Shown here in pieces: positions 1 to 64,000 of a DNA stretch of 64,000 nucleotides. The translations under genes were made by a program, and so were the position numbers. How positions within the stretch are numbered: the stretch's first letter is position 1; each line of letters opens with the position of its first letter. The notes beneath the pieces were generated by a model, which did no database searches, was not told the origin of the DNA, and saw nothing but the letters and a program-made list of their open reading frames with translations. The stretch comes from an uncultured Bacteroidia bacterium (GTDB lineage Bacteria; Bacteroidota; Bacteroidia; Bacteroidales; CAJPTX01), in the NCBI GenBank assembly GCA_938038735.1, contig CALHSW010000029.1:39829-103828 (forward strand), given 5' to 3'.

Positions 1-1
1 G

Positions 2-3000
2 AGCAAGAATTCCTTTTGGTCGCCTAAGGATGGCACGGCGGTGAGGGTAAAAGGACAAGATAAGTCCTTGGCCGATTTAAAAGGTTTGGCAGCGTATGCC
101 AGTTCAATAGTAGAGCAGGCGATTATAGCAGATTTCCCTAACGATTTGCATTTGCTAAATGGGGCGGATTTCGTGCTAGAGGAGGCGGATGCGATACAAG
201 GGATTGGAGTTGAGAAGGATGCCATGGGCAAGGTGCGAGGGGCGAAGCCCACGGTGGGGGCGTTGGAGTACGAGCCGATGCCGGTGGCGTGGTATCCAAG
301 CGCCCCGCAGCTGCAGCAAGTGTATGAGGATGCCGTAGAGGTGCAGGTAGGGCTTAACATGCCGGGCGAGTGTCGGTACGTGGTGCGCAAGAAGGGGGAG
401 GCGGAGCCCACAATGGCAGAGTGGGCGAGCGTGCTGCCCGTCCAGCTTGGGATGAAAAAAGTCTTGACGCTATCCATGGCGAATCTTGAGCCTGGCGTAG
501 AGTACGTGATGTACGTACATGCGACATCGGCTACAGGTGAAGCGCTGCTGGGGAAGGTAGAGTTCACCACCCTGGCGGCGGGCGCGAAGCCGGCGGTGCT
601 GGCAGCGGAGTATCCGAAAGCAGTGCGAAACTTTAGCGATGCGCATGTGGTTGAGGTGCTTGCTTTGCGGGCATGCGAGATGAAGTATATTGTGGTGCCA
701 GCGGCGGCTTTGGCAACGGTGGACTACGCAAAGGCAGTAGAGCTAGATGGAGGATTAAAAGCGTTGGAGGGACGGAAGTTGCGACTTCGAGACCTTACGG
801 CTAGTACGGACTACGTGCTCTGCTACTCCACCTACTACGCTGGTGATAAGCCAACGGCCTGGAAACAGTACAGCTTCAAGACTAGTGCTCCAGTGCAGAT
901 GAAGCCTAGCATGGGAGCGGAGCTAGGAACGCAGGAGTATAATGGTTTTTCGTTGAGTGGCCATGCGTATACCATATCAAAGGAGACAATTTGGTCGAAG
1001 GTGCCAGGATGGAAGATGGATGGCAATGAGGCAACGGTGACGGTGAATACCAGCGCTACGGGCGAGGCGGTGCGAGGGGGGATAGTGGTTACCACTGGCG
1101 AGGTAACGCTGGAGATTCGGGATGCGTTCCAGGAGTTGGTGGAAACCTTCAAAATACCAAATACTAACGGCGAAGCGCGCTACTATGCGTTCCCGAAAGA
1201 CATTAAGGTTCACGAGGTGGCATTCAGCAAGGCGGCAGGCGTAGAGGTTGAGTTGATAGCCTTTGGTGGTGATGCTGCACCTATGGAGCTAAAGCAGATG
1301 GGCGTGCCAGTGGTTCCTTTAGATGGCGGCAAGGTGACGCTAGCGGCTAGGGTGCTGTACGGCGGGGCGTGGCCAGTGGAGTTCGTGTGGAAGACAAAAG
1401 ATGGCATCCAGCTCGGCGAGGGGCTTTCCATAGAGACAGATGCGCTCAAAGCGGCATGCATGGTAGATCTTGAGGCAAAGGATGCGTTTGGGAATGTGAG
1501 GACACTCGAGGTGCAGGTGATGAAACAGCCTGATAATCTCCTTGTGGGGGGCTTTGAGGAGAAGGAGTTGAATGATAAGCTTGGGGGGAGCAATAAGCAG
1601 TGGAAGGGACCAAAAGATGGCAAGGTGAGCTACTTCTCCACGGGGTCATTCACATTGCCAATGCATAGCGGTGTTGACACATCATACATGGGATACGTGG
1701 TGTCAAACGATGAGTCAACAGAGTGGGATGGAAATACAAAATTAGATGCACGTAGCGCGGCTGGGCATGGGGCTAACGGAACAACGAACTACAGCGTGGC
1801 CTACCTGCCGACGTGGGGAGTAGCCGTTGAGCCCATCGCGGTGCAGGCTGGTGCTGAGGGGATAGAGGTTCCGGGAGTATACGTGACAAACACCGGCTGG
1901 ACCTATGAATCAGTTCTTAATGGGTCGGGTGGATACAATGGAGGATCGGATAAATTCGTTAAGGGCGATAGCTACAAGGTAACGGTAACGGCAGACAATG
2001 GAAATCAGGTAACAGTGCCCCTTGCAGACTATACAAGTGCAGATGTTTCGCAACACTACGCTCTCACAGAGTGGGCATGGATTGACCTCTCTAGCTTGGG
2101 GAAGGTGAGAACCCTATCCTTCAGCGTAGAGGCGAAATGCGGGAAGTCGGGCTTATTTCCAGTGTACGTTGCGATTGATGAGCTGGGGGCTACAAGGCCC
2201 GAAATAAAAGAGGAAAAAACGGTGGGGGCGAATCTCGTAATGTTTGACCTTCTGCAGGCCACCTCCCTTGATAAGACGAAGTCGCCGCAAACATCCATTG
2301 AGGTGGAGGGAGGAGCGTTGGCTTCAAAGGCGGATGGGGTTACCCTTACGCTTGAAGGAACGCAGCTGAAGGTGTCTGGCTGGGATGTGACAAAGAGACA
2401 GAAGGCGACAGAGACGTTGGTCTTTAGGGTGGCGCAGCTCGGACGGCAGGAGTGGGTGAGGCTGACGCTGAACTACAGCGATGTGCCGGTGCAGCAGACT
2501 GTGGTGCTAGCGAGCGTTTCGTTTGATAAGACGATGGGGAGCGTGTCGGTTACGGACGTGGCTACGGGTGATGAGGTGAAAGAGAGAGCAGCGCTGAATC
2601 TTGATCAGGAACTCTCAATAGTGGTAGTGCCGGCGAGTGGGTATAAGAGGGTAGCCACAGCGGATAGCTTGGTGGTTAAGAATGCGGTGCGCATAGGGGA
2701 GACGACAAGGTGGCGCGTGCAGGGCGTAGGCGATGTGTCTGTAGCGGCAGCTTTTGAGAAGGACGAGCCAGCACCAGGTCCACATCCGGCCGCAGTGACA
2801 CTTGCGGCAGTGAACTTTGATGCCGCAATGGGCAGGGTGGTAGTGAAGGATCAGAGTGGAAGCCCTTTGAGCATTGGAGACAAGATAGAGCCGAATAAGC
2901 TCATTGAGGTGGTGGCAGAAGCCTTGGAGGGCTATCGAGTGAAAGCGAATGGGGTGCAAGTTACCAATGCAGTGCAGTTGAAAAGCTCTACGAGGTGGCA

Positions 3001-3307
3001 GGTAAGCGGGGATGGGGATGTAACCGTGACGGTTCAATTTGAGAAGAGCACGGCGGTAGAGCCAGTGTGGGCAGCCACGCTAACGCTCGCACCAAACCCA
3101 TGCAGCGAGTGGCTACGAGTGGACGGGGTTAGCGCGGAGGCGTTACGGTACGAGGTGTACGATGCGGGAGGGCGTCGAGTGGCGGAAGGCGTAGTGCAGC
3201 CAGTGAGCGGCGAGGTGATTGTACGAGATATCCCGACAGGTGTTTACTTGCTACGTTTGTACGATGGTTATGGAGAGAGCGTAATGCGGCGGTTCGTGCG
3301 GAGGTAG
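2..3307 (+). CDS. Large T9SS-secreted surface protein, 5' end cut by the window edge
   Basis: The frame stays open upstream of the GTG at 41 back to base 2, and the listed N-terminus has no signal peptide. The middle segment (FSTGSFTLPMHSG..YMGYVVSNDESTEWDG..NYSVAYLP..VYVTNTGWTYESVLNG) looks DUF4465-like. The last ~80 aa (LTLAPNPCSEWLRV..GVYLLRLYDG) fit the Por/T9SS type A C-terminal sorting domain. Confidence 0.75.
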   Translation, partial: SKNSFWSPKDGTAVRVKGQDKSLADLKGLAAYASSIVEQAIIADFPNDLHLLNGADFVLEEADAIQGIGVEKDAMGKVRGAKPTVGALEYEPMPVAWYPSAPQLQQVYEDAVEVQVGLNMPGECRYVVRKKGEAEPTMAEWASVLPVQLGMKKVLTLSMANLEPGVEYVMYVHATSATGEALLGKVEFTTLAAGAKPAVLAAEYPKAVRNFSDAHVVEVLALRACEMKYIVVPAAALATVDYAKAVELDGGLKALEGRKLRLRDLTASTDYVLCYSTYYAGDKPTAWKQYSFKTSAPVQMKPSMGAELGTQEYNGFSLSGHAYTISKETIWSKVPGWKMDGNEATVTVNTSATGEAVRGGIVVTTGEVTLEIRDAFQELVETFKIPNTNGEARYYAFPKDIKVHEVAFSKAAGVEVELIAFGGDAAPMELKQMGVPVVPLDGGKVTLAARVLYGGAWPVEFVWKTKDGIQLGEGLSIETDALKAACMVDLEAKDAFGNVRTLEVQVMKQPDNLLVGGFEEKELNDKLGGSNKQWKGPKDGKVSYFSTGSFTLPMHSGVDTSYMGYVVSNDESTEWDGNTKLDARSAAGHGANGTTNYSVAYLPTWGVAVEPIAVQAGAEGIEVPGVYVTNTGWTYESVLNGSGGYNGGSDKFVKGDSYKVTVTADNGNQVTVPLADYTSADVSQHYALTEWAWIDLSSLGKVRTLSFSVEAKCGKSGLFPVYVAIDELGATRPEIKEEKTVGANLVMFDLLQATSLDKTKSPQTSIEVEGGALASKADGVTLTLEGTQLKVSGWDVTKRQKATETLVFRVAQLGRQEWVRLTLNYSDVPVQQTVVLASVSFDKTMGSVSVTDVATGDEVKERAALNLDQELSIVVVPASGYKRVATADSLVVKNAVRIGETTRWRVQGVGDVSVAAAFEKDEPAPGPHPAAVTLAAVNFDAAMGRVVVKDQSGSPLSIGDKIEPNKLIEVVAEALEGYRVKANGVQVTNAVQLKSSTRWQVSGDGDVTVTVQFEKSTAVEPVWAATLTLAPNPCSEWLRVDGVSAEALRYEVYDAGGRRVAEGVVQPVSGEVIVRDIPTGVYLLRLYDGYGESVMRRFVRR

Positions 3308-3483
3308 AAGAGGGCATAGCACAAGATGTAGGGGCGGAAGTTGCAAGAAGCAGCTTTCGCCCCTACGCTTACGGCAAGGAGTTTCTGCGAAGAGAAGTGT
3401 ATACAAATTACTGTAAATGACGATCTTGCAGAATTGCAACAAGTTTTTTCAACAGAATCTATTGTTGGTGTGATATAAGTATG

Positions 3484-3491
3484 TACATTTG
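3484..3491 (+). promoter_or_regulatory. Bacteroidota sigma-A -7 box (TACATTTG)
   Basis: Matches TAnnTTTG and lies 25 nt upstream of the ATG at 3516. This argues against the TTG start at 3489. Confidence 0.5.
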
Positions 3492-3515
3492 CGAAAAATT
3501 AATTTTATATTTGTC

Positions 3516-4184
3516 ATGTTGAAGGGATTATTTCTGATGGTGTCGCTGGTGTGTGCGTTTAGCGCGCAGGCGGAAGTGAAAGCTGAAGTGGTATTGCCGG
3601 GTGATGAGGCGGAGAGCGTGGAGGTGCCCGTTCAAATAGGCGATGTGCTATGCGCCGATGGGGCAATAGAGCCAGCCAAGAAGTGGGCGAAGAGCAAGAA
3701 GGAGCCGAAGGGAGTGGTGTTTTACGTGGATGAGACGGGGCAGCATGGTTGGGCGTTGGCGCTGCGCGACAAGGGAAATCACACGTGGGGCGAGGAGGTA
3801 GATATTGAGGCAATACCGAATACGAATGAGAATGATGCGTTAGCCGATTTTAATGGCAAGGGTAATACCGAGGCCATTTTGGCGATGGGCGGGAGTTACC
3901 CGGCGGTGCAGGCCATAGAGACGGCGGAAGGGTGGTATCTTCCCTCCGCGGGGCAGCTTCGTGTTCTAACGCAGCATATGAAGAAGGTAGAGCAGACGTT
4001 GAAGCGGTTAATAGGGAAGAATGTGCCGGCGATGCTGTACACGAAGGGAGCCTACTGGTCGAGCAGCGAGACGCTGGATGGGCGTGCGTGGTACGTGGTG
4101 GATACAGGGTCGTTGAGCAATTTCTTCCGTACGGGGTATGAGAAGGGGCAGCTGTACTACGTCCGTGCGGTGACTGATTTCTAG
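3516..4184 (+). CDS. Secreted DUF1566-like protein
   Basis: Signal peptide MLKGLFLMVSLVCAFSAQA. GWYLPSAGQLRVL and YWSSSE resemble the DUF1566 (Lcl C-terminal-like) signature. Confidence 0.6.
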   Translation: MLKGLFLMVSLVCAFSAQAEVKAEVVLPGDEAESVEVPVQIGDVLCADGAIEPAKKWAKSKKEPKGVVFYVDETGQHGWALALRDKGNHTWGEEVDIEAIPNTNENDALADFNGKGNTEAILAMGGSYPAVQAIETAEGWYLPSAGQLRVLTQHMKKVEQTLKRLIGKNVPAMLYTKGAYWSSSETLDGRAWYVVDTGSLSNFFRTGYEKGQLYYVRAVTDF

Positions 4185-4208
4185 ATGTTTCCGTGAGGTT
4201 TATTGCAG

Positions 4209-4243
4209 GAGCCGCAGCCCTAAGGGGTTGCGGCTCTTGTTCG
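4209..4243 (+). terminator. Rho-independent terminator
   Basis: GAGCCGCAGCC / GGTTGCGGCTC stem (one G-U pair) followed by TTGTT, 25 nt after the stop at 4184. Confidence 0.55.
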
Positions 4244-4351
4244 TATTAAGGGGAGCTTGGTAGGCTTTGATGGGGTGTCGCATTCTGTAGTGTTCCTATG
4301 TGGGTAAAAAACTGTAAATTGCGGCTGTGTTTTGTATGTAGGTAGTGGTGT

Positions 4352-7129
4352 ATGGTGTTTAGAAAGAGGCAGTGCAGCAGGAGGAGAAAAGCGGGGCGTA
4401 GCGGGTGGCGCATGTCGTTGTGCGTTGCGTTGTGCTTGTACGCCCTAATTGTGCCGGCGCAGGCTGAGGGGCAGGTGCTTGACAGCGCGCAGCAGTACGC
4501 ACAGCGAGGGGATTGGCACGGCGTGTACCTGTTGCTCAATGCGGCAGTGTCGGGGTGCGACACGTGCTACGAGGAGCGTAGCCTGCTGGCAGAGAGCATG
4601 GTGCGGCTGCGCCGAGAGCTAGAAAGGGCAGAGATTATTTTGAGCTTCCAAGCGCATACGCCGAAGAATTTGCTTCTGCATGCTGAGGCGCAGCAATTGC
4701 TGTATCGGTTTCCGGATGCCGAGAAGACGTATCAGGAGTACATGTCGCTAGGGGATTTTTCCCTGCTCTCTAGAGCCGAGACGCAGCAGCGTATCGCATC
4801 GTGCCAAAGCGGAGAGCAGCTCTGCATGAGCGGATTTGACCCGTGGTGCGGCTATCGTGTCAAGGTGCGGCAGTTGGAAGCGGCAGGCGTGGTTGACACG
4901 AGCGGCAGGGGGTACACGTTGGTTGCGTTGCCCTCATCACTGAAAGGGGAGTACGATGTGCAAGACAGTGCGTTTACCACGCAGCTGGCGTACCCGCGGG
5001 GGACGAAAGCTGGAACGAAATTGATTTTTCCGCGCCGGCAGTTTGCCAATGGGCCGCGTGACCTTTACATCACTGAACAAGGAGCTGATGGGCTATGGAC
5101 GCAGCCTGCCTCTGCGGGGGCGATAGTGAATAGCCCCTACGATGAGAGTTTAGCGATTTTGGCCGAGGATGGGAAGACGCTCTACTTCAGCTCGTCGGGG
5201 CATTACGGCCTGGGGGGGCAAGACATTTTTAAGAGCGTGTATGACCCCCGCGTGGGGCAGTGGAGCGCGCCGGAAAACATCGGTTTCCCGTATAATTCAC
5301 CTGCTGATGACTACTTGGTGGGAATCCCTAATGGGCGGGGCGAGGTGCTTGTGATGAGCAATCGGAATGCAGGGGGTGATAGCGTTTATATCTACAGCTT
5401 GGAGTATAATGCGCAGATGGCCGGTGTTGCCTTGGAGGATGCGTCGGCACGCTACGCACGGGCGCGTTTTGATTGGGCTGGTGCGCCACGTGCGCGCAAG
5501 AAGGGGGTTGCGGCAGCGCGAGCTGATGCGACATTGGCGGTGGCGCAGCAGACGGCTAGCTTTCGGGACGTGGAGCAAGATGGGGAGTATAGAGCCGCCC
5601 TTGCGGAGGGTTACGCGCAGCAGCGCAAGGCGGATACGCTGCGTATTGAATTGCAGAAGCTGCGGGAGCGGGTGTGGGATGCGAAGACATCGCAGCAGCG
5701 CAAGGCGCTAGAGCGACGCATAGAGCCTATTGAGAAGGGAATGTTGGAAGCGCAGAAGAAGGCGGACGCGCAGTTTGTGCTGGCGAGTCGCATAGAGCAG
5801 GAGTACATTCTGGGGGTGCGTACGGCACCACGTAAGCAGACAGGGGCAGGAGCAGCGGGATTTGCGGGGGATAATCCTAAGTATCTCCACTTGGCGCAGT
5901 TGGCCCCGACGGTGTTCCAGCGTGATGAGATTGCGGAGCTTGATGAGGCTTCAAAGGGTGCAGAGGTGCGCATGCAGCAGGTGAGAGATTTGCTGCGGCA
6001 GCAGGAAGAATTTCGGGGCCTGACGGCGGATACCTCGGTGGGGACTACAGCCCTTGCGATGGGCGAGGAGGCGGTAGAGCGCAGCGCACGGGCCTTCGTG
6101 GATCGATACGGCGGGGGGATAGAACGTGAGCGGCAGATATACCAGCAATGTTTACCTGTGGCCTTAATGAAGAGCAACCGCAATGAGCAGGTGCAGGTGC
6201 AAGCGTGCGATTCGCGGGCGCGGGAACAGTATCGCAACGCCGAAGCGGTAGAAAACAATAGCGATCCGCACGCCGCGGCGCAAGGGCTGTTCAGCGCATT
6301 GGTGTTCCGCATGCTGGGGAATAAGTATATGGAGCTAGGCTTCTCGTATGCATGGGGCATGGTAAAGTATCGCGATGGGGTGCAGCGGCAAATTGATACG
6401 CTTCTTCGCTGGGTGGCACCGAGCGTGGAGAGGGAGTCGCAGCAGAGCGCGGTGGGCAATGCGCTACAGAGTGGGGGAGCTGGCTCAATACGTTTGGCTG
6501 CGCCTAAGGTGGCGGGGCTTACCATAGAGAACCCTACGCGATATACCGCCGACTCACCAGTGCCACGGGATGAGGTGCTGCCGAAGGGGGTGGTGTACAA
6601 ACTACAGCTGGGGGCATATACCAATCCTATAGATCCCGCGCTGTTCAGTGGGATGTACCCAGTGAGCGCTGTAACTGCGAATGGTGGCAAGGTGACGAAA
6701 TACTACGCGGGGCTGTTTCGCATGAAGGCAGAGGCGGACAAGGGGAAGGCGATTACTGCGCAGTGCGGATTCCCGGAGTCGTTCGTGGTGGCGTGGTACG
6801 ATGGGCGAGAAGTTCCACTCGCGAGGGCGAAGGCTTTGGAAAGCACGTCAGAAGATGGGAATGGGGAGGCGGCGCAGCCGCCGGCTGGTCAGTTCCGTGT
6901 GGAGGTGGGGGCATTTGAAGGGGTGCTGCCTACCTACGTGAGCGAAACGCTGCAGCTTCTTGCGCCGGGCAAAGAGCTGCAGAAGCGGCCGGATGGAGGT
7001 GGCAGGTGGGTGTATAGCGTAGGGGTGTTCACGACGAGAGATGATGCGGAGCGGCTGTGTAACAATCTGAAGGGTAGCGGGCTGACCGAGGCGAAGGTGC
7101 TAGATGTGGCGGTTGAAACGGAGGAGTAG
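4352..7129 (+). CDS. Large exported protein with a TolB/PD40-like repeat segment, a coiled-coil middle and two C-terminal SPOR-like domains
   Basis: Hydrophobic leader (alternative start ATG 4412, MSLCVALCLYALIVPAQA). LYFSSSGHYGLGGQDIFKS is a PD40-like repeat. YKLQLGAYTNP and FRVEVGAFEG resemble SPOR beta-strand starts. Confidence 0.6.
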   Translation: MVFRKRQCSRRRKAGRSGWRMSLCVALCLYALIVPAQAEGQVLDSAQQYAQRGDWHGVYLLLNAAVSGCDTCYEERSLLAESMVRLRRELERAEIILSFQAHTPKNLLLHAEAQQLLYRFPDAEKTYQEYMSLGDFSLLSRAETQQRIASCQSGEQLCMSGFDPWCGYRVKVRQLEAAGVVDTSGRGYTLVALPSSLKGEYDVQDSAFTTQLAYPRGTKAGTKLIFPRRQFANGPRDLYITEQGADGLWTQPASAGAIVNSPYDESLAILAEDGKTLYFSSSGHYGLGGQDIFKSVYDPRVGQWSAPENIGFPYNSPADDYLVGIPNGRGEVLVMSNRNAGGDSVYIYSLEYNAQMAGVALEDASARYARARFDWAGAPRARKKGVAAARADATLAVAQQTASFRDVEQDGEYRAALAEGYAQQRKADTLRIELQKLRERVWDAKTSQQRKALERRIEPIEKGMLEAQKKADAQFVLASRIEQEYILGVRTAPRKQTGAGAAGFAGDNPKYLHLAQLAPTVFQRDEIAELDEASKGAEVRMQQVRDLLRQQEEFRGLTADTSVGTTALAMGEEAVERSARAFVDRYGGGIERERQIYQQCLPVALMKSNRNEQVQVQACDSRAREQYRNAEAVENNSDPHAAAQGLFSALVFRMLGNKYMELGFSYAWGMVKYRDGVQRQIDTLLRWVAPSVERESQQSAVGNALQSGGAGSIRLAAPKVAGLTIENPTRYTADSPVPRDEVLPKGVVYKLQLGAYTNPIDPALFSGMYPVSAVTANGGKVTKYYAGLFRMKAEADKGKAITAQCGFPESFVVAWYDGREVPLARAKALESTSEDGNGEAAQPPAGQFRVEVGAFEGVLPTYVSETLQLLAPGKELQKRPDGGGRWVYSVGVFTTRDDAERLCNNLKGSGLTEAKVLDVAVETEE

Positions 7130-7132
7130 AAA

Positions 7133-8107
7133 ATGGAGGAAGTTCTGTTTGCAGGCAATAGGCTATGCGATTTGCTAGGAATTCGAATTCCTTTGTTGCA
7201 GGGCGGTATGGTGTGGTGCAGTGGTTGGCGGCTGGCTGCGGCGGTGTCAAGCGGTGGCGGCCTTGGAGTGTTGGGGGCGGGCTCCATGCACGCAGACTAC
7301 CTGAGGGAGTCAATAAAGAAGGTCCGAGCGGCAACGTCAAGCCCATTTGGGGTAAATGTGCCGCTGCTTTACAAGCATGCGGAGGCGTGCATTGCCGTGT
7401 GCGAGGAGGAGCGGGTGCCGGTGGTGGTAACCTCAGCGGGGTCTCCATCAAAGTGGACTACGAGGCTGCATACTGCGGGCTGCAAGGTGGGGCATGTGGT
7501 GGCGAACGAGAAATTTACCCGCAAGGCGGAGGCGGCAGGGGTTGATTTTCTAATAGCTGAAGGCTTTGAGGCTGGCGGACATAATGGGGTGGAAGAGTTG
7601 ACCACGCTCGTTTTGGCGCAGATGGCGAGGCGGTGGACCAGTTTGCCGTTGGTGTCGGCGGGGGGGTACTTTGACGGGGTGGGGCTGGCCGCGGCACTCG
7701 TGCTTGGGGCAGACGGCGTGCAGATGGGTACGCGCTTTGCGTGCACAGGGGAGTCATCGGCTAGCGAATCAACGAAGGAGTATCTGCTTGCACTTGGCGA
7801 CTCGAGTACGCAGCTGGTGGCTAAGGCAGTAAGCCCTACGCGAATGGTGCGCAATGCGTACTGCGAGAGCATTATGAAACTAGAACGAGAGGGGGCTAGC
7901 AGAGATGTTGTGGAGGAGTTTATGGGGAAGGGGCGTACGAGGAAGGGACTGTTGGACGGAGATCTTATTGAGGGCGAGGTAGAGGTGGGGCAGATAGTGG
8001 CGGCAATAGATGATTTGCCCTCAGCGGTTGATGTGGTGCGAGAGGTAGGGGCTGCATGCGTAGCTAGGCTGCAGGAGATAGCGAAAGGAGGGGTGCAGCG
8101 TGGGTAG
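7133..8107 (+). CDS. NAD(P)H-dependent flavin oxidoreductase (nitronate monooxygenase / FabK-like family)
   Basis: LLGIRIPLLQGGMVWCSG..LAAAVSSGGGLGVLGAGSM and GFEAGGH are hallmarks of the NMO/FabK TIM-barrel family. Confidence 0.8.
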   Translation: MEEVLFAGNRLCDLLGIRIPLLQGGMVWCSGWRLAAAVSSGGGLGVLGAGSMHADYLRESIKKVRAATSSPFGVNVPLLYKHAEACIAVCEEERVPVVVTSAGSPSKWTTRLHTAGCKVGHVVANEKFTRKAEAAGVDFLIAEGFEAGGHNGVEELTTLVLAQMARRWTSLPLVSAGGYFDGVGLAAALVLGADGVQMGTRFACTGESSASESTKEYLLALGDSSTQLVAKAVSPTRMVRNAYCESIMKLEREGASRDVVEEFMGKGRTRKGLLDGDLIEGEVEVGQIVAAIDDLPSAVDVVREVGAACVARLQEIAKGGVQRG

Positions 8108-9359
8108 GCTGGAGAAGTTTACGCTAGAGAATGGGTTGCGGGTGGTGGTAGACACCGATATGAGCACGAGCATGGTGTCGATGTGCCTGGCGTACGATGT
8201 TGGGGCGCGGGATGAGGATCCTCATCGCACGGGGTTTGCCCATCTGTTTGAGCATTTGATGTTTGGAGGGAGCATTAATATTCCCTCGTACGATGCGCCG
8301 TTGGAACGAGCGGGGGGTACAAATAATGCGTACACTACGCAAGATTTGACGTGCTTCCATTGCCAGGTGCCGTGGGAGAATTTAGAGGTGGCATTTTGGC
8401 TGGAGAGCGACCGTATGCTCTCTCTAGCGTTCACGCCGGAGAGTCTGGAGGTGCAGCGGAGCGTGGTGGTGCAGGAGTTTAAGCAGGTGGCGTTGAATGC
8501 GCCCTACGGCGATGTTCAGCATCTACTGCATGGCTTGCTCTACAAAGAGCACCCGTACCAATGGCCTACCCTTGGGAAGAACGTGGCTCACATTGAGGGG
8601 GCAAGCATGGAGGAGGTTAAGGCGTTTTTTTACAGCCACTACGCGCCGAACAATGCTGCATTGGCTCTATCGGGACACGTGGAGGCGGCCGAGGTGAGGC
8701 GTTTGGCCGAGAAATGGTTTGGGCCAATAGAACGACGAGCAGTGGTGCCCCGCAACCTGCCTATTGAGCCGCAGCTTGAGGCGCAGCGCCGGCAGCGGGT
8801 GCAACGCCCCGTTCCCTGCGATGCGGTATTCGTAGCGTTCCCAATGGTTGGGCTGATGGATAGCCAATTCTCAACGTACGATTTGCTCAGCGATATACTA
8901 GCTAATGGGGAGAGCGCACGGCTTAACAGACGACTCCGAGAGGAGCGGCAGCTATTTGCAGAAATTGATGCCACGGTTTCAGGGCTTGTCGACCCTGGTT
9001 TCTTCTTGGTGTCGGGGGTGCTACATGATGGGGTGAGTATAGAAGAAGGCGAGCGGGCCATTTATGAGGAGCTAGAGCAGCTGCAGGATGTGACAGAGGA
9101 AGAGCTGCATAAAGTGCAATTGAAGTTTGCGGCAACGCGGGTATTTGAGCGGCTAAGTTCATTGATCCGTGCGGAGTCATATAGCCGTTACGAGTTGCTT
9201 GGGGGTGCAGCGCGATGGGATGCTGAGGTTGGGTTGCGGCAGGAGGTAACGCTTGAGGCTTTGAAGAAGGTGGTGCAGGAGCGTTTTGTAGAGTCGCGAA
9301 GCGTGGTGCTAGAGTATGCAGCGGGAGAAAAGGAGAGCGAAAATGGCGGAGCTGAATAG
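8100..9359 (+). CDS. M16 family zinc peptidase (active subunit)
   Basis: Inverted zinc motif HxxEH present as HLFEHLMFGGS. N-terminus FTLENGLRVVV is typical of the family. GTG start. Confidence 0.85.
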   Translation: MGRLEKFTLENGLRVVVDTDMSTSMVSMCLAYDVGARDEDPHRTGFAHLFEHLMFGGSINIPSYDAPLERAGGTNNAYTTQDLTCFHCQVPWENLEVAFWLESDRMLSLAFTPESLEVQRSVVVQEFKQVALNAPYGDVQHLLHGLLYKEHPYQWPTLGKNVAHIEGASMEEVKAFFYSHYAPNNAALALSGHVEAAEVRRLAEKWFGPIERRAVVPRNLPIEPQLEAQRRQRVQRPVPCDAVFVAFPMVGLMDSQFSTYDLLSDILANGESARLNRRLREERQLFAEIDATVSGLVDPGFFLVSGVLHDGVSIEEGERAIYEELEQLQDVTEEELHKVQLKFAATRVFERLSSLIRAESYSRYELLGGAARWDAEVGLRQEVTLEALKKVVQERFVESRSVVLEYAAGEKESENGGAE

Positions 9360-10653
9360 GAAAGAGATGCCCCAGCTAGCGTGGGGAAGCAGTTTACCGG
9401 CAGTGGATTTATTGCGGGAGGAGTTGCTTAATGGCGATAAGCTTACGCTGCTTGCAGGGGGCGAGGGTTCGGCTGTGATGCTGTGGGTTTACTTTCCGCT
9501 TGGCGAAGGAGCTGGGGCAGGACGGATTGTGGCGAGCGGAGCATTTGACGTGCTGCTTCGCGGCACAGCTATGCGGAGCGATGCGGAACTTTCAGAACGC
9601 TTTGACACGTTAGGTACGCAGGTGCAGAGCTTTGCTACGAAGGATTACGGTGGATTTCAAATGTTATCCACTGAGGTAGCGTTTCGGGAGTCGCTGGATC
9701 TGTTGCTGGAGTCGTTGACGGTACCTGCGTACGCAGAGCAGAGCTTTTTATCGTGGAGGGGGCGTACGTCAGTTGGGCTAGAGGTAGCTGCCCAAACGCC
9801 TAGCTACGTGGCGCAGCGAGTGTTATGGAGTGCCATGCTCGGCGAACCGCACCGCTACCAGACCTACGCAGTGCCGGAGAACGTGGCGGAGATGGAGCGC
9901 GGGGCTTTAGAGCAGTATTATCGGGAGAGCATCGCGGGGTGCAGCTGCCACGTGCTGGCGTGTGGCCCAGTGCGCGGGGAGTGGCAGCAGGTGCTGCGCG
10001 AGGAGTTTTGTAAACGGGAGTCGGGGCGAGAGACTCCACTTGCCAGTGCGCCGCTCGTGCCATCGTGTGGGCGGCGTACGGAGATAGGGGAATCTGTGCA
10101 ACGGCGGCAGGCATCGGTGCAGCTAGGATGCATACTTCCCAAGTCCGGCCATGCGGGCGATGTTGATTTGGCGATACTCGTGTCGTTGCTGGGGGGGTAT
10201 ATGGGGAGTCGGTTGATGCAGAAGCTGCGGGAGGAGAAGGGGTATACGTATGGGGTGCGAGCCACGGCGAGCTACTTTTTGGATGGCGGAGTGCTTCAGG
10301 TGTCGAGCGAAGTAGGCAACAACTACGTAGCGGAATGCGTAAAAGATATAAAGGGGGAGTTTGCGAGGCTGCGAGATTCGTTGGTGGGTGCAGAGGAGCT
10401 GGATCGGTTGCAGAGCTATCTGCATGGGCGTTTGCTGCGGAGCAGAGGTGGTGTATACGCAACGCTGGCGGGGTTGCGATCGTACGTGCTGAATGCGGGG
10501 TTCGGCGTAGACTACCCTGATCGTTACGCTGCGGCGTTGCACTCCATAACCGCGGAGCGGCTTCGTGCGGCGGCGGCGGAGTGGCTGGCGGAGGCGCGTT
10601 TCACACTGAGCGTGGCGGGCGATGCGGCGGAGTTTTCGGAGGTTCGTTGGTAA
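9343..10653 (+). CDS. M16 family peptidase-like partner without the zinc motif
   Basis: M16 length and C-terminal domain pattern, but the HxxEH position reads GAFDVLLRGT. Overlaps the upstream M16 gene. The start is ATG 9343 or 9316. Confidence 0.7.
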   Translation: MAELNRKEMPQLAWGSSLPAVDLLREELLNGDKLTLLAGGEGSAVMLWVYFPLGEGAGAGRIVASGAFDVLLRGTAMRSDAELSERFDTLGTQVQSFATKDYGGFQMLSTEVAFRESLDLLLESLTVPAYAEQSFLSWRGRTSVGLEVAAQTPSYVAQRVLWSAMLGEPHRYQTYAVPENVAEMERGALEQYYRESIAGCSCHVLACGPVRGEWQQVLREEFCKRESGRETPLASAPLVPSCGRRTEIGESVQRRQASVQLGCILPKSGHAGDVDLAILVSLLGGYMGSRLMQKLREEKGYTYGVRATASYFLDGGVLQVSSEVGNNYVAECVKDIKGEFARLRDSLVGAEELDRLQSYLHGRLLRSRGGVYATLAGLRSYVLNAGFGVDYPDRYAAALHSITAERLRAAAAEWLAEARFTLSVAGDAAEFSEVRW

Positions 10654-10688
10654 AGGGATGCGAGAGGGGCGAAGAGATAGAGAAAGAT

Positions 10689-12335
10689 ATGAAAAGGGAA
10701 ACTGTGATGGAAAGAGCGGCTTTTCGGTGCGTAAAGGTGGTGCTGCTGGTGCTGTTGCTAACAGCTGGCGGAGGCGTGTATGGACAAAAACCTCGCTATA
10801 ATAAGCCGAAGCAGCCAACGTTGGTGCGTTTGGAGACGAATATGGAGACCAATCGCGTGACGATTTATTTTATACCGGCGCAGTTCCATACAGACTACGT
10901 CAACGCAGAAGGAACTGTAATCTACCGGCGTAAGATGGTAGACGGTGCGGAGGATTGGGAAGAGATAGGTCGTGTTCCAGGTGCGGGCGTGTCCAATGTA
11001 TTGCCCTACGTAGATAGAGACGCAGATATTTCACAGGGGCCTCAAGCCTATAGATTAGCATCGTACTCAAGCGAGGGGAATTCCGCAATGACCGATTCCC
11101 ACGAGACGATGTTTCTGCGTTGCACGTACGATTCTTGCCGGGATGAGGTGCATCTCACATGGAATGATTACAAGGGGTGGGATAATAAATTTACGCAGTA
11201 CCTTGTATGCGAGGTGAATAGCGGGTCAATCATACAAGAGTCAAATTACATTGCTACCATAGCTAATGCACCAGGCTATCGCACAGAGTTTAAAAAGGAG
11301 CAACTGAAGCGAGAATCAACGTATTACTACGCGGTGCAGATACAGCGGACCCCAGAAGAGGGAGAGAGGTTTCCCGATGGGAAGCCGAGGTACGACTGCT
11401 GGAGCAATAAGATATCGTTTTCAACCCGAAAGCTGATAAAACCGCGGCTAGTGATTGATAGCGTTATGGGTCAAGCTGGGGCGAATCGAGTGCTCTACAC
11501 CATCGATGCTGCGGCGAAGGTGAAGCAGTTTGAGTTGATTTCACGTCGGGATACCACTGCTGGACCGACGATGTGGACAACGTTGGATACATTTGAGGAT
11601 AAAAGCCAGGGATTGACAATAGATGCATCGGAGGGGGTAAATTCCACCAGCCGAAACTACCTGTTGCGTGCCATTGATGCGTGCGATCAAGAGGTATCTC
11701 GTTCGCATGACCTTAACAGCATGGTGGTTCGGATTACGGCGAAGGAGGATCATAACTACATTACGTTTAATAAGCTCCTTGTTCCTCCTGGGTCACAGCC
11801 GGAGTATCGACTGCACAGAATAATTGAGCGCAACGGAGAGGATGTGGACGAGGAGCTGAAAGTGTTTGTAGGGGATAGTGAGCCCCTTGAGTATGAAGAT
11901 CCGACAGATCTACCATCGTTTCGGGGGATGAATTTTTTGGCAAAGTACCGATACTACGTCAAGGTGCGAGAGTTGCCGAGCGGCAAGAGCGGTATTGACC
12001 GTGGGCGCAGCGCGGTGGACAGCTGCTTCGTAGAGCCAAAAATCGTGTTGCCAACGGCGATAGCCCCACGTCCAACCGATGGGGGGCCTACGGCGGAGGG
12101 GAAGCGGATGGAGTTTAAACCCCTATCAAGCGGCACAACCCCCTACGAAATAACGATATACAATCGGGCAGGACAGGTGATATTCCATAAGGAGAACGAG
12201 CCGTGGACGGGGCGGCTCCCCAATGGGCAATATGCGCCAGCGGGGGCGTATGTTTACAACGTAAAGCTGAAAGCGGTGGGGTATAAGACGATAGAGCAGA
12301 CAGGAAGCCTAATGGTAGTGTATCCCATAAAGTAA
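10689..12335 (+). CDS. T9SS type B (gliding-motility-type) C-terminal sorting domain protein
   Basis: Signal sequence VKVVLLVLLLTAGGGVYGQ. The C-terminus YEITIYNRAGQVIFHKENEPWTGR..GAYVYNVKL..GSLMVVYPIK fits the CHU_C / type B sorting domain. Confidence 0.7.
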   Translation: MKRETVMERAAFRCVKVVLLVLLLTAGGGVYGQKPRYNKPKQPTLVRLETNMETNRVTIYFIPAQFHTDYVNAEGTVIYRRKMVDGAEDWEEIGRVPGAGVSNVLPYVDRDADISQGPQAYRLASYSSEGNSAMTDSHETMFLRCTYDSCRDEVHLTWNDYKGWDNKFTQYLVCEVNSGSIIQESNYIATIANAPGYRTEFKKEQLKRESTYYYAVQIQRTPEEGERFPDGKPRYDCWSNKISFSTRKLIKPRLVIDSVMGQAGANRVLYTIDAAAKVKQFELISRRDTTAGPTMWTTLDTFEDKSQGLTIDASEGVNSTSRNYLLRAIDACDQEVSRSHDLNSMVVRITAKEDHNYITFNKLLVPPGSQPEYRLHRIIERNGEDVDEELKVFVGDSEPLEYEDPTDLPSFRGMNFLAKYRYYVKVRELPSGKSGIDRGRSAVDSCFVEPKIVLPTAIAPRPTDGGPTAEGKRMEFKPLSSGTTPYEITIYNRAGQVIFHKENEPWTGRLPNGQYAPAGAYVYNVKLKAVGYKTIEQTGSLMVVYPIK

Positions 12336-12357
12336 TGCCGTTGCGTGGAGGGGAGAG

Positions 12358-14574
12358 ATGGAGATAGAAGAGAAGCGTTGGACCCCGGAGAAGCAGGCCC
12401 TGATTGATGCGGCGTACGCAGACCTGCTCTCGGCGGCGGTGTATAGCCAGTCGGAAGATGATAGAGCGTTGATTGATAAGGCGTTTCGCCTTGCGAATTC
12501 GGCGCATTTTGGCGTGGTGCGTAAAAGCGGTGAACCCTACATACTCCATCCGATCGCCGTGGCGAAGTTGGTGACCAAGGTGCTGCCGGGCGATGCGGAG
12601 TCAATAGTCTGCGCACTGCTGCACGACGTGGTGGAGGATACAGACTATACTATAGATGACATTAAACGGGAATTCAATCCTAGCATTGCAGTTATTGTCA
12701 ATGGGTTGACAAAGATTGATAAGTTCGTAGAGAGCAGCGGTACGAAGCAGACGGTGAACTTTCAGAAGCTTATCAACACGATAGAGGATGATTTCCGTAC
12801 AATATTTATAAAGCTGGCGGATAGATTGCATAATATGCAGACCCTCAGCTCGATGAGCGAGGAGAAGCAGAAGCGCATAGCCAGCGAGACTACCTACTTC
12901 TACGCGCCGATAGCGGAGCGGCTTGGGCTATATGACTTCAAGACGCAGCTAGAGGATTTGGCGTTCCGCTATCGAAGCCCCAGGGAGTATGCAGAGATAG
13001 AGCAGAAGCTGCAGCTGAGCAAGGAGCAGCTGATCAATCGAATAAATAGTTTTGCCCGCCCGATAAGTTCAAAGCTTGTGCAGAGCGGCATGGAGTTTAG
13101 CGTGTCGAGCCGATCAAAGTCGATTTACTCGATATGGAATAAGATGCAGCGCAAAGGGGTGACTTTTGAGGAGATATATGATTTGCTGGCGATGCGCATC
13201 GTGTTCACCCCCAAGGAGGGGATACCCGAAAAGACGCAGTGTTGGTTCATCTATTCAGTCATCACGGATATATACCCCGTGCTGCGCGACAGGACGCGCG
13301 ATTGGGTGTCAACGCCGAAGGTGAATGGCTACGAGGCGTTGCAGTGCACGTTGCTGAGTAAGTCGGGCAATTGGATAGAGGTGCAGATTCGTACGGATCG
13401 GATGAACGCAATAGCCGAGAATGGGCTGGCGGCGCATTGGAAATACAAAGGGGATAATTTTGCGGATAGCTACGCAAAGCTTTTTGAGTCGCTGCGTTCG
13501 CAGGTGACGCAGGTGCAATCGGCGCCATATAAAAATGCGACGGATTTCGTGACGAATATCCAAGCGGCGCTGTTGGTGCAACAGATACGTGTGTTTGATG
13601 GGGCGGGAAAGGAGTATAACATATCCCGTCAATCCACAGTGCTTGATTTCGCTTACATGCAGTCTGTGCAGATAGGGAATAGGGCGATAGGTGCGCGGGT
13701 GGATGGTAAGTTCCAGCAGCTGAATAGTAGGTTGCGGGGAGGTGAAACAGTAGAAATACTCACGACGCGCTCGCAGATGCCCTCGCCGAAGTGGCTAGAT
13801 TTTGTGCAGACATCGTTGGCGAAGAACAATATAAATCAGAGCATTCAGGATCAGCGGCGTGCGTTGGTAGAGACGGGGCGGCGGCGGGTGATGGAGGTTT
13901 GTAGCCAGGTGCCAGGGGAGGTTGACGAGGTAAAGCTTGATGAAGTGCTTCCGAAGTTTGGGGTTATAGGGCTGGAGGAGCTGTACGTAGGGGTGGCGCT
14001 GGGCGATATAAATCTGCGTATACTGAGGCGGAGTCTGCGGGTTGACAGGTTAAGAATGGTGATGCAGAAGGGAATTGCCTCGTGTTTGCGGCAGGGCAGA
14101 TCGACAAGGCGGGGTGCGGCAGAGGCGGAGGACGAGTCGGGTGTGCGCTACGAGGTGCTACAGTCGCCCTGTTGCAATGCGTTGCCTGGGGATGAAGTGG
14201 TGGTGTTCAAGCGTAATGAGCAGACGGTGGAAGCGCATCGCACGTTGTGCAACGAGGCGGTGAGGCTCTCGGCGCAGCAAGGGGATAAGTTGGTGAAAGT
14301 AAAGTGGCTTCCATCAAAGGAGCAGCGCTACACGGCGCAGTTTTACTTAGAGGGGCGCGATGGGCAAGGGCTGCTTGAAAATCTTTTTAAGAGCATAGCC
14401 ACGAATATAGCAGTGGATGTGCACAAGGTGGACATGCAGAGCGATGGGTTTAGTTTTCATGGTGTTATCTCAGTGCATGTGAGGGATTTGGCGGAGCTTG
14501 GGGTGGTAATGCAGGCGGCAAATAAAGTTCCTGGGGTGTTGAAGGTAACCCGGGTGTTGAGTAGCCCAAAGTAG
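12358..14574 (+). CDS. Bifunctional (p)ppGpp synthetase/hydrolase, RelA/SpoT (RSH) family
   Basis: HD hydrolase motif LLHDVVEDT, a synthetase segment, and TGS- and ACT-like C-terminal regions. 738 aa. Confidence 0.9.
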   Translation: MEIEEKRWTPEKQALIDAAYADLLSAAVYSQSEDDRALIDKAFRLANSAHFGVVRKSGEPYILHPIAVAKLVTKVLPGDAESIVCALLHDVVEDTDYTIDDIKREFNPSIAVIVNGLTKIDKFVESSGTKQTVNFQKLINTIEDDFRTIFIKLADRLHNMQTLSSMSEEKQKRIASETTYFYAPIAERLGLYDFKTQLEDLAFRYRSPREYAEIEQKLQLSKEQLINRINSFARPISSKLVQSGMEFSVSSRSKSIYSIWNKMQRKGVTFEEIYDLLAMRIVFTPKEGIPEKTQCWFIYSVITDIYPVLRDRTRDWVSTPKVNGYEALQCTLLSKSGNWIEVQIRTDRMNAIAENGLAAHWKYKGDNFADSYAKLFESLRSQVTQVQSAPYKNATDFVTNIQAALLVQQIRVFDGAGKEYNISRQSTVLDFAYMQSVQIGNRAIGARVDGKFQQLNSRLRGGETVEILTTRSQMPSPKWLDFVQTSLAKNNINQSIQDQRRALVETGRRRVMEVCSQVPGEVDEVKLDEVLPKFGVIGLEELYVGVALGDINLRILRRSLRVDRLRMVMQKGIASCLRQGRSTRRGAAEAEDESGVRYEVLQSPCCNALPGDEVVVFKRNEQTVEAHRTLCNEAVRLSAQQGDKLVKVKWLPSKEQRYTAQFYLEGRDGQGLLENLFKSIATNIAVDVHKVDMQSDGFSFHGVISVHVRDLAELGVVMQAANKVPGVLKVTRVLSSPK

Positions 14575-14751
14575 AGGAAGAGTACGGGCTACGGTGAGTA
14601 GCTAGTTTTTGGAGTGGAGAGTTGTCCGTGCAGAGATTGCTATGAGCGGTTGCCTGCACTATGGAGGGGAGAATCGCCATGTATGACAAAATCCTCACGG
14701 AGACTTTGCAAGGGGAGCGTGACGATTGGCTTGTGAGTGGAAAGATTTTTT

Positions 14752-14759
14752 TATCTTTG
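14752..14759 (+). promoter_or_regulatory. -7 box TATCTTTG upstream of tmRNA
   Basis: TAnnTTTG match ~50 nt upstream of the mature tmRNA 5' end. Confidence 0.5.
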
Positions 14760-14810
14760 CGTCTAGAAAAGAGGGAGTGGAATCAGAGGGGAAGGGGTCT
14801 TTGACATAGA

Positions 14811-15218
14811 GGGGCTGACTTAGGTTTTGACAGCAAGTAGAATGGGTGGGTAAGCATGCCGAGTGACTGCGTTGTACTCGTAAAACAGGATGCAGAGAAC
14901 CAATAAGTGGCAATGATTACAATTTTGCTCTCGCTGCTTAGTAATTGCTCAGCAATACTATCTTAATCGCTCCGCGGAAGGTGGGGCGACGAGATGTCTC
15001 TCGGGGCGTACGGTTCTGTTTCGCTCCGAAACGAGGCACCATACCGACAGAACTAGCTGCGCGTAGCGTCTCGGATGCGCAGCGAAACTAAGAGACCACG
15101 GATACGGTTTTGGGTGCCCTGCGCCAGCCATATCCCGGCAATTAAGCCAGGGCTAAGCATGTAGAAAGCTTGCTGGTTCCTTGTTTGGACGCGGGTTCGA
15201 CTCCCGCCAGCTCCACAA
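14811..15218 (+). ncRNA. ssrA: tmRNA (transfer-messenger RNA)
   Basis: 5' GGGGCTGA pairs with 3' CAGCTCC. The T-arm GGACGCGGGTTCGACTCCCGCC is canonical. The internal tag ORF GGC AAT GAT TAC AAT TTT GCT CTC GCT GCT TAG TAA (14909-14944) encodes GNDYNFALAA. Confidence 0.95.
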
Positions 15219-15340
15219 AAGTGCGCTTCGTGACGGATGGGCATACCCCATCGTGAGAGCGTAGGAGTAAGGCACTCCGTGCCGATGGCCGATGCGCAGA
15301 AGTGGGTAGGGATTCAACCTCTCTTTTTGAAGATAGAGCG

Positions 15341-17542
15341 ATGCGTATGGTAAAGAACATAATGAGTCTGCTGGCGATGGCGGCAGTGGTGCTGGTGGCA
15401 ACGGTGCAGAGGGGGCGTGGAGAGGAGCTAGGGATGGAGGATGTACTGCTGAACGATAAGTTGCTCTCCGTGGTGCGGAGCGAGGGCGGAAAGCCGTTCC
15501 CGCTAGATGGGGGGTACTATACTCGCATGGAGGCTGCGGGGATAGTGGTGGTAGATTATGAGACTGGAGCGGTGGTTGACACGCTGTGTCCATTCTCCGA
15601 GCTTAGGGGCGCGCTGGCGGAGAAACGTCCCTCAATGTATAGGGTTTCTCCCGATGGAAAATGGCTTCTCTTGGGATTCGATGCGAAACCCATCTATAGG
15701 CGTAGCGTTGAGTACAGCTATACGCTCTACAATCGGGAAAGAAAAGAGTTTTTCCCCATAGGGAGTGGGGAGGCGCGCGATGCAATGTTTTCGCCCGATG
15801 CGAAGCAGGTAGCCTACGTGGAGCAAAACAACCTTTACGTGGTTTCGCTAGGTAAAGCGGGGGCGGGTGTGCCGACCGCTGTGACGACTGATGGGTTGCG
15901 CAATTCCATAATCAATGGGCACACAGACTGGGTATATGAGGAGGAGTTCGCCTTTACGCGTGCTTTCGAATGGGCGCCAGATGGGGCGCACATAGCGTTT
16001 CTGCGCTTTGATGAACGTGCTGTGAAAGAGTACGTGATGCCGGTGTATGGGGAGGGACCATACCCCACGATGTATAGCTACAAGTACCCCAAGGTGGGGG
16101 AGAAAAATAGCGTGGTGACGCTGCACATCTACGATGTTAGGAGCGGGAAAACGCTGCGCGCCGATGTGGGGGAGGAGACGGATCAGTACATAGCCCGCCT
16201 GCAATGGATTTCTAAGGAACGGCTGCTGGCCCTCCGGCTTAATCGGGAGCAGAACTGTATGGATTTGCTGCTGGTGGAGGCTAAGAGCGGGCAGAGCCGT
16301 GTGGCGTTTCGTGAGCGAAACAACCGCTATGTGGAAGAGTCAGAGGATGCCACGGTGTGCGTGCTGCCTGGGGGTAAGCAATACGTGATTACGAGCGAGC
16401 GAGATGGATATCGCCACCTCTACCTGCAGAGCTTTAGCGATAGTACTAGTGCCAAGAAGCTGACGAAGGGCGAGGATGAGGTGCGGCAGGTATATGGCTA
16501 CGATGCGGCGAGAAATCGCATGGTTTATCAGCGCTACGCGGGGCCGCTGCGTACGGAGGTGTGTGCAGTTGGTGTGAAAGGCGGCAGAGAGGTGGTTCTC
16601 TCGAAGGAACGAGGAATGAATAGCGCGAGGTTTAGCGCAGACTATTCGCATTACGAGCTGAGCAATAGCACGTTGCAAAGTCCACCGAGGGTTTCAATAC
16701 ACAATGCCAATGGGAAAGAGTTGCGTTTGGTGGCGGATAACCACGAGGTGCGGATTGAGGCGGAGCGGCTGGGGCTGCCGCGCAAAGAGTTCTTTTCGTT
16801 CGTTACGCCGGAGGGGGTTCAGCTGAATGGGTATATGATTAAGCCTATGGATTTTGATGCCAAGCGCCGTTATCCAGTGCTTTTTGATCAGTACTCCGGT
16901 CCTAATTCCCAGCGGGTGCTGGACGAGTGGACCGTGGGGTGGAACGATTACATCGCTGCGCGGGGGTGTATAGTGGTGTGCGTGGATGGGCGTGGCACAG
17001 GGGGGCGGGGCGAAGAGTTTAGGAAGCAGACGTACGGGAAGCTAGGAGACCTGGAGAGTGCGGACCAGATTTCGGCGGCGCGTTACGTGGCATCTTTGCC
17101 GTATGTAGATGCTTCTAAGATTGGGATTTGGGGTTGGAGCTACGGGGGGTACATGTCATCGCTTTCGCTGTTCCGGGGGCAAGGGGTGTTCAAGATGGCG
17201 ATAGCCGTGGCGCCCGTGACGAATTGGCGGTACTACAACACAATATACACAGAACGCTACATGGGGCAGCTGTCGACCAATGCGGCGGGATACGATGCGT
17301 ACTGCCCGATAGGGTTTGCGCATTTGCTGCGGGGGGCGTTGCTAATCGTTCATGGCACAGGAGATGACAACGTTCATTATCAGAATAGTATGCAGCTGGC
17401 AAATGCGCTTATCGCAGCTGGGCGTGATTTTGATATGATAACCTACCCCGATAGGAATCATTCAATAAATACGGAGGGGGCGAGGATGCATTTATATAGG
17501 CACTTAACGCAGTACGTGGAGAGGCATCTGTTTGGGGAGTAG
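15341..17542 (+). CDS. dpp4: Dipeptidyl-peptidase IV (S9B family serine peptidase)
   Basis: Catalytic GWSYGG nucleophile elbow, a beta-propeller N-terminal half, and a C-terminal DDNVH..DRNH triad context. Signal peptide from ATG 15341. Confidence 0.9.
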   Translation: MRMVKNIMSLLAMAAVVLVATVQRGRGEELGMEDVLLNDKLLSVVRSEGGKPFPLDGGYYTRMEAAGIVVVDYETGAVVDTLCPFSELRGALAEKRPSMYRVSPDGKWLLLGFDAKPIYRRSVEYSYTLYNRERKEFFPIGSGEARDAMFSPDAKQVAYVEQNNLYVVSLGKAGAGVPTAVTTDGLRNSIINGHTDWVYEEEFAFTRAFEWAPDGAHIAFLRFDERAVKEYVMPVYGEGPYPTMYSYKYPKVGEKNSVVTLHIYDVRSGKTLRADVGEETDQYIARLQWISKERLLALRLNREQNCMDLLLVEAKSGQSRVAFRERNNRYVEESEDATVCVLPGGKQYVITSERDGYRHLYLQSFSDSTSAKKLTKGEDEVRQVYGYDAARNRMVYQRYAGPLRTEVCAVGVKGGREVVLSKERGMNSARFSADYSHYELSNSTLQSPPRVSIHNANGKELRLVADNHEVRIEAERLGLPRKEFFSFVTPEGVQLNGYMIKPMDFDAKRRYPVLFDQYSGPNSQRVLDEWTVGWNDYIAARGCIVVCVDGRGTGGRGEEFRKQTYGKLGDLESADQISAARYVASLPYVDASKIGIWGWSYGGYMSSLSLFRGQGVFKMAIAVAPVTNWRYYNTIYTERYMGQLSTNAAGYDAYCPIGFAHLLRGALLIVHGTGDDNVHYQNSMQLANALIAAGRDFDMITYPDRNHSINTEGARMHLYRHLTQYVERHLFGE

Positions 17543-17615
17543 GGAAGGTAACTAAAATGGCTGCGTTTCGTAAGAGAATGGAGGGTATGAGTGCTGTAAA
17601 AAGGAAGAGAATGCT

Positions 17616-18452
17616 ATGAAACGGAGAGTTATGGTGTTGTTGGTGTGCGCTGCGGCGGTACTGGGGGGCGTGGCGGTGACAAGTTGCGATAAAGTGGGAG
17701 AGGTTCTCTCAAACTTGGGGCTTTCAGATGATGACATTGTGAAAGGGCTGCGAACGGCGTTGGACTCGTCGGCCAATACGTCGGCAATGAACGCATCGAA
17801 AGTGAATGGCTTTTTGATGAATGAGTTGATAAAGATTGCAGCACCGCCCGAGGTGGTTCAGTTGAAAGAGGCGTTGGATGGAGTCGCGGCAAACTCAGCG
17901 GCTGATGGTGCTTTTTATCTACTTACTGGGCAGGATGCCAGTTCTTTTTTGGGAGATAAAATGGGAGATTTGGTGAAGAGCATAAATCGTGCAGCCGAAG
18001 AAGGGTCAAAAAAAGCATATCCTATTTTTCAAAAGGCGATTACGGACATGACGATTACGGATGGGTTGAGGATACTGCAGGGGGGAGAGACATCGGCGAC
18101 GGATTATCTTAAGGAAAAAACGTACAGGGCGTTGGTGGAGGCGTTCACAGAGCCTGTGAGAAAGGTAGTGGATAATGGAGAAGTATCTAGCCTGTGGAAA
18201 CCGGTGGCGAAGGAGTATAACCGCATAGGTCCGCTTGTAAGCGGGAGGTCTCTTAAGGGGTATACGTTCGTAGGACCAGAGAGTGTCAACCCGGACTTGT
18301 CAGAGTACATTACAGAGCAGGCAATGGCAGGTCTGTTTAAGCTTGTTGCACAGGAAGAGGCGGCGATACGGAAAAATCCGAAGAAGTACGCATCAGATAT
18401 AATTCAAAAGGTGTTCGGGTCGCCCGAGGCGAAAACGGCGTTGAATAAATAG
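17616..18452 (+). CDS. DUF4197-like lipoprotein
   Basis: Lipobox LGGVAVTSC. The IVKGLRTALDSS..GFLMNELIKIAAPPE pattern resembles DUF4197. Confidence 0.55.
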   Translation: MKRRVMVLLVCAAAVLGGVAVTSCDKVGEVLSNLGLSDDDIVKGLRTALDSSANTSAMNASKVNGFLMNELIKIAAPPEVVQLKEALDGVAANSAADGAFYLLTGQDASSFLGDKMGDLVKSINRAAEEGSKKAYPIFQKAITDMTITDGLRILQGGETSATDYLKEKTYRALVEAFTEPVRKVVDNGEVSSLWKPVAKEYNRIGPLVSGRSLKGYTFVGPESVNPDLSEYITEQAMAGLFKLVAQEEAAIRKNPKKYASDIIQKVFGSPEAKTALNK

Positions 18453-18512
18453 GCACAGAAAAGCTAGCAGTTACTTGTTGGAATTGATACTGAAAGAAGA
18501 GGACTAGGAGCG

Positions 18513-19718
18513 ATGAATGAGATAAATAGAGTTGGGGAAAGCACGTATTGGATTGGAGTAGAGGATAGGAAGTCGGCGTTGTTTGAGAGGCTATGGCCTA
18601 TGCCTATGGGCGTGGCGTACAACAGCTATTTAATTCTGGGGTCGGAGAAAACGGCATTGGTGGATGCAGTACCCGATGGTGCCGAGGGGCGTTTCCTTGA
18701 TCGCATTGCGCATCTGTTGAATGGGAGGCAATTGGATTATTTGGTGATAAACCACATGGAGCCGGACCATTCGGGGAGTATTCCGGGCGTTCTTGAACGT
18801 TTCCCAGGCGTGACGCTACTGGGCAACAAACAAACAAAGCGTATAATGGAGGGATACCAGCTGAGCCTTGATCATTTTCAGATGGTCAGTGATGGGGAGG
18901 AGGTTTCGTTGGGGAATATTACTTTGCGTTTTGTCCTAACCCCTTGGGTGCATTGGCCCGAGACCATGATGACGTACCTGGTAGAGGAGGGGATACTCTT
19001 TTCTGGCGATGCGTTTGGGGCGTTTGGGGCGCATGATGGGGCATTGTTTGATGATGAGTATAACTTTGAGAAGGTGCAGGGGGAGATGCGCCGATACTAC
19101 AGCAACATCGTGGGGAAGTACGGGAAGTTTGTGCAGCGTGCGATGAAGAAGCTGTCGGGGGTTGCGGTAAAGATGATATGCTCGACGCATGGGCCGATAT
19201 GGCGGAGCCACGTTGATTGGGTGCTTAAGAAATATGACATGTACAGCCGGCAGGAGGGCGAGCCAGGGGTGGTGATGGCGGTGGCCTCGATGTACGGCAG
19301 TACGATGCAGCTGGGAGAATACATAGCTCGCCGGTTGGCGGTGGAGGGAGTGAAGCGCATTGCGCTGCATGACGTTAGCACATCGCATATGTCGTACATA
19401 GTGAACGATGTGTGGAAGTATAATGGGCTGGTGCTTGGTTCGGTAACCTATAATATGGGATTGTTTCCCCTGATGCAGGCTCTATGCGATGAACTTTTGG
19501 GGCTCGGCGTGCAGAATAAGGAGTTGGCACTGTTCGGCTCGGGAAGCTGGGGGGGCGGTTCGCTTGCGCTGCTGGAGCGTTTCGCAGAGAAGGCGCAGAT
19601 GAAGCCAGTGGTGGAGTCGGTGGAGATGATAGGGCGGCCATCGGCAGAAGTGTACCGGAAGTGCGATGAGTTGGCAGCTGGTCTGGCGGAGAGGGTGTTG
19701 GCGCAGCGAGAGAACTAG
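18513..19718 (+). CDS. FprA-type flavodiiron protein (metallo-beta-lactamase plus flavodoxin domains)
   Basis: Di-iron motif NHMEPDHSGS, about 400 aa, flavodoxin-like C-terminal third. Confidence 0.85.
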   Translation: MNEINRVGESTYWIGVEDRKSALFERLWPMPMGVAYNSYLILGSEKTALVDAVPDGAEGRFLDRIAHLLNGRQLDYLVINHMEPDHSGSIPGVLERFPGVTLLGNKQTKRIMEGYQLSLDHFQMVSDGEEVSLGNITLRFVLTPWVHWPETMMTYLVEEGILFSGDAFGAFGAHDGALFDDEYNFEKVQGEMRRYYSNIVGKYGKFVQRAMKKLSGVAVKMICSTHGPIWRSHVDWVLKKYDMYSRQEGEPGVVMAVASMYGSTMQLGEYIARRLAVEGVKRIALHDVSTSHMSYIVNDVWKYNGLVLGSVTYNMGLFPLMQALCDELLGLGVQNKELALFGSGSWGGGSLALLERFAEKAQMKPVVESVEMIGRPSAEVYRKCDELAAGLAERVLAQREN

Positions 19719-19724
19719 AGGGGT

Positions 19725-20297
19725 ATGCGAGCCGATACTCTACTTGGTCGTTTCCAAAGGAGTGCCTTATTGCTGTCGTTGCTGGTGGTAGGTTCTTTCG
19801 TGTCGCATGCGCAGCAGCAGTCGCCGCCCACGCCAATGGAGCGATTGGAGAAGGCGCAAGCCCGTGTGGATGAGGGGAATAGACGGATTCAGGATGCGCT
19901 GCAGATGATTTCCGAAGGGGAGGCGATGTATAAGAGTGGAAAGGCTGAGGTGAAAAACTACGAGAAGCAGCTCAAACAGAGGGAGAAAGCCCACATGCGT
20001 GAGGCGAAGGAGTTGTTGCGTCGCGCAGAAACCGATGACAAGGAGGAGCGAGCAGTAGTGCGTGAGGAGATGAAGGGGGTGAAGGAGAGCTTTCGACGCG
20101 ATACGCGGGAGATAAGGGGTAGCCTGAAGGGGGCAATGAAAGAGCAACGCAACGGCGAGAAGCTGATGGAGCGCGGGAAGAAGAAGTTGAAGAAAGCGAA
20201 GGGGTTCCTTTCCTCTGCGCAGGCGAAGCTTAAAGAGACGGAGAAGCAGAATAGGGAGCGAGAGGAGAAAATGCTGTCGGTAGAAGGGCGGCGTTAG
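19725..20297 (+). CDS. Secreted K/E/R-rich coiled-coil protein, function unknown
   Basis: Signal peptide ALLLSLLVVGSFVSHAQQ followed by a low-complexity charged helical sequence. Confidence 0.5.
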   Translation: MRADTLLGRFQRSALLLSLLVVGSFVSHAQQQSPPTPMERLEKAQARVDEGNRRIQDALQMISEGEAMYKSGKAEVKNYEKQLKQREKAHMREAKELLRRAETDDKEERAVVREEMKGVKESFRRDTREIRGSLKGAMKEQRNGEKLMERGKKKLKKAKGFLSSAQAKLKETEKQNREREEKMLSVEGRR

Positions 20298-20330
20298 GGA
20301 GCAATCTAAACGGCAAGAGTAGGGTAAGTA

Positions 20331-21512
20331 ATGGCGAAAAAGGCGGAGAAGAAGGCGAAGGTGGCGCGAATACTCGTGGTGGATGATGAGCGGGCAATTC
20401 GTGATACGCTGAAGGGGATACTGGAAGACGAGGGTTACGATGTGACGGCAGCGGAGGATGGCGCAGAGGCGTTGGCGCTGTTTGAGAAGTCTCCTTACGA
20501 TGTTGTGCTCTGCGATATCAAGATGCCGAAGATGGATGGAGTAGAGGTGCTGGAGAAGCTGTTGGAGCTGGGTGATGTGCCGGTGGTGATGATTTCGGGT
20601 CATGGGACGATAGAGACGGCTGTGGATGCGATGCGGCGCGGGGCGTACGATTATATAGAGAAGCCATTGGACTTGAATCGGTTGCTGGTGTCGGTTCGCC
20701 ATGCGTTGGATCGGTCGCATTTGGTACGAGAGACGCGTGTCCTTCGCCAGAAGGTGCATGATTCGTATAGAATGATAGGAGAGTCGGCTGCGTTGAACGA
20801 AATTCGACGGATGATGGAGCGTGTGGCACCATCACCGGCGAGGGTATTGATAACAGGGGAGAATGGAACGGGCAAAGAGCTTGTGGCACATGGGATACAT
20901 GATCTTAGTGCCTGTTCAGGAGGACCCTTCCTAGAGGTGAATTGCGCGGCGATTCCATCAGAGCTTATTGAGAGCGAACTCTTTGGTCACGAGAAGGGTT
21001 CGTTTAGTGGGGCAGACCGACAGCGCATAGGAAAGTTTGAGTTGGCTGATGGCGGTACGCTCTTCCTTGATGAGATAGGTGATATGAGCCTTAGCGCGCA
21101 GTCGAAAGTGCTACGAGCCTTACAGGAAAACAGAATCACCCGTGTTGGAGGGGATAAGGACATTGAGGTGACCCCCAGGGTGATAGCGGCAACGAATAAG
21201 AATCTTCTTGAGGAGATAAAGAAGGGTACTTTCCGAGAGGATTTGTACCATCGGTTGAGCGTGATACTCATTCATGTGCCTCCGTTACGTGCGCGAGCTG
21301 AGGATATACCGCTGCTGGTAGATTATTTCTTGACGAAATTGGCGGCAGAGCAGGGGATTGCGAAACGTAAGATTGCCCCAGAGGCAGTACAACGATTGCA
21401 GAGAATGGAATGGAGAGGGAATATTAGAGAGCTTCGGAACGTGGTGGAGCGGTTGACTATTCTCTCCGACGATACCATCGACTTGCGGGATGTGGAGCAG
21501 TATGCCCTATAA
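20331..21512 (+). CDS. Sigma-54-dependent response regulator (receiver plus AAA+ domains) lacking a C-terminal HTH
   Basis: Receiver ILVVDDE..D..KMP. Walker A GENGTGKE. GAFTGA-loop variant EKGSFSGA. Sensor II RGNIRELRNVVER. The protein ends 15 aa later with no Fis-type HTH. Confidence 0.85.
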   Translation: MAKKAEKKAKVARILVVDDERAIRDTLKGILEDEGYDVTAAEDGAEALALFEKSPYDVVLCDIKMPKMDGVEVLEKLLELGDVPVVMISGHGTIETAVDAMRRGAYDYIEKPLDLNRLLVSVRHALDRSHLVRETRVLRQKVHDSYRMIGESAALNEIRRMMERVAPSPARVLITGENGTGKELVAHGIHDLSACSGGPFLEVNCAAIPSELIESELFGHEKGSFSGADRQRIGKFELADGGTLFLDEIGDMSLSAQSKVLRALQENRITRVGGDKDIEVTPRVIAATNKNLLEEIKKGTFREDLYHRLSVILIHVPPLRARAEDIPLLVDYFLTKLAAEQGIAKRKIAPEAVQRLQRMEWRGNIRELRNVVERLTILSDDTIDLRDVEQYAL

Positions 21513-21527
21513 TTCCGAAATGGGGGA

Positions 21528-22466
21528 ATGGCGTTGGATATAACGATATTAGGCAGTGGCAGCGCATTGCCCACATCAAGGCGAATGCCATCGGCTCATG
21601 CGATTCAGAGTGGAAGCAGAACCTACTTGGTGGATTGTGGGGAAGGAACGCAGATGCGTCTTTTTGGTGCGAAAATCTCGTTTGAATCGATATCTGCCAT
21701 CTTTTTAACCCATGCGCATGGAGACCACACGTTGGGATTATTTGGTCTGCTGGCCTCTATGGGGATGCAGCATCGGAGGAGTGGGTTGACGGTGTATGGG
21801 CCTAGAGGTTTTGAGGAGGTCTTTTGGACGAACGTACACTTCTTTTTGGAGACGGTAGAGTTTGACCTACGCTATGTGTCGCTGGATGATGACGATGCGA
21901 GGATTGTACATCAAGACAGACAGGTGACGGTGGAGAGCATACCGCTTCGGCATCGGATTCCAACGGTAGGTTTTGTTTTTAGGGAAAGGGAAAGGCCGTT
22001 GAACGTACGCCGTTCGGCGGTAGAGCGATACGGTTTGTCGCTTGAGGAGATTGCATGTGCAAAGCGCGGGGAGGATGTTTTGCGAGAGAAGATGACGATA
22101 CCAGCGTCAGCTATAACGTTCCGTCGGCATGAACCCATTAGCTACGCATATATGAGTGATACCCGTTTTAGCGAGCGGGCGATAGCGATGGTGGGACATG
22201 TGGATGTGCTCTACCATGAGGCTACCTACATGGACGATTTGGTGCGTCATGCGAAGGAAACAGGGCATAGCACGACGCGTCAGGCTGCGGAGTTCGCAAG
22301 GCGGGTTGGGGCTGAAAAGTTAATTGTCGGGCATTTTTCGTCCCGTTACGAAGATGTGGAGCCAGTAATAGCCGAGGTTAGAAGCTATTTTCCGAAAGCA
22401 GAAGCGGCGCAAGAGGGGGATAGGTATAGGATATCGAATTGCAATGGAGAAGAGGAGTCGCTTTGA
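21528..22466 (+). CDS. rnz: Ribonuclease Z
   Basis: ILGSGSALPT N-terminus, HxHxDH motif THAHGDH, about 310 aa. Confidence 0.85.
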   Translation: MALDITILGSGSALPTSRRMPSAHAIQSGSRTYLVDCGEGTQMRLFGAKISFESISAIFLTHAHGDHTLGLFGLLASMGMQHRRSGLTVYGPRGFEEVFWTNVHFFLETVEFDLRYVSLDDDDARIVHQDRQVTVESIPLRHRIPTVGFVFRERERPLNVRRSAVERYGLSLEEIACAKRGEDVLREKMTIPASAITFRRHEPISYAYMSDTRFSERAIAMVGHVDVLYHEATYMDDLVRHAKETGHSTTRQAAEFARRVGAEKLIVGHFSSRYEDVEPVIAEVRSYFPKAEAAQEGDRYRISNCNGEEESL

Positions 22467-22499
22467 GTGCTGTTTAAAGGTGTTTCATAGAAAAGGGAT

Positions 22500-23861
22500 A
22501 TGGAGTCAACTGAGCTAGTAATATTTATAGGTCTACTTGTATTCGTTTCACACCTCTTTACGGGGCTGTTTGAGAAGAAGAGAATACCAGACGTGTTGTT
22601 GCTAATGATTATAGGTTTGATTATAGGACCTATACTCGGCTTGGTGAACGCAGAGTCGTTTGGAGTGGTAACGGATGTCTTTACTACGGTGACGTTGGTC
22701 TTTATTCTTTTCCATGGTGGACTCGACTTGCGCATAACGGCCATGCGCTCTGCGATGAAGGGGACAATGGCGTTGACGTTAGGTAATTTTTTTGTTACGA
22801 TGGCGGTTATCGGTTTGGTAGGATGGCTGCTAGTTGACATACCGCCGCTGTCGGCGTTCACGCTGGGTGCTATAGTGGGTGGAACATCATCGGCTGTGGT
22901 AATACCGTTGGTGCAGTTGTTGCAAATGCAGGACAGTAGTAAGACCATTTTGGTACTAGAGTCGGCTCTATCTGATGTGCTGTGTATCGTTTTCGTTTTG
23001 GCCTTTGCGCAGGCGCACGTGTCTGAGGAATTGAATGTAATGCAGATGGTAGGGAGCATTCTAAGTTCGTTCGTACTGGCTGGAATTATCGGAATAGCGA
23101 GTGCACTGCTTTGGTCGGCGATGTTGGCAAAGGTTAGAACGCTCAAGAATTCAATGTTTACAACGCCTGCGTTTGTATTCGTAGTGTATGGTGTATCGGA
23201 GCTGCTAGGCTTTAGCGGGGCGATTGCGGCGTTGGCTTTTGGGGTTTCCTTGGCGAACATCGATTTGTTTCCTATGCGCTACATCCGTAAGATACGCAGG
23301 GAGGGTTTGCAAACGTTTAACGATGTTGAGAAGCAATTCTTCTCAGAGCTTGTGTTCCTATTAAAAACATTCTTTTTTGTCTTCATAGGGGTGTCCATTC
23401 GGTTTTCCAATGTGTGGACAATGGTTCTCGGAGTGTTACTTACTGTCATCATTTACATCATACGTATACCAATTGTCAAGTTTTCAGTGCGTCAACCTCT
23501 GCCGACGTTGGATCTTACGGTAATGGCTGCAATGGTTCCTAAGGGATTGGCTGCGGCAGTATTGGCGGCAGTACCTATGCATTTTGGAATGCCTAGCGGG
23601 GGGCTGATTAGAGATGTAGTATATGCAGTGATTTTGACGAGTATCGTCTTAACCAGCGTATTGATACCGTTGTTGGAGAAAGTGCCAATGGTTAGAGCGT
23701 TCTACGCAGTGATTTTTAGGCGTAGGAGTGCGTTTACAACGGGCAGAGAGGAGGAAGAGGCAGTAAAGGAAACAGAAGAGACGAAAGAAGTAACAACGGT
23801 AGAAGAAACTTCGGAACAGCTTGATAAAGAGGTGTCCAGCGAGAAAGGTACGGAAGAATAG
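22500..23861 (+). CDS. Cation:proton antiporter (CPA family Na+/H+ exchanger) with an acidic C-terminal tail
   Basis: Polytopic membrane protein with a typical CPA N-terminus (LLVFVSHLFTGLFEKKRIPDVLLLMIIGLIIGP). Confidence 0.75.
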   Translation: MESTELVIFIGLLVFVSHLFTGLFEKKRIPDVLLLMIIGLIIGPILGLVNAESFGVVTDVFTTVTLVFILFHGGLDLRITAMRSAMKGTMALTLGNFFVTMAVIGLVGWLLVDIPPLSAFTLGAIVGGTSSAVVIPLVQLLQMQDSSKTILVLESALSDVLCIVFVLAFAQAHVSEELNVMQMVGSILSSFVLAGIIGIASALLWSAMLAKVRTLKNSMFTTPAFVFVVYGVSELLGFSGAIAALAFGVSLANIDLFPMRYIRKIRREGLQTFNDVEKQFFSELVFLLKTFFFVFIGVSIRFSNVWTMVLGVLLTVIIYIIRIPIVKFSVRQPLPTLDLTVMAAMVPKGLAAAVLAAVPMHFGMPSGGLIRDVVYAVILTSIVLTSVLIPLLEKVPMVRAFYAVIFRRRSAFTTGREEEEAVKETEETKEVTTVEETSEQLDKEVSSEKGTEE

Positions 23862-23895
23862 TAGTTCGTGTGCATGCGGAGTGTGAAAATTTATT

Positions 23896-23903
23896 TACCT
23901 TTG
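23896..23903 (+). promoter_or_regulatory. -7 box TACCTTTG for tRNA-Arg
   Basis: Perfect TAnnTTTG match 13 nt upstream of the tRNA 5' end. Confidence 0.6.
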
Positions 23904-23915
23904 CAGCCGAAGTGA

Positions 23916-23989
23916 GGCCCCGTAGTTCAGCTGAATAGAACGTCAGATTCCGGTTCTGAAGGTCGTGGGTTTGAATCCCGCCGGGGTCA
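23916..23989 (+). tRNA. tRNA-Arg (anticodon CCG)
   Basis: The cloverleaf folds by hand: acceptor GGCCCCG/CGGGGTC, anticodon stem TCAGA/TCTGA with loop TTCCGGT, T-arm GTGGG-TTTGAAT-CCCGC. CCA is not encoded. Confidence 0.95.
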
Positions 23990-24128
23990 CTTTTTGGGCG
24001 CACCGCGCAACCCACTCTAGTGGAGGCGGTTGATTGCGCATTGGCTTTGCGAAGTGCTATTTATGTCGTTTAGCTGCGTTCAAAAGCAAGGTTTTTAACT
24101 ACGTAACACTTAAACATTATAAAAACAG

Positions 24129-24671
24129 ATGAAAAGACGGTTGGTGTTTTTTACGCTGTTAGCAGGCTTTCTGCTGATGGGTATGGCTGCCAAAGCGCAA
24201 CCAAAGGCCATTGGCGCAAGGTTCGGTTGGGTGGCTGAGGTGTCGTATCAACACACCTTAGGACCTGGCTTTTTGGAGTTGGGTTTGGGTATTCCAGGGT
24301 ATAACGCTGGTATTGCGCTCGACGGAACGTACAATTGGGTAGCCTATCAAAACAACTCCGGGAAGAGGGATCACTTCGAGTTCTTTGTGGGTGGCGGTTT
24401 AGGTCTTCACACTATTTTTTATCGAGGAGGATATAATTACAGCGCGTATGATCAGGATGGCAACTTGATTGTCAAAAATCAGCCGGATTGGTATACAGGG
24501 GTCGGAGTTGGGCTTATGGGGAGCATTGGCATCCAATACCAATTCTCTTTCCCATTCCAGATTGGCATATCGTGGCGTCCGATGTTCGGAGGCTACTTTA
24601 CCAATGGTGCGTCTGGGTTTTACCTCCCAGGCTTATACGATGGGGGCATAGCGTTCCGTTACGTGTTCTAG
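24129..24671 (+). CDS. Small outer-membrane beta-barrel protein
   Basis: Signal peptide ending AKAQ, alternating G/Y/aromatic beta-strand pattern, C-terminal aromatic residue (..AFRYVF). Confidence 0.55.
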   Translation: MKRRLVFFTLLAGFLLMGMAAKAQPKAIGARFGWVAEVSYQHTLGPGFLELGLGIPGYNAGIALDGTYNWVAYQNNSGKRDHFEFFVGGGLGLHTIFYRGGYNYSAYDQDGNLIVKNQPDWYTGVGVGLMGSIGIQYQFSFPFQIGISWRPMFGGYFTNGASGFYLPGLYDGGIAFRYVF

Positions 24672-24700
24672 TCAAGGATTGCTCTTTAGTGTAGAATTGA

Positions 24701-24744
24701 GAGCGCAGAGGCTGCTAAAGCGTAGCAGTCTCTGCGCTCTTCTT
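24701..24744. terminator. Hairpin terminator between convergent genes
   Basis: GAGCGCAGAG..CTCTGCGCTC outer stem with an inner GCTGCT/AGCAGT extension, followed by TTCTT. Confidence 0.6.
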
Positions 24745-24748
24745 ATGG

Positions 24749-25117
24749 CTACTTGAATGCGAAGTAGACAGCTATAATGAGCAGTAGAAATGCCACGAAG
24801 TGGTTCCAACGGAGCGGCTCACCCCGAAAGAAAAGTACTGTGAAGAGGGTGAAAATGGTAATAGAAATCACCTCCTGCACCACCTTAAGCTGTACGAGGG
24901 AGAAGTGGCCCCCATTGCCTATGTATCCGAAACGGTTGGCGGGCACTTGAAAGGCGTATTCAACGAAGGCTAGACCCCAACTCATCAGGATGACAACAAT
25001 GAGCGGCGTTGCATCGGTGAGTACCCTCATCTGTTGCAGCTTGACGTGACCATACCAGGCGAACGTCATAAAGATGTTAGAAACCACGAGAAGCAGTACC
25101 GTGTATATACCTTTCAT
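24749..25117 (-). CDS. DMT-superfamily small membrane protein (DUF486-like)
   Basis: 122 aa with four hydrophobic helices. N-terminus MKGIYTVLLLVVSNIFMTFAWYGH is typical of DUF486. Confidence 0.65.
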   Translation of the reverse strand: MKGIYTVLLLVVSNIFMTFAWYGHVKLQQMRVLTDATPLIVVILMSWGLAFVEYAFQVPANRFGYIGNGGHFSLVQLKVVQEVISITIFTLFTVLFFRGEPLRWNHFVAFLLLIIAVYFAFK

Positions 25118-25145
25118 TTCTCAATTATTCTGTTCCTACGAGCTG

Positions 25146-25153
25146 CAAAATTA
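25146..25153 (-). promoter_or_regulatory. -7 box TAATTTTG (minus strand)
   Basis: The plus strand reads CAAAATTA, 29 nt upstream of the ATG at 25117. Confidence 0.45.
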
Positions 25154-25288
25154 GGGTGAGAAATCGGAAAAGCGAAGATTTTCATTAGCGTGTTTTGTTC
25201 ATCTACCGCAGTTTTAGAGCTTTTCGGGGTGATTATGAGAGGAAAATAAAGTAAATTCGCGGCGGTTGTCAAAGGAGGGTTTCAACGA

Positions 25289-27613
25289 GTGGCGAAAAAG
25301 AAGAGCATACGCAATCGCTTGGTGGTGTCGGTGCTGCTGGTGGCAGTGGTATCATTTGCGCTTTCCGTGGGGGTGCTTACCGTCCGTTTCGCCAGCCAAG
25401 GGCGTGCAGCTACTGAGCAGCTCCTGAGTGCGAAGGTGACCGCCACAGCGCAACGCATCAATGAGCCGATGCGGCAGCGAATGGAACGGTTGCAGATATT
25501 TGCTCAAAGCGTAAGCGGGATGAGTCCGTCTACAGCGGAGCGGGAGGTCGCCACGCTGATACGTATCGCTAAACGCATGCTGATGCAGCAGCCGGAAACC
25601 AACTCTTTATGGGCTGCACTGGATTATAGGTACTTCCATCGCAATGTGGACAGCACCAATGAGAATGCTTTTCGCTTTCTACATTTCAAGTCAAATGGCA
25701 AGGAAATAACGCTTAACGACACGTTGTTTGCACAGGGTGATGAGCGTTATACGCGCCTGCGAGATGGAGCTGTGGCGCAGGTTCTGTCGCCTAGGTTTGA
25801 GGTTGAGAGCCGAACCGACTCAACGCTTTCGTTGACTTTTATAGCCCCTGTGTTTGACTCCTCGGGGCGCAGCATGGGGCTTGTGGGTGTTGATGTTCCT
25901 CTCAAGGATTGTCATGCAGAGGCGCAGCGCAGCGTGGCGGTGGCTGGGGCCTACTCCATGGTGGTGGCGAACGATTTGACCCTCGTATCGCATCCCAACA
26001 CGAGCAATATTGGACAGCCATTTGAGAAAGTGCTAACCACCATGCCGAATATCATTGCGGCGATGGATCGTATGCAGCAGGGCGATACGGTGCGCATGTC
26101 GTATATGAATACGGCGAGCGGTCAACTCCAAGTGTTTTTTAGTGCTCCCATTCGCCTGTCTCAAACCGACACTCCATGGGCTTTCTGTGAAGTAGTCCCC
26201 CTTTCCTCGCTTGTTGCCCCCACGAGGAGTTCGTTGCGTACCATCGTTGGTGTGTCTATTGTAGGGCTGCTACTCCTCGTGGTAATGCTGGTCTTTATAG
26301 CAAACCGGTTGGCCCATCCGTTGGCGAAGGCCAGCGAAAGCCTACGGCAGCTGTCTCAAGGGAATCTTGATGAGTCGCTCCGTCTCCACGTAGCCCGACG
26401 TGACGAACTGGGAGAAATAGCGCGCTCCACTAACCATCTGTTGGAGGGGCTTCGTGATAAGGCGCATTTTGCAGAGGCCATAGGACAGGGGGATCTCACG
26501 GCATCCTATGATGCTGATGAGGGTGATATCTTGGGGCAGAGCCTCAAGGCTATGCAGGCCAGTCTGCGTGCTGCGAGCAAGCGTGAAGAGGCGCAGCGTC
26601 ACATTGAAAATCAGCAGGCGTGGGCTACAAAGGGGGTAGCGGAGTTCTCTGAACTCTTCCGTAAGAATACTGATAGTATCGATACGTTTAGCTACCAAAT
26701 GGTGCGAGCGTTGGTGGAGTATGTGGGGGCGAATGTGGGGGCGGTTTTTCTACTGGAAGAGGATGGGGCAACGCGGCCAAAGTACTATCGCATGGCGGCG
26801 AGCCATGCCTACGAGGTGCGTCGTTACAAGGATCATCGCATAGAGCTTGGTGAAGGGTTGGTGGGGCGTTGCGGGTTGGAGAAAAAACGCATACTGCTGA
26901 CCGATATTCCATCCGACTACGTGAAGATAGCATCTGGCTTAGGGCAAAGCACGCCACGAGCTCTGCTGCTCGTACCGATGATGGTTAGCGAGGAGCTTGT
27001 GGGCGTATTAGAGGTGGCGTCGTTTTCTCTGTTTGAGGAGTATGAGATACGCTTCATTGAGTCGATTGCGGGAACTTTTGCTGGTACGCTCTTGACTGTG
27101 AAAGGAAACCAGCGGACGCAGCTTTTACTGCAGGAAGCGCAAGAGCAGTCAAAGACCATGCGAGAGCAAGAGGATGCGATGCGGCAGAACCTCGAGGAGC
27201 TGCGGGCTATTCAAGAAGAGAACGAACAGCAAAAGGCTATTACGGAAAGTCTTGAGCATGCTGTGCAGGTGGCGTGCTTTGTGGCAGAGTTTGACCGCGA
27301 TGCCAGGTTGGTGCGTGTGAATGACGATTTCCTAGCCGAGATACGTGCGAGTCGTGAGGAAATGATTGGTACGCATGCCGCAGAGTTTTTGAGCCTACAT
27401 CAGGAGATAGCGCACGACTTCTCTCGCTTCTGGGAAGAGATACTATCGGGGGCCACCAAGCGGCAGATGCCCGTTGAGATGGTACGCCGTAACGAGCGGT
27501 TCCATTTTATTGAGACCTATGCTCCCATATACGATGCGCAGGGGACAGTGACGGGCGTACTTCGTATAGGTTATCCCGCCCCCACAGGCGATAAGGAGGA
27601 GACCAATGCGTAG
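25289..27613 (+). CDS. Membrane sensor protein: periplasmic Cache-like domain, HAMP, GAF and PAS, with no recognisable output domain
   Basis: Two TM segments flank a ~290-aa extracytoplasmic region. The HAMP-like segment is PLAKASESLRQLSQGNLDESL..RRDELGEIARSTNHL. A GAF-like block and a C-terminal PAS-like block follow. I see no kinase, cyclase or MCP signalling motifs. Confidence 0.6.
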   Translation: MAKKKSIRNRLVVSVLLVAVVSFALSVGVLTVRFASQGRAATEQLLSAKVTATAQRINEPMRQRMERLQIFAQSVSGMSPSTAEREVATLIRIAKRMLMQQPETNSLWAALDYRYFHRNVDSTNENAFRFLHFKSNGKEITLNDTLFAQGDERYTRLRDGAVAQVLSPRFEVESRTDSTLSLTFIAPVFDSSGRSMGLVGVDVPLKDCHAEAQRSVAVAGAYSMVVANDLTLVSHPNTSNIGQPFEKVLTTMPNIIAAMDRMQQGDTVRMSYMNTASGQLQVFFSAPIRLSQTDTPWAFCEVVPLSSLVAPTRSSLRTIVGVSIVGLLLLVVMLVFIANRLAHPLAKASESLRQLSQGNLDESLRLHVARRDELGEIARSTNHLLEGLRDKAHFAEAIGQGDLTASYDADEGDILGQSLKAMQASLRAASKREEAQRHIENQQAWATKGVAEFSELFRKNTDSIDTFSYQMVRALVEYVGANVGAVFLLEEDGATRPKYYRMAASHAYEVRRYKDHRIELGEGLVGRCGLEKKRILLTDIPSDYVKIASGLGQSTPRALLLVPMMVSEELVGVLEVASFSLFEEYEIRFIESIAGTFAGTLLTVKGNQRTQLLLQEAQEQSKTMREQEDAMRQNLEELRAIQEENEQQKAITESLEHAVQVACFVAEFDRDARLVRVNDDFLAEIRASREEMIGTHAAEFLSLHQEIAHDFSRFWEEILSGATKRQMPVEMVRRNERFHFIETYAPIYDAQGTVTGVLRIGYPAPTGDKEETNA

Positions 27614-28886
27614 CGTGCCGCTTGCAGAGCGTATGCGCCCTCGTACTCTTGATGAATATGTAGGTCAAGCCCATTTGGTAGGCAAAGGGGCGGTGATGCG
27701 CCAAATGATTGAAACAGGCAATCTGTCTCCCTTTATTCTGTGGGGACCTCCAGGCGTGGGAAAAACCACATTGGCGCAGCTGGTAGCTAGGTCAACGGGA
27801 AGAGAATTTTATACGCTTAGCGCGGTTAGTGCTGGGGTGAAGGAGGTGCGTGAAGTTCTTTCGGAGGCTGCAAAGCTTTCGGCAAGCGGGATTGCTAAGC
27901 CCCCGGTGCTGTTCATTGACGAAATCCATCGGTTTAGTAAGTCGCAGCAAGACTCTCTTCTCGGTGCGGTGGAGCGGGGCGAGGTGGTGCTTATCGGGGC
28001 GACCACGGAAAACCCATCGTTTGAGGTGATAGCCCCTCTGCTGTCGCGTTGTCAGGTGTACACTTTACGGCAGCTGTCCCCTGAAGAGTTACAAACCCTA
28101 CTTGATAGGGCGTTGCGGGAGGATGCTGAACTGCAAAAGGTACATTTTGACATTCGGGAGCGTGAGGCCCTTTTTGGGTACGCCGCGGGCGATGGGCGTC
28201 GGTTGCTCAACATCGTTGAATTACTCTACAATGCTCGTAGTGGTGATAGGGTTGAGGTGTCCAATGCGCTTGTAGAGCATCTGCTGCAGTCGCATGCAGC
28301 GCGCTACGACAAGAAGGGAGAGCAGCACTACGACATGATTTCCGCCTTCATCAAGTCAATACGGGGTAGCGACCCCAATGGGGCGATTTACTGGATGGCG
28401 CGTATGCTCGATGGGGGAGAGGATCCCGTGTTTATAGCACGCCGAATGGTAATTTCTGCATCTGAGGATGTTGGATTAGCCAATCCCAACGCCTTGCTGC
28501 TGGCAATGTCGGGGTTTGATGCGGTGCGTGCGGTGGGCATGCCCGAGGCGAGAATTATTTTGTCGGAGGTGGCGGTCTATTTGGCGAGTAGCGCAAAGAG
28601 TAATGCGAGTTACCAGGCCATTAACAATGCGTTGAAGCTCGTACACGGTGAGGGGCCGCGTGAAGTGCCGTTGCACCTGCGCAACGCTGAAACCCAGCTA
28701 ATGCGCGAGTGGGGGTATGGCAGAGGGTATCAGTATGCACACGATTTCCTGGGGAATTTTGCCTACCAAGAATACCTTCCCGCGGGATTAGAGGGGCATG
28801 CATTTTATACCCCGCAGGATAACCCGCGTGAACGTGAGATGCGAGCACGCCTCGCACGTCTGTGGCGGGGAAAATATGGCTATTAA
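27606..28886 (+). CDS. rarA: Replication-associated recombination protein A (AAA+ ATPase)
   Basis: LAERMRPRTLDEYVGQ, Walker A GPPGVGKTTLA, MgsA C-terminal domain. Its ATG overlaps the upstream stop (ATGCGTAG). Confidence 0.9.
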   Translation: MRSVPLAERMRPRTLDEYVGQAHLVGKGAVMRQMIETGNLSPFILWGPPGVGKTTLAQLVARSTGREFYTLSAVSAGVKEVREVLSEAAKLSASGIAKPPVLFIDEIHRFSKSQQDSLLGAVERGEVVLIGATTENPSFEVIAPLLSRCQVYTLRQLSPEELQTLLDRALREDAELQKVHFDIREREALFGYAAGDGRRLLNIVELLYNARSGDRVEVSNALVEHLLQSHAARYDKKGEQHYDMISAFIKSIRGSDPNGAIYWMARMLDGGEDPVFIARRMVISASEDVGLANPNALLLAMSGFDAVRAVGMPEARIILSEVAVYLASSAKSNASYQAINNALKLVHGEGPREVPLHLRNAETQLMREWGYGRGYQYAHDFLGNFAYQEYLPAGLEGHAFYTPQDNPREREMRARLARLWRGKYGY

Positions 28887-28964
28887 GCTCAAAAGGTTGG
28901 GTATCGGTTTGTTGATTAGGGCTACAGTCTGCGCAATCAAGAATCTTCTAGTAGGGGAAAGACG

Positions 28965-30206
28965 ATGAAAGCAAAAATCATTTCTGTTGGTACAGAGCTT
29001 ACCATAGGACAGGTGCAGGATACAAATTCTAGCTTTCTCTCATCGGAGCTGGATGCATTGGGGGTGTACGTGGCGGGCATAGAGGTGATACCCGACAATA
29101 GGAAAACCATGCGCCGAGCGTTTGAGGAGAGCGTGGCGCAGCATGAGATAACCGTGGTAACGGGAGGTTTAGGCCCGACCGAAGACGACTTTACAAAGTT
29201 CGTGCTGCAAGAGATGTTCGGGGGTGAGTGGACGGAAGACGAAGCTACGCTCGCAGCAATAGTTGATTACTTTGCGCAGCGTGGGGAGGAGGCCTCCCAG
29301 CGGAATCGAGAGCAAGCGTTGGTGCCTTCTAGCTGTGAGGTTCTGTTTAATAGGCTAGGTACCGCGCCTGGGATGCTTTTTCGGCGTGGTGACCATTGGT
29401 TGGTGTCGCTACCAGGCGTACCGTTTGAGATGAAAGCTCTGTTTGCGGAGGTCGTAGAGCCGTTGATAATGGAACGGTTTAAGGCGAAGCATTTTCACCG
29501 CACGCTTCAGGTGTACGGCATCGCGGAGAGCGATTTGGCTGATAGGCTACGTGCATGGGAGGCGAGTTTGAGTCCAGAATTCACTTTGGCCTATCTCCCT
29601 TCCCCCGAATCCATAAGGCTACGTATAAGCGCAGTGGATGTGGCAACGAGTGAAACGGCAGCGCATGCGGAAAGAAAGGTTGAAGAGGTGCGCCAGATGC
29701 TAGGGTCGTTGCTCTTTGGCGAGGGGAATGAGTCGTTGGCGAGTGCCGTGGGAAAGTTGCTACTTGCCCAGAACGCCACGGTGGGCACTGCGGAGAGCTG
29801 TACGGGGGGTGGTGTGTGCCGTGCTTTAGTGACTGTGCCGGGGGCATCAACGTACGTGAAGGGTGGCGTAGTGGCTTATAGCAGTGCCATCAAGGAACAG
29901 TTGCTTGGCGTTAGGGCGGAGCAAATAGCCGACTGCGGTGCTGGGAGCGGCGAGGTGGCCGAGGCGATGGCCGAGGGGGTAAAACGGTTGCTCGGTACAG
30001 ACTATGCGGTATCAACCACGGGTGTGCTAGGTCCGCAGGGCGATGGCACCTGCACCCCCATAGGCACGGTATGGGTGGGCGTAAGCGGCCCTCGAGGGGT
30101 GCGCGCTAAGAGGTACGTGGTGCGTTCATCGCGAGAGGTGAGCATGGCGCGTAGCGTGAGCCATGCGCTTAATGCGTTGCGTCTCTACCTTCTAGGGGAG
30201 CTATAG
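28965..30206 (+). CDS. cinA: CinA family protein (MoCF-like N-domain plus nicotinamide-nucleotide amidohydrolase PncC domain)
   Basis: N-terminus MKAKIISVGTELTIGQVQDTNS, GGLGPTEDD, C-terminal TAESCTGG. Confidence 0.9.
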   Translation: MKAKIISVGTELTIGQVQDTNSSFLSSELDALGVYVAGIEVIPDNRKTMRRAFEESVAQHEITVVTGGLGPTEDDFTKFVLQEMFGGEWTEDEATLAAIVDYFAQRGEEASQRNREQALVPSSCEVLFNRLGTAPGMLFRRGDHWLVSLPGVPFEMKALFAEVVEPLIMERFKAKHFHRTLQVYGIAESDLADRLRAWEASLSPEFTLAYLPSPESIRLRISAVDVATSETAAHAERKVEEVRQMLGSLLFGEGNESLASAVGKLLLAQNATVGTAESCTGGGVCRALVTVPGASTYVKGGVVAYSSAIKEQLLGVRAEQIADCGAGSGEVAEAMAEGVKRLLGTDYAVSTTGVLGPQGDGTCTPIGTVWVGVSGPRGVRAKRYVVRSSREVSMARSVSHALNALRLYLLGEL

Positions 30207-30287
30207 GGTTGTGATAGACTCTACGCCAGCCAAAGTCCGTAGCTTCAGGAGAGAATAAAAGGTGTGCGAGGGGAAGGGGTAGAAAAA

Positions 30288-30388
30288 GTGGGTAAGCGAC
30301 TTATATCGCACCGCTACAACTCTCTATCCTTGCTGCCTTCCGGCCCTGGGGAGGTTCAAGAGGAGCTGGTCGTATAAGACTTACCCAC
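30288..30388 (-). ncRNA. ffs: Signal recognition particle RNA (small 4.5S type)
   Basis: Minus-strand transcript GTGGGTAAG..CTTACCCAC closes a long helix. Its apical part CCAGGGCCGGAAGGCAGCAAGGATAG matches the conserved domain IV (compare E. coli GGUCCGGAAGGAAGCAGCCAAGGCAG). A TACCTTTG box lies just upstream and a T5 run just downstream. Confidence 0.8.
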
Positions 30389-30392
30389 GCCG

Positions 30393-30400
30393 CAAAGGTA
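30393..30400 (-). promoter_or_regulatory. -7 box TACCTTTG driving the SRP RNA
   Basis: The plus strand reads CAAAGGTA, 4 nt upstream of the predicted RNA 5' end. Confidence 0.6.
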
Positions 30401-30704
30401 GGGATTTTTTGAATAATAGCAATGGAGAGGTGTTGGATGGAAGGGTGTGTTCTCGGTTCTAGAAAGGCGAGAGTGGACTTCTCGGGCTGTCGAGCCAAGG
30501 TGCGGAGTGGGGGTAGAGTTCCTAGGATTAGCGTGTTTTCTGCGGTGGATGGATTCCGTGTGTAAAGATTTTCTTGTTGTGTCATATGTTGGAACGCTCA
30601 TTAGAACGATTGTAAATCAGATGTTTAGAATCTATATAGAAATTGACACCGTGCAAAATGGGCGTTGTACAGCCGTGCAACCTTTTGTTAGAAGAAAAAA
30701 TTCA

Positions 30705-30712
30705 TACCTTTG
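30705..30712 (+). promoter_or_regulatory. -7 box TACCTTTG for the HU gene
   Basis: Perfect TAnnTTTG match 46 nt upstream of the ATG at 30758. Confidence 0.6.
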
Positions 30713-30757
30713 CGAGAGTAAATTTGTATGTGAAGAAACTCAAACATTACTAAAGAG

Positions 30758-31033
30758 ATGAATAAAACTCAGCTTATCGATGCGATAGCCAGCGAGGCTG
30801 GCTTGACCAAAGTGCAGGCGCGTGAAGCGTTGGAGGCTATGTTGACAACAACGGTGCAGACCCTCGGCCGTGGGGAGGACGTTACCCTTGTGGGCTTTGG
30901 TTCCTTTAAGGTTGTGGAGCGTAAGGCGCGTATGGGCATGAACCCGCAGACGAAGCAGAAGATTGAAATCCCCGCAACGAAGGTTGTGCGCTTCAAGCCG
31001 GGTAGCGACATTGACAACGCGGTGAAGAAGTAA
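30758..31033 (+). CDS. hup: HU family DNA-binding protein
   Basis: MNKTQLIDAIA..GFGSFKVVERKARMGMNPQTKQKIEIPA is the classic HU/IHF fold signature. Confidence 0.95.
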   Translation: MNKTQLIDAIASEAGLTKVQAREALEAMLTTTVQTLGRGEDVTLVGFGSFKVVERKARMGMNPQTKQKIEIPATKVVRFKPGSDIDNAVKK

Positions 31034-31072
31034 GCACCGTGCTTGCATAAATAGTTGCTGTATGATTTTGAT

Positions 31073-31111
31073 GGCGTGCCGACTTCTAGAGAGGTTGGCA
31101 CGCCTTTTTTT
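31073..31111 (+). terminator. Rho-independent terminator of the HU gene
   Basis: GGCGTGCCGAC / GTTGGCACGCC stem followed by T7. Confidence 0.85.
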
Positions 31112-31164
31112 ATTGAGAGACTGTTTCACGCAGTTGCCCCCTGTCGCTATGTTAACCTCATGCT

Positions 31165-31836
31165 GTGTCCATGACAGATAAGGACGCTATAGCCCTTCTG
31201 AGAGAGTGCATGCTTCCGGATCGGTGGGAGCGGTTATCGGTTGCTGCATACGCTAGAACGCGCTGGGTGACGGCTGCATTTGATAGTTTGTCGCATAGTC
31301 ATAATATCAATGCGGTGCTGCGCACCTGCGAGTGCCTAGGAATTCAAGATGTACACATTGTGACGGGCGGCGCATCGCTAAAAGAGTTTTCGGGAATCTC
31401 TCGGGGAGCGTTAGAGTGGTTGACGGTGCATGAGTACGCCACGCTTACAGAGCAGCTATCGGCCCTGCGTGCGGCGGGGTATCGCCTTGTGGGTACAGCG
31501 CCTCGTCAGGGAGCTAAGGGCGTGCCGGTGGCTGATTTTTCGCCTACAGTGGCGCCAGTCGCCTTACTATTCGGGCAGGAGAAATACGGCATCTCCGAGG
31601 AGGCGAAGGCCGCCATGGAGGAGAGCGTCTTTATACCAATGCCAGGGCTTACGGAAAGCCTCAATGTGTCGGTGGCCGCGGGAATGCTTTTAGGGTCTAT
31701 TCTTGAAAAAATGGAGCGGGAGGGGTTTGGCTATCGTCTAGATGAGGCGGCAGCCGACAGCCTTTTGCTCGCATGGCTCAAAAAAAGCGTGAAGAGTGCA
31801 GAGCTTATTCTAGCGCGGGGTGGGCGAGCTGGGTAG
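31165..31836 (+). CDS. SpoU/TrmH family RNA 2'-O-methyltransferase
   Basis: SPOUT C-terminal motifs LLFGQEKYGISEE and ESLNVSVAAGMLL. The start is GTG 31165 or ATG 31171. Confidence 0.8.
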   Translation: MSMTDKDAIALLRECMLPDRWERLSVAAYARTRWVTAAFDSLSHSHNINAVLRTCECLGIQDVHIVTGGASLKEFSGISRGALEWLTVHEYATLTEQLSALRAAGYRLVGTAPRQGAKGVPVADFSPTVAPVALLFGQEKYGISEEAKAAMEESVFIPMPGLTESLNVSVAAGMLLGSILEKMEREGFGYRLDEAAADSLLLAWLKKSVKSAELILARGGRAG

Positions 31837-31846
31837 GATAAAAAAA

Positions 31847-32818
31847 CTACAGCGCGGCATCCAGCAACGCTTTAGCTATGTGCCACATCATCACCGGGGG
31901 TACTGCGTTGCCTATCTGCCTATAGGCATCCAAATCGGACTTCGGAAGGATGAATGTTTCTGGAAACGACTGGATGCGTGCCGCTTCGCGAGGCGTGAAT
32001 CGGCGATAAATTTCCTTCTCTGCGTCTACCAAGAGGACGGGATCGCGGGAATTTATACTAGCCTTTGCGAGGTGTGAGGTAACCGTGAGGCAGGGTTGGG
32101 ATAGATCCTGCCATAGGCCGCGCTTCATATTGTTCTTTGCCCTCTTCATGCCCGCCACGGCCCGTGCCGAAAAGTAGTACTTAGGGGTGTCCAATGCCAA
32201 CGTATCAATAACGGCGGAGAGCGGCGCATACTCCGGAGGGGATAGCAGAGGCCTAGGGAATCTGTACGTAACGCCCATGTCGTTACGGATGCCAACGATA
32301 ATCACCCGCTCCCGCCTTTGAGGCACGCCGAATTCAACAGCTTTAACCAGCTGGTAAAAAACAGTATATCCAGCCTCCGAGAATTCCGAAACTACCCTTT
32401 TTATAATCTCGCCTTTCTTTAGCGTCATCAGCCCCTTGACGTTTTCGCAAATGAAAAAGGGAGGCCTTTTCTCCTGTAAAAAGCGCACTACCTCTTTATA
32501 TAGGTTGGCGCGTGCATCGTTGGTATCTTTTGTTGGGTTCACTGTGGAGAACGATTGGCAGGGAAATCCCCCCACCATTAGGTCCACATCTTTAAGGCTA
32601 CGAAAATCTACTGTCCGTACGTCTGCGCACCTCGCGGGATGAGAAAAGTTGGCGTTATAGGTCTCTACTGCCTTCTTGTCGGAGTCAACGGCAAATGTGA
32701 TTTCAAAAGGCAGCGCTGGGTAGTGCTTGGACAAGAACTCGAAGCCGCCCAGTAGCCCTAAATCGCTTCCCCCGCAGCCGCAGAATAGGGATGCCACCCT
32801 TAGCTTACTATCGTTCAT
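31847..32818 (-). CDS. dcm: DNA (cytosine-5)-methyltransferase, solitary
   Basis: Motif I SLFCGCGG, IV GGFPCQSFS, VI ENVKGL, VIII QRRERVIIVG, X GNAVPPVM. No nuclease gene is adjacent. Confidence 0.9.
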   Translation of the reverse strand: MNDSKLRVASLFCGCGGSDLGLLGGFEFLSKHYPALPFEITFAVDSDKKAVETYNANFSHPARCADVRTVDFRSLKDVDLMVGGFPCQSFSTVNPTKDTNDARANLYKEVVRFLQEKRPPFFICENVKGLMTLKKGEIIKRVVSEFSEAGYTVFYQLVKAVEFGVPQRRERVIIVGIRNDMGVTYRFPRPLLSPPEYAPLSAVIDTLALDTPKYYFSARAVAGMKRAKNNMKRGLWQDLSQPCLTVTSHLAKASINSRDPVLLVDAEKEIYRRFTPREAARIQSFPETFILPKSDLDAYRQIGNAVPPVMMWHIAKALLDAAL

Positions 32819-32872
32819 ATCGCTGCTCTATTACGGAGACCTCAGGTTAACACGAATAAGCAATTAGACGCT

Positions 32873-32880
32873 CAAAGTTA
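32873..32880 (-). promoter_or_regulatory. -7 box TAACTTTG for dcm
   Basis: The plus strand reads CAAAGTTA, ~55 nt upstream of the ATG at 32818. Confidence 0.5.
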
Positions 32881-33034
32881 TAATTTTTACATTAAAGCCA
32901 TACGTGTTGTCGTCTCTGCGACGGCGGTGCGCTTATGGCGCAGCCCTGTTGGGGTGGACTAGCGAAACTACATACATTTCAGGTCCCCTGCCAAAGCACT
33001 TAGTATTTTTTCGCCACCATGGAAGTGCCATGTT

Positions 33035-33415
33035 TTATCCGAAGCAGCGGTCTCCAAACTGGTTGACTGCTCGGAAGCGGTTGCGCCCCTCCTCATTGAA
33101 GTCTATGTAAGAAATGTCGAAAGCCACGCCATCACGCTGTCTTGTATAGCGGTAGCCGTCTACAAGGAGGTGATGGGTGGAGCGAAGTCGGTCAAAGTGA
33201 GTCTGCCCATCCGCGAGGTGCAGGTGGTCGATGATATTCGTCACATCATCGGTCTCTAACCTAGTATGCTGTCTCCAGAGAAAACTTGACAAATCCTCCG
33301 TCAGGAGGATCTCTTCATTATGGTGATGCAGCTCACCCCCACGCGAATAGTCCCTTCCCCCCTCTTGCAGGGGAACGATAAGAGCCTCTTCGTATTCGCT
33401 TTCGTAGAACTTCAT
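33035..33415 (-). pseudogene. hsdR: Type I restriction enzyme HsdR, N-terminal remnant (copy A, 126 codons)
   Basis: SEYEEALIVPLQEGGRDY..ELHHHNEEILLTEDLSSFL..YIDFNEEGRNRFRAVNQF follows the HsdR N-terminal pattern. It stops just before the expected PD-(D/E)xK nuclease and helicase regions. No hsdM or hsdS is nearby. Confidence 0.7.
33231..33415 (-). repeat. 185-bp direct repeat, copy A (hsdR 5' coding end)
   Basis: Aligns without gaps to 34868-35052, with 171 of 185 positions identical by hand count. The homology ends exactly at the ATG. Confidence 0.85.
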
Positions 33416-33506
33416 GTTTCGTGCGTTGAGTTTACCTGCATCTTGACAGCCTAATCAATAGGACTATGAGTGCAGACCATATATGTATCAGAAGTTACAT
33501 ACACTT

Positions 33507-33616
33507 GAAAAGCCGTTTTGGGGTACATATTCGCGCTGACGTGTACCCGAAAAGCCGTTTTCGGGTACATATTCGTGCTGACATGTACCCGAAAAGCCGT
33601 TTTAGGGTACACGTCC
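33507..33616. repeat. 42-bp tandem repeat, about 2.6 copies, each unit with two hairpins
   Basis: Units lie at 33507-33548, 33549-33590 and a partial one at 33591-33616. Units 1 and 2 differ at 3 of 42 positions. Each contains GGGTACA..TGTACCC and GAAAAGCCGTTTTC inverted repeats. Confidence 0.85.
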
Positions 33617-34756
33617 TTACTGCCTGACAGATTCAATACTTTCGGTATTAGTTGTTTCATCGATGCGATGATGAATAAACAAGTCCATCAATTTTGTATT
33701 GATGTAATAGTTGCTTCGTCCAAGTTTTACCTTTTCGAGCAACCCCATGTCAACAATTGTGTCAAGGTACTTTGTGGCGGTTTTGCGTTGCACCATCATG
33801 TCTTTCTGCATGTATTCAATCTTGGTGTAAGGGTGAAAGAATAGGTTGTTTACCAGTTCGTGCTTATACAGTCTACCAAAAATGGGACGCAATTTGTTTT
33901 TATATTCCTTCATAAGATCCGAAATCTGCTTGATAAGCTCTATGGTCTGCGTCGCAGTTTCTTCTATGCCTTTAAGCATGAATAACACCCACTGCTCCCA
34001 TTCCTCAAAGTTGTCGGTATTCTTGTCCCTTATACGTTGGATAAGGCGATAGTACTCCCCCTTGTTGTGCGTGATGTATCGGCTCAGATAGAGGATAGGC
34101 AGGTCCAACAGGTCGTTAATAATGAGGTACAGTATAATGATTATTCTCCCCGTTCTGCCATTGCCGTCATAGAAAGGGTGAATGCTTTCAAACTGATGGT
34201 GAATGATAGCCAGTTTTATTAAAGGGTCTACCTCGTGCAGACTCTTGTCGTTGATATATGCTTCAAGATTATCCAAGCAAAGCATAATCTCATCATTTTC
34301 TTGAGGTGGAGTATATACCACATCGCCGTTTGATGATTTCAACACTGTGCCGGGTTCCTTACGGAATCCGGCGGTATTACCCTCCAGCACCTGCTGTATC
34401 GCAAGAATGTCATTAAGTGTAAGGAGTTTATTCTTACGTGCGAGATTAAAACCGACTGACATAGCTTCCCGGTACAGTAGCACCTCTTTAGTAGCGACAT
34501 TGCTGATGTGCCCTTTCATATTCAAGTCGGCTTTATAGAGGTCGTCTGAAGTGGTGACAATGTTTTCTACAGCCGAACTGTCCAACGCTTCCTGCAACAC
34601 CAAAGTGTTGAGTAGTATGTTCTCATTTGGAATAGTCAGGGCTATCCCCTTCAATTCCGCCAGTCGTCGGTTGGCAGCATTTACTTGCTTTAATACAGCT
34701 TTTGTCTCAACATCGTATGGAAGAGGCAACCGTGGTATCTTGTATTTCGCGTCCAT
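33617..34756 (-). CDS. Fic family protein with an N-terminal Fic_N region and a C-terminal wHTH-like tail
   Basis: Fic core HPFYDGNGRTGR. An N-terminal SSAVEN matches the inhibitory [ST]xxxE[GN] motif. The probable start MDAKYKIPRLP is at 34756, although the ORF is open to 34828. Confidence 0.85.
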   Translation of the reverse strand: MDAKYKIPRLPLPYDVETKAVLKQVNAANRRLAELKGIALTIPNENILLNTLVLQEALDSSAVENIVTTSDDLYKADLNMKGHISNVATKEVLLYREAMSVGFNLARKNKLLTLNDILAIQQVLEGNTAGFRKEPGTVLKSSNGDVVYTPPQENDEIMLCLDNLEAYINDKSLHEVDPLIKLAIIHHQFESIHPFYDGNGRTGRIIIILYLIINDLLDLPILYLSRYITHNKGEYYRLIQRIRDKNTDNFEEWEQWVLFMLKGIEETATQTIELIKQISDLMKEYKNKLRPIFGRLYKHELVNNLFFHPYTKIEYMQKDMMVQRKTATKYLDTIVDMGLLEKVKLGRSNYYINTKLMDLFIHHRIDETTNTESIESVRQ

Positions 34757-34770
34757 ATCCCTTTGGCCGT

Positions 34771-35052
34771 TTAACTGTATATGGCATGCCGTACCAGGGC
34801 TGGGCAGAGCGTTGTGAGCCTTTCGCATGCCTCCCGGGCAATGCTTCTCGCCTCCTTGATACAGTCTATGGTATTCGTTACATCATCGGTCTCTAACCCA
34901 GTATGCTGTCTCCAGAGAAAACTTGACAAATCCTCCGTCAGGAGAAGCTCTTCATTATGGCGATGCAGCTCACTCCCACGCGTATAGTCCCATCCTCCCT
35001 CTTGCAGGAGAACGATAAGAGCCTCTTCGTATTCGCTTGCATAGAACTTCAT
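34771..35052 (-). pseudogene. hsdR: Type I restriction enzyme HsdR, N-terminal remnant (copy B, about 60 homologous codons then unrelated sequence)
   Basis: MKFYASEYEEALIVLLQEGGWDYTRGSELHRHNEELLLTEDLSSFLWRQH parallels copy A. It diverges after ~62 codons and terminates at 34771. Confidence 0.65.
34868..35052 (-). repeat. 185-bp direct repeat, copy B (hsdR 5' coding end)
   Basis: Partner of 33231-33415 in the same orientation. Confidence 0.85.
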
Positions 35053-35077
35053 AGTCGTAAATATTTATCTTGGGGGC

Positions 35078-35953
35078 TCAGTTTCCTTGCTCGTAGTAGT
35101 ACGAGTAGTCAATCCCCTTCATAAAAGTTTCTCTATCGTTTACCTTATCCGTAAGCGCAGAGTGTAGTAGACATTTCAAGCTTGTGGCATCTGCAACACT
35201 GGCCTTCATAGCTTCGAGATAAGTATATTTATTCACTTGGCTCCAGTCCACACACAGCCCAAGTTGCTTCTTGAGCATTAAGTCGAGCCAAATACGTGTG
35301 GCACGCCCATTACCTTCCCGAAAAGGATGAGCGATATCCATCTCCACATACTTATCAATAATCTGCTCCCATGTCTGCTCCGGCATTTGTTCTATGTTAG
35401 CAAGTGTGTTAGGTAGGTACTGAGCCATGGCAAACTGAAAGCCTCCTTTGGCGATATTGACTTGCCTGATTTGTCCTGCAAAGTCGTAAAGTCCACCGAA
35501 AAGATAGGCATGTATCTGTTGGAGGCCTTGCACCGTACCCACCTCGATGCTGTCTAAGAGGTTGCCTTCAAAAAGGGCATACGCCTTGGAGCGACTGCGC
35601 CCATCAATAGTCTCTTCTCCTCCCACAAACCACTCCACGAAACGCATAGCGCGATCGCTGGGAAAGCTCTGTGCAAGCGCCACGACTCCTTTGTCGTCAA
35701 GTGTATCCGTTAGGCGCTTTTTACCATCTGGCGCGAGGAGTTTCAACTGGTTAGTGGCACTAACCACTTCACTTCCCGCTCTCTTGAGTTTCGTCTTTAG
35801 ATACTTCCAGTAGTTCCTATTCTTATTGTAATCGTCTTGGTCGTTTAGTACCCCTATGATGTCCAGCGCAGAGAACCACCATTTCGACTCTGTCTCGTCC
35901 CAAATGGCTCGCACCTCTCGGTCATTGAAAAAACGTATTGAAATCTTGCTCAT
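35078..35953 (-). CDS. Bro-N-like N-terminal domain fused to a Fic (HPFREGNGR) domain
   Basis: The N-terminus [37 protein letters not shown] resembles the Bro-N/antirepressor-type domain. The Fic core is [12 protein letters not shown]. The C-terminal SYYYEQ lies near the class III inhibitory motif position. Confidence 0.8.
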
Positions 35954-36090
35954 GCGCTTCGTGTTGTTTTGTCAGGCATCTACGGCATACCATTTTCTTT
36001 TTCTTAGCCATAGTATGTCTAGCTTATTTCAGTCTGTTGATTGCATTCATATAGTGACTTGACAACAGATTAATGGTGCACATACCCATA

Positions 36091-36098
36091 CAAAGGTA
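36091..36098 (-). promoter_or_regulatory. -7 box TACCTTTG upstream of the Bro-N/Fic gene
   Basis: The plus strand reads CAAAGGTA, ~140 nt upstream of the ATG at 35953. Confidence 0.45.
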
Positions 36099-36502
36099 TC
36101 CCTTTTGTTTTGAAGAAACGAATTAAGGAGAGGAATTTACGATTCTTCGGTTGGTGAATGAAAAATCTTCACGGAGAAATGATTTAACTCTTGCGGAAGA
36201 GCGAAACGACATTTCCGTAAGGGGGCCAGCGTTTTCCCGTGGGGGATGACTGCCTCAGCAGGCTCAGTATGAAGTTGAGTATCTTGACCCATGAAGGGGG
36301 TGGCATGCGGAATTGAGCATCGCCTCCAGAAAACCGCCGTTGATTTTTGCCGGATTGCCGCAAGGTATCGGATGTCCTTAGGGTTTCTCTTTGAATAGCC
36401 GTAACCCCTTCTTGGTTACGGTGGAATGTCAGTATAGATGTCTAGCCTAAAGTGGGTATCCCGAGTAACCTCGTCCAGCAAACGATTATTTTTATTGCTC
36501 GT

Positions 36503-37687
36503 TTACATTATCTGATACGTAACGCTTTCGGGGAAAAGTAGCGGCATGCCTCGCTTTTTTATCTTAAAGCTATAGGTGTCGCCGCCTCCGCTAGAACGGC
36601 ATAGTAGTAGGTCAACAGTAATGAGAGCCGACTCTAACAACACGTCAAATTGTGATATAACAGGATTCTTGGTGTGTTCAATGCTGCGATATCGAAAAAA
36701 CTCCTTCCCATTTCTGTACTCATTATCAACGGCAATCCAGAAGGTCTCTCGATGCTTTTCTAGCAATCGTTCGTGTAGCTTGCGTAGAGACCACGTAGCC
36801 ACGTCTTCAATGTGTTCACCATGATGTTGCAGTTCTAGTAGTTCTTCAAGTTGATTGATAGACAACGCTAAGGCTTGGCTGTTCGCCCTTCCACACTGCA
36901 CCGTGTTATGGTAAGTGAGTTTTTGGGTCTTCTCATCTAAGTAACCATACCTTTCAACAATCCTAGAGCTTGACTTTAGGGCGCTGAGTTCCCAATCAGG
37001 AGCCTTTGTAAACAGAACATTCTTGTTTGATGTACGCTTCTCTCGGTGGCTTTTAAGCTCTATGCTCTTGTAGTCGGGCGTTGTTTTTGAGTTTTGGTGG
37101 ATACCGAGCATCGTTTCTATTGTTCGTCCGATACCCGTATCAGCTGTGACCTCAGATTGAAACCATTGTCCTCGTTGTTTACGAAAAAATTGTAGAAGCT
37201 CATCAGCCACTGATGTCCTCTTAGTGTATTGCTCCTCAATAAAATCTTTTAAAGGAGTGCAGATTGGGGAAGAAATCGCTTCTACAATATTTGTGCGTGT
37301 AATGTCAATCACGACTAGTTCTTCCTCATTGGCAAATATCGCATGAATGTCATCGGGTGCAGTGTGCGCCCCTAATCCATAAATCCACAATCGAGGATCC
37401 CCTTTTTTAGTTACGGGACGGTATAATGATGTCTTTGTCTTGTATTTTCCTATTTCATCAAGAATTACTGTTGGTACAAAATGCTTATGTTGAGGCCCTT
37501 GTTTTTGTCCCGCGTAATCGTGGATTCCTTTTTCTGAGAAGTAGGTTCTCATGCTGGAAGTAGCGTCTAAAATGCTCTTCTTCAATCCAGTGGAAGTAGT
37601 TTGAACGAGCGTGAAATCTATGCCTTGATTCACAAGAAATCCGATGTTTCTCTCTTCAAATGTTGTAAAAACCCGCATTCGCTCCAT
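36503..37687 (-). CDS. Restriction endonuclease: unassigned N-terminal domain plus a MutH/Sau3AI/MvaI-BcnI-like catalytic domain
   Basis: GIGRTIETMLGIHQNSKTTPDYKSIELKSH parallels the MutH segment KGWIGVLLEIWLG..PEQDFAALGVELKT, giving D205-x4-E210-x-K212. It starts 5 bp after the stop of the upstream C5 methyltransferase. Confidence 0.7.
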   Translation of the reverse strand: MERMRVFTTFEERNIGFLVNQGIDFTLVQTTSTGLKKSILDATSSMRTYFSEKGIHDYAGQKQGPQHKHFVPTVILDEIGKYKTKTSLYRPVTKKGDPRLWIYGLGAHTAPDDIHAIFANEEELVVIDITRTNIVEAISSPICTPLKDFIEEQYTKRTSVADELLQFFRKQRGQWFQSEVTADTGIGRTIETMLGIHQNSKTTPDYKSIELKSHREKRTSNKNVLFTKAPDWELSALKSSSRIVERYGYLDEKTQKLTYHNTVQCGRANSQALALSINQLEELLELQHHGEHIEDVATWSLRKLHERLLEKHRETFWIAVDNEYRNGKEFFRYRSIEHTKNPVISQFDVLLESALITVDLLLCRSSGGGDTYSFKIKKRGMPLLFPESVTYQIM

Positions 37688-37692
37688 TTCTT

Positions 37693-39564
37693 CTACCGAA
37701 TTTTCCTCAGTATCTCGTTCGCCACGGCCCGCGCCATCAGCGGCGGCACGGCGTTGCCCACCAGCGTGTACTGCGGGATCTCATCCTTGCGCTTATTGCC
37801 CCCCGTTTGGCGCTTCCCCTGGAACACAAAGCTATCGTCAAACGACTGCAAGCGGGCCATTTCTCGCACCGTCAGCGGGCGGTGCGACGCGTAGTGGATG
37901 AAATCGTCGGGCATGGTGCATACCGTGGGGCTTTGCCCCTCGGCGCGCAGCACCGTGTAGTTGCGCTTATCTGAATCCACACCCTCCTCCCGCAGCTGCC
38001 CCTTGGCGGCGTCGTAGTCACCATGCTCGGCTATAATCCGCAGCCGGCGGCGTACGTTATCGCTCTGCAGGCTCGATTGGTGGTTGAAAAGCTCCATCCG
38101 CTGCTGCCGTTGCGGGTCCTGTAAATCCTCCGCATCCCGCACGTAGAAGGGACTCTCCTCAAACGTGAAGCGGTGCTGTAGCCTACCGCGGCGCGACCAC
38201 TCTGCGTATAGCCTACCGTTGCGCTGCGGAGAACTCCACTCCGAGCGGCTGCGAAGCAATCCTTTGTACTCCGCTATGATAGGCACTTCGCGGTACTCCT
38301 CTGCCGTCTCTCCGTTCCCCACCATATCCAAATCCCACAGCGCTTCGTACACCGTCACCCGCTCATTCTCGTGCACCGTCGGCGCAATGCCCGTTATGAG
38401 TGCTTGGTCCTTCCGGCAGCCGATGAACAGCACCCTCTCTCGGTTCTGCGGAACACCGTAGTCTGCGGCTTTCACCACTATGGGCCGCTCTATTCTGTAC
38501 AGGCGTACCGCCTCAGCCGCACGCTGCAGCCCATCGAGGTCTTCCCCTTTGAAAATGCGTCCCAATGCGTTGACGCAATCGTCAAAGCTGAAAGCGTATA
38601 ACTGTAGCGCACGCTCCATCTCGTCTAATTCGTTCTGCTCTTGGGTCATACCCCGCATGGCGTGTAGCGAGTTGGCTATCCGCTGCACCAGCTGTTCATC
38701 GTCCAGGGCGTGTATAGCATCGTTTAGCCCGGCGGTGAGATGGTCATTATTCACATTGCAGTGTGCCTTCAGGTCTATCAGAGCCTTTGCAATCTCCTCC
38801 CGCTTCCCCTGCTCTTTCAGTAGCAGGATGCCGTGGCGCACAGTGTTCACATCCTGGTTGCTTTTACTCACCTTGTACGCAATGGACTGCGTCACCACCT
38901 TGAGCTGCTCCTCAAGAAGGCCGAAGAACGCTCCGTAGAGCCGCCCGAACTCCTCCGGCACACCCGCTTCCATTTCTAGCTTTGCGAGCCACACCTTTAC
39001 CATGAACGGCGACATGTAGCGAGGCAAAGCCTCTCCTGCAAAAGAGAGAAAAGAAGGGAGCTGCTGCGCATCAAGTATTGAGCGGATCCCCCCTAGTATT
39101 TCATTTACGAACTTGCCCTGCTCCTTGGTGAGGATCCCTTTGACGTTCTCCATTACGAAGTACTTCGGGCGTAGCGCCTTGATTACCTTGAGGTAATGGT
39201 AGAAGAGGTTATCCCGCTTATCGAATCGCTTTCGCATGCCTGCCAGGCTGAACGATTGGCAGCTCGGTCCCCCCGTCACTACGTCTACGGCTCGTGATCC
39301 TATCCGCCGCAGCAGGTTGGGTAGAAAATCATCCTCTGTGATGTCTTGGCAAAGGAATTGGGTAGATAGCCCAAGCTGGCGGTTGTACCGCGCTACGTGC
39401 GTCAGTTCGCAGTTGCGATTAATGTCAGAGGCCAGCAGAAAATCGTAGCACTTATCGTCAGTGAAGGCCTGTAGAAAACCCTCGCTGAATCCACCCGCCC
39501 CTGCGAATAGATCCACGTAGGTTACGCCCGTGCGATTACGTATGAAATCCTTCCGTTCTGCCAC
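37693..39564 (-). CDS. DNA (cytosine-5)-methyltransferase, 623 aa, with a ~190-aa insertion between motifs VI and VIII
   Basis: Motif I DLFAGAGGFSEG, IV GGPSCQSFS, VI ENVKGIL (aa 139-141), VIII QNRERVLFIG (aa 373-377), X GNAVPPLM. GTG start. Confidence 0.9.
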   Translation of the reverse strand: MAERKDFIRNRTGVTYVDLFAGAGGFSEGFLQAFTDDKCYDFLLASDINRNCELTHVARYNRQLGLSTQFLCQDITEDDFLPNLLRRIGSRAVDVVTGGPSCQSFSLAGMRKRFDKRDNLFYHYLKVIKALRPKYFVMENVKGILTKEQGKFVNEILGGIRSILDAQQLPSFLSFAGEALPRYMSPFMVKVWLAKLEMEAGVPEEFGRLYGAFFGLLEEQLKVVTQSIAYKVSKSNQDVNTVRHGILLLKEQGKREEIAKALIDLKAHCNVNNDHLTAGLNDAIHALDDEQLVQRIANSLHAMRGMTQEQNELDEMERALQLYAFSFDDCVNALGRIFKGEDLDGLQRAAEAVRLYRIERPIVVKAADYGVPQNRERVLFIGCRKDQALITGIAPTVHENERVTVYEALWDLDMVGNGETAEEYREVPIIAEYKGLLRSRSEWSSPQRNGRLYAEWSRRGRLQHRFTFEESPFYVRDAEDLQDPQRQQRMELFNHQSSLQSDNVRRRLRIIAEHGDYDAAKGQLREEGVDSDKRNYTVLRAEGQSPTVCTMPDDFIHYASHRPLTVREMARLQSFDDSFVFQGKRQTGGNKRKDEIPQYTLVGNAVPPLMARAVANEILRKIR

Positions 39565-39861
39565 TAATGCCTCTCTTTCCGCCCGATTGGTTGTCCCGCT
39601 GCGCCCCGCGAAGGTAGCAAAAAGGGACTATTGCATAAAAGTTTATTCGTTAGGCTATACGGGCAATCGTGCTTAGCCGAAACCCTTCTTATTTACCTTG
39701 AAATGCTAGTACGAATGTCCAACCGGCAAGGCTAACCCTCGCTGCCTAGTCTATAGCTCCAGCCCATGCCGCGGGCTGGAGCAGGGAGTGCCATCCTGTG
39801 CATCGTGCCAGCGTTAAGTAGGGGGCTGCAGCGGCTTCTATTGGGAGAGCTGTTATCTCCG

Positions 39862-39894
39862 TACAAATAGGGCGGGACTCGCGCCCCGCCCTAT
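39862..39894 (-). terminator. Terminator of the pyrD-like gene
   Basis: The minus strand reads ATAGGGCGGG-loop-CCCGCCCTAT followed by TTGT, ~65 nt after the stop. Confidence 0.55.
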
Positions 39895-39959
39895 AGCTAA
39901 CATCTTTGATGGTTGCTGACCCGCAGCTGTTTTTCGCCCCGCTGGCGGGAAAAGGTTGC

Positions 39960-40943
39960 CTACTCCTCCTTGTGGTCGGAGAAGTACTTCATGAACTGGC
40001 TACGCTCGAAGAGCGTGAGGTTCTCTGAAGAGGTAGAGGCGGCCGCGCCCCGCAGCGCCGCTGCCGTGGACCTTGGCGTGGTGGCAATGGCAGCGTTTAG
40101 CTCCTCAAGAAGCACTTTGACGTGCTGTACGCTACGCATGTATAGCACGGAGCAAATCTGTACAGCGTTGGCGCCCACCGCAATGGCCTTGGCGGCTTCC
40201 TTCCCGGTATGAATGCCGGAAGAGACCGCCATGTCAAGGTCTGGGAGCTGGGGCCGTGCCAAAGCTACCCACCGCAACGTGGGGTAGAGCTCTCGATCCG
40301 TCGAAAAGATTGGTGCCATGGTCGGCTTCAGCGTGGTCAAATCGATGTCTGGCTCGTAGTACCGATTGAAGAGCACCACGCCTTTTACCCCTCTGAAATG
40401 CAGCTGCTGCATCACGTTAAGCGGGTTGGTGAGGTTACGCGTGAGCTTTACAGAAACCGGTATACGCACCGAGTCTACCACGGACTGTATGATGTCAAAG
40501 TACTGACGCTCCACAGCGGTGGCTGCCTCATCAACGGTGGTGGGGAGTAGATGTACATTGAGCTCAAGGGCATCGGCCCCCGCCTGCTCCAGCTTTGAGG
40601 CGAACTCCACCCATTGCCCCTTGCCCACGCAGTTAACGCTAGGGATGATGGGGATATTCACCTCTTTTTTAGCGTCCGCCACTAGCTTGATGTAGGGCTC
40701 CACCGCGTGGCTCTGCACGTAGCCCTGGATGTAGTCGTATGCCTCTGGGTAGTCGTAACTATTGGGTACGACATGCGCCTGATTAATAATCTGCTCCTCA
40801 AAGAGCGACTTTAGCACTACGGCCCCAACGCCCGCGTCGGCTAGCGCCACAACGCGTGCAAGGGTGTCCGTGAGGCCCGAGCTGCTCGCAATGAATGGAT
40901 TGCGTAGCTTCAGACCGAGGTATTTTACGCTCAAATCAACCAT
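39960..40943 (-). CDS. Dihydroorotate dehydrogenase-like protein (class 1 DHOD fold)
   Basis: MVDLSVKYLGLKLRNPFIASSSGLTD and the TIM-barrel flavoprotein pattern throughout. Confidence 0.75.
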   Translation of the reverse strand: MVDLSVKYLGLKLRNPFIASSSGLTDTLARVVALADAGVGAVVLKSLFEEQIINQAHVVPNSYDYPEAYDYIQGYVQSHAVEPYIKLVADAKKEVNIPIIPSVNCVGKGQWVEFASKLEQAGADALELNVHLLPTTVDEAATAVERQYFDIIQSVVDSVRIPVSVKLTRNLTNPLNVMQQLHFRGVKGVVLFNRYYEPDIDLTTLKPTMAPIFSTDRELYPTLRWVALARPQLPDLDMAVSSGIHTGKEAAKAIAVGANAVQICSVLYMRSVQHVKVLLEELNAAIATTPRSTAAALRGAAASTSSENLTLFERSQFMKYFSDHKEE

Positions 40944-40963
40944 GGTATCAATAATTTCAAAGG

Positions 40964-41647
40964 TTACTCGGCGTTAGTATTATAGATGCGTTTGCCAAAG
41001 ATGGCACTTCCAACACGCACCATCGTTGCCCCCGCCTCAATGGCAATAGGGTAGTCGCTTGACATCCCCATCGAGAGCGTGGAAAAAACTTTCGGGTCAA
41101 CCAAACCCTCCTTCCGCACCCCATCGAAGAGCCCGCGTAGCGAGAGGAACTCGCGGCGGATCTGCTCCTTGTCTTCAGTTAGGGTTGCCATGCCCATTAG
41201 TCCCACGATTCTCGCATTGCCGTAGGATGCCAATTTGTTGTCCGCAAAGAGCTGGCGTGCCTCATTGAGGGTGAAGCCCGATTTGGTCTCCTCCTGCGCA
41301 ATGTGTACCTGGATAAGACAGTCCACCGTACGCCCCACCTTCGCGGCCTCCCTATCAATCGCTTCTAGAAGCTTTTCGCTGTCCACCGAATGGATCAACG
41401 AAACGAAGGGCACAACGAATCGTACCTTATTCCGCTGCAAGTGGCCAATGAGATGCCACTCAATGTCCTTGGGCAACGCCTCATACTTCGGCACAAGCTC
41501 CTGCACTTTGTTTTCCCCGAAGGCGCGTTGCCCCGCATTGTAGGCTTCAAGGATGCGCTCGTTCGGGTGCGTCTTCGAGACCGCAATGAGCTTTACGCCA
41601 TCCGGAATTGTAGCCTTAACGCTGGCAAGCGAATCGACTATTGACAT
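40964..41647 (-). CDS. yggS: YggS family pyridoxal-phosphate homeostasis protein
   Basis: VKLIAVSKTHP (PLP lysine), FGENKVQE, WHLIGHLQRNK. The 227-aa form starts at ATG 41647. The longer ORF upstream overlaps lptB and is spurious. Confidence 0.9.
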   Translation of the reverse strand: MSIVDSLASVKATIPDGVKLIAVSKTHPNERILEAYNAGQRAFGENKVQELVPKYEALPKDIEWHLIGHLQRNKVRFVVPFVSLIHSVDSEKLLEAIDREAAKVGRTVDCLIQVHIAQEETKSGFTLNEARQLFADNKLASYGNARIVGLMGMATLTEDKEQIRREFLSLRGLFDGVRKEGLVDPKVFSTLSMGMSSDYPIAIEAGATMVRVGSAIFGKRIYNTNAE

Positions 41648-41765
41648 ATCCCTCTCCTCCACGGCGGCAAAGGTAGCAAAAATGATGGAATGCTTTATGG
41701 TAATCTTGTAGAATTCAATGCAGCGCAGCGGTCGGGAAGTAGCCCCAAAAGGAATCCTCTGCGAT

Positions 41766-42551
41766 TTATTCCTCCTCTGCGTCTCTACTCTTTGCGTTAA
41801 ACTGCCGTAGCTCAAAGTTTTGTCCAAGGTATACGCGCCGCACCTCGGGGTCATCGGCCAGCTCCTGCGCAGTGCCCGACTTGAGGATGGATCCCTCAAA
41901 CAGGAGGTAGGCACGGTCAGTGATGGAGAGCGTTTCGTGGACGTTGTGGTCGGTGATGAGAATGCCGATGTTGCGATCCTTGAGGTGCGCCACGATGTGC
42001 TGTATATCCTCCACGGCGATAGGGTCAACCCCCGCGAAGGGCTCATCGAGCAGGATAAATTTGGGGTCAATGGCCAGTGCCCGGGCAATCTCCGTACGCC
42101 TACGCTCGCCGCCAGAGAGCTGTACGCCGTAGCTCTTACGTATCTTTTGCAGCGAGAATTCCTCGATGAGGCTCTCCGTTTTCTCGCGCTGCTGCTGCTT
42201 GGAGTACCCGTTCATCTCCATCACGGAGCGGATGTTATCCTCCACGCTGAGCTTGCGGAACACGCTCGCCTCCTGCGCGAGGTAGCCTATGCCGCGCTTA
42301 GCGCGTTTGTAGACGGGTTCGCGCGTGATGTCGTCATCATTGAGGAAAATGCGCCCCTCGTTGGGGGAAATTAGCCCCACAATCATGTAGAACGTGGTGG
42401 TCTTCCCCGCGCCATTTGGCCCAAGCAGCCCCACGATCTCTCCCTGCTGCACCTCCACGCTCACCTGCTTCACAACGGTGCGCGTGCGGTATCGCTTCAC
42501 GAGGTTATCAGTGCGCAGCCGCATCTGGCCCCCTTGCTTCTCTGTATCCAT
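41766..42551 (-). CDS. lptB: LPS export ABC transporter ATP-binding protein
   Basis: [31 protein letters not shown], the LSGGERRR signature, about 260 aa. Confidence 0.9.
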
Positions 42552-42573
42552 GAAGTACCGACAAATGTTGGTG

Positions 42574-42581
42574 CAAAGGTA
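42574..42581 (-). promoter_or_regulatory. -7 box TACCTTTG for lptB
   Basis: The plus strand reads CAAAGGTA, 23 nt upstream of the ATG at 42551. Confidence 0.55.
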
Positions 42582-42647
42582 GAAAAAATGGGGTAAGAAG
42601 ATCGCGCAGCGTAGAAGTAAAAATTTTGTGGAGGCGTTGGAAAAGAG

Positions 42648-42655
42648 TAACTTTG
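42648..42655 (+). promoter_or_regulatory. -7 box TAACTTTG for the thiE-thiG operon
   Basis: TAnnTTTG match. Its position makes the GTG at 42628 an unlikely start. Confidence 0.5.
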
Positions 42656-42666
42656 CCGCGGAGATT

Positions 42667-43356
42667 ATGGGACAGGAGACGATAAATAGCGTCTCGCCGT
42701 GGACGGGCGAGGCGGTGGAGGATAGCGACCGGCTGATGTTGGTGACGCTGCAGGATAGCCCTTATTCGGTGCGGGAGCAGGCCGAGGCCTTCCTGCTGGG
42801 CGGGGGGCGTGTGATACAGTACCGCGCCAAGGGGGTGGCGCGCGAGCAGATGCTGCGCGAGGCCAATGCGTTGGTGGCACTATGCGCTGACTTTGAGGCC
42901 ACGCTGATCGTTAACGATTTTATAGAGATCGCTAGGGAGGTGCAGGCTGACGGCATACACCTGGGGCTTGACGATGCCCCCACGACGCGCGCCCGCACAG
43001 CCCTCGGAGAGAACGCAATCATTGGCGCTACGGCGCATAGCGTGAAGGAGCTGCAGGCGCTCGCTTCGCAGCCAATTGACTACGTGGGGCTTGGCCCCTT
43101 CCGCATGACGCAAACCAAGCGAAACCTGCCCGCGCCGCATGGGGCTGCGGGTACGGCACGCTTGGTGACAGCCGCGCGGGCGGCGGGGCTGAACGTCCCC
43201 ATCTTTGCTATTGGAGGAATTGACGACATGGACATTCGTGATATCCTGAACGCCGGATGCATGGGCGTGGCGGTCTCTGCCAGCATTGCCTTGGCTAGCG
43301 ACCCGCAGCGTGCAACGATGCGTTTCTTGGAACGAATCAATAGGAATGCCCGATAG
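42667..43356 (+). CDS. thiE: Thiamine-phosphate synthase
   Basis: [46 protein letters not shown] pattern. The start is uncertain (ATG 42667 or 42736). Confidence 0.8.
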
Positions 43357-43369
43357 AAAGGGAGTTATT

Positions 43370-44143
43370 ATGTTGGAGATAGGTAAGTATCAGTTTTCAT
43401 CGCACCTGCTGCTGGGCACGGGCAAATTCGCCTCAAACGATATCATGCGCAAGGCGATTATCGCTTCGGGGAGCGAGTTGGTGACCGTGGCGTTGAAACG
43501 TGTAGACGTGCACAATAGCGCAGACGACCTGCTCGCGCACATACAGATGCCGGGGGTGCACGTGCTCCCCAACACATCGGGCGTACGTACGGCCAAGGAG
43601 GCCATATTCGCGGCCGAGATGGCGAGGGAGGCGTTGGGTACAGATCTCTTGAAGCTGGAGATTCACCCCGACCCGCGGTATCTCCTCCCGGATGGCGAGG
43701 AGACCCTGGAAGCGACTAAGACGCTGGCCCGGGAGGGCTTTACCGTGCTGCCGTACGTGCAGACTGACCCCGTGCTATGCAAGAAGCTTGAGGACGCAGG
43801 GGCTGCCGCCGTAATGCCTCTCGGCTCGCCGATAGGTAGCAATCGTGGGGTGCGTACGCGGGACTTTATACAGATTATCGTGGAGCAATCCAGCGTGCCG
43901 GTGATTGTCGATGCGGGGATAGGGTCGCCTGCTGATGCCGCGGAGGCAATCGAGCTGGGCGCGAGCGGCGTGCTGGTGAACACGGCGATAGCCATTGCGG
44001 GCAACCCAGCCCAAATGGCGGTGGCGTTCCGCAGGGCGGTTGAGGGGGCTTTGCTAGGGGTAGCGGCTGGCTTGGCGCCGCGCGGCGGCGCAGTGGCCGT
44101 GGGCACGAGCCCATTGACCGATTTTTTTGACCTGGTACAGTAG
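43370..44143 (+). CDS. thiG: Thiazole synthase
   Basis: [48 protein letters not shown] is canonical ThiG. The start is ATG 43370. Confidence 0.9.
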
Positions 44144-44213
44144 GAAAATCCGGGTACATGGAGAGTAAACGCAACGCGCAATGCGCAGCGAAAAAATAGA
44201 AGAGGAGACGGAG

Positions 44214-44468
44214 ATGAAGTATGAGGTTTCAGTGGATGTGATGCCCTTGGAGGCGTTGCTCGATCCGCAGGGAAAGGCTGTACAGGGTACGATAGCGCAG
44301 CTCGGCTATAAAGGGGTAGAAAATGTGCGCATAGGCAAGCACATCGTGCTGCACGTGGAGGCGGAGAGTGAAGATGCCGTGCGCAGCATGGCCAACGAGC
44401 TATGCGCCAAGCTGCTGTCAAACCCCGTCATGGAGGGGTTTACCTACAGCGTGAAGGCCTTGAAGTAG
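44214..44468 (+). CDS. purS: Phosphoribosylformylglycinamidine synthase subunit PurS
   Basis: 84 aa, MKYEVSVDVMPLEALLDPQGKAV..LGY..V..VRIGKHI pattern. Confidence 0.8.
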   Translation: MKYEVSVDVMPLEALLDPQGKAVQGTIAQLGYKGVENVRIGKHIVLHVEAESEDAVRSMANELCAKLLSNPVMEGFTYSVKALK

Positions 44469-44488
44469 CGAGGTATCATTAGCACGAG

Positions 44489-45331
44489 GTGAACTTTTCA
44501 TCGCAGCTTCGAGAGGGGAAGGTATGTCTCGAAGATTTGATTGATGCCAAGAATCCACGCCTTCGCAAGTGGATTCCCCGTTTCGTGCTCTCCTACTTGA
44601 AACGCATTGTACACCTTGATGAGGTGAATGCCGCCATCTCGAGGCATAAGGGGGAGCATGGCGTGCAGTTCGCAGAGAACATACTCCGAGAGTTTAAGAC
44701 GGAGTATTCTGTGGAGGGCTTTGACAATTTGCTGCCTGATAGCCGCTACATACTGGTGTCAAACCACCCGCTAGGGGGGCTTGACGGCATGGTGCTGATA
44801 GCCTTTTTCGGGCGTAGATTTGATAAAATATACTTCCCGGTCAACGATCTCCTCACGGCCCTTCCGCAGTTTGACGACGTGTTTTTACCCATCAACAAGC
44901 ACGGTGCGCAGACGCAGGAGAACGCTCGCCGCCTCGAGGAGGCGTACGCTTCAGATGCGCAGATCCTCTACTTCCCGGCAGGCCTGTGTTCGCGTAAGGG
45001 CAAAGGGGGCCTAGTGAAAGACCTTGAGTGGAAACCCAGCTTTGTGACAAAGGCGGTGGAACACCACCGCGACGTGGTGCCAATGTTCTTTCAAGGCAAG
45101 AACTCAAACTTCTTTTACAATCTGGCGCGTTGGCGTAAGCGGTTGGGTATCAAGGCGAACGTAGAGATGCTTTACCTGGTAGATGAGATGTATCGCCAGC
45201 AGGGCGCCAACCTGAAGGTAATCATCGGGGACCCCATACCGTGGCAAACATTTCAGGATAAGAGCCGAAACCGCAGGGAGTGGGCTGCGTGGGTGAAGGG
45301 AAAGACCTACGCATTGGCGGGGAATAGCTAG
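44489..45331 (+). CDS. PlsC-like lysophospholipid/glycerol acyltransferase family protein
   Basis: Acyltransferase block VSNHPLGGLDG and FPAGLCSR. GTG start. Confidence 0.6.
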   Translation: MNFSSQLREGKVCLEDLIDAKNPRLRKWIPRFVLSYLKRIVHLDEVNAAISRHKGEHGVQFAENILREFKTEYSVEGFDNLLPDSRYILVSNHPLGGLDGMVLIAFFGRRFDKIYFPVNDLLTALPQFDDVFLPINKHGAQTQENARRLEEAYASDAQILYFPAGLCSRKGKGGLVKDLEWKPSFVTKAVEHHRDVVPMFFQGKNSNFFYNLARWRKRLGIKANVEMLYLVDEMYRQQGANLKVIIGDPIPWQTFQDKSRNRREWAAWVKGKTYALAGNS

Positions 45332-45520
45332 CGGGAAGCTGTAGCTACAGAAAGTTTTTGGGCGGGGCTGCAGGCTGTTTGCGGCCCCGCGGTGTATTCT
45401 GCCGTAAATAGCTTCCGAGGGATTTTTGCCGTATGCGTTGCGGCATTGGCCTCCCTATTCGTGTTTGCAGGTGGTGCAGTCTACGGGTGCGGAATGCCCT
45501 CCCTCTCGCACCCGCTTCGT

Positions 45521-45580
45521 ACCCCCTTCGCATCAAATTCGGATTTCTCCGGAGAAATCCGAATTTGATGCGAAGGGGGT
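45521..45580. repeat. Perfect 60-bp palindrome (30-bp arms, no spacer)
   Basis: ACCCCCTTCGCATCAAATTCGGATTTCTCC is followed directly by its exact reverse complement. Verified base by base. Confidence 0.95.
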
Positions 45581-45917
45581 GGTAGGTTGGTGCTTGATGG
45601 TTAGCGTTTTATGGAATGGCTACCGTTTTGAGGTGGTAGCGGGCTGTAGGGCTTTGGCTGTATGAGTGTAAGTCATTAAGGGTTAACCTTCTATAAAATG
45701 TGGGATTGAAGCGGGGGGCGGTGCGGATGGCTGGCGAGGGTCAGCCTTTCAGACTGGCTTGCGCTAGGAGTAGGGGGGTGGGGGCCCCTATTTAGGTAGA
45801 CTACTAGTCATGCCGTGGTTTTAGCTGCACGAGGGGCTGAGAGGGAGGTAGCGTAGGTTCACTCGCTGCGAACGGCCGTTTGTAGTGCTGCTTGTATTGC
45901 CGAAAGGTATGATTGCC

Positions 45918-46727
45918 CTAACTTTTGCGCCACGCGGCGAAGGCGCTGCGGATGATGCCATCAATGTCGATTGGCAGGGGATTGAGCTGCGGCTGCCGGC
46001 TGAGGAGGAGGAGGTACTCAATGTTCTTTTGCGGGGCAAGGCGCGGCGAGTAGGTGAGGCGCAGCGGGGCGAGGCCGAGGCTCTCGGCTTGGCTAATAGT
46101 GCGTTGTAGCACCTCGTGGTGGTCGGCAGGGGAGTTGGCGAGGCCGCCACGCCGTATCTTGGAGGGCCCCACCTCAAACTGGGGTTTCACCAGCAGCACC
46201 GCCCAACCATGGTCGTTGAGAAAGCGGGGGAGCGTGGGGATGACGAAGGAGAGGGAGATGAAAGAAACGTCGCACACGATGGCATCAACCGGGATTCCAC
46301 CAAGGTGGGAAAGCTGAAGGGCGCGGATGTTCAGCCCCTCGAAGGAGGAGACCCGCGGGTCGGTACGTAGCGAGGGGAGGAGCTGGTCGTGGCCCACATC
46401 GATGGCGTAGACGTGGGCGGCACCGTGACGTAACGCGCATTCGGTAAATCCGCCGGTGGAAGCCCCAATGTCGAGCACGCGGAGCTGGGCGAAGGAGAGG
46501 GCGAACTCCGTGATGGCCTTTTCAAGCTTTTCGCCGCCGTGGCTGGCGAAAGCGGGGGAGGCGGTAGCGGTTATCTCCACCCTGTCGAGATCGCCAATGG
46601 CTTTTGCGGGGGTGCGGCAGATGCTGCCATTGACGGAAACTCGCCCTTCAAGAATGGCCTCCTTGGCCTTTACCCTTGAGGGGAAGGCGGCGGTGTTAAC
46701 GAGGTACGTATCGAGTCGCGTGGCCAT
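45918..46727 (-). CDS. tlyA: TlyA family rRNA (cytidine-2'-O)-methyltransferase
   Basis: S4 domain RLDTYLV..SR..AKEAILEGRVSVNG followed by the FtsJ fold VLDIGASTGGFTE. Confidence 0.9.
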   Translation of the reverse strand: MATRLDTYLVNTAAFPSRVKAKEAILEGRVSVNGSICRTPAKAIGDLDRVEITATASPAFASHGGEKLEKAITEFALSFAQLRVLDIGASTGGFTECALRHGAAHVYAIDVGHDQLLPSLRTDPRVSSFEGLNIRALQLSHLGGIPVDAIVCDVSFISLSFVIPTLPRFLNDHGWAVLLVKPQFEVGPSKIRRGGLANSPADHHEVLQRTISQAESLGLAPLRLTYSPRLAPQKNIEYLLLLSRQPQLNPLPIDIDGIIRSAFAAWRKS

Positions 46728-46734
46728 AGCGGCG

Positions 46735-46742
46735 CAAAGGTA
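46735..46742 (-). promoter_or_regulatory. -7 box TACCTTTG immediately upstream of tlyA
   Basis: The plus strand reads CAAAGGTA, ending 8 nt from the ATG. This implies a leaderless or near-leaderless mRNA. Confidence 0.45.
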
Positions 46743-46883
46743 CGTAGAAAGTTATTTTTGGCGATGCCCGTATCGTATCCTATAGTATGTTTTGCTATCT
46801 TCGCGGCGGTTTGGGTGGGGAGTGAACAAAACGAGCGGTGGTAACGTAGTAGGGAAATAGCAAGAAAAGAGCATAAGGAAGGA

Positions 46884-47663
46884 ATGCATGGCATGGCGAC
46901 ACGAGAGGCAGTAATTGAGGTGGAGGATGTAAAGAAGATTTACAAAGTGGGGCCGAGCGAGGTGCATGCATTGGCGGGGGTGAGCCTGACGATTTACCGC
47001 AATGAGTACGTGGCGATAATGGGACCATCGGGGTCGGGGAAATCTACGTTAATGAACATTTTGGGATGCCTTGATACGCCGAGCGAGGGGCGATACATTC
47101 TGAATGGGACGGATGTGAGTAAGATGCAGGATGATCAGCTCGCCGATACACGGAATCGTGAGATAGGGTTTGTGTTCCAAACGTTCAATCTTCTCCCCCG
47201 GTACACGGCGTTGGAGAATGTGGTGCTGCCGCTGATATACGCAGGGGTGCCCAAGGGGGAGCGATTGGAGCGTGGCCGGGCGGCGCTCACGAGCGTTGGG
47301 CTTGAGGAGCGCATGGAGCATAAGCCCAACGAGATGTCGGGCGGGCAGCGGCAGCGCGTGGCGGTGGCGCGGGCATTGATCAATGATCCCGCGATAATCT
47401 TGGCGGATGAGCCGACGGGCAATCTCGACACGAAGACTTCCATTGACATTATGCAGCTTTTCGAGCGGATTTACGGTTCGGGGAATACGATTATCGTGGT
47501 GACGCACGAGGAGGACATTGCACAGCACGCACGGCGAATCGTGAGGCTACGCGATGGGAAGATAGAGCGTGACGAGGTGAATTTGCATCCGGTGCATGCG
47601 GGTGCTGAGGAGCTGCGGCGCTTGCAGCAGCGCGAGGAGCAGCTGGCAACAAAAGAAGGTTAG
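46884..47663 (+). CDS. ABC transporter ATP-binding protein (MacB/LolD-like)
   Basis: Walker [10 protein letters not shown], signature MSGGQRQR, Walker [12 protein letters not shown]. No permease gene is adjacent. Confidence 0.85.
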
Positions 47664-47668
47664 GCGCA

Positions 47669-48214
47669 ATGAAGGTATATACGAAACGGGGCGATAAGGG
47701 GCAGACGGATCTGATTGGTGGCGAGCGGGTGGCGAAGAATAGCGCGAACGTGGAGGCGTACGGCACGGTGGATGAGCTTATGGCCGCGGTGGGGGTGGCT
47801 ATGACGTGCGTGGAGGCCGCGGGGCACCGGGAGCAGCTGCAGTGGATACAGAATCGGCTGATGGCCTGCGCGTCAATCCTGGCGATAGGGAAGGATATTA
47901 AAGGGGTTGCGGGCAAGGTGCCGCCCATTACGCAGGCGCACATTCACCAGCTAGAGGAGTGGATCGATGCGTACGAGTCGCAGCTGCCGCCGCTGCGGGC
48001 CTTCGTGCTGCCAGGGGGGCATTGCATGGCGGTGGCGCAGTCGCACGTGGCCCGCACGATTTGCCGGCGCGCGGAGCGGCGGATCCTCAGCGTGGAGGGG
48101 GTGCCGGATGAGGTGCTAGGGTTTATCAACCGGCTGAGCGACTATTTCTTCAACTACGGGCGCATGCTTGCGCAGGAAAATAGCGATGATCAAACGCCGT
48201 GGGTGCCCAATTGA
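47669..48214 (+). CDS. pduO: ATP:cob(I)alamin adenosyltransferase, PduO type
   Basis: MKVYTKRGDKGQTDL..ANVEAYGTVDEL is the canonical PduO-type N-terminus. Confidence 0.9.
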   Translation: MKVYTKRGDKGQTDLIGGERVAKNSANVEAYGTVDELMAAVGVAMTCVEAAGHREQLQWIQNRLMACASILAIGKDIKGVAGKVPPITQAHIHQLEEWIDAYESQLPPLRAFVLPGGHCMAVAQSHVARTICRRAERRILSVEGVPDEVLGFINRLSDYFFNYGRMLAQENSDDQTPWVPN

Positions 48215-48256
48215 GGGCGGCGCGGTACAAGTGAAAACAAGAAAAACTTTTAGGAT

Positions 48257-48478
48257 ATGTACTGGACGTTAGAGTTGGCCTCGAAGCTGGAGGATGCCCC
48301 GTGGCCGGCGACAAAGGAGGAGCTGATAGATTACGCGCAGCGTTCGGGTGCGCCTATGGAGGTGATTGAGAATCTGCGGGACTTGGAGGACGAGGGTGAG
48401 GTGTACGATACGATAGAGGACATATGGCCCGACTACCCGACCAAGGATGACTTTTTCTTCAATGAGGATGAGTACTAG
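48257..48478 (+). CDS. DUF2795-like small acidic protein
   Basis: LEDAPWPATKEELIDYAQRSGAPMEVIENL matches the DUF2795 pattern. Confidence 0.6.
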   Translation: MYWTLELASKLEDAPWPATKEELIDYAQRSGAPMEVIENLRDLEDEGEVYDTIEDIWPDYPTKDDFFFNEDEY

Positions 48479-48636
48479 GCGCTAGAGAGCCAAGGGAGCC
48501 GCATGCAAATCATCGACGGGACGAGCAGGGGAAAACGCCTATCGTCCCGTTGTTTTTTCTTAGGAAAAGGTAGGTGGGGGGCGTTGGTAATAGTGCTACG
48601 TTTGATAAAGAATTTAGCGGGTGGAGTACGGAACGC

Positions 48637-49383
48637 ATGAAACAGTATGAAGCCGTGATGGAAGCCATGGAGAGGCTCGGAGGAATAGCCACTTTAGGGG
48701 CCCTTAACGTGGAGGTCTTCAAAATAAAGGGGTGTGAATGGCGCACGAAGACACCCTATGCAAGCATACGTCGAATCGTGCAGCAAACCAAGGGAATCTA
48801 CAGGATCAAGCCGGGGCTCTACGGATTGGAGAAATATAGAAGTAGGCTTGAGGCGCAAGGGTTTGTTGTTGAGGATGAGAAGAATGCTGGTTCGGCTAGC
48901 GTTGCGTTGCTAAATCACACGTACTACCAGGGGTTGCTGATAACTATAGGGAATTGTAAAAAGTTCTCCACTTTTATTCCTAAACAGGATAAGAACAAGC
49001 GGTTCTACGATGGACGAACATTGCAGATGCTGGCGAGCCTGGAGGAGCAGCCTAGCTATTCGTATCCAGAACTGTGCAGCCGTAGCGCAACCATTGACAC
49101 CATTTGGTTTAACGATAGGCGGATGCCGCACTCGTTCTTTGAGGTGGAGCATTCCACCGACATACAAAACTCATTGTTGAAGTTTAACGATTTGCAGGAT
49201 TTCTACGCACGGATGGTGATTGTGGCGGACGCGAAGCGTAGGCGTGAGTTTGAAGAGAAGATGAAGTACCATGCATTTGAGGAGCTGCGGGTAAATAAAC
49301 GGGTTACATTTCTAAGCTACGAGGCGCTGGTACGACAGTACGAAATGGAGATGGAAAAGCAGCGGCTCGATTTCTTGCTGTAG
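48637..49383 (+). CDS. Solitary wHTH plus PD-(D/E)xK-like nuclease-fold protein (candidate restriction-type enzyme)
   Basis: The N-terminus EAVMEAMERLGGIATLGALN..IRRIVQ..IYRIKPGLYGL is Mrr_N-like wHTH. The C-terminus IDTIWFNDRRMPHSFFEVEHSTDIQNSLLKFNDL has the D..ExE/K core spacing of restriction-like nucleases. The gene is visibly less GC-rich than its flanks. Confidence 0.5.
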   Translation: MKQYEAVMEAMERLGGIATLGALNVEVFKIKGCEWRTKTPYASIRRIVQQTKGIYRIKPGLYGLEKYRSRLEAQGFVVEDEKNAGSASVALLNHTYYQGLLITIGNCKKFSTFIPKQDKNKRFYDGRTLQMLASLEEQPSYSYPELCSRSATIDTIWFNDRRMPHSFFEVEHSTDIQNSLLKFNDLQDFYARMVIVADAKRRREFEEKMKYHAFEELRVNKRVTFLSYEALVRQYEMEMEKQRLDFLL

Positions 49384-49427
49384 GATCGTCGTTTTTTCCC
49401 GCGCATAGCAAAATGGGGGAAAAAGTG

Positions 49428-49435
49428 TACCTTTG
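49428..49435 (+). promoter_or_regulatory. -7 box TACCTTTG for the rplY-pth-hslR operon
   Basis: Perfect TAnnTTTG match 100 nt upstream of the rplY ATG. Confidence 0.55.
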
Positions 49436-49534
49436 CGGCCGTGCTCCCGTGGGAGAAACGCATGATGGGGCAGCCAAGGATACGAAATTTTACGGGGGTA
49501 GGCTGTCAGGTAGTGCTAACGGTAAGGGGTTACG

Positions 49535-50146
49535 ATGGATATATTCAAGATTAAGGCTGCCTCTCGGCAGGAGAGAGGGCCGAAGCACGCGCGGCATATG
49601 CGCCGTGAAGGCGTGGTGCCAGGGGTGGTGTACGGGCATGGCGACAACGTGTCGATAGCGCTGCAGGAGCGTGATTTGACGAAGCTGCTGGTAAATCCAA
49701 ATGTCTATTTGGTGGAGCTAGAGCTGGATGGCAAGGTGGAGAGCGTGATAATCAAGGAGGTGCAGTACCATCCGGTGAGCGACCGGCCGGTGCACATTGA
49801 CTTCTATCGCTACACCGAGGATAAGCCCATCACGATGTCAATCCCGGTGAAGCTGGAAGGGCACGCCGTGGGGGTGCGGGCTGGCGGTAAGCTGACGCAG
49901 GCTGCCCGTAAGCTTACAGTGAAAGGGTTGGCATCGGCCATGCCGAATCGTTTGGTAGTAGATGTGTCGGAGCTGGACGTTGACAAGAAGATTGTGGTGA
50001 GCAATCTCTCGTATGAGGGGCTTACAATACTCAATCCGAGCCATATGGTGGTGGCGGCGGTGCGTGCGCAGCGTAATATGACGGCGCAGGCTGCTGATAC
50101 TGCAGCGGCTGCTCCAGCGCCGGCAGCTGCACCGGAAAAGAAGTAG
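49535..50146 (+). CDS. rplY: 50S ribosomal protein L25 / general stress protein Ctc
   Basis: RQERGPKHARHMRREGVVPGVVYGHG..HPV..P.HIDF pattern, long Ctc form with an Ala/Pro tail. Confidence 0.9.
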   Translation: MDIFKIKAASRQERGPKHARHMRREGVVPGVVYGHGDNVSIALQERDLTKLLVNPNVYLVELELDGKVESVIIKEVQYHPVSDRPVHIDFYRYTEDKPITMSIPVKLEGHAVGVRAGGKLTQAARKLTVKGLASAMPNRLVVDVSELDVDKKIVVSNLSYEGLTILNPSHMVVAAVRAQRNMTAQAADTAAAAPAPAAAPEKK

Positions 50147-50175
50147 CGTACGCCGCAAAATAGAGGATTTGTGCC

Positions 50176-50748
50176 GTGAAGTACCTCATTGTGGGTTTAG
50201 GAAATATCGGGGAGGAGTACGCAGGTACGCGGCATAATGCGGGATTTATGGTGCTCGATGCGCTAGCTGGCGCATCGAGCACTTCTTTTTCTGTCGATAG
50301 GCTTGGGGCAGTGGCTGAATGCAAGGTGAAGGGACGGCAGCTGGTGCTGCTCAAGCCGTCAACCTATATGAATCTCAGCGGGAAGGCGGTGCAGTATTGG
50401 CTGCAAAAGGAGAAGCTGGAGGTGGAGTCGCTGCTGGTGGTGGTGGACGATTTGGCGTTGCCGGTGGGCGGCGTGCGGCTGCGGGCGCAGGGGAGCGACG
50501 GGGGGCATAATGGGCTGAAGGATATTCAGGCTAAGCTCGGCACGTCGGGCTACGCTCGGTTGCGTATCGGGGTTGGGCACGATTTTCCGCGGGGGCGGCA
50601 GATTGACTACGTGCTCTCGAAGTTCTCAGCGGAGGAACGGCCCCTGCTGGATGGGGCCATCGAGAAGGCGTGCGAGGCAATTGGGCTGTTTGCCACGATT
50701 GGGCTGGAGCGGGCGATGAACGTGGTGAATACGAAGGGGAAGGAGTAA
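50176..50748 (+). CDS. pth: Aminoacyl-tRNA hydrolase
   Basis: MKYLIVGLGNIGEEYAGTRHNAGF..GGHNGLKDI is canonical Pth. GTG start. Confidence 0.9.
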   Translation: MKYLIVGLGNIGEEYAGTRHNAGFMVLDALAGASSTSFSVDRLGAVAECKVKGRQLVLLKPSTYMNLSGKAVQYWLQKEKLEVESLLVVVDDLALPVGGVRLRAQGSDGGHNGLKDIQAKLGTSGYARLRIGVGHDFPRGRQIDYVLSKFSAEERPLLDGAIEKACEAIGLFATIGLERAMNVVNTKGKE

Positions 50749-50759
50749 GGTTCGGCGCG

Positions 50760-51155
50760 ATGCGGGTAGATAGGTATTTGTGGTGCGTACGCCTGTTCAA
50801 GAGTCGCACGCTGGCAGCGGAGGCGATAGGGAAGGGGCGAGTGGCCGTTGATGGACTCACTGTGAAAGCGAGCCGAGAGCTGGCTCTGAACGATGTTTTC
50901 ACGCTGAAACGCGCGCCGGTTACCTATACTTACCGGGTGAAGGGGTTTCCCTCGTCACGGCTCGGGGCAAAGCTGGTGGATGATTATTTGGAGAACCTTA
51001 CCCCGCAGAGCGAGTTGGATAAGCTGCGCCCCACGGTGGGCGGTTCGTTGCTGTGGCGGGAGCCAGGCACGGGAAGGCCCACAAAGCGGGAGCGGCGCGA
51101 GATTGATAGGTTTCAGTCCTCTTTCTTTGAGGAGGATTGGGATGACGAGGCGTAG
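50760..51155 (+). CDS. hslR: S4-domain RNA-binding protein (Hsp15-like)
   Basis: MRVDRYLWCVRLFKSRTLAAEAI..GRV.V.G is an S4 motif. The start is ATG 50760, not the upstream ORF start. Confidence 0.75.
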   Translation: MRVDRYLWCVRLFKSRTLAAEAIGKGRVAVDGLTVKASRELALNDVFTLKRAPVTYTYRVKGFPSSRLGAKLVDDYLENLTPQSELDKLRPTVGGSLLWREPGTGRPTKRERREIDRFQSSFFEEDWDDEA

Positions 51156-51276
51156 GCGGCGGAGGCTAGCGGGCGGGGCTTAGTGGGCAGTTGCGCATGG
51201 GGGCGGCAGCGTACGCTACTTTTTTCTGAGGTTGTAGGTTGGTGCGTGAAGAGATTGCGGTATAGAAAAAAGTTTG

Positions 51277-51284
51277 TACCTTTG
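51277..51284 (+). promoter_or_regulatory. -7 box TACCTTTG for tRNA-Pro
   Basis: Perfect TAnnTTTG match 34 nt upstream of the tRNA. Confidence 0.55.
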
Positions 51285-51317
51285 CGGTCGGCTTTGGGGA
51301 ATGGAGGAGGAGTTTTT

Positions 51318-51392
51318 CGGGGTGTAGCGCAGCCCGGTTAGCGCGCGTCGTTCGGGACGACGAGGTCGAGAGTTCGAATCTCTCCACCCCGA
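51318..51392 (+). tRNA. tRNA-Pro (anticodon CGG)
   Basis: Acceptor CGGGGTG/CACCCCG, anticodon stem CGTCG/CGACG with loop TTCGGGA, T-arm GAGAG-TTCGAAT-CTCTC. Confidence 0.95.
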
Positions 51393-51396
51393 CAGG

Positions 51397-51447
51397 GTAG
51401 ACGGAAAAGGGTGGTTAGTGCAACCCTTCTCCGTCTACTTTCTTTTT
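51397..51447 (+). terminator. Rho-independent terminator after tRNA-Pro
   Basis: GTAGACGGAAAAGGGT / ACCCTTCTCCGTCTAC stem followed by TTTCTTTTTT. Confidence 0.8.
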
Positions 51448-51541
51448 TGCAGAGTTCTCTGTGGGTGGCCTTTCTCCATGCAATCGCCACGAGATGCGTC
51501 CTCTTTTGATAGGGCCGTAAGGCTGAATTTGAATATTATAC

Positions 51542-51580
51542 GATAAACAAAACGCTCCGCGGTGGAAACCGCGGAGCGTC
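51542..51580 (-). terminator. Rho-independent terminator (repeated module, copy 1)
   Basis: The minus strand reads ACGCTCCGCGG-loop-CCGCGGAGCGT followed by TTTGTTTATC, ~40 nt after the stop at 51619. Confidence 0.75.
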
Positions 51581-51618
51581 TCGTTGACTATCGGTATAGA
51601 GAGCTATACGATTGATGA

Positions 51619-52833
51619 TTAAAAGAAATACATGAACGAAATGTTTTCTTTGGCTCTGAGAACCTGTTTCACTTCGCTAGTGTTAGGATTGTAGGCAAAA
51701 ACACCTGATGCATCTGCTCCGAAGGCGGAGAAAAATACCTCCCCATTGTGTTTCTCAATGGCCACTGAATGCCCATCGGTGTAGGGGATTCCCTTAATCT
51801 GCTTGATGGTGCGCGCCTTGAGGTCGATTATTACAGCCATAGAGTTACGTGCTGTATACGGATTACCGGTGTTGAGTTCAATGATGGCAACGTAAGCCGC
51901 CACGAGGCCTTTCCCGATGTAGACGCAGTTGTAGATGGATGCTGGTTTCCAATTCGTACCCTCGATGGGCGTATTGCTGATGTCCCAGCTGCGGGAGGGG
52001 TCAAAAGCCTGTTTTCCATTGGGGATGCACACGAAACCGTTTTTTTTGTAGGAAGGGTTATAGCCAAAGTAGCCGACGCAGGCTATATAGATATCGTTCT
52101 CTTCATTGGTAAATATCATGTCTTTCGTTATGGGCCTTGTGGGGAAGCAGAGACCGCTTTCCTTCTCAGAGATGATTTTGGTTACCTGGTCGGTTTTAGG
52201 GTCAATAATGGCTACGTCTACCTGCCGATGGTCTTCGTAGGGCATCCAGCTCGCATCATTTTGGTTGAGCGTGAGGTAGTACAGGCCATCGCGCAGGATG
52301 CCACGGCTGGCGTCGGGGGATTTGTCGCTATGGGCGTACGGAGTGAGGTCAATTTCGCCGATTTTGGTAAAGCTATTGGCATCTGCGATGGTGATGGCGC
52401 CGAGAAGGTAGTTGGTGATGTAGAGCTTCTCGGGTGTCACCTTGGTCAAGTTTACAGGGTAGGAGCCTGGGGCGATGGGGAGTTCGCAGACCTGCGTGAG
52501 TCCCCTGTCGCTGTGGGAGTACTTTGTGATGGCTTGCTTCCCACTGGGTCCGAATTCAGGAAAAACGTAAACGTCGTTGTCAACAATGGAGAAGGAGGCA
52601 CTAAAGCCTACCTGTATGCTATTGCTGTTGTCGTATTCTCCGGAGAGGGCTGGAATGAGACGTAAGTATGTTTGTCCACTTGCGCCATCTGCGTTTTTAA
52701 CCGTGGCTGAAACGAGAATGTTGCCAACTCCCCCTACCGGTTCATCTGGCGTTTGCTCCTTTTTCTTGCACGATGCTGCAGCCAGCGTAAGAGCTGCGGT
52801 GGCAATGATTAGCCAAATACTTCTACTGTTCAT
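51619..52833 (-). CDS. Surface lipoprotein, probable beta-propeller (DUF4374-like by context)
   Basis: Lipobox LTLAAASC. 404 aa directly downstream of a TonB-dependent receptor, the arrangement seen for DUF4374 (XusB-type) lipoproteins. The family assignment is not verified. Confidence 0.45.
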   Translation of the reverse strand: MNSRSIWLIIATAALTLAAASCKKKEQTPDEPVGGVGNILVSATVKNADGASGQTYLRLIPALSGEYDNSNSIQVGFSASFSIVDNDVYVFPEFGPSGKQAITKYSHSDRGLTQVCELPIAPGSYPVNLTKVTPEKLYITNYLLGAITIADANSFTKIGEIDLTPYAHSDKSPDASRGILRDGLYYLTLNQNDASWMPYEDHRQVDVAIIDPKTDQVTKIISEKESGLCFPTRPITKDMIFTNEENDIYIACVGYFGYNPSYKKNGFVCIPNGKQAFDPSRSWDISNTPIEGTNWKPASIYNCVYIGKGLVAAYVAIIELNTGNPYTARNSMAVIIDLKARTIKQIKGIPYTDGHSVAIEKHNGEVFFSAFGADASGVFAYNPNTSEVKQVLRAKENISFMYFF

Positions 52834-52861
52834 AGTACTGAATTATTAAAGTTGAAACGAA

Positions 52862-55216
52862 TTATTTCCAAATGTAACGGAGCTTTGCGCCAAAGCTTCT
52901 GCCCGGCAGCGGGCGGTTGAACTCCGAGAGGGCGCGGGCGTTGGTGAGGTTCTTGACTTTGCACGATAGAAATAGCCTTTGGTTGAAAAAGCTGTACTCA
53001 AGACCCATGTCCAGCAGGAAGCTGCGCGGGATGCGTCTTTTTGTATTCGCAGTGATTTCAAAATCGTAGAGATACTCCTCAATGAAAGCCAGATCGGCGA
53101 AGAGCCGTAGGTTTTGCCCTTGGCCGCCGAAAGGGTTTTCCTTGTGGAATTCGAGACCTGTGTTGGCCATGAGGTAGGGGATGTTAGGCATGCGTAGCCC
53201 TTTCGTGGCATTGGGAAGATTAGACCCCTGCTCATGCTCGCGAACGTCGCGTAGGTCTTGAAAGGTAACATTGCCGTAGCCGTAGAGGAAGGAGAAGATG
53301 TCGGCTTTGACCTCGAACTCTGCGCCTAGGGTTCGCATTTCGCCGAAGTTTTGGTACTGAGCACCGAGAATCCCCTTGGTGAAGCGGATCATGTCCTGGA
53401 GATACATGTAGAACCCATTGAGTTCAATCTGCAGGTTGGAGTGATGGATGCCCGTAAGGTCAAACAGGATGCCTGCATTGAGGTTGGCGTTGCGCTCAGG
53501 ACGAAGCTGTTCTGATGGGGTTATGGTATAGCCATCGCCGAGCAGCTCAAACTCCGATGGGATACGCACATCGTAGCCACCCGAAAGTTTAGCCATGAGC
53601 GAACGGGTAAAGCGAAAGCGAAGCGCATCGCTACATCCGAGGCTTTTCTTATCCACATGAATGTTTTCGGGTGGAGTATTGGTGTAGATGTTTTGGAAGG
53701 TGGTGCGCATGCTGTACCAGTACCCTCTGGCGGTAAACGAGTTGAGGAAACGGTCGTTAGCCGAACGGAAGTCGTAGGTGATACCGATAACCCAACTCCT
53801 CATGCGTGAGTTGAAGTCGGTTTTTTTGCCGAGGCTTTTTTCTTTTAAGGGGTTGGATGGCGTCCCATTGGCGAGCGAGAAAAGAGAGTTAACGCTGATG
53901 GTGTGCTGCTCTGCAATGAGGTACTCAAGGTTCAGCTTGTTGAGGTAGGTGAACTTATTGTTGTTGGAGAGTGAAGCGAAACGGGTGGCCAGCTCGCCGC
54001 CATAAGGCGATGGGGAGGGGTAGGGGTTGCCCTGCCAATCGTACCAAGTTTTGGCAGTGTCAATAAGTGCGTATCGCGTAAAGGCGGCGGCATGCGTGAA
54101 GTCAAGGTCAAGCCCCGCGAGTAGAAAGTCTTTCTTTTTAAGGGTGTTTCCCAAGAGGTAGAGGCGCGAGGTGGAGTGCGCCTGCCGAATGTCATATTCT
54201 ACGCCCTGCACCTCTTTGTACGTATTGATGAATACAGGCTCAAGCTCGATCTCATCAAACCACCATTTTCTGGCCTTAATACTTCCCCCAATTACCAATT
54301 TTTGGAAATTATCGTGTTGGCGTTTGATTTTCAATCCCTTCACGTATGGAGATTCCATGGTGTAGCAATTGTCGGCGTAGGTGTAGGTGCCGCCGAGGCC
54401 GAGGATAATCCCAGACTCTTTGATGTTGCGCTTGAAGACCGCGGTGGCCTTGTTGACATTAAACGATTCGTGTTGGTAGCTAAGATCTAGGTACCTGTCG
54501 GGGTACTCCTTGATTACTACATTGACCGCGCCGCCCATGGAGGAGCCGCCGAACTTTGCGGGTACCACCCCCTTGAAAATCTCGATGCGGTCAATCATGT
54601 CGATGGGTATGTCGTTGATGTCGATGAAGTCCGATTGGTCGCCGAGCGGCACCTCATCAATGAAGAATCCCACGCGCTTGCCCTCAAGCCCCCGGAGCGA
54701 AATGCGCGAAGCGCTGCCCACCCCGCCGGAGGCGCGGATGGCTATGCCCGTCGTCTTGGCCAGAAGGCTCTCAATGTCGCTCACGGAACCCTGCAGCTGG
54801 TGCATGCTGATAACGGATATAGGCATGGCCCGTTCACGTATTTCTCGGGCTTTGCTCTTGCCAATGACGAGAACGTCCTTCATGGATTGCTCCTCCTGCT
54901 GGAGCTGCACGATGAGTCGTTTTTTCTCTTTGCCCACTGTGACGCTGAGCGATTGCGTTTTGTACCCCATGTACTGTATCGTTAGCGTGTGGGTTCCTAC
55001 AGGAACGTTGGTGAAAACGAATTTGCCATTTGCATCGGAAACCTCGCCCCGCTTGAGTTCTTGCATGTAGACCGTGGCCCCGATGAGATTGTTGCCGTTC
55101 TCATCAATAATGGACCCTTCAATTAGGCCTACACCTTCTTGCGCTGTAGCTGCGCTGCATAGGAAGAGTAGGAGCGATAGTAGCAAGCTGTTTGATTTAA
55201 TGATTTTGCCAGTCAT
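52862..55216 (-). CDS. TonB-dependent outer-membrane receptor with an N-terminal carboxypeptidase-regulatory-like domain
   Basis: Signal peptide LLLSLLLFLCSAATAQE, a CarbopepD_reg-like block GSIIDENGNNLIGATVYMQE..FVFTNVPVGTHTL, a plug domain, and a long beta-barrel. The start is ATG 55216. Confidence 0.85.
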   Translation of the reverse strand: MTGKIIKSNSLLLSLLLFLCSAATAQEGVGLIEGSIIDENGNNLIGATVYMQELKRGEVSDANGKFVFTNVPVGTHTLTIQYMGYKTQSLSVTVGKEKKRLIVQLQQEEQSMKDVLVIGKSKAREIRERAMPISVISMHQLQGSVSDIESLLAKTTGIAIRASGGVGSASRISLRGLEGKRVGFFIDEVPLGDQSDFIDINDIPIDMIDRIEIFKGVVPAKFGGSSMGGAVNVVIKEYPDRYLDLSYQHESFNVNKATAVFKRNIKESGIILGLGGTYTYADNCYTMESPYVKGLKIKRQHDNFQKLVIGGSIKARKWWFDEIELEPVFINTYKEVQGVEYDIRQAHSTSRLYLLGNTLKKKDFLLAGLDLDFTHAAAFTRYALIDTAKTWYDWQGNPYPSPSPYGGELATRFASLSNNNKFTYLNKLNLEYLIAEQHTISVNSLFSLANGTPSNPLKEKSLGKKTDFNSRMRSWVIGITYDFRSANDRFLNSFTARGYWYSMRTTFQNIYTNTPPENIHVDKKSLGCSDALRFRFTRSLMAKLSGGYDVRIPSEFELLGDGYTITPSEQLRPERNANLNAGILFDLTGIHHSNLQIELNGFYMYLQDMIRFTKGILGAQYQNFGEMRTLGAEFEVKADIFSFLYGYGNVTFQDLRDVREHEQGSNLPNATKGLRMPNIPYLMANTGLEFHKENPFGGQGQNLRLFADLAFIEEYLYDFEITANTKRRIPRSFLLDMGLEYSFFNQRLFLSCKVKNLTNARALSEFNRPLPGRSFGAKLRYIWK

Positions 55217-55317
55217 GTTTCGTGAAGTTGAGTCTGAAGTTTTGTTTTGAACCAAAGGATTAGAGAAGTCTGAAGGCAACTTCTTAGCATTTGGAGATGC
55301 CGATCTTCTATTTGTCT

Positions 55318-55938
55318 CTATTTGAAAGGTTTAAGCAGTTCTTTCCAGCCAGCCAGGCTGAAGTGGGCGTATTGGATGAGCGCCTGCTTGATTTCAGAGT
55401 CTGAAAACTCATCATGCAAGACTAGCTCCCGCAGAATGTTTGTCCAGGTAGAGCATAGTATGTGAATAAAGAATGGAGAGAGCTGAGCATCAATATGCGG
55501 CCATCGGCTTTTCATTATGGAAAGGTACTCCTCCCCGATTTTGATTTGTTCGGCAAGAATGCGTTCTAGGTATCTGTCGAGCGATGTGCCAGCTGCCTGA
55601 AAAAGCAGAAGCTTTAGTTCAGGACGGAACGTTTTGACGAGAGATACCGTTTGGTTTAGATAGTCAATGGAAAGACTAGGCGTTGTGAAAACCTCAAGGT
55701 TGAGGAATCGTTCGTCATTGTGCGAGTGCATGTGGCGGTTAAGCTTTGTTAGAAGCGGCTGCAGCACGGCGCAAAAGAGTTCATCCTTGCTTTTGAAATA
55801 TTTGTAGATATTCCCAACGGATACGTTCGCCTTGCTGGCGATCGTACGAATGGAGGTGTCTTTGACCCCTTGACTTATAAACTCTTTTCTAGCTGTAAGT
55901 AGAATGCGTTGGAGAACGTTTTCTTTTAGCGTTTGCAC
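55318..55938 (-). CDS. TetR/AcrR family transcriptional regulator
   Basis: HTH TSIRTIASKANVSVGNIYKYFKSKDELF. GTG start. Confidence 0.85.
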   Translation of the reverse strand: MQTLKENVLQRILLTARKEFISQGVKDTSIRTIASKANVSVGNIYKYFKSKDELFCAVLQPLLTKLNRHMHSHNDERFLNLEVFTTPSLSIDYLNQTVSLVKTFRPELKLLLFQAAGTSLDRYLERILAEQIKIGEEYLSIMKSRWPHIDAQLSPFFIHILCSTWTNILRELVLHDEFSDSEIKQALIQYAHFSLAGWKELLKPFK

Positions 55939-55984
55939 GGCGTTTGGCGGTTTAAAAGTGAACGTTTTTCATTTTTGTTCATAG

Positions 55985-56018
55985 AAAAAGCGCACTGCCA
56001 ATTGGCAGTGCGCTTTTT
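55985..56018. terminator. Bidirectional hairpin terminator
   Basis: AAAAAGCGCACTGCCA-ATT-GGCAGTGCGCTTTTT. Confidence 0.7.
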
Positions 56019-56147
56019 CAAAAAGAGGGTTCTTCCCCTCCCGATATTTATTGTACTCCTAAACACGGTTTACAAATTTACGGCACAAAGGTATTGAGGC
56101 CCAGCGTGTAGGGCAATCCCCAGAATTGAGGAATTTTTGTTCCTATT

Positions 56148-56187
56148 GATAAACAAAACGCTCCGTGGCTTCCGCCGCGGAGCGTTT
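56148..56187 (-). terminator. Rho-independent terminator (repeated module, copy 2)
   Basis: The minus strand reads AACGCTCCGCGG-loop-CCACGGAGCGTT followed by TTGTTTATC, 30 nt after the stop at 56216. It shares GATAAACAAAACGCTCCG and CCGCGGAGCG with copy 1. Confidence 0.75.
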
Positions 56188-56215
56188 TAAAAACTACAGT
56201 TATGAAGAGAGTAAG

Positions 56216-57832
56216 TTAAATCGCTGTAGTTGTTTCAATGGTAGGCGAGTCTTGGCTCGATGGTGTCGCCCCTTGCTCAGAGCGCGTTGGGGCTGTGCGA
56301 TTTGCGGGTTTGCTCGGTGGGGCGAGGTAGCCATCGCGCATTTGCCAAACGGATCTTGAAAGATTTTTGCCACGAATGGTGCGTCTTTCGGTGTAGCCTT
56401 CGGCTTTGCTTGCGGCTTTTGGCGTTAACTTAATGAGGGTTCCCTCTGGGAGGTAGATGATGGCGTGGGCATTAAGCGGGATGGGCGAGCTGCGTTTTTT
56501 GAGCGAGGTCTTTATGCTAGCAATCGTCGCGGAGGCTGTGTCGATGGAGGGAGCGTAGAGCTCTTCTAGCGACACTTCGTCTTCGTCTGCAGTTGATAGC
56601 GCTTCGTAGGCAATTCGAATTGACGCGATGCTGTCGTCTGTGCTACGGATGTCAATTCTTGGTGCTATGGAAATATTGAAGGAGGAGTCGGCGCTGCTAT
56701 TGTCAATTCTCCTGAGGTCAATACGCAGCGTGTCGTTGGCGCGCATGGGTATCTCATACTCCGTTTCGCAGCTCGTAATCCGTTTGTTGGCCCTCCAATA
56801 GGTGAAGGGGGTGAGGGTGGCGAGGACGAGTATGCTCGCGATCCAGAAGATGAGCATGGTGACGCTTACCACCTTTGCGATGCGGAACTCAATAAGCATA
56901 CGCATGCCCGCGATGAGGATTGCTGCCAGCGGTACGATACATACCCCCCAGATGGCTATCGCAATGATGTACGGTGAGATGTCCCAGCCGAGGAGCGCAA
57001 TGACTGACCCTATGGTGCTACCGAATAGCTCGTCAGCCAGCGATACATCGCCGATGAGCTTAACGCCAAGCAGCACAGTAATGGCTATTGCTCCTATAGC
57101 CCCCGCAAGAATAAACGCAACACCGAGTATCTTCACAACGAGCTTGACAAGCCCAATGGCAAGGAAGGCGAGAAAATTCCCGAACGATTTCGCAAAGTCG
57201 GATGATCGATTTTTGTTTTTGCCCTTTAGGGTTTCGCGTGCGGCCTGGAAGCTCCGGTTGGCTTCGGCGCGAATGGAGTCAATGGTGATGGGTTTGCCCT
57301 GCATACGGAGTTTTTGGAGGGGGGTTCGGGCTGGCGGCACGGCGGCCCAAAGGACGATGTAGACGATGATGCCAATGCCGTAGCAGAAGGAGCCGAGAAT
57401 AAAGAGGAGCCGAATGAGGGCCGCGTTGGTTCCTAGCCTAGCGGCGATGCCGGCGCATACGCCGCTGATTATTTTGCTATCAACATCACGGTAAAGCCGC
57501 ATGCGGTTTCGTTCCCTTTCGTAGGCTTCCTCGGAGCTTTCCCTGGCGTTGCTGGCGGACTCTCGCTGCTGGTCGGCATCGATGTCCTCGGGTTGCCCCA
57601 GAATGGCTATCACCTCGTTGACAGTGCTTAAAGAAATAGGTTCGTTGCCCTTCTGACGTTCTGAAAGGAGTTCCCCAATGCGGGCCTCGATGGCTTCGTA
57701 CGTCTCCTTCGCCTCGTTCGATTGCCCAAAGCGGTCAATGAGCGCATCCAGGTAGCTGCGCAGGGCGCGGTAGGCATCCTCGGTGAGTTGGTAGGGGTAG
57801 CCGTTGAGGCTAATGGTAATCACGCTTTCCAT
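56216..57832 (-). CDS. PspC domain membrane protein, long form (538 aa)
   Basis: PspC motif LYRDVDSKIISGVCAGIAARLG..LIRLLFIL, multiple TM helices, and a helical N-domain paralogous to the small pspC gene product. Confidence 0.8.
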   Translation of the reverse strand: MESVITISLNGYPYQLTEDAYRALRSYLDALIDRFGQSNEAKETYEAIEARIGELLSERQKGNEPISLSTVNEVIAILGQPEDIDADQQRESASNARESSEEAYERERNRMRLYRDVDSKIISGVCAGIAARLGTNAALIRLLFILGSFCYGIGIIVYIVLWAAVPPARTPLQKLRMQGKPITIDSIRAEANRSFQAARETLKGKNKNRSSDFAKSFGNFLAFLAIGLVKLVVKILGVAFILAGAIGAIAITVLLGVKLIGDVSLADELFGSTIGSVIALLGWDISPYIIAIAIWGVCIVPLAAILIAGMRMLIEFRIAKVVSVTMLIFWIASILVLATLTPFTYWRANKRITSCETEYEIPMRANDTLRIDLRRIDNSSADSSFNISIAPRIDIRSTDDSIASIRIAYEALSTADEDEVSLEELYAPSIDTASATIASIKTSLKKRSSPIPLNAHAIIYLPEGTLIKLTPKAASKAEGYTERRTIRGKNLSRSVWQMRDGYLAPPSKPANRTAPTRSEQGATPSSQDSPTIETTTAI

Positions 57833-57844
57833 TGTATTGTTTCC

Positions 57845-58204
57845 CTATAGGTTTGAGTTGTTGGATTGGTTGTCGGCGGGCTCCGCAATGAGCCGGTCAA
57901 CGGCGGTTACGGTGGATTTCCACGCCTCGGTAAGCAGGGCGAGGTAGGCGCGGCCGGAGTCGGTGAGTTCGTAGTACTTGCGGGGTGGACCCTGCGGCGA
58001 CTCTTCCCAACGGTAGGATAGGTATCCAGCGTTTTTAAGCCGGGTGAGCAGCGGGTATATAGCCCCTTCAACCACAATCATTTCGGCATCTCGCAGCGCA
58101 TTGACAATGTCGTTGGTATATGCGTCTCCCTTGGCGAGTAGCGAGAGGGTGCAAAGCTCAAGCGCGCCTCGCCGCATTTGGGTTTGGATGTTTTCGGTAT
58201 TCAT
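57845..58204 (-). CDS. PadR family transcriptional regulator
   Basis: Y..I...L......VVEGAIYPLLTRLKNAGYLSYRWEE..G.PRKYYELT is the canonical PadR wHTH. Confidence 0.9.
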   Translation of the reverse strand: MNTENIQTQMRRGALELCTLSLLAKGDAYTNDIVNALRDAEMIVVEGAIYPLLTRLKNAGYLSYRWEESPQGPPRKYYELTDSGRAYLALLTEAWKSTVTAVDRLIAEPADNQSNNSNL

Positions 58205-58228
58205 GGAATAGTCCCTTTTGAATCGTGT

Positions 58229-58777
58229 CTACAGTTGAAACTTGTTGAGGTTTTCTGGCGTGACGGGGATGCCACGCATTTCGAGCTTTTGGGCCCGTGT
58301 GCTAGCTTTGGGCGTAATAATCCATAGGATGATGTAAACCCAAAAGCTGGAGAAGGCCACGAAGAGCAGAACAACCGAAATGATGCGAATGAGGACCACA
58401 TCGGCGCGGAAGTAGTATGCTAGACCGCTACACACCCCACCGAATACCCTGTTGTCGGGGTCGCGGTAGAGCTTTTTACGCGGTGCGTAGTAAGCGTTGG
58501 TGCTGCCTTTGGCTTCGCTGTCGATGTCCTGGGCGTTGCCCACGAGGCCGATGACACGTTGCACGTCTGCCATGCTGATGACAAGCCCCTGAGCACCCCG
58601 CCATTCCCAAAGGTGTTCGCCGATGCGATCCTCAATGTCCCGAATGATTTCGTGGCGGTCGGGTTCGTTCTTGTACATGCTGTGTAGGCTATCAAGGTAT
58701 GCTGTTAACTCTTGCCAAGCGTCCTCTTCAACCTGAAAGCTTCTGTGGCCTATGGTGCCTGCGACTGTACGTTTCAT
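58229..58777 (-). CDS. PspC domain membrane protein, short form
   Basis: LYRDPDNRVFGGVCSGLAYYF..LIRIISVVLLFV. ATG 58777 is preferred because the operator and promoter overlap the longer ORF start. Confidence 0.8.
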   Translation of the reverse strand: MKRTVAGTIGHRSFQVEEDAWQELTAYLDSLHSMYKNEPDRHEIIRDIEDRIGEHLWEWRGAQGLVISMADVQRVIGLVGNAQDIDSEAKGSTNAYYAPRKKLYRDPDNRVFGGVCSGLAYYFRADVVLIRIISVVLLFVAFSSFWVYIILWIITPKASTRAQKLEMRGIPVTPENLNKFQL

Positions 58778-58813
58778 GATTTTAACCAAGTTGTGTTTAT
58801 CCTTTAGTACTTT

Positions 58814-58833
58814 CACAGTACAAATATACTGTG
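58814..58833 (-). promoter_or_regulatory. Inverted repeat CACAGTA-N6-TACTGTG overlapping a -7 box (TATATTTG); candidate PadR operator
   Basis: Perfect 7-bp arms. The spacer plus right arm contains CAAATATA, which is TATATTTG on the minus strand. A further TACTGTG half-site lies at 58842-58848. Confidence 0.55.
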
Positions 58834-59092
58834 AGTTTTTGTACTGTGCAACACATAGTACTAAACTGAGTGGTCTAACCAGATGAGAAGATATTGTTAA
58901 GTTGCTGATATGTAGTAAATAGCAAAATTAGTTTTTTGGGGGAGTGGAGCGATTATTTTTTTTGAGACTGCTGCGAGAAGTGCGGTATTGGGTGGGAAGG
59001 TAAATGGTAAAAAAAGCTGTGATACCTTAGTGTGTGAAGAGAGACAAATGGGGAAGAAAGGTTGCCGGGAGGGGGCATTTGCTAAAAATAGC

Positions 59093-59100
59093 TACCTTTG
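59093..59100 (+). promoter_or_regulatory. -7 box TACCTTTG for cobT-cobC
   Basis: Perfect TAnnTTTG match 52 nt upstream of the ATG at 59152. Confidence 0.55.
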
Positions 59101-59151
59101 CATAGGGTAGACAGGTTGAGACATGCGCATGGAAGGAAAAGGTGACGAGGT

Positions 59152-60153
59152 ATGATATATCCATTGAATGAGGGAGAGCAGCAGCGGGAATTGGGGGAGT
59201 CGCTGTTTAGCGTGGCGGAACGCCGTAGGTTGGGGCAGCTGTCTGACTTGGCGGTGCAGTTTGCGCTATTGCAGGGTACTGCGCATCCAGAGCTGCGTAG
59301 CCCACAGCTGTTAATGTTGGCGTCGAGCCATGGGTTTGTGCAGCTACGGTCGGCAGAAGTGGCTGAGCATTCCGCGCTATGCGTGAGGGATTTTGCCACA
59401 GGGAAGCATTTTGTCAATGCACTATGCCGCCGCCATGGGTTTGCGCTGCGCATTGTGGATGCAGGTTTGGCGACTCCTATGGCGGCTGGGCTGGGGGTGA
59501 GTGCCTTTGCGCCCCGGCAAGGCACGAGAGATTTCTTTGTAGAGACAGCCATGCAGCCCGAAGAGTTTCGATGGGTGGAACTGCGGGGGCGGCAGCTGGT
59601 GAACGAGGCGGTAGACACGGGGAGCAACGTGCTGGCGCTGGGGTGCACGGCGTCGGGCGGAAGGGTGTCGGCTGCGCTCCTTGCGGAGCGTATGCAGGGA
59701 ATAGGGCTAGACGTGCTTATGCCTGAAGGCGCAGGATATACCACGTTCTCGCTGGTGAGTCGTGCTGAGTGCCAAAAGCTATTGGATACTACGCCCCGCG
59801 GAGCGGATTGGCGAGAAGAGGTGCTGCGATTCGGTGGATTTGAGCTGGTGATGGCGATGGGGGTGATGCTGCAAGCGGCAGAGCGCAAGGTGGCGGTGAT
59901 GATAGATTCTTTTACTATGCTCGTGGCGTTGATGCTGGCGATGTGCGTGGACCCCCACGTGAAAGACTACGTGGTGCTGGCGCATATGGAGAGCATGCAG
60001 GGCATGGAGCTATTGGCGAAGCGGATCGGAATAGAACCGGTGCTGCGATTAGGGCTGCAGACTACGGAGGGGGTGGGTTGCCTTACCACCTACCCGGTGC
60101 TGGAGGCAGCGGTGCTGCTTTTGTCGCTTCCCAAGGGAGAGGTTGGACGATAA
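59152..60153 (+). CDS. cobT: CobT-family (nicotinate-nucleotide:dimethylbenzimidazole phosphoribosyltransferase-like) protein, divergent
   Basis: Collinear with S. enterica CobT: LGQLSDLAVQFA vs LGRLETLAVQLA, FGGFELVMAMGVML vs VGGFDLVGMTGVML, TEGVG vs GEGSG. The GE(L/M)G(I/M)xNTT loop, however, reads GCTASGGRV. Confidence 0.65.
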   Translation: MIYPLNEGEQQRELGESLFSVAERRRLGQLSDLAVQFALLQGTAHPELRSPQLLMLASSHGFVQLRSAEVAEHSALCVRDFATGKHFVNALCRRHGFALRIVDAGLATPMAAGLGVSAFAPRQGTRDFFVETAMQPEEFRWVELRGRQLVNEAVDTGSNVLALGCTASGGRVSAALLAERMQGIGLDVLMPEGAGYTTFSLVSRAECQKLLDTTPRGADWREEVLRFGGFELVMAMGVMLQAAERKVAVMIDSFTMLVALMLAMCVDPHVKDYVVLAHMESMQGMELLAKRIGIEPVLRLGLQTTEGVGCLTTYPVLEAAVLLLSLPKGEVGR

Positions 60154-60162
60154 GAAAAGAAC

Positions 60163-60702
60163 ATGAGGGTACATTTTGTTAGACATACGGCGGTGGATGT
60201 TCCGAGGGGGATGTGCTACGGACAGACCGATGTGCCGTTGCGGGCGAGCTTTGAAGAGGAGGCGGCGGTGGTGCTATCGAAGGTGGAGAAGCTGTCGCAC
60301 GGGAAGGTTTATACGAGTCCGCTATCGCGTTGCACACGCTTGGCGGCCTACTGTGGTTTCCCTGATGCGGAGCGGGATTTACGTCTGCTGGAGATGAGCT
60401 TTGGGGAGTGGGAGGGGCTTTTTCTCTACGAGATGGTTGATGTTCCGGAGGTGAGGTGGTGGTTTGGGGATCAACTAGGGCGAGATACACCGGGCGGTGA
60501 GTCAATCCATAAGCTGCGCGATCGTCTATTAGGCTTTTTGCGGGAGAAGCAGGCGGCGGGCGAGGATAATTTATTAGTGTTTGCCCATGGGGGTATCCAG
60601 CTCAGCGCAGAAATTATATTGGGGAAGGTGGTAGAGGGGGATCCCTATGCCCATTTACATCCCTACGGGTCTGTGCTGACGTTAGAATTTGGTAAGCTTT
60701 AG
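60163..60702 (+). CDS. cobC: Histidine phosphatase family protein (alpha-ribazole phosphatase-like)
   Basis: MRVHFVRHTAV..GQTDVPL N-terminal RH motif and FAHGG C-terminal His. Lies directly after cobT. Confidence 0.7.
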   Translation: MRVHFVRHTAVDVPRGMCYGQTDVPLRASFEEEAAVVLSKVEKLSHGKVYTSPLSRCTRLAAYCGFPDAERDLRLLEMSFGEWEGLFLYEMVDVPEVRWWFGDQLGRDTPGGESIHKLRDRLLGFLREKQAAGEDNLLVFAHGGIQLSAEIILGKVVEGDPYAHLHPYGSVLTLEFGKL

Positions 60703-60843
60703 CCACAAGGGAGTGGTGGTGCGTTGGGAGGCTGGATGTAAGTTGCTATAGATAAGGAGCACCGCGGCCTGTAGAGAGGGTGTAAGGATAGGGCGAGGTA
60801 TTGTGGCGCGTGCAGGGTCGCCGTTATGTAGTAGATAAAAACG

Positions 60844-60851
60844 TAAATTTG
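60844..60851 (+). promoter_or_regulatory. -7 box TAAATTTG
   Basis: TAnnTTTG match 37 nt upstream of the ATG at 60888. Confidence 0.5.
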
Positions 60852-60887
60852 CGGGCAGTTAGTCAGGCTAGCGAGAGGCACTGAGAT

Positions 60888-61865
60888 ATGGGAAAGTTGT
60901 CAGAGATAGCACGGCCGGTGTCGGCAGAGTTGGCGGAGTTCCGAAGGTACTACCGAGCGGTGCAAGAAGAGGTGCCGAGCTACGCGCTGCGTGTGATTCT
61001 ATGGTATGTGCTGCGCCGTCCGGGGAAGCAGGTACGCCCGCTGCTGGTGTACCTTTCGGCTTCGGCATGCGGGGGTGTGCGAGAGAGCACCAAAGTGGCC
61101 GCGGCGATGATTGAGATGGTGCATAATGCATCGCTGCTGCATGATGACGTGGTGGATGATTCAGCGTTGCGCCGTGGGGCTCCATCGGTGTATAGGCTGT
61201 GGAAGGCGAAGGGAACAGTGCTGGCGGGTGACTACATGCTGGCGGAGGGGCTTCGCCTGGCAGTGCATACCGGGGAGTACCGCCTGTTGGATTTGATGAA
61301 TGAGGCGGTGCAGAAGATGAGCCTTGGGGAGCTGAATCAATTGCGGAACGCGCGGCGGAATGAGTATAGCGTTGCAGAGTATTTCAAAGTTATATCGGGA
61401 AAAACTGCGGCGTTGCTTGCGGCGAGTGCTGCGGCTGGGGCTTTTTCGGCCGGTGCGGACGATGCGACTGTGGAGCAGTTTAGGCTGTTTGGTGAGCGGT
61501 TGGGCATGGCGTTTCAGGTGCGCGATGACATGCTTGATTTCTCTACGAGCAGCGCGGTAGGTAAGTCTGTCGGTAACGATTTGCAGGAAGGGAAGTTTAC
61601 GCTGCCTGTGATATATGCGTTGGAGTCGTTGGAAGGGCGGGAGAGGAATGCCATGGTGTCGCAGTTGCGGCGAGCACGGGGCGATGCGCGTGTGCGGAGC
61701 GAGGTGGCGCGGTTTATAGCGGGGAGCGGGGCGATGCAGCGGACGGCTGCGATGGTACGACAGTTTGTAGAGGAGGGGAAATCTGCGTTGCTGGTAGTGC
61801 CGGATTCAGAGGCGAAGCGTTCGCTCTTTGCGTTGGCCGATTATTTAGTGGAACGAACCAAGTAG
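60888..61865 (+). CDS. Polyprenyl diphosphate synthase (IspB-like long-chain type)
   Basis: First DDxxD LLHDDVVDD and second FQVRDDMLD. Confidence 0.9.
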   Translation: MGKLSEIARPVSAELAEFRRYYRAVQEEVPSYALRVILWYVLRRPGKQVRPLLVYLSASACGGVRESTKVAAAMIEMVHNASLLHDDVVDDSALRRGAPSVYRLWKAKGTVLAGDYMLAEGLRLAVHTGEYRLLDLMNEAVQKMSLGELNQLRNARRNEYSVAEYFKVISGKTAALLAASAAAGAFSAGADDATVEQFRLFGERLGMAFQVRDDMLDFSTSSAVGKSVGNDLQEGKFTLPVIYALESLEGRERNAMVSQLRRARGDARVRSEVARFIAGSGAMQRTAAMVRQFVEEGKSALLVVPDSEAKRSLFALADYLVERTK

Positions 61866-61871
61866 TGCGAG

Positions 61872-62405
61872 ATGACAACGGTAGATATAGTTCTGATTGC
61901 TATTATTGGGCTGTTCGGGGTGTCGGGGTTGCGCCGAGGCTTGCTGTCGCAGGTGGTTTTTGTTGTAGCATTCCTCGTGGGGGTGTGGCTTACCATTCGG
62001 CTGTCGGGGTACGCTAGTAAAATATTTATTCTGCATTTCGGAATGCCGGCGGAGACCACACCGCTGTGGGCGTTCGGGGTTACCTTTGTTGCGGTCGTGG
62101 TAGGGGTATACTTTTTGGCACATCTGCTCAAGGGTACAATGCGTATGATTCGGGTGGCGTGGGTTGACAAGGTGCTCGGGCTGGCATTTGGAATGCTGAA
62201 GGGGGCGTTGCTAGTGAGCGTAGTGATGGCATTGCTCGTGCAGGGAGGTGTTATGGAGAAAATAGTGCCGCCAGCGAAAGCGAAGCGAAGCGTTCTCTAT
62301 GAGCCGGTACGGCGGGTTGCTCCGGGTATCTTTCCGTACTTGAAGGATTTTGGAATGGAGGCGTGGTCTAGAATAGTGCAGGAAAGTAAAGAGGCAGAGT
62401 CCTAG
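61872..62405 (+). CDS. cvpA: CvpA family membrane protein
   Basis: VDIVLIAIIGLFGVSGLRRGLL N-terminus and four TM helices. Confidence 0.75.
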   Translation: MTTVDIVLIAIIGLFGVSGLRRGLLSQVVFVVAFLVGVWLTIRLSGYASKIFILHFGMPAETTPLWAFGVTFVAVVVGVYFLAHLLKGTMRMIRVAWVDKVLGLAFGMLKGALLVSVVMALLVQGGVMEKIVPPAKAKRSVLYEPVRRVAPGIFPYLKDFGMEAWSRIVQESKEAES

Positions 62406-62469
62406 GGGGGAGAATGGTGCGGTTAGAGGGTTGATAAGCATTGGGAAAAGAGAAACAGGAGGCAAAGCG

Positions 62470-62844
62470 ATGGGAGAGATAGCTGTAGAGGGAATGCGTT
62501 TCCATGCGTTTCATGGCTGCTACGAGGAAGAGGCCATCGTGGGGAATGAGTATGAGGTAGATTTGCGGATGCGCTGCGATACGCGACGCGCCGAGGCGAG
62601 CGATGACGTGGCCGACTCCGTGAATTATCAGTTAGCCTACATGGTGGTGGCAGAGCAGATGGCGATACGCTCGCACATCTTGGAGAATGTGTGTCGGAGG
62701 ATACTGGATGCGCTGTTTGAGGAGCTGCCGTTGCTGGAGTGGGCGGAGGTGAAGGTGAGCAAGTTGGCACCAGCTATGGGAGGGGTAGTAAGGGCCACAT
62801 CGGTAACACTGGAGGCGAGGGCGAAGTCTTCGGAATGTGCGTAG
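62470..62844 (+). CDS. folB: Dihydroneopterin aldolase
   Basis: GMRFHAFHGCYEEEAIVGNEYEVDL..NYQL pattern, about 124 aa from ATG 62470. Confidence 0.85.
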   Translation: MGEIAVEGMRFHAFHGCYEEEAIVGNEYEVDLRMRCDTRRAEASDDVADSVNYQLAYMVVAEQMAIRSHILENVCRRILDALFEELPLLEWAEVKVSKLAPAMGGVVRATSVTLEARAKSSECA

Positions 62845-62852
62845 CGGTGGGG

Positions 62853-63329
62853 ATGCGGGTGAGTTTGGTCGTTGTGTCGCCAACGGTGGCAGGGTACATC
62901 CGGGAGGGAGAGGAGGATTACGCTAAGCGTTTGAATCGACTGTGCACCCTCCACCGGGAGGAGGTGCGGGTGCGCAAGGAGTGGGGCAAGCTAGGAGGCG
63001 AGGAGCAGCGCGAAAGGGAGGCGCCCCTCGTGCTGTCGGCATTGGAAGGCAAACGGAATGTGTGGCTGCTCGATGAGGGGGGCGTAATGATGACCTCGGT
63101 GGAATTCTCGCAAATGCTGAGCCACGCAGGAACGCATGGGGGCGGAGAGATTACCTTCGCTATAGGGGGTGCGTACGGTTTTGGAGGTGCAGTTTTGTCA
63201 AGGTACGGAGCGCAGAGGTTGTCCTTGTCGAAGATGACGTTTACCCATCAGATGGTACGATTGATTTTTCTAGAGCAGCTCTACCGAGGGTTTATGATAC
63301 AGAGGGGTAGCCACTACCATCATGAATAG
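62853..63329 (+). CDS. rlmH: 23S rRNA (pseudouridine1915-N3)-methyltransferase
   Basis: 158 aa, ..YAKRL...........LDE.G..M.S.EF...L........ITFAIGGAYGF..........LSLSKMTFTHQM.R..F.EQLYR. The start is ATG 62853. Confidence 0.85.
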   Translation: MRVSLVVVSPTVAGYIREGEEDYAKRLNRLCTLHREEVRVRKEWGKLGGEEQREREAPLVLSALEGKRNVWLLDEGGVMMTSVEFSQMLSHAGTHGGGEITFAIGGAYGFGGAVLSRYGAQRLSLSKMTFTHQMVRLIFLEQLYRGFMIQRGSHYHHE

Positions 63330-63343
63330 CCATAGCATAGACT

Positions 63344-64000
63344 ATGTCGACAAGTAGGCGCGTGCGTAGGTTGGCGGAGTGGAACGCTACGCTGAGTCAA
63401 TTTTTTACCTTTCCTATTACGGTAGGGCAATTCTTGTTGCTTGTCTTGTTGCTTTCGGGCGTGGGGGTGATGCTGTTCGGGCTGTGGAGGCAGGAGCTAG
63501 AGTCGGGGCGTACGAGTTGGGATAGCGTTATGCTAGGGCGTGTAAACATGGATGCGGAGAGTCGTCTGCGTCGGGTGGAGCGGGTGGCGAGCGAGGCGTG
63601 CGCTAAGCTGGAACAGGGAGATACGGCGGGGGCATTTTGCGTGGTGGCGGAGGCGGATGCTAAGGTTTTGGCGAAGGCGCATGGGGTTCTTGTGGGGTTT
63701 AGTGGTGATACGGTGGTGCTTTGGTCTGGCAACTATTCTCGTGCCGTGGAGCAGCCGCTGAGAGAGGGGCAGCAATTGGTACGCATCAATGGGATGCAGT
63801 ACTATATGCGCGCTACGCAGCATGGGAAAATGGTGGTGTATGCTGGGGTTGGCTTACGTAGCGATTATCCAATATTTAACCGCTACCTGCGGTCGGGTTA
63901 CGTTCCATCGCTGTCTTTTTTAGAGGGGCGATCATTGGAGTCGTTTTTCCCCAAAATGGATATGCCAGCACCGAGGGTGCAAGCCGTGTCGTTGCACGGC
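63344..64000 (+). CDS. Membrane-anchored protein of unknown function, 3' end cut by the window edge
   Basis: The frame is open from ATG 63344 to the last base (219 codons). It has one N-terminal TM helix (FPITVGQFLLLVLLLSGVGVMLFGLW) followed by a soluble domain. It is absent from the ORF track because no stop lies within the window. Confidence 0.5.
   Translation, partial: MSTSRRVRRLAEWNATLSQFFTFPITVGQFLLLVLLLSGVGVMLFGLWRQELESGRTSWDSVMLGRVNMDAESRLRRVERVASEACAKLEQGDTAGAFCVVAEADAKVLAKAHGVLVGFSGDTVVLWSGNYSRAVEQPLREGQQLVRINGMQYYMRATQHGKMVVYAGVGLRSDYPIFNRYLRSGYVPSLSFLEGRSLESFFPKMDMPAPRVQAVSLHG

Follow-up and report, generated by a model that had tools for sequence, protein, structure and literature searches.

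An uncultured oral Bacteroidales bacterium carries, between trmH (stop 31836) and a pyrD-like gene (stop 39960), a phage-defence island that varies from strain to strain. This island lies in the window, by which we mean the whole 64-kb stretch of DNA that was analysed, and its core appears to be a type I restriction-modification (R-M) operon in which two stacked Fic cassettes occupy the slot between hsdS and hsdR. We consider it likely that the locus is best explained as a decayed type I operon with surviving Fic cargo and a polymorphic restriction endonuclease (REase) gene, and each of its modules is of an already known kind. According to the ORF list, all genes of the interval are on the minus strand, in the order M1, hsdR 5' stubs, SoFic, Fic2, type I leader, REase and M2. 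In the feature list below, L062 is a strain ~97% identical to the window and L001 belongs to a distant oral lineage.

31847-32818, minus strand: M1, C5 cytosine DNA methyltransferase, 323 aa (Pfam PF00145, 7.5e-73; PADLOC MTase_II, 3.5e-84)
32819-33054, minus strand: region upstream of M1, with junction J1 at 33048/33055 (alignment to L062)
33055-33415, minus strand: hsdR' a, first 361 nt of hsdR, pseudogene stub in ORF 33035-33415 (PADLOC REase_I, 6.2e-12; Pfam HSDR_N, 2e-4)
33416-33616, minus strand: SoFic-hsdR intergenic region, three tandem inverted-repeat hairpin units (repeat detection, RNA fold)
33617-34756, minus strand: SoFic, class II Fic AMP-transferase, 379 aa, in an ORF reaching to 34828 (Pfam Fic_N, Fic and SoFic-like_C; PADLOC SoFic, 2.1e-115)
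34780-34863, minus strand: hsdS', last 84 nt of the specificity gene, stub directly upstream of SoFic (PADLOC, alignment)
34864-35052, minus strand: hsdR' b, second copy of the first 189 nt of hsdR, stub in ORF 34771-35052 (direct repeat D1)
35078-35953, minus strand: Fic2, Bro-N plus class III (NmFic-type) Fic AMP-transferase, 291 aa (PADLOC PDLC04841, 5.6e-158; Pfam)
35954-36011, minus strand: deletion scar, last ~20 nt of hsdS and intergenic sequence (35954-35991) joined to the first 20 nt of hsdM (35992-36011) (L062 alignment)
36012-36452, minus strand: leader/promoter region left from the lost type I operon, now in front of Fic2 (92.6% identical to the region upstream of L062 hsdM)
36453-37699, minus strand: REase module, MvaI/BcnI-family endonuclease, CDS 36503-37687, 394 aa (PF15515, 4e-64)
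37693-39564, minus strand: M2, C5 cytosine DNA methyltransferase, 623 aa (PF00145, 8.6e-52, stretches 15-157 and 361-622)
39565-39959, no strand: right border, non-coding from the M2 start to the pyrD-like stop (unlike the 252-bp trmH/pyrD-like intergenic region of L001)

Setting and composition of the island

The original prediction had named this all-minus-strand set of genes and repeats, and we recovered every element at or near its predicted position. The co-orientation is not statistically remarkable, with a chance of ~0.12-0.25 for genes from only 3-4 modules; we propose four independent ones (M1; M2 with REase; SoFic; Fic2). Independent assemblies L061 (99.95% identical), L134 and L145-L148 contain the arrangement, partly or fully, and exclude an assembly artefact as its source. 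The locus occupies the terminator region of two convergent core genes, trmH and the pyrD-like gene. Domain, tRNA and repeat searches bore out the predicted absence of mobilisation features: Pfam gave no integrase or transposase domain for the island or for its flanks, no tRNA lies within 8 kb of the island, and we found no flanking repeat at its borders. R-M units are known to move without mobility genes of their own, and the island likewise lacks an integrase, a transposase, a tRNA and terminal repeats.

Sliding GC and tetranucleotide analysis confirmed that the core is AT-rich, as had been predicted. The GC content of positions 33250-37690 was 44.7%, compared with 54.2 +/- 3.6% in 1-kb windows outside the island, and the lowest-GC windows of the whole 64 kb fall inside the core. 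Tetranucleotide deviation in the core reached z = 4.6, the most deviant stretch of the window.

In L001 and L063, which are near-identical to each other and ~72% identical to the window at the nt level, trmH and the pyrD-like gene are adjacent with a 252-bp gap. This agrees with the predicted insertion of an island, and relatives did not all share one gene set and order with host-like composition. We also considered that the whole interval is ancestral to the clade and was cleanly deleted in the L001/L063 lineage. M1 and M2 are host-like in GC3 and tetranucleotide usage (z about 0) and diverge between strains at the rate of the flanking core genes, and the polarity of the island is set by one island-free outgroup lineage, L001/L063, which leaves room for such a deletion. 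However, the core has the extreme composition given above, other taxa have the type I operon, the Fic cassettes and the M-R pair, each in unrelated genomic surroundings, and the L001 intergenic region carries no deletion scar. We judge clean deletion improbable and favour insertion of the island.

A decayed type I operon

In L062, hsdM (532 aa), hsdS (373 aa) and hsdR (1089 aa), all intact and with full Pfam domain sets, lie between M1 and M2, exactly where the window holds stubs. The predicted scaffold of a decayed type I R-M locus is therefore upheld. What is left in the window are the first 20 nt of hsdM, 20 and 84 nt of the hsdS 3' end, and 189 and 361 nt of the hsdR 5' end. The longer hsdR stub, hsdR' a, shares 89% identity with the 5' end of the intact L062 gene and is also collinear with hsdR of L149, an unrelated genome with intact hsdM-hsdS-SoFic-hairpins-hsdR. 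The hsdS' stub is 88% identical to the L062 hsdS 3' end (16004-15921) and belongs to an unbroken 1.8-kb match with L149 hsdS-SoFic-hsdR; PADLOC detected Specificity_I (2e-4) on ORF 34771-35052. From 34863 to 33055 the window forms one collinear block, 85.6% identical to intact hsdS-SoFic-hairpins-hsdR of L149-L153. The second hsdR stub, hsdR' b, meets hsdS' at 34864/34863 and forms with copy a the 189-nt direct repeat D1 (33227-33415 and 34864-35052, 93% identical). Partial homogenisation of hsdR' b with copy a indicates putative gene conversion. The hsd stubs diverge at a neutral rate (85% identity versus a dS of 0.11-0.14).

Two junctions mark the missing DNA. At J1, which is common to the window and L145, 3.36 kb comprising the hsdR body and downstream DNA is deleted, such that the window is collinear with L062 to 11884 and then from 15246. 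The scar at 35954-36011 aligns to L062 15931-15875 and 18599-18618 and is the same in L134 and L145. Both scars are common to L145 and L146; L134 has the hsdM|hsdS scar, and its contig ends before J1. The L145 layout is that of the window minus the endonuclease gene. L062 has only a fragment of Fic2 and no SoFic; there, the deletion runs from Fic2 nt ~240 to the first hairpin past SoFic, and its two ends meet at a TAAAA microhomology.

The original prediction described a 550-bp ORF-free spacer in this region. Indeed, 549 bp (35954-36502) contain no ORF of at least 60 aa, but the sequence is not a spacer: it holds the retained type I leader/promoter. Its proximal ~190 nt, which include a TACCTTTG -7-type box (36098-36091), are kept even in the distant L149 allele. 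Fic2 would use this old operon promoter, ~58 nt behind the former hsdM start.

It is the layouts of L001/L063, L062, L145 and L149 that lead us to read the core as a type I operon with stacked Fic cassettes. From three derived states we infer an ancestor with the order M2 - leader - hsdM - hsdS - Fic2 - hsdR' (189 nt) - hsdS' (84 nt) - SoFic - hairpins - hsdR - M1, which none of the sampled strains has intact. Duplicative recombination would have stacked the second cassette, leaving the 189-nt repeat. In the lineage of the window, two illegitimate deletions would then have removed hsdM-hsdS and the hsdR body, leaving the type I system dead, and a sister strain would have followed the reciprocal path, retaining hsdMSR and deleting the Fic genes. 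The Fic genes thus appear to be cargo inside the operon rather than later replacements of it. The successive replacement originally proposed seems mostly wrong; in its place we would put two deletions, a single duplicative event that stacked a second Fic cassette, and one indel the size of the REase gene.

Embedded defence genes are frequent in type I R-M operons (bioRxiv 10.1101/2024.01.29.577857; PMC11411939), and TgvAB of Vibrio cholerae VPI-2 is an example (PMC11411939). The cargo position, between hsdS and hsdR, is the same here, and L149-L153 have intact hsdM-hsdS-SoFic-hsdR. The window differs in that its host operon is dead, with stubs only, that two cassettes are stacked with a duplicated hsdR'/hsdS' joint between them, and that the cargo would have inherited the operon promoter. 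A further difference is that the nearest Fic2 homologues, in other genera, have hsdS and hsdR stubs alongside without any R-M genes.

Two Fic proteins under purifying selection

Fic2 matches the Pfam Fic (4.5e-13) and Bro-N (1.4e-5) domains and scores 267.5 bits against the NCBIfam NmFic equivalog, over the cutoff of 230. More than 8000 homologues are 78-97% identical. PADLOC assigns Fic2 to PDC-S04, a candidate defence family only. Payne et al. 2024 (bioRxiv 10.1101/2024.01.29.577857) include PDC-S04 among their 'guilt-by-embedding' candidates, and Fic2 fits the PADLOC model of this family end to end.

The SoFic start at 34756 is backed by P0241, a 379-aa protein with 99% identity. SoFic has been reported as a toxic single-gene anti-phage AMPylase (PMC12249575). 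The window protein shares with Shewanella SoFic and E. coli EcSofic the Fic_N, Fic, SoFic-like_C architecture, the HxFx(D/E)GNGRxxR catalytic motif (here HPFYDGNGRTGR, intact) and the N-terminal inhibitory SxxxEN (here SSAVEN, intact). It differs in scoring 355 bits, below the NCBIfam equivalog cutoff of 550, and in having relatives embedded in a type I operon. A third difference is that the region downstream has no conserved AS1-like small antitoxin ORF but three conserved hairpins. The hairpin array (33507-33632; 42-nt period, 2.5-3 copies) runs over the SoFic stop, and its predicted RNA fold is -53 kcal/mol (z = -5.6). The 42-nt repeat occurs nowhere else in the window, and chance alone would yield 0 matches. 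The array is kept in L145, L062 and the distant L149-L153 alleles (alignment A1); alignment across alleles showed no conserved reading frame in the hairpin region, which also has no Rfam match.

Both Fic genes are still under purifying selection and appear to be alive: their catalytic motifs are intact (all 12 residues in Fic2), dN/dS is 0.13 for Fic2 and 0.04 for SoFic, and the stubs diverge neutrally. Each protein has its own inhibitory-helix motif and is predicted to be auto-inhibited. They may serve as abortive-infection AMPylating toxins.

Cooperation of all components had been proposed; the conserved functional pair is M2 and REase only. PrrC is embedded in the hsdS-hsdR slot of EcoprrI, which holds it in check, and the Fic proteins could in the same manner still be wired to R-M as guarded back-up effectors under the control of the methylases or REase. 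Both cassettes apparently arose within a type I operon in the slot of PrrC, sampled strains of the species have the type I system or the Fic genes and never both, and the island genes are all co-oriented. Against such wiring, the window, L134 and L145 have lost the type I partner while selection on both Fic genes continues, Fic2 homologues 82-94% identical occur alone in other genomes, and each Fic protein has the inhibitory motif noted above. In addition, SoFic is a single-gene system as reported (PMC12249575), strains differ in REase presence irrespective of their Fic genes, and no mechanism is known to link C5 methylation to AMPylation. We find guarded effectors very unlikely. Purifying selection without the type I system, together with homologues that occur alone, argues that the Fic genes act autonomously.

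An orphan methylase and a polymorphic endonuclease

The best solved relative of M1 is M.HaeIII (9.5e-41, full length). M1 is 97-99.7% identical to its L062 allele, has a dN/dS of 0.08 and is preceded by a TAACTTTG -7-like box (32880-32873). No nuclease partner adjoins it in any strain variant compared, and we conclude that M1 is an old orphan C5-methylase. Orphan methyltransferases arise by restriction-gene loss; M1 lacks a partner throughout, and M2 is an orphan in L062 and L145. M2 differs from such orphans in that a single species has it both without a partner and apparently paired again, with a cognate nuclease of foreign composition.

The C-terminal ~225 aa of REase match PF15515 and share sequence and fold with MvaI (8.7e-11; Foldseek match) and BcnI (2.1e-5), including the PD...ExK residues, which as PD...ELK are invariant in 28 homologues. 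As in MvaI/BcnI R-M systems, endonuclease and methylase genes are tightly coupled, with the M2 stop 5 nt from the REase ATG. The window system differs in an extra ~165-aa N-terminal domain that matches no solved structure, in a 623-aa C5-methylase partner whose motifs VI and VIII are separated by a ~200-aa insertion, and in the discordant composition of its two genes. In L130 and L132, an MTase of 625-626 aa, sharing 55-66% identity with M2, precedes the REase homologue. M2 is most plausibly the cognate methylase of REase, forming a conserved type II R-M pair. REase would cut a CCNGG-like site that M2 protects; we saw no CCNGG avoidance in the window.

The endonuclease might be the original partner of M2, merely lost in L062 and L145 without re-acquisition, with the composition gap inherent in the gene family rather than a mark of its history. 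M2 homologues always come with an REase of this family, and two strains ~5% apart both have the gene. In L062, L145 and L146, 111 bp replaces the REase module, whose boundary lies two codons before the M2 stop, and REase-less M2 alleles have lost the canonical stop, reading 21 codons past it into filler. However, this filler is unrelated and is not accounted for by plain deletion. GC3 is 70.2% for M2 and 41.5% for REase, the lowest of 37 ORFs (host ORFs, 62.4 +/- 6.5%), whereas the M and R values are close in L130 and L132 (44.7/38.3 and 58.5/63.4). At synonymous sites REase has diverged roughly half as much as M2 and the flanks, and REase presence is discordant with the M2 tree, in which L134 (with REase) is nearest L145 (without). 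We regard uninterrupted partnership as possible but doubtful. Our preferred reading is that M2 is long resident and that the endonuclease gene, present in only some strains, is probably foreign. The direction of change is ambiguous, since the read-through M2 alleles look derived and the composition of REase suggests late arrival; loss followed by re-gain, or replacement, would be needed to reconcile the two.

A strain-variable island, probably inserted, between trmH and a pyrD-like gene

We aligned the interval between trmH and the pyrD-like gene (31837-39959) across related contigs. Two of these, L001 and L063 (about 72% nucleotide identity), were collinear with both flanks of the island, with synteny of the flanks to L001. 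In both contigs trmH and the pyrD-like gene were convergent neighbours with 252 bp between them, and the island sequence was entirely absent. Since the two genes adjoin each other in island-free relatives, we conclude that the island is an insertion relative to these relatives. Neither of the two findings that the original prediction named as refuting it, an interval conserved in all relatives or two genes that never adjoin, was made. A Bacteroidales-type small SRP RNA (30286-30393) and a tmRNA are encoded in the window, whose nearest relatives are metagenomic contigs and one oral "Bacteroidia" MAG. TrmH was at most 61% identical in amino acids to any record of the species-representative genome collection, and exact-protein look-ups with TrmH, Fic2 and SoFic gave no match. 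The arrangement of the island was reproduced in independent assemblies, and is therefore not an artefact.

Genes and gene fragments of the island
31847-32818, minus strand: M1, C5-methylase (PF00145, 7.5e-73)
33035-33415 and 34771-35052, minus strand: HsdR N-terminal fragments, the latter also with a short HsdS C-terminal match
33617-34756, minus strand: SoFic-type Fic gene (PADLOC SoFic, 2.1e-115)
35078-35953, minus strand: Fic2, Bro-N and Fic domains (PADLOC PDC-S04, 5.6e-158)
36503-37687, minus strand: REase, MvaI/BcnI-family nuclease (PF15515, 4e-64)
37693-39564, minus strand: M2, C5-methylase of 623 aa; the profile match falls into two stretches separated by an insertion of about 200 aa

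The ORF listing placed every sizeable ORF of 31837-39959 on the minus strand, and the AT-rich core reported from inspection of the sequence was borne out, with a GC content of 44.7% over 33250-37690 versus 54.2 +/- 3.6% outside. The lowest-GC 1-kb windows of the entire 64 kb fall in this core, and sliding composition analysis gave a tetranucleotide deviation of up to z = 4.6 there; M1 and M2 are host-like in composition. A 189-nt direct repeat and a 42-nt tandem repeat were both present above chance, consistent with the repeats first noticed in the sequence. We found no tRNA, integrase or transposase in or beside the island, again in line with the original prediction. Integrase and transposase domains, border repeats and a tRNA target, the marks of a classical mobile island, were all absent, and the closest tRNAs lie at 23916 and 51318. 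All modules are of known kinds, and we conclude that the island is one of the restriction-modification and defence hotspots that are free of mobility genes.

The interval exists in at least three versions in the species.

Versions of the interval
V1: window, L061 (99.95% identical) and L134 (94.5% identical); REase present
V2: L145 and L146 (about 96% identical); layout of the window without REase, M2 of 644 aa, hsdR' a stub shorter
V3: L062 (flank 96.6% identical); intact type I system between M1 and M2

A scar left by deletion of hsdM and hsdS was found in the window and in L134; the L134 contig ends inside Fic2, and L061 stops before the scar. The type I genes of L062 encode proteins of 532 aa (hsdM), 373 aa (hsdS) and 1089 aa (hsdR) with complete domain sets. 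L062 lacks both REase and SoFic, and only the 5' end of Fic2 survives there, as two short pieces.

The core is the residue of a type I operon

The window holds no intact type I restriction-modification system: hsdM, hsdS and hsdR are present as stubs only, of 20 nt (hsdM), 20 and 84 nt (hsdS) and 189 and 361 nt (hsdR). By nucleotide alignment, all of the fragmentary or non-coding pieces of the core map to the type I operon of L062, which supports the decayed scaffold that had been proposed from the sequence.

Type I remnants in the window, aligned to L062
36452 to 35992, minus strand: upstream leader of the operon and first 20 nt of hsdM
35991 to 35954, minus strand: last ~20 nt of hsdS, fused directly to the hsdM stub, and a short spacer ahead of Fic2
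35052 to 34864, minus strand: first 189 nt of hsdR, after Fic2
34863 to 34780, minus strand: last 84 nt of hsdS, fused to the 189-nt hsdR stub
33415 to 33055, minus strand: first 361 nt of hsdR, after SoFic and the hairpin array

At the junction 33055/33048, 3.36 kb are gone, comprising the body of hsdR and DNA downstream of it. Microhomology at a deletion junction was clear only for the Fic deletion of L062 (TAAAA), and the other junctions look illegitimate. The stubs were 85% identical between strains, as against a dS of 0.11-0.14, which is approximately neutral divergence. Within the window, the two hsdR stub copies (33227-33415 and 34864-35052) were 92.6% identical to each other and fully identical over positions 109-153, while copy b shared just 85.2% identity with its L145 equivalent. 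That the copies resemble each other more than copy b resembles its L145 counterpart indicates partial homogenisation by gene conversion. We conclude that the type I system of the window is dead, and that the short "hsdR" ORFs should be annotated as pseudogene stubs.

In some strains of the organism that has the intact hsdM-hsdS-SoFic-hsdR operon (L151 and L152), two ORFs of 917 and 186 aa stand in place of a single hsdR (7799-11067 in L151), apparently the same decay at an early stage.

Two Fic cassettes were carried in the hsdS-hsdR slot

Defence genes embedded in type I operons are an established pattern (PMC11411939; bioRxiv 10.1101/2024.01.29.577857), and the window shows what is left once such an operon has decayed. 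SoFic of the window matched the Pfam domains Fic_N (5.5e-25), Fic (1.6e-19) and SoFic-like C-terminal (6.1e-23), and its catalytic motif HPFYDGNGRTGR and inhibitory motif are intact. Its score against NF046030 was 354.8 bits, below the cutoff of 550, so by the NCBIfam standard it is a relative rather than an equivalog. Contigs of an unrelated organism (L149-L153) carry an intact operon, hsdM-hsdS-SoFic-hairpins-hsdR, whose SoFic protein is 91% identical to that of the window, and the window matched this operon from 34863 to 33055 in one collinear stretch at 85.6%. From this match we conclude that SoFic and the hairpins are a cargo cassette of the hsdS-hsdR slot. Relatives of SoFic and of Fic2 are toxic, and those of SoFic protect against phage via abortive infection (PMC12249575); by analogy with the E. 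coli homologue, we infer that SoFic of the window may protect against phage through AMPylation.

Fic2 matched PDLC04841 over nearly the whole model (5.6e-158; protein residues 2-289, model positions 3-290 of 292) and exceeded the cutoff of the NmFic equivalog NF046029 (267.5 bits against 230). PDC-S04, to which it was assigned, is a candidate defence family. The catalytic Fic motif is intact, and the C-terminal motif, SYYYEQ, has Q in place of the canonical G/N. Judged from its sequence context, Fic2 occupies the same hsdS-hsdR slot as SoFic. In the window its host operon is deleted, and the intact operon of L062 holds just a Fic2 remnant; a Fic2 embedded in a functional defence operon was thus not seen in either. 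In lineages lacking the type I system, dN/dS was 0.13 for Fic2 and 0.04 for SoFic, and we conclude that both genes are under purifying selection there.

The closest Fic2 homologues of other genera stand alone, in Porphyromonas-like contigs (L139-L144) and beside cas3 (L135-L138). These lone genes still lie between an hsdS 3' stub (135 or ~40 nt) and an hsdR 5' stub (59 or ~6 nt), and the unequal stub lengths and different genomic contexts argue for independent decay events. Fic genes lying between short hsdS and hsdR stubs should be read, when annotating, as relics of type I operons. A more distant homologue (L154, 82% identical) has no hsd stubs, so stubs are not universal in the Fic2 family. 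In a search for phage carriage of the cassettes, Fic2 had no viral relatives, and M1 had them only at 36% identity or less.

The Fic2 homologue of L135-L138 is 94% identical (7001-7876 in L135), retains its ~40-nt hsdS stub and immediately precedes a type I-C CRISPR-Cas operon (cas3, cas5d, csd1, cas7, cas4, cas1). This neighbourhood is another defence-locus context of the Fic2 cassette.

A hairpin array follows SoFic and a retained, probable promoter precedes Fic2

The array at 33507-33632 (minus strand) consists of three tandem units of the alternating inverted repeats GTACCC and GGGTAC, and copies were found in L062 (15680-15793), L145 (~11140-11300) and L149 (8290-8440). Its place is invariably between the stop codon of SoFic and the start of hsdR; after Fic2 it is absent. 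A segment of 14-16 nt between the inverted repeats, GTCAGCNCGRATAT, is near-invariant even across alleles about 15% apart. The array had no Rfam match, conserved ORF or trailing U-run. The array might bind a protein, take part in RNA processing or act as an attenuator. We asked whether a 69-aa ORF over the array (33451-33660) might encode an AS1-like antitoxin and rejected this, because in L150-L153 the nucleotide palindromes are conserved and the frame is not.

No known RNA family was found in 32800-36600, the sole match (sroH, E = 0.77) being attributable to chance, and scans for sigma-70 promoters and intrinsic terminators gave no more matches than shuffled sequence. The only informative promoter signal was a Bacteroidetes-type -7 box, TACCTTTG, at 36098-36091. 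The ~190 nt of upstream sequence that include it are conserved as far as the distant L149 allele. Following the deletion of hsdM and hsdS, Fic2 starts ~58 nt behind the former hsdM start codon, and it has likely captured the old operon promoter.

The distal part of the retained leader also contains a putative ORF of 51 aa (MGQDTQLHTEPAEAV...; 36137-36292, minus strand) with no domain match. This frame is open in L145, L062 (70 aa) and L134 (60 aa) and absent from the distant L149 allele.

A nuclease of foreign composition lies beside a resident methylase

Along its whole length, M1 most resembles M.HaeIII. None of the variants has a nuclease gene beside it: its neighbours are trmH and type I DNA in each of the window, L062 and L145/L146. 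Between strains, M1 diverges like a core gene. We conclude that M1 is a resident orphan methylase.

M2 matched C5-methylase profiles (PF00145, 8.6e-52; TIGR00675, 1.2e-45), and the motifs FAGAGG, GPSCQSF, ENVKG, QNRER and GNAVPP are visible in its sequence. It is separated from REase by 5 nt. REase had 1925 homologous matches; those listed were 59-69% identical and about 392 aa long. Each homologue whose context was read is preceded by a C5-methylase of 625-626 aa that is 55-66% identical to M2; among them, L130 and L132 have this pair (methylase 625-626 aa, nuclease 392-393 aa) in unrelated contexts. M2 and REase thus form a conserved two-gene type II restriction-modification unit.

The ~200-aa insertion of M2 (residues ~158-360; 38482-39093) lies between motifs VI (ENV) and VIII (QxRxR), and the protein lengths in L130 and L132 suggest that it is conserved there.

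The nuclease domain of REase aligned to MvaI and BcnI in sequence and in fold, and the PD...(D/E)xK residues P204, D205, E210 and K212 were invariant in 28 homologues. In the AlphaFold model (mean pLDDT 61), confidence is confined to an N-terminal, beta-rich domain (residues 1-165, 37195-37687; pLDDT about 80-90), which is present in all of the ~392-aa homologues and resembled no solved structure significantly. This domain of ~165 aa is missing from MvaI and BcnI. Apart from the MvaI fold, the model revealed nothing further. Counts of CCWGG, CCSGG and GGCC in the window gave no guide to restriction specificity.

The two genes differ in composition: GC3 is 70.2% in M2, within the host range (62.4 +/- 6.5%, n = 32 ORFs), and 41.5% in REase, below that of every other ORF in the window. 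The methylase and nuclease genes of L130 and L132 are similar in GC3. We conclude that the pair is compositionally chimeric in the lineage of the window, and annotators should allow that such a methylase-nuclease pair may be chimeric in origin. The segment that comes and goes with REase is sharply bounded: it starts two codons ahead of the M2 stop and ends 50 nt past the REase stop. It measures 1247 bp in the window, and 111 bp of unrelated sequence take its place in L062, L145 and L146. The 111-bp filler was rejected as a REase remnant, because its alignment score was no better than that of shuffles. M2 alleles lacking REase run 21 codons past the usual stop position of the family, and this read-through makes the REase-less state look derived from a methylase-nuclease pair. 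REase presence is not in step with M2 relatedness, and in the comparison of the window with L134, REase shows about half the synonymous divergence of M2 and the flanks. Taken together with the composition, these observations fit an old acquisition of the pair and loss of the nuclease, after which a cognate nuclease gene of foreign origin was captured or spread. Simple polymorphic loss may also account for the pattern.

A proposed history and mode of action

The Fic2 remnant of L062 is fused, at the TAAAA microhomology, to the hairpin that comes first after SoFic in the window. The best source for the L062 arrangement is therefore a locus in which Fic2 already preceded SoFic and the hairpins. 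The most parsimonious ancestor would have had the order M2 - leader - hsdM - hsdS - Fic2 - hsdR'(189) - hsdS'(84) - SoFic - hairpins - hsdR - M1. The 189-nt repeat and the hsdR'/hsdS' joint would be the expected residue of a duplicative event, which could have been single-crossover integration of a circularised hsdS'-SoFic-hsdR' fragment, or a tandem duplication followed by exchange of cargo. Afterwards, the lineage of the window and L145 would have lost hsdM-hsdS and the body of hsdR, and that of L062 the Fic genes.

The island most likely comprises four modules, each working on its own. M2 would methylate a short cytosine-containing site, which family resemblance by itself suggests to be of the CCNGG type, and REase would cut incoming DNA at unmethylated copies of that site. 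SoFic and Fic2 are predicted to be auto-inhibited AMP-transferases of class II and class III, respectively. The original prediction further suggested that the components may cooperate; for the methylases and the Fic proteins, we found no evidence of this.

One joint reading of the locus, which we offer tentatively and consider rather unlikely as a whole, combines the hsdS-hsdR slot as a landing pad for Fic genes with the re-arming of a resident orphan M2 by a captured foreign nuclease gene, which would be possible because the genome is already protected. The slot may have this role in one family of type I operons of oral and gut Bacteroidales, and cassettes would move between genera by homologous recombination, using the 3' end of hsdS and the 5' end of hsdR as arms. 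Fic cassettes could then be stacked and would regularly outlast the operon, leaving relics of the form hsdS stub - Fic - hsdR stub. That strains of one species keep either restriction-modification or Fic and lose the other would be a sign that operon and cargo are antagonistic or redundant.

The locus is a natural, cleanly resolved example of defence-locus turnover without mobile-element machinery. Deletions erode an operon; the embedded toxin genes are selectively retained and likely inherit its promoter, with the opposite outcome in a sister strain; and a restriction gene is gained and lost beside a permanently resident methylase. The stacked Fic cassettes are of some interest, as are the opposite decay outcomes within one species, the stub-Fic-stub relics recurring across genera, and the foreign-composition nuclease next to a resident methylase. 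This interest is one of evolutionary detail rather than new mechanism, and the known workings of these systems are unchanged.

Other observations in the window

Low GC was also seen in 1-kb windows at 55-56 kb (55000-56250; 44-45%), where the ORF 55318-55938 has a GC3 of 52%, and the ORF 9800-10462 has a GC3 of 46.6%. Homology between the window and L145 ends at 24046, right beside a tRNA-Arg gene (23916-23990), and past this breakpoint L145 carries a further Fic-domain gene (20573-21140 in L145). This looks like a second strain-variable site. Over the whole window, GATC occurs 88 times versus 219 expected (observed/expected 0.40), and CCGG, CGCG, GGCC and TCGA are moderately rarer than expected (about 0.64). 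The shortage of these tetramers suggests long exposure to restriction systems encoded outside the island.
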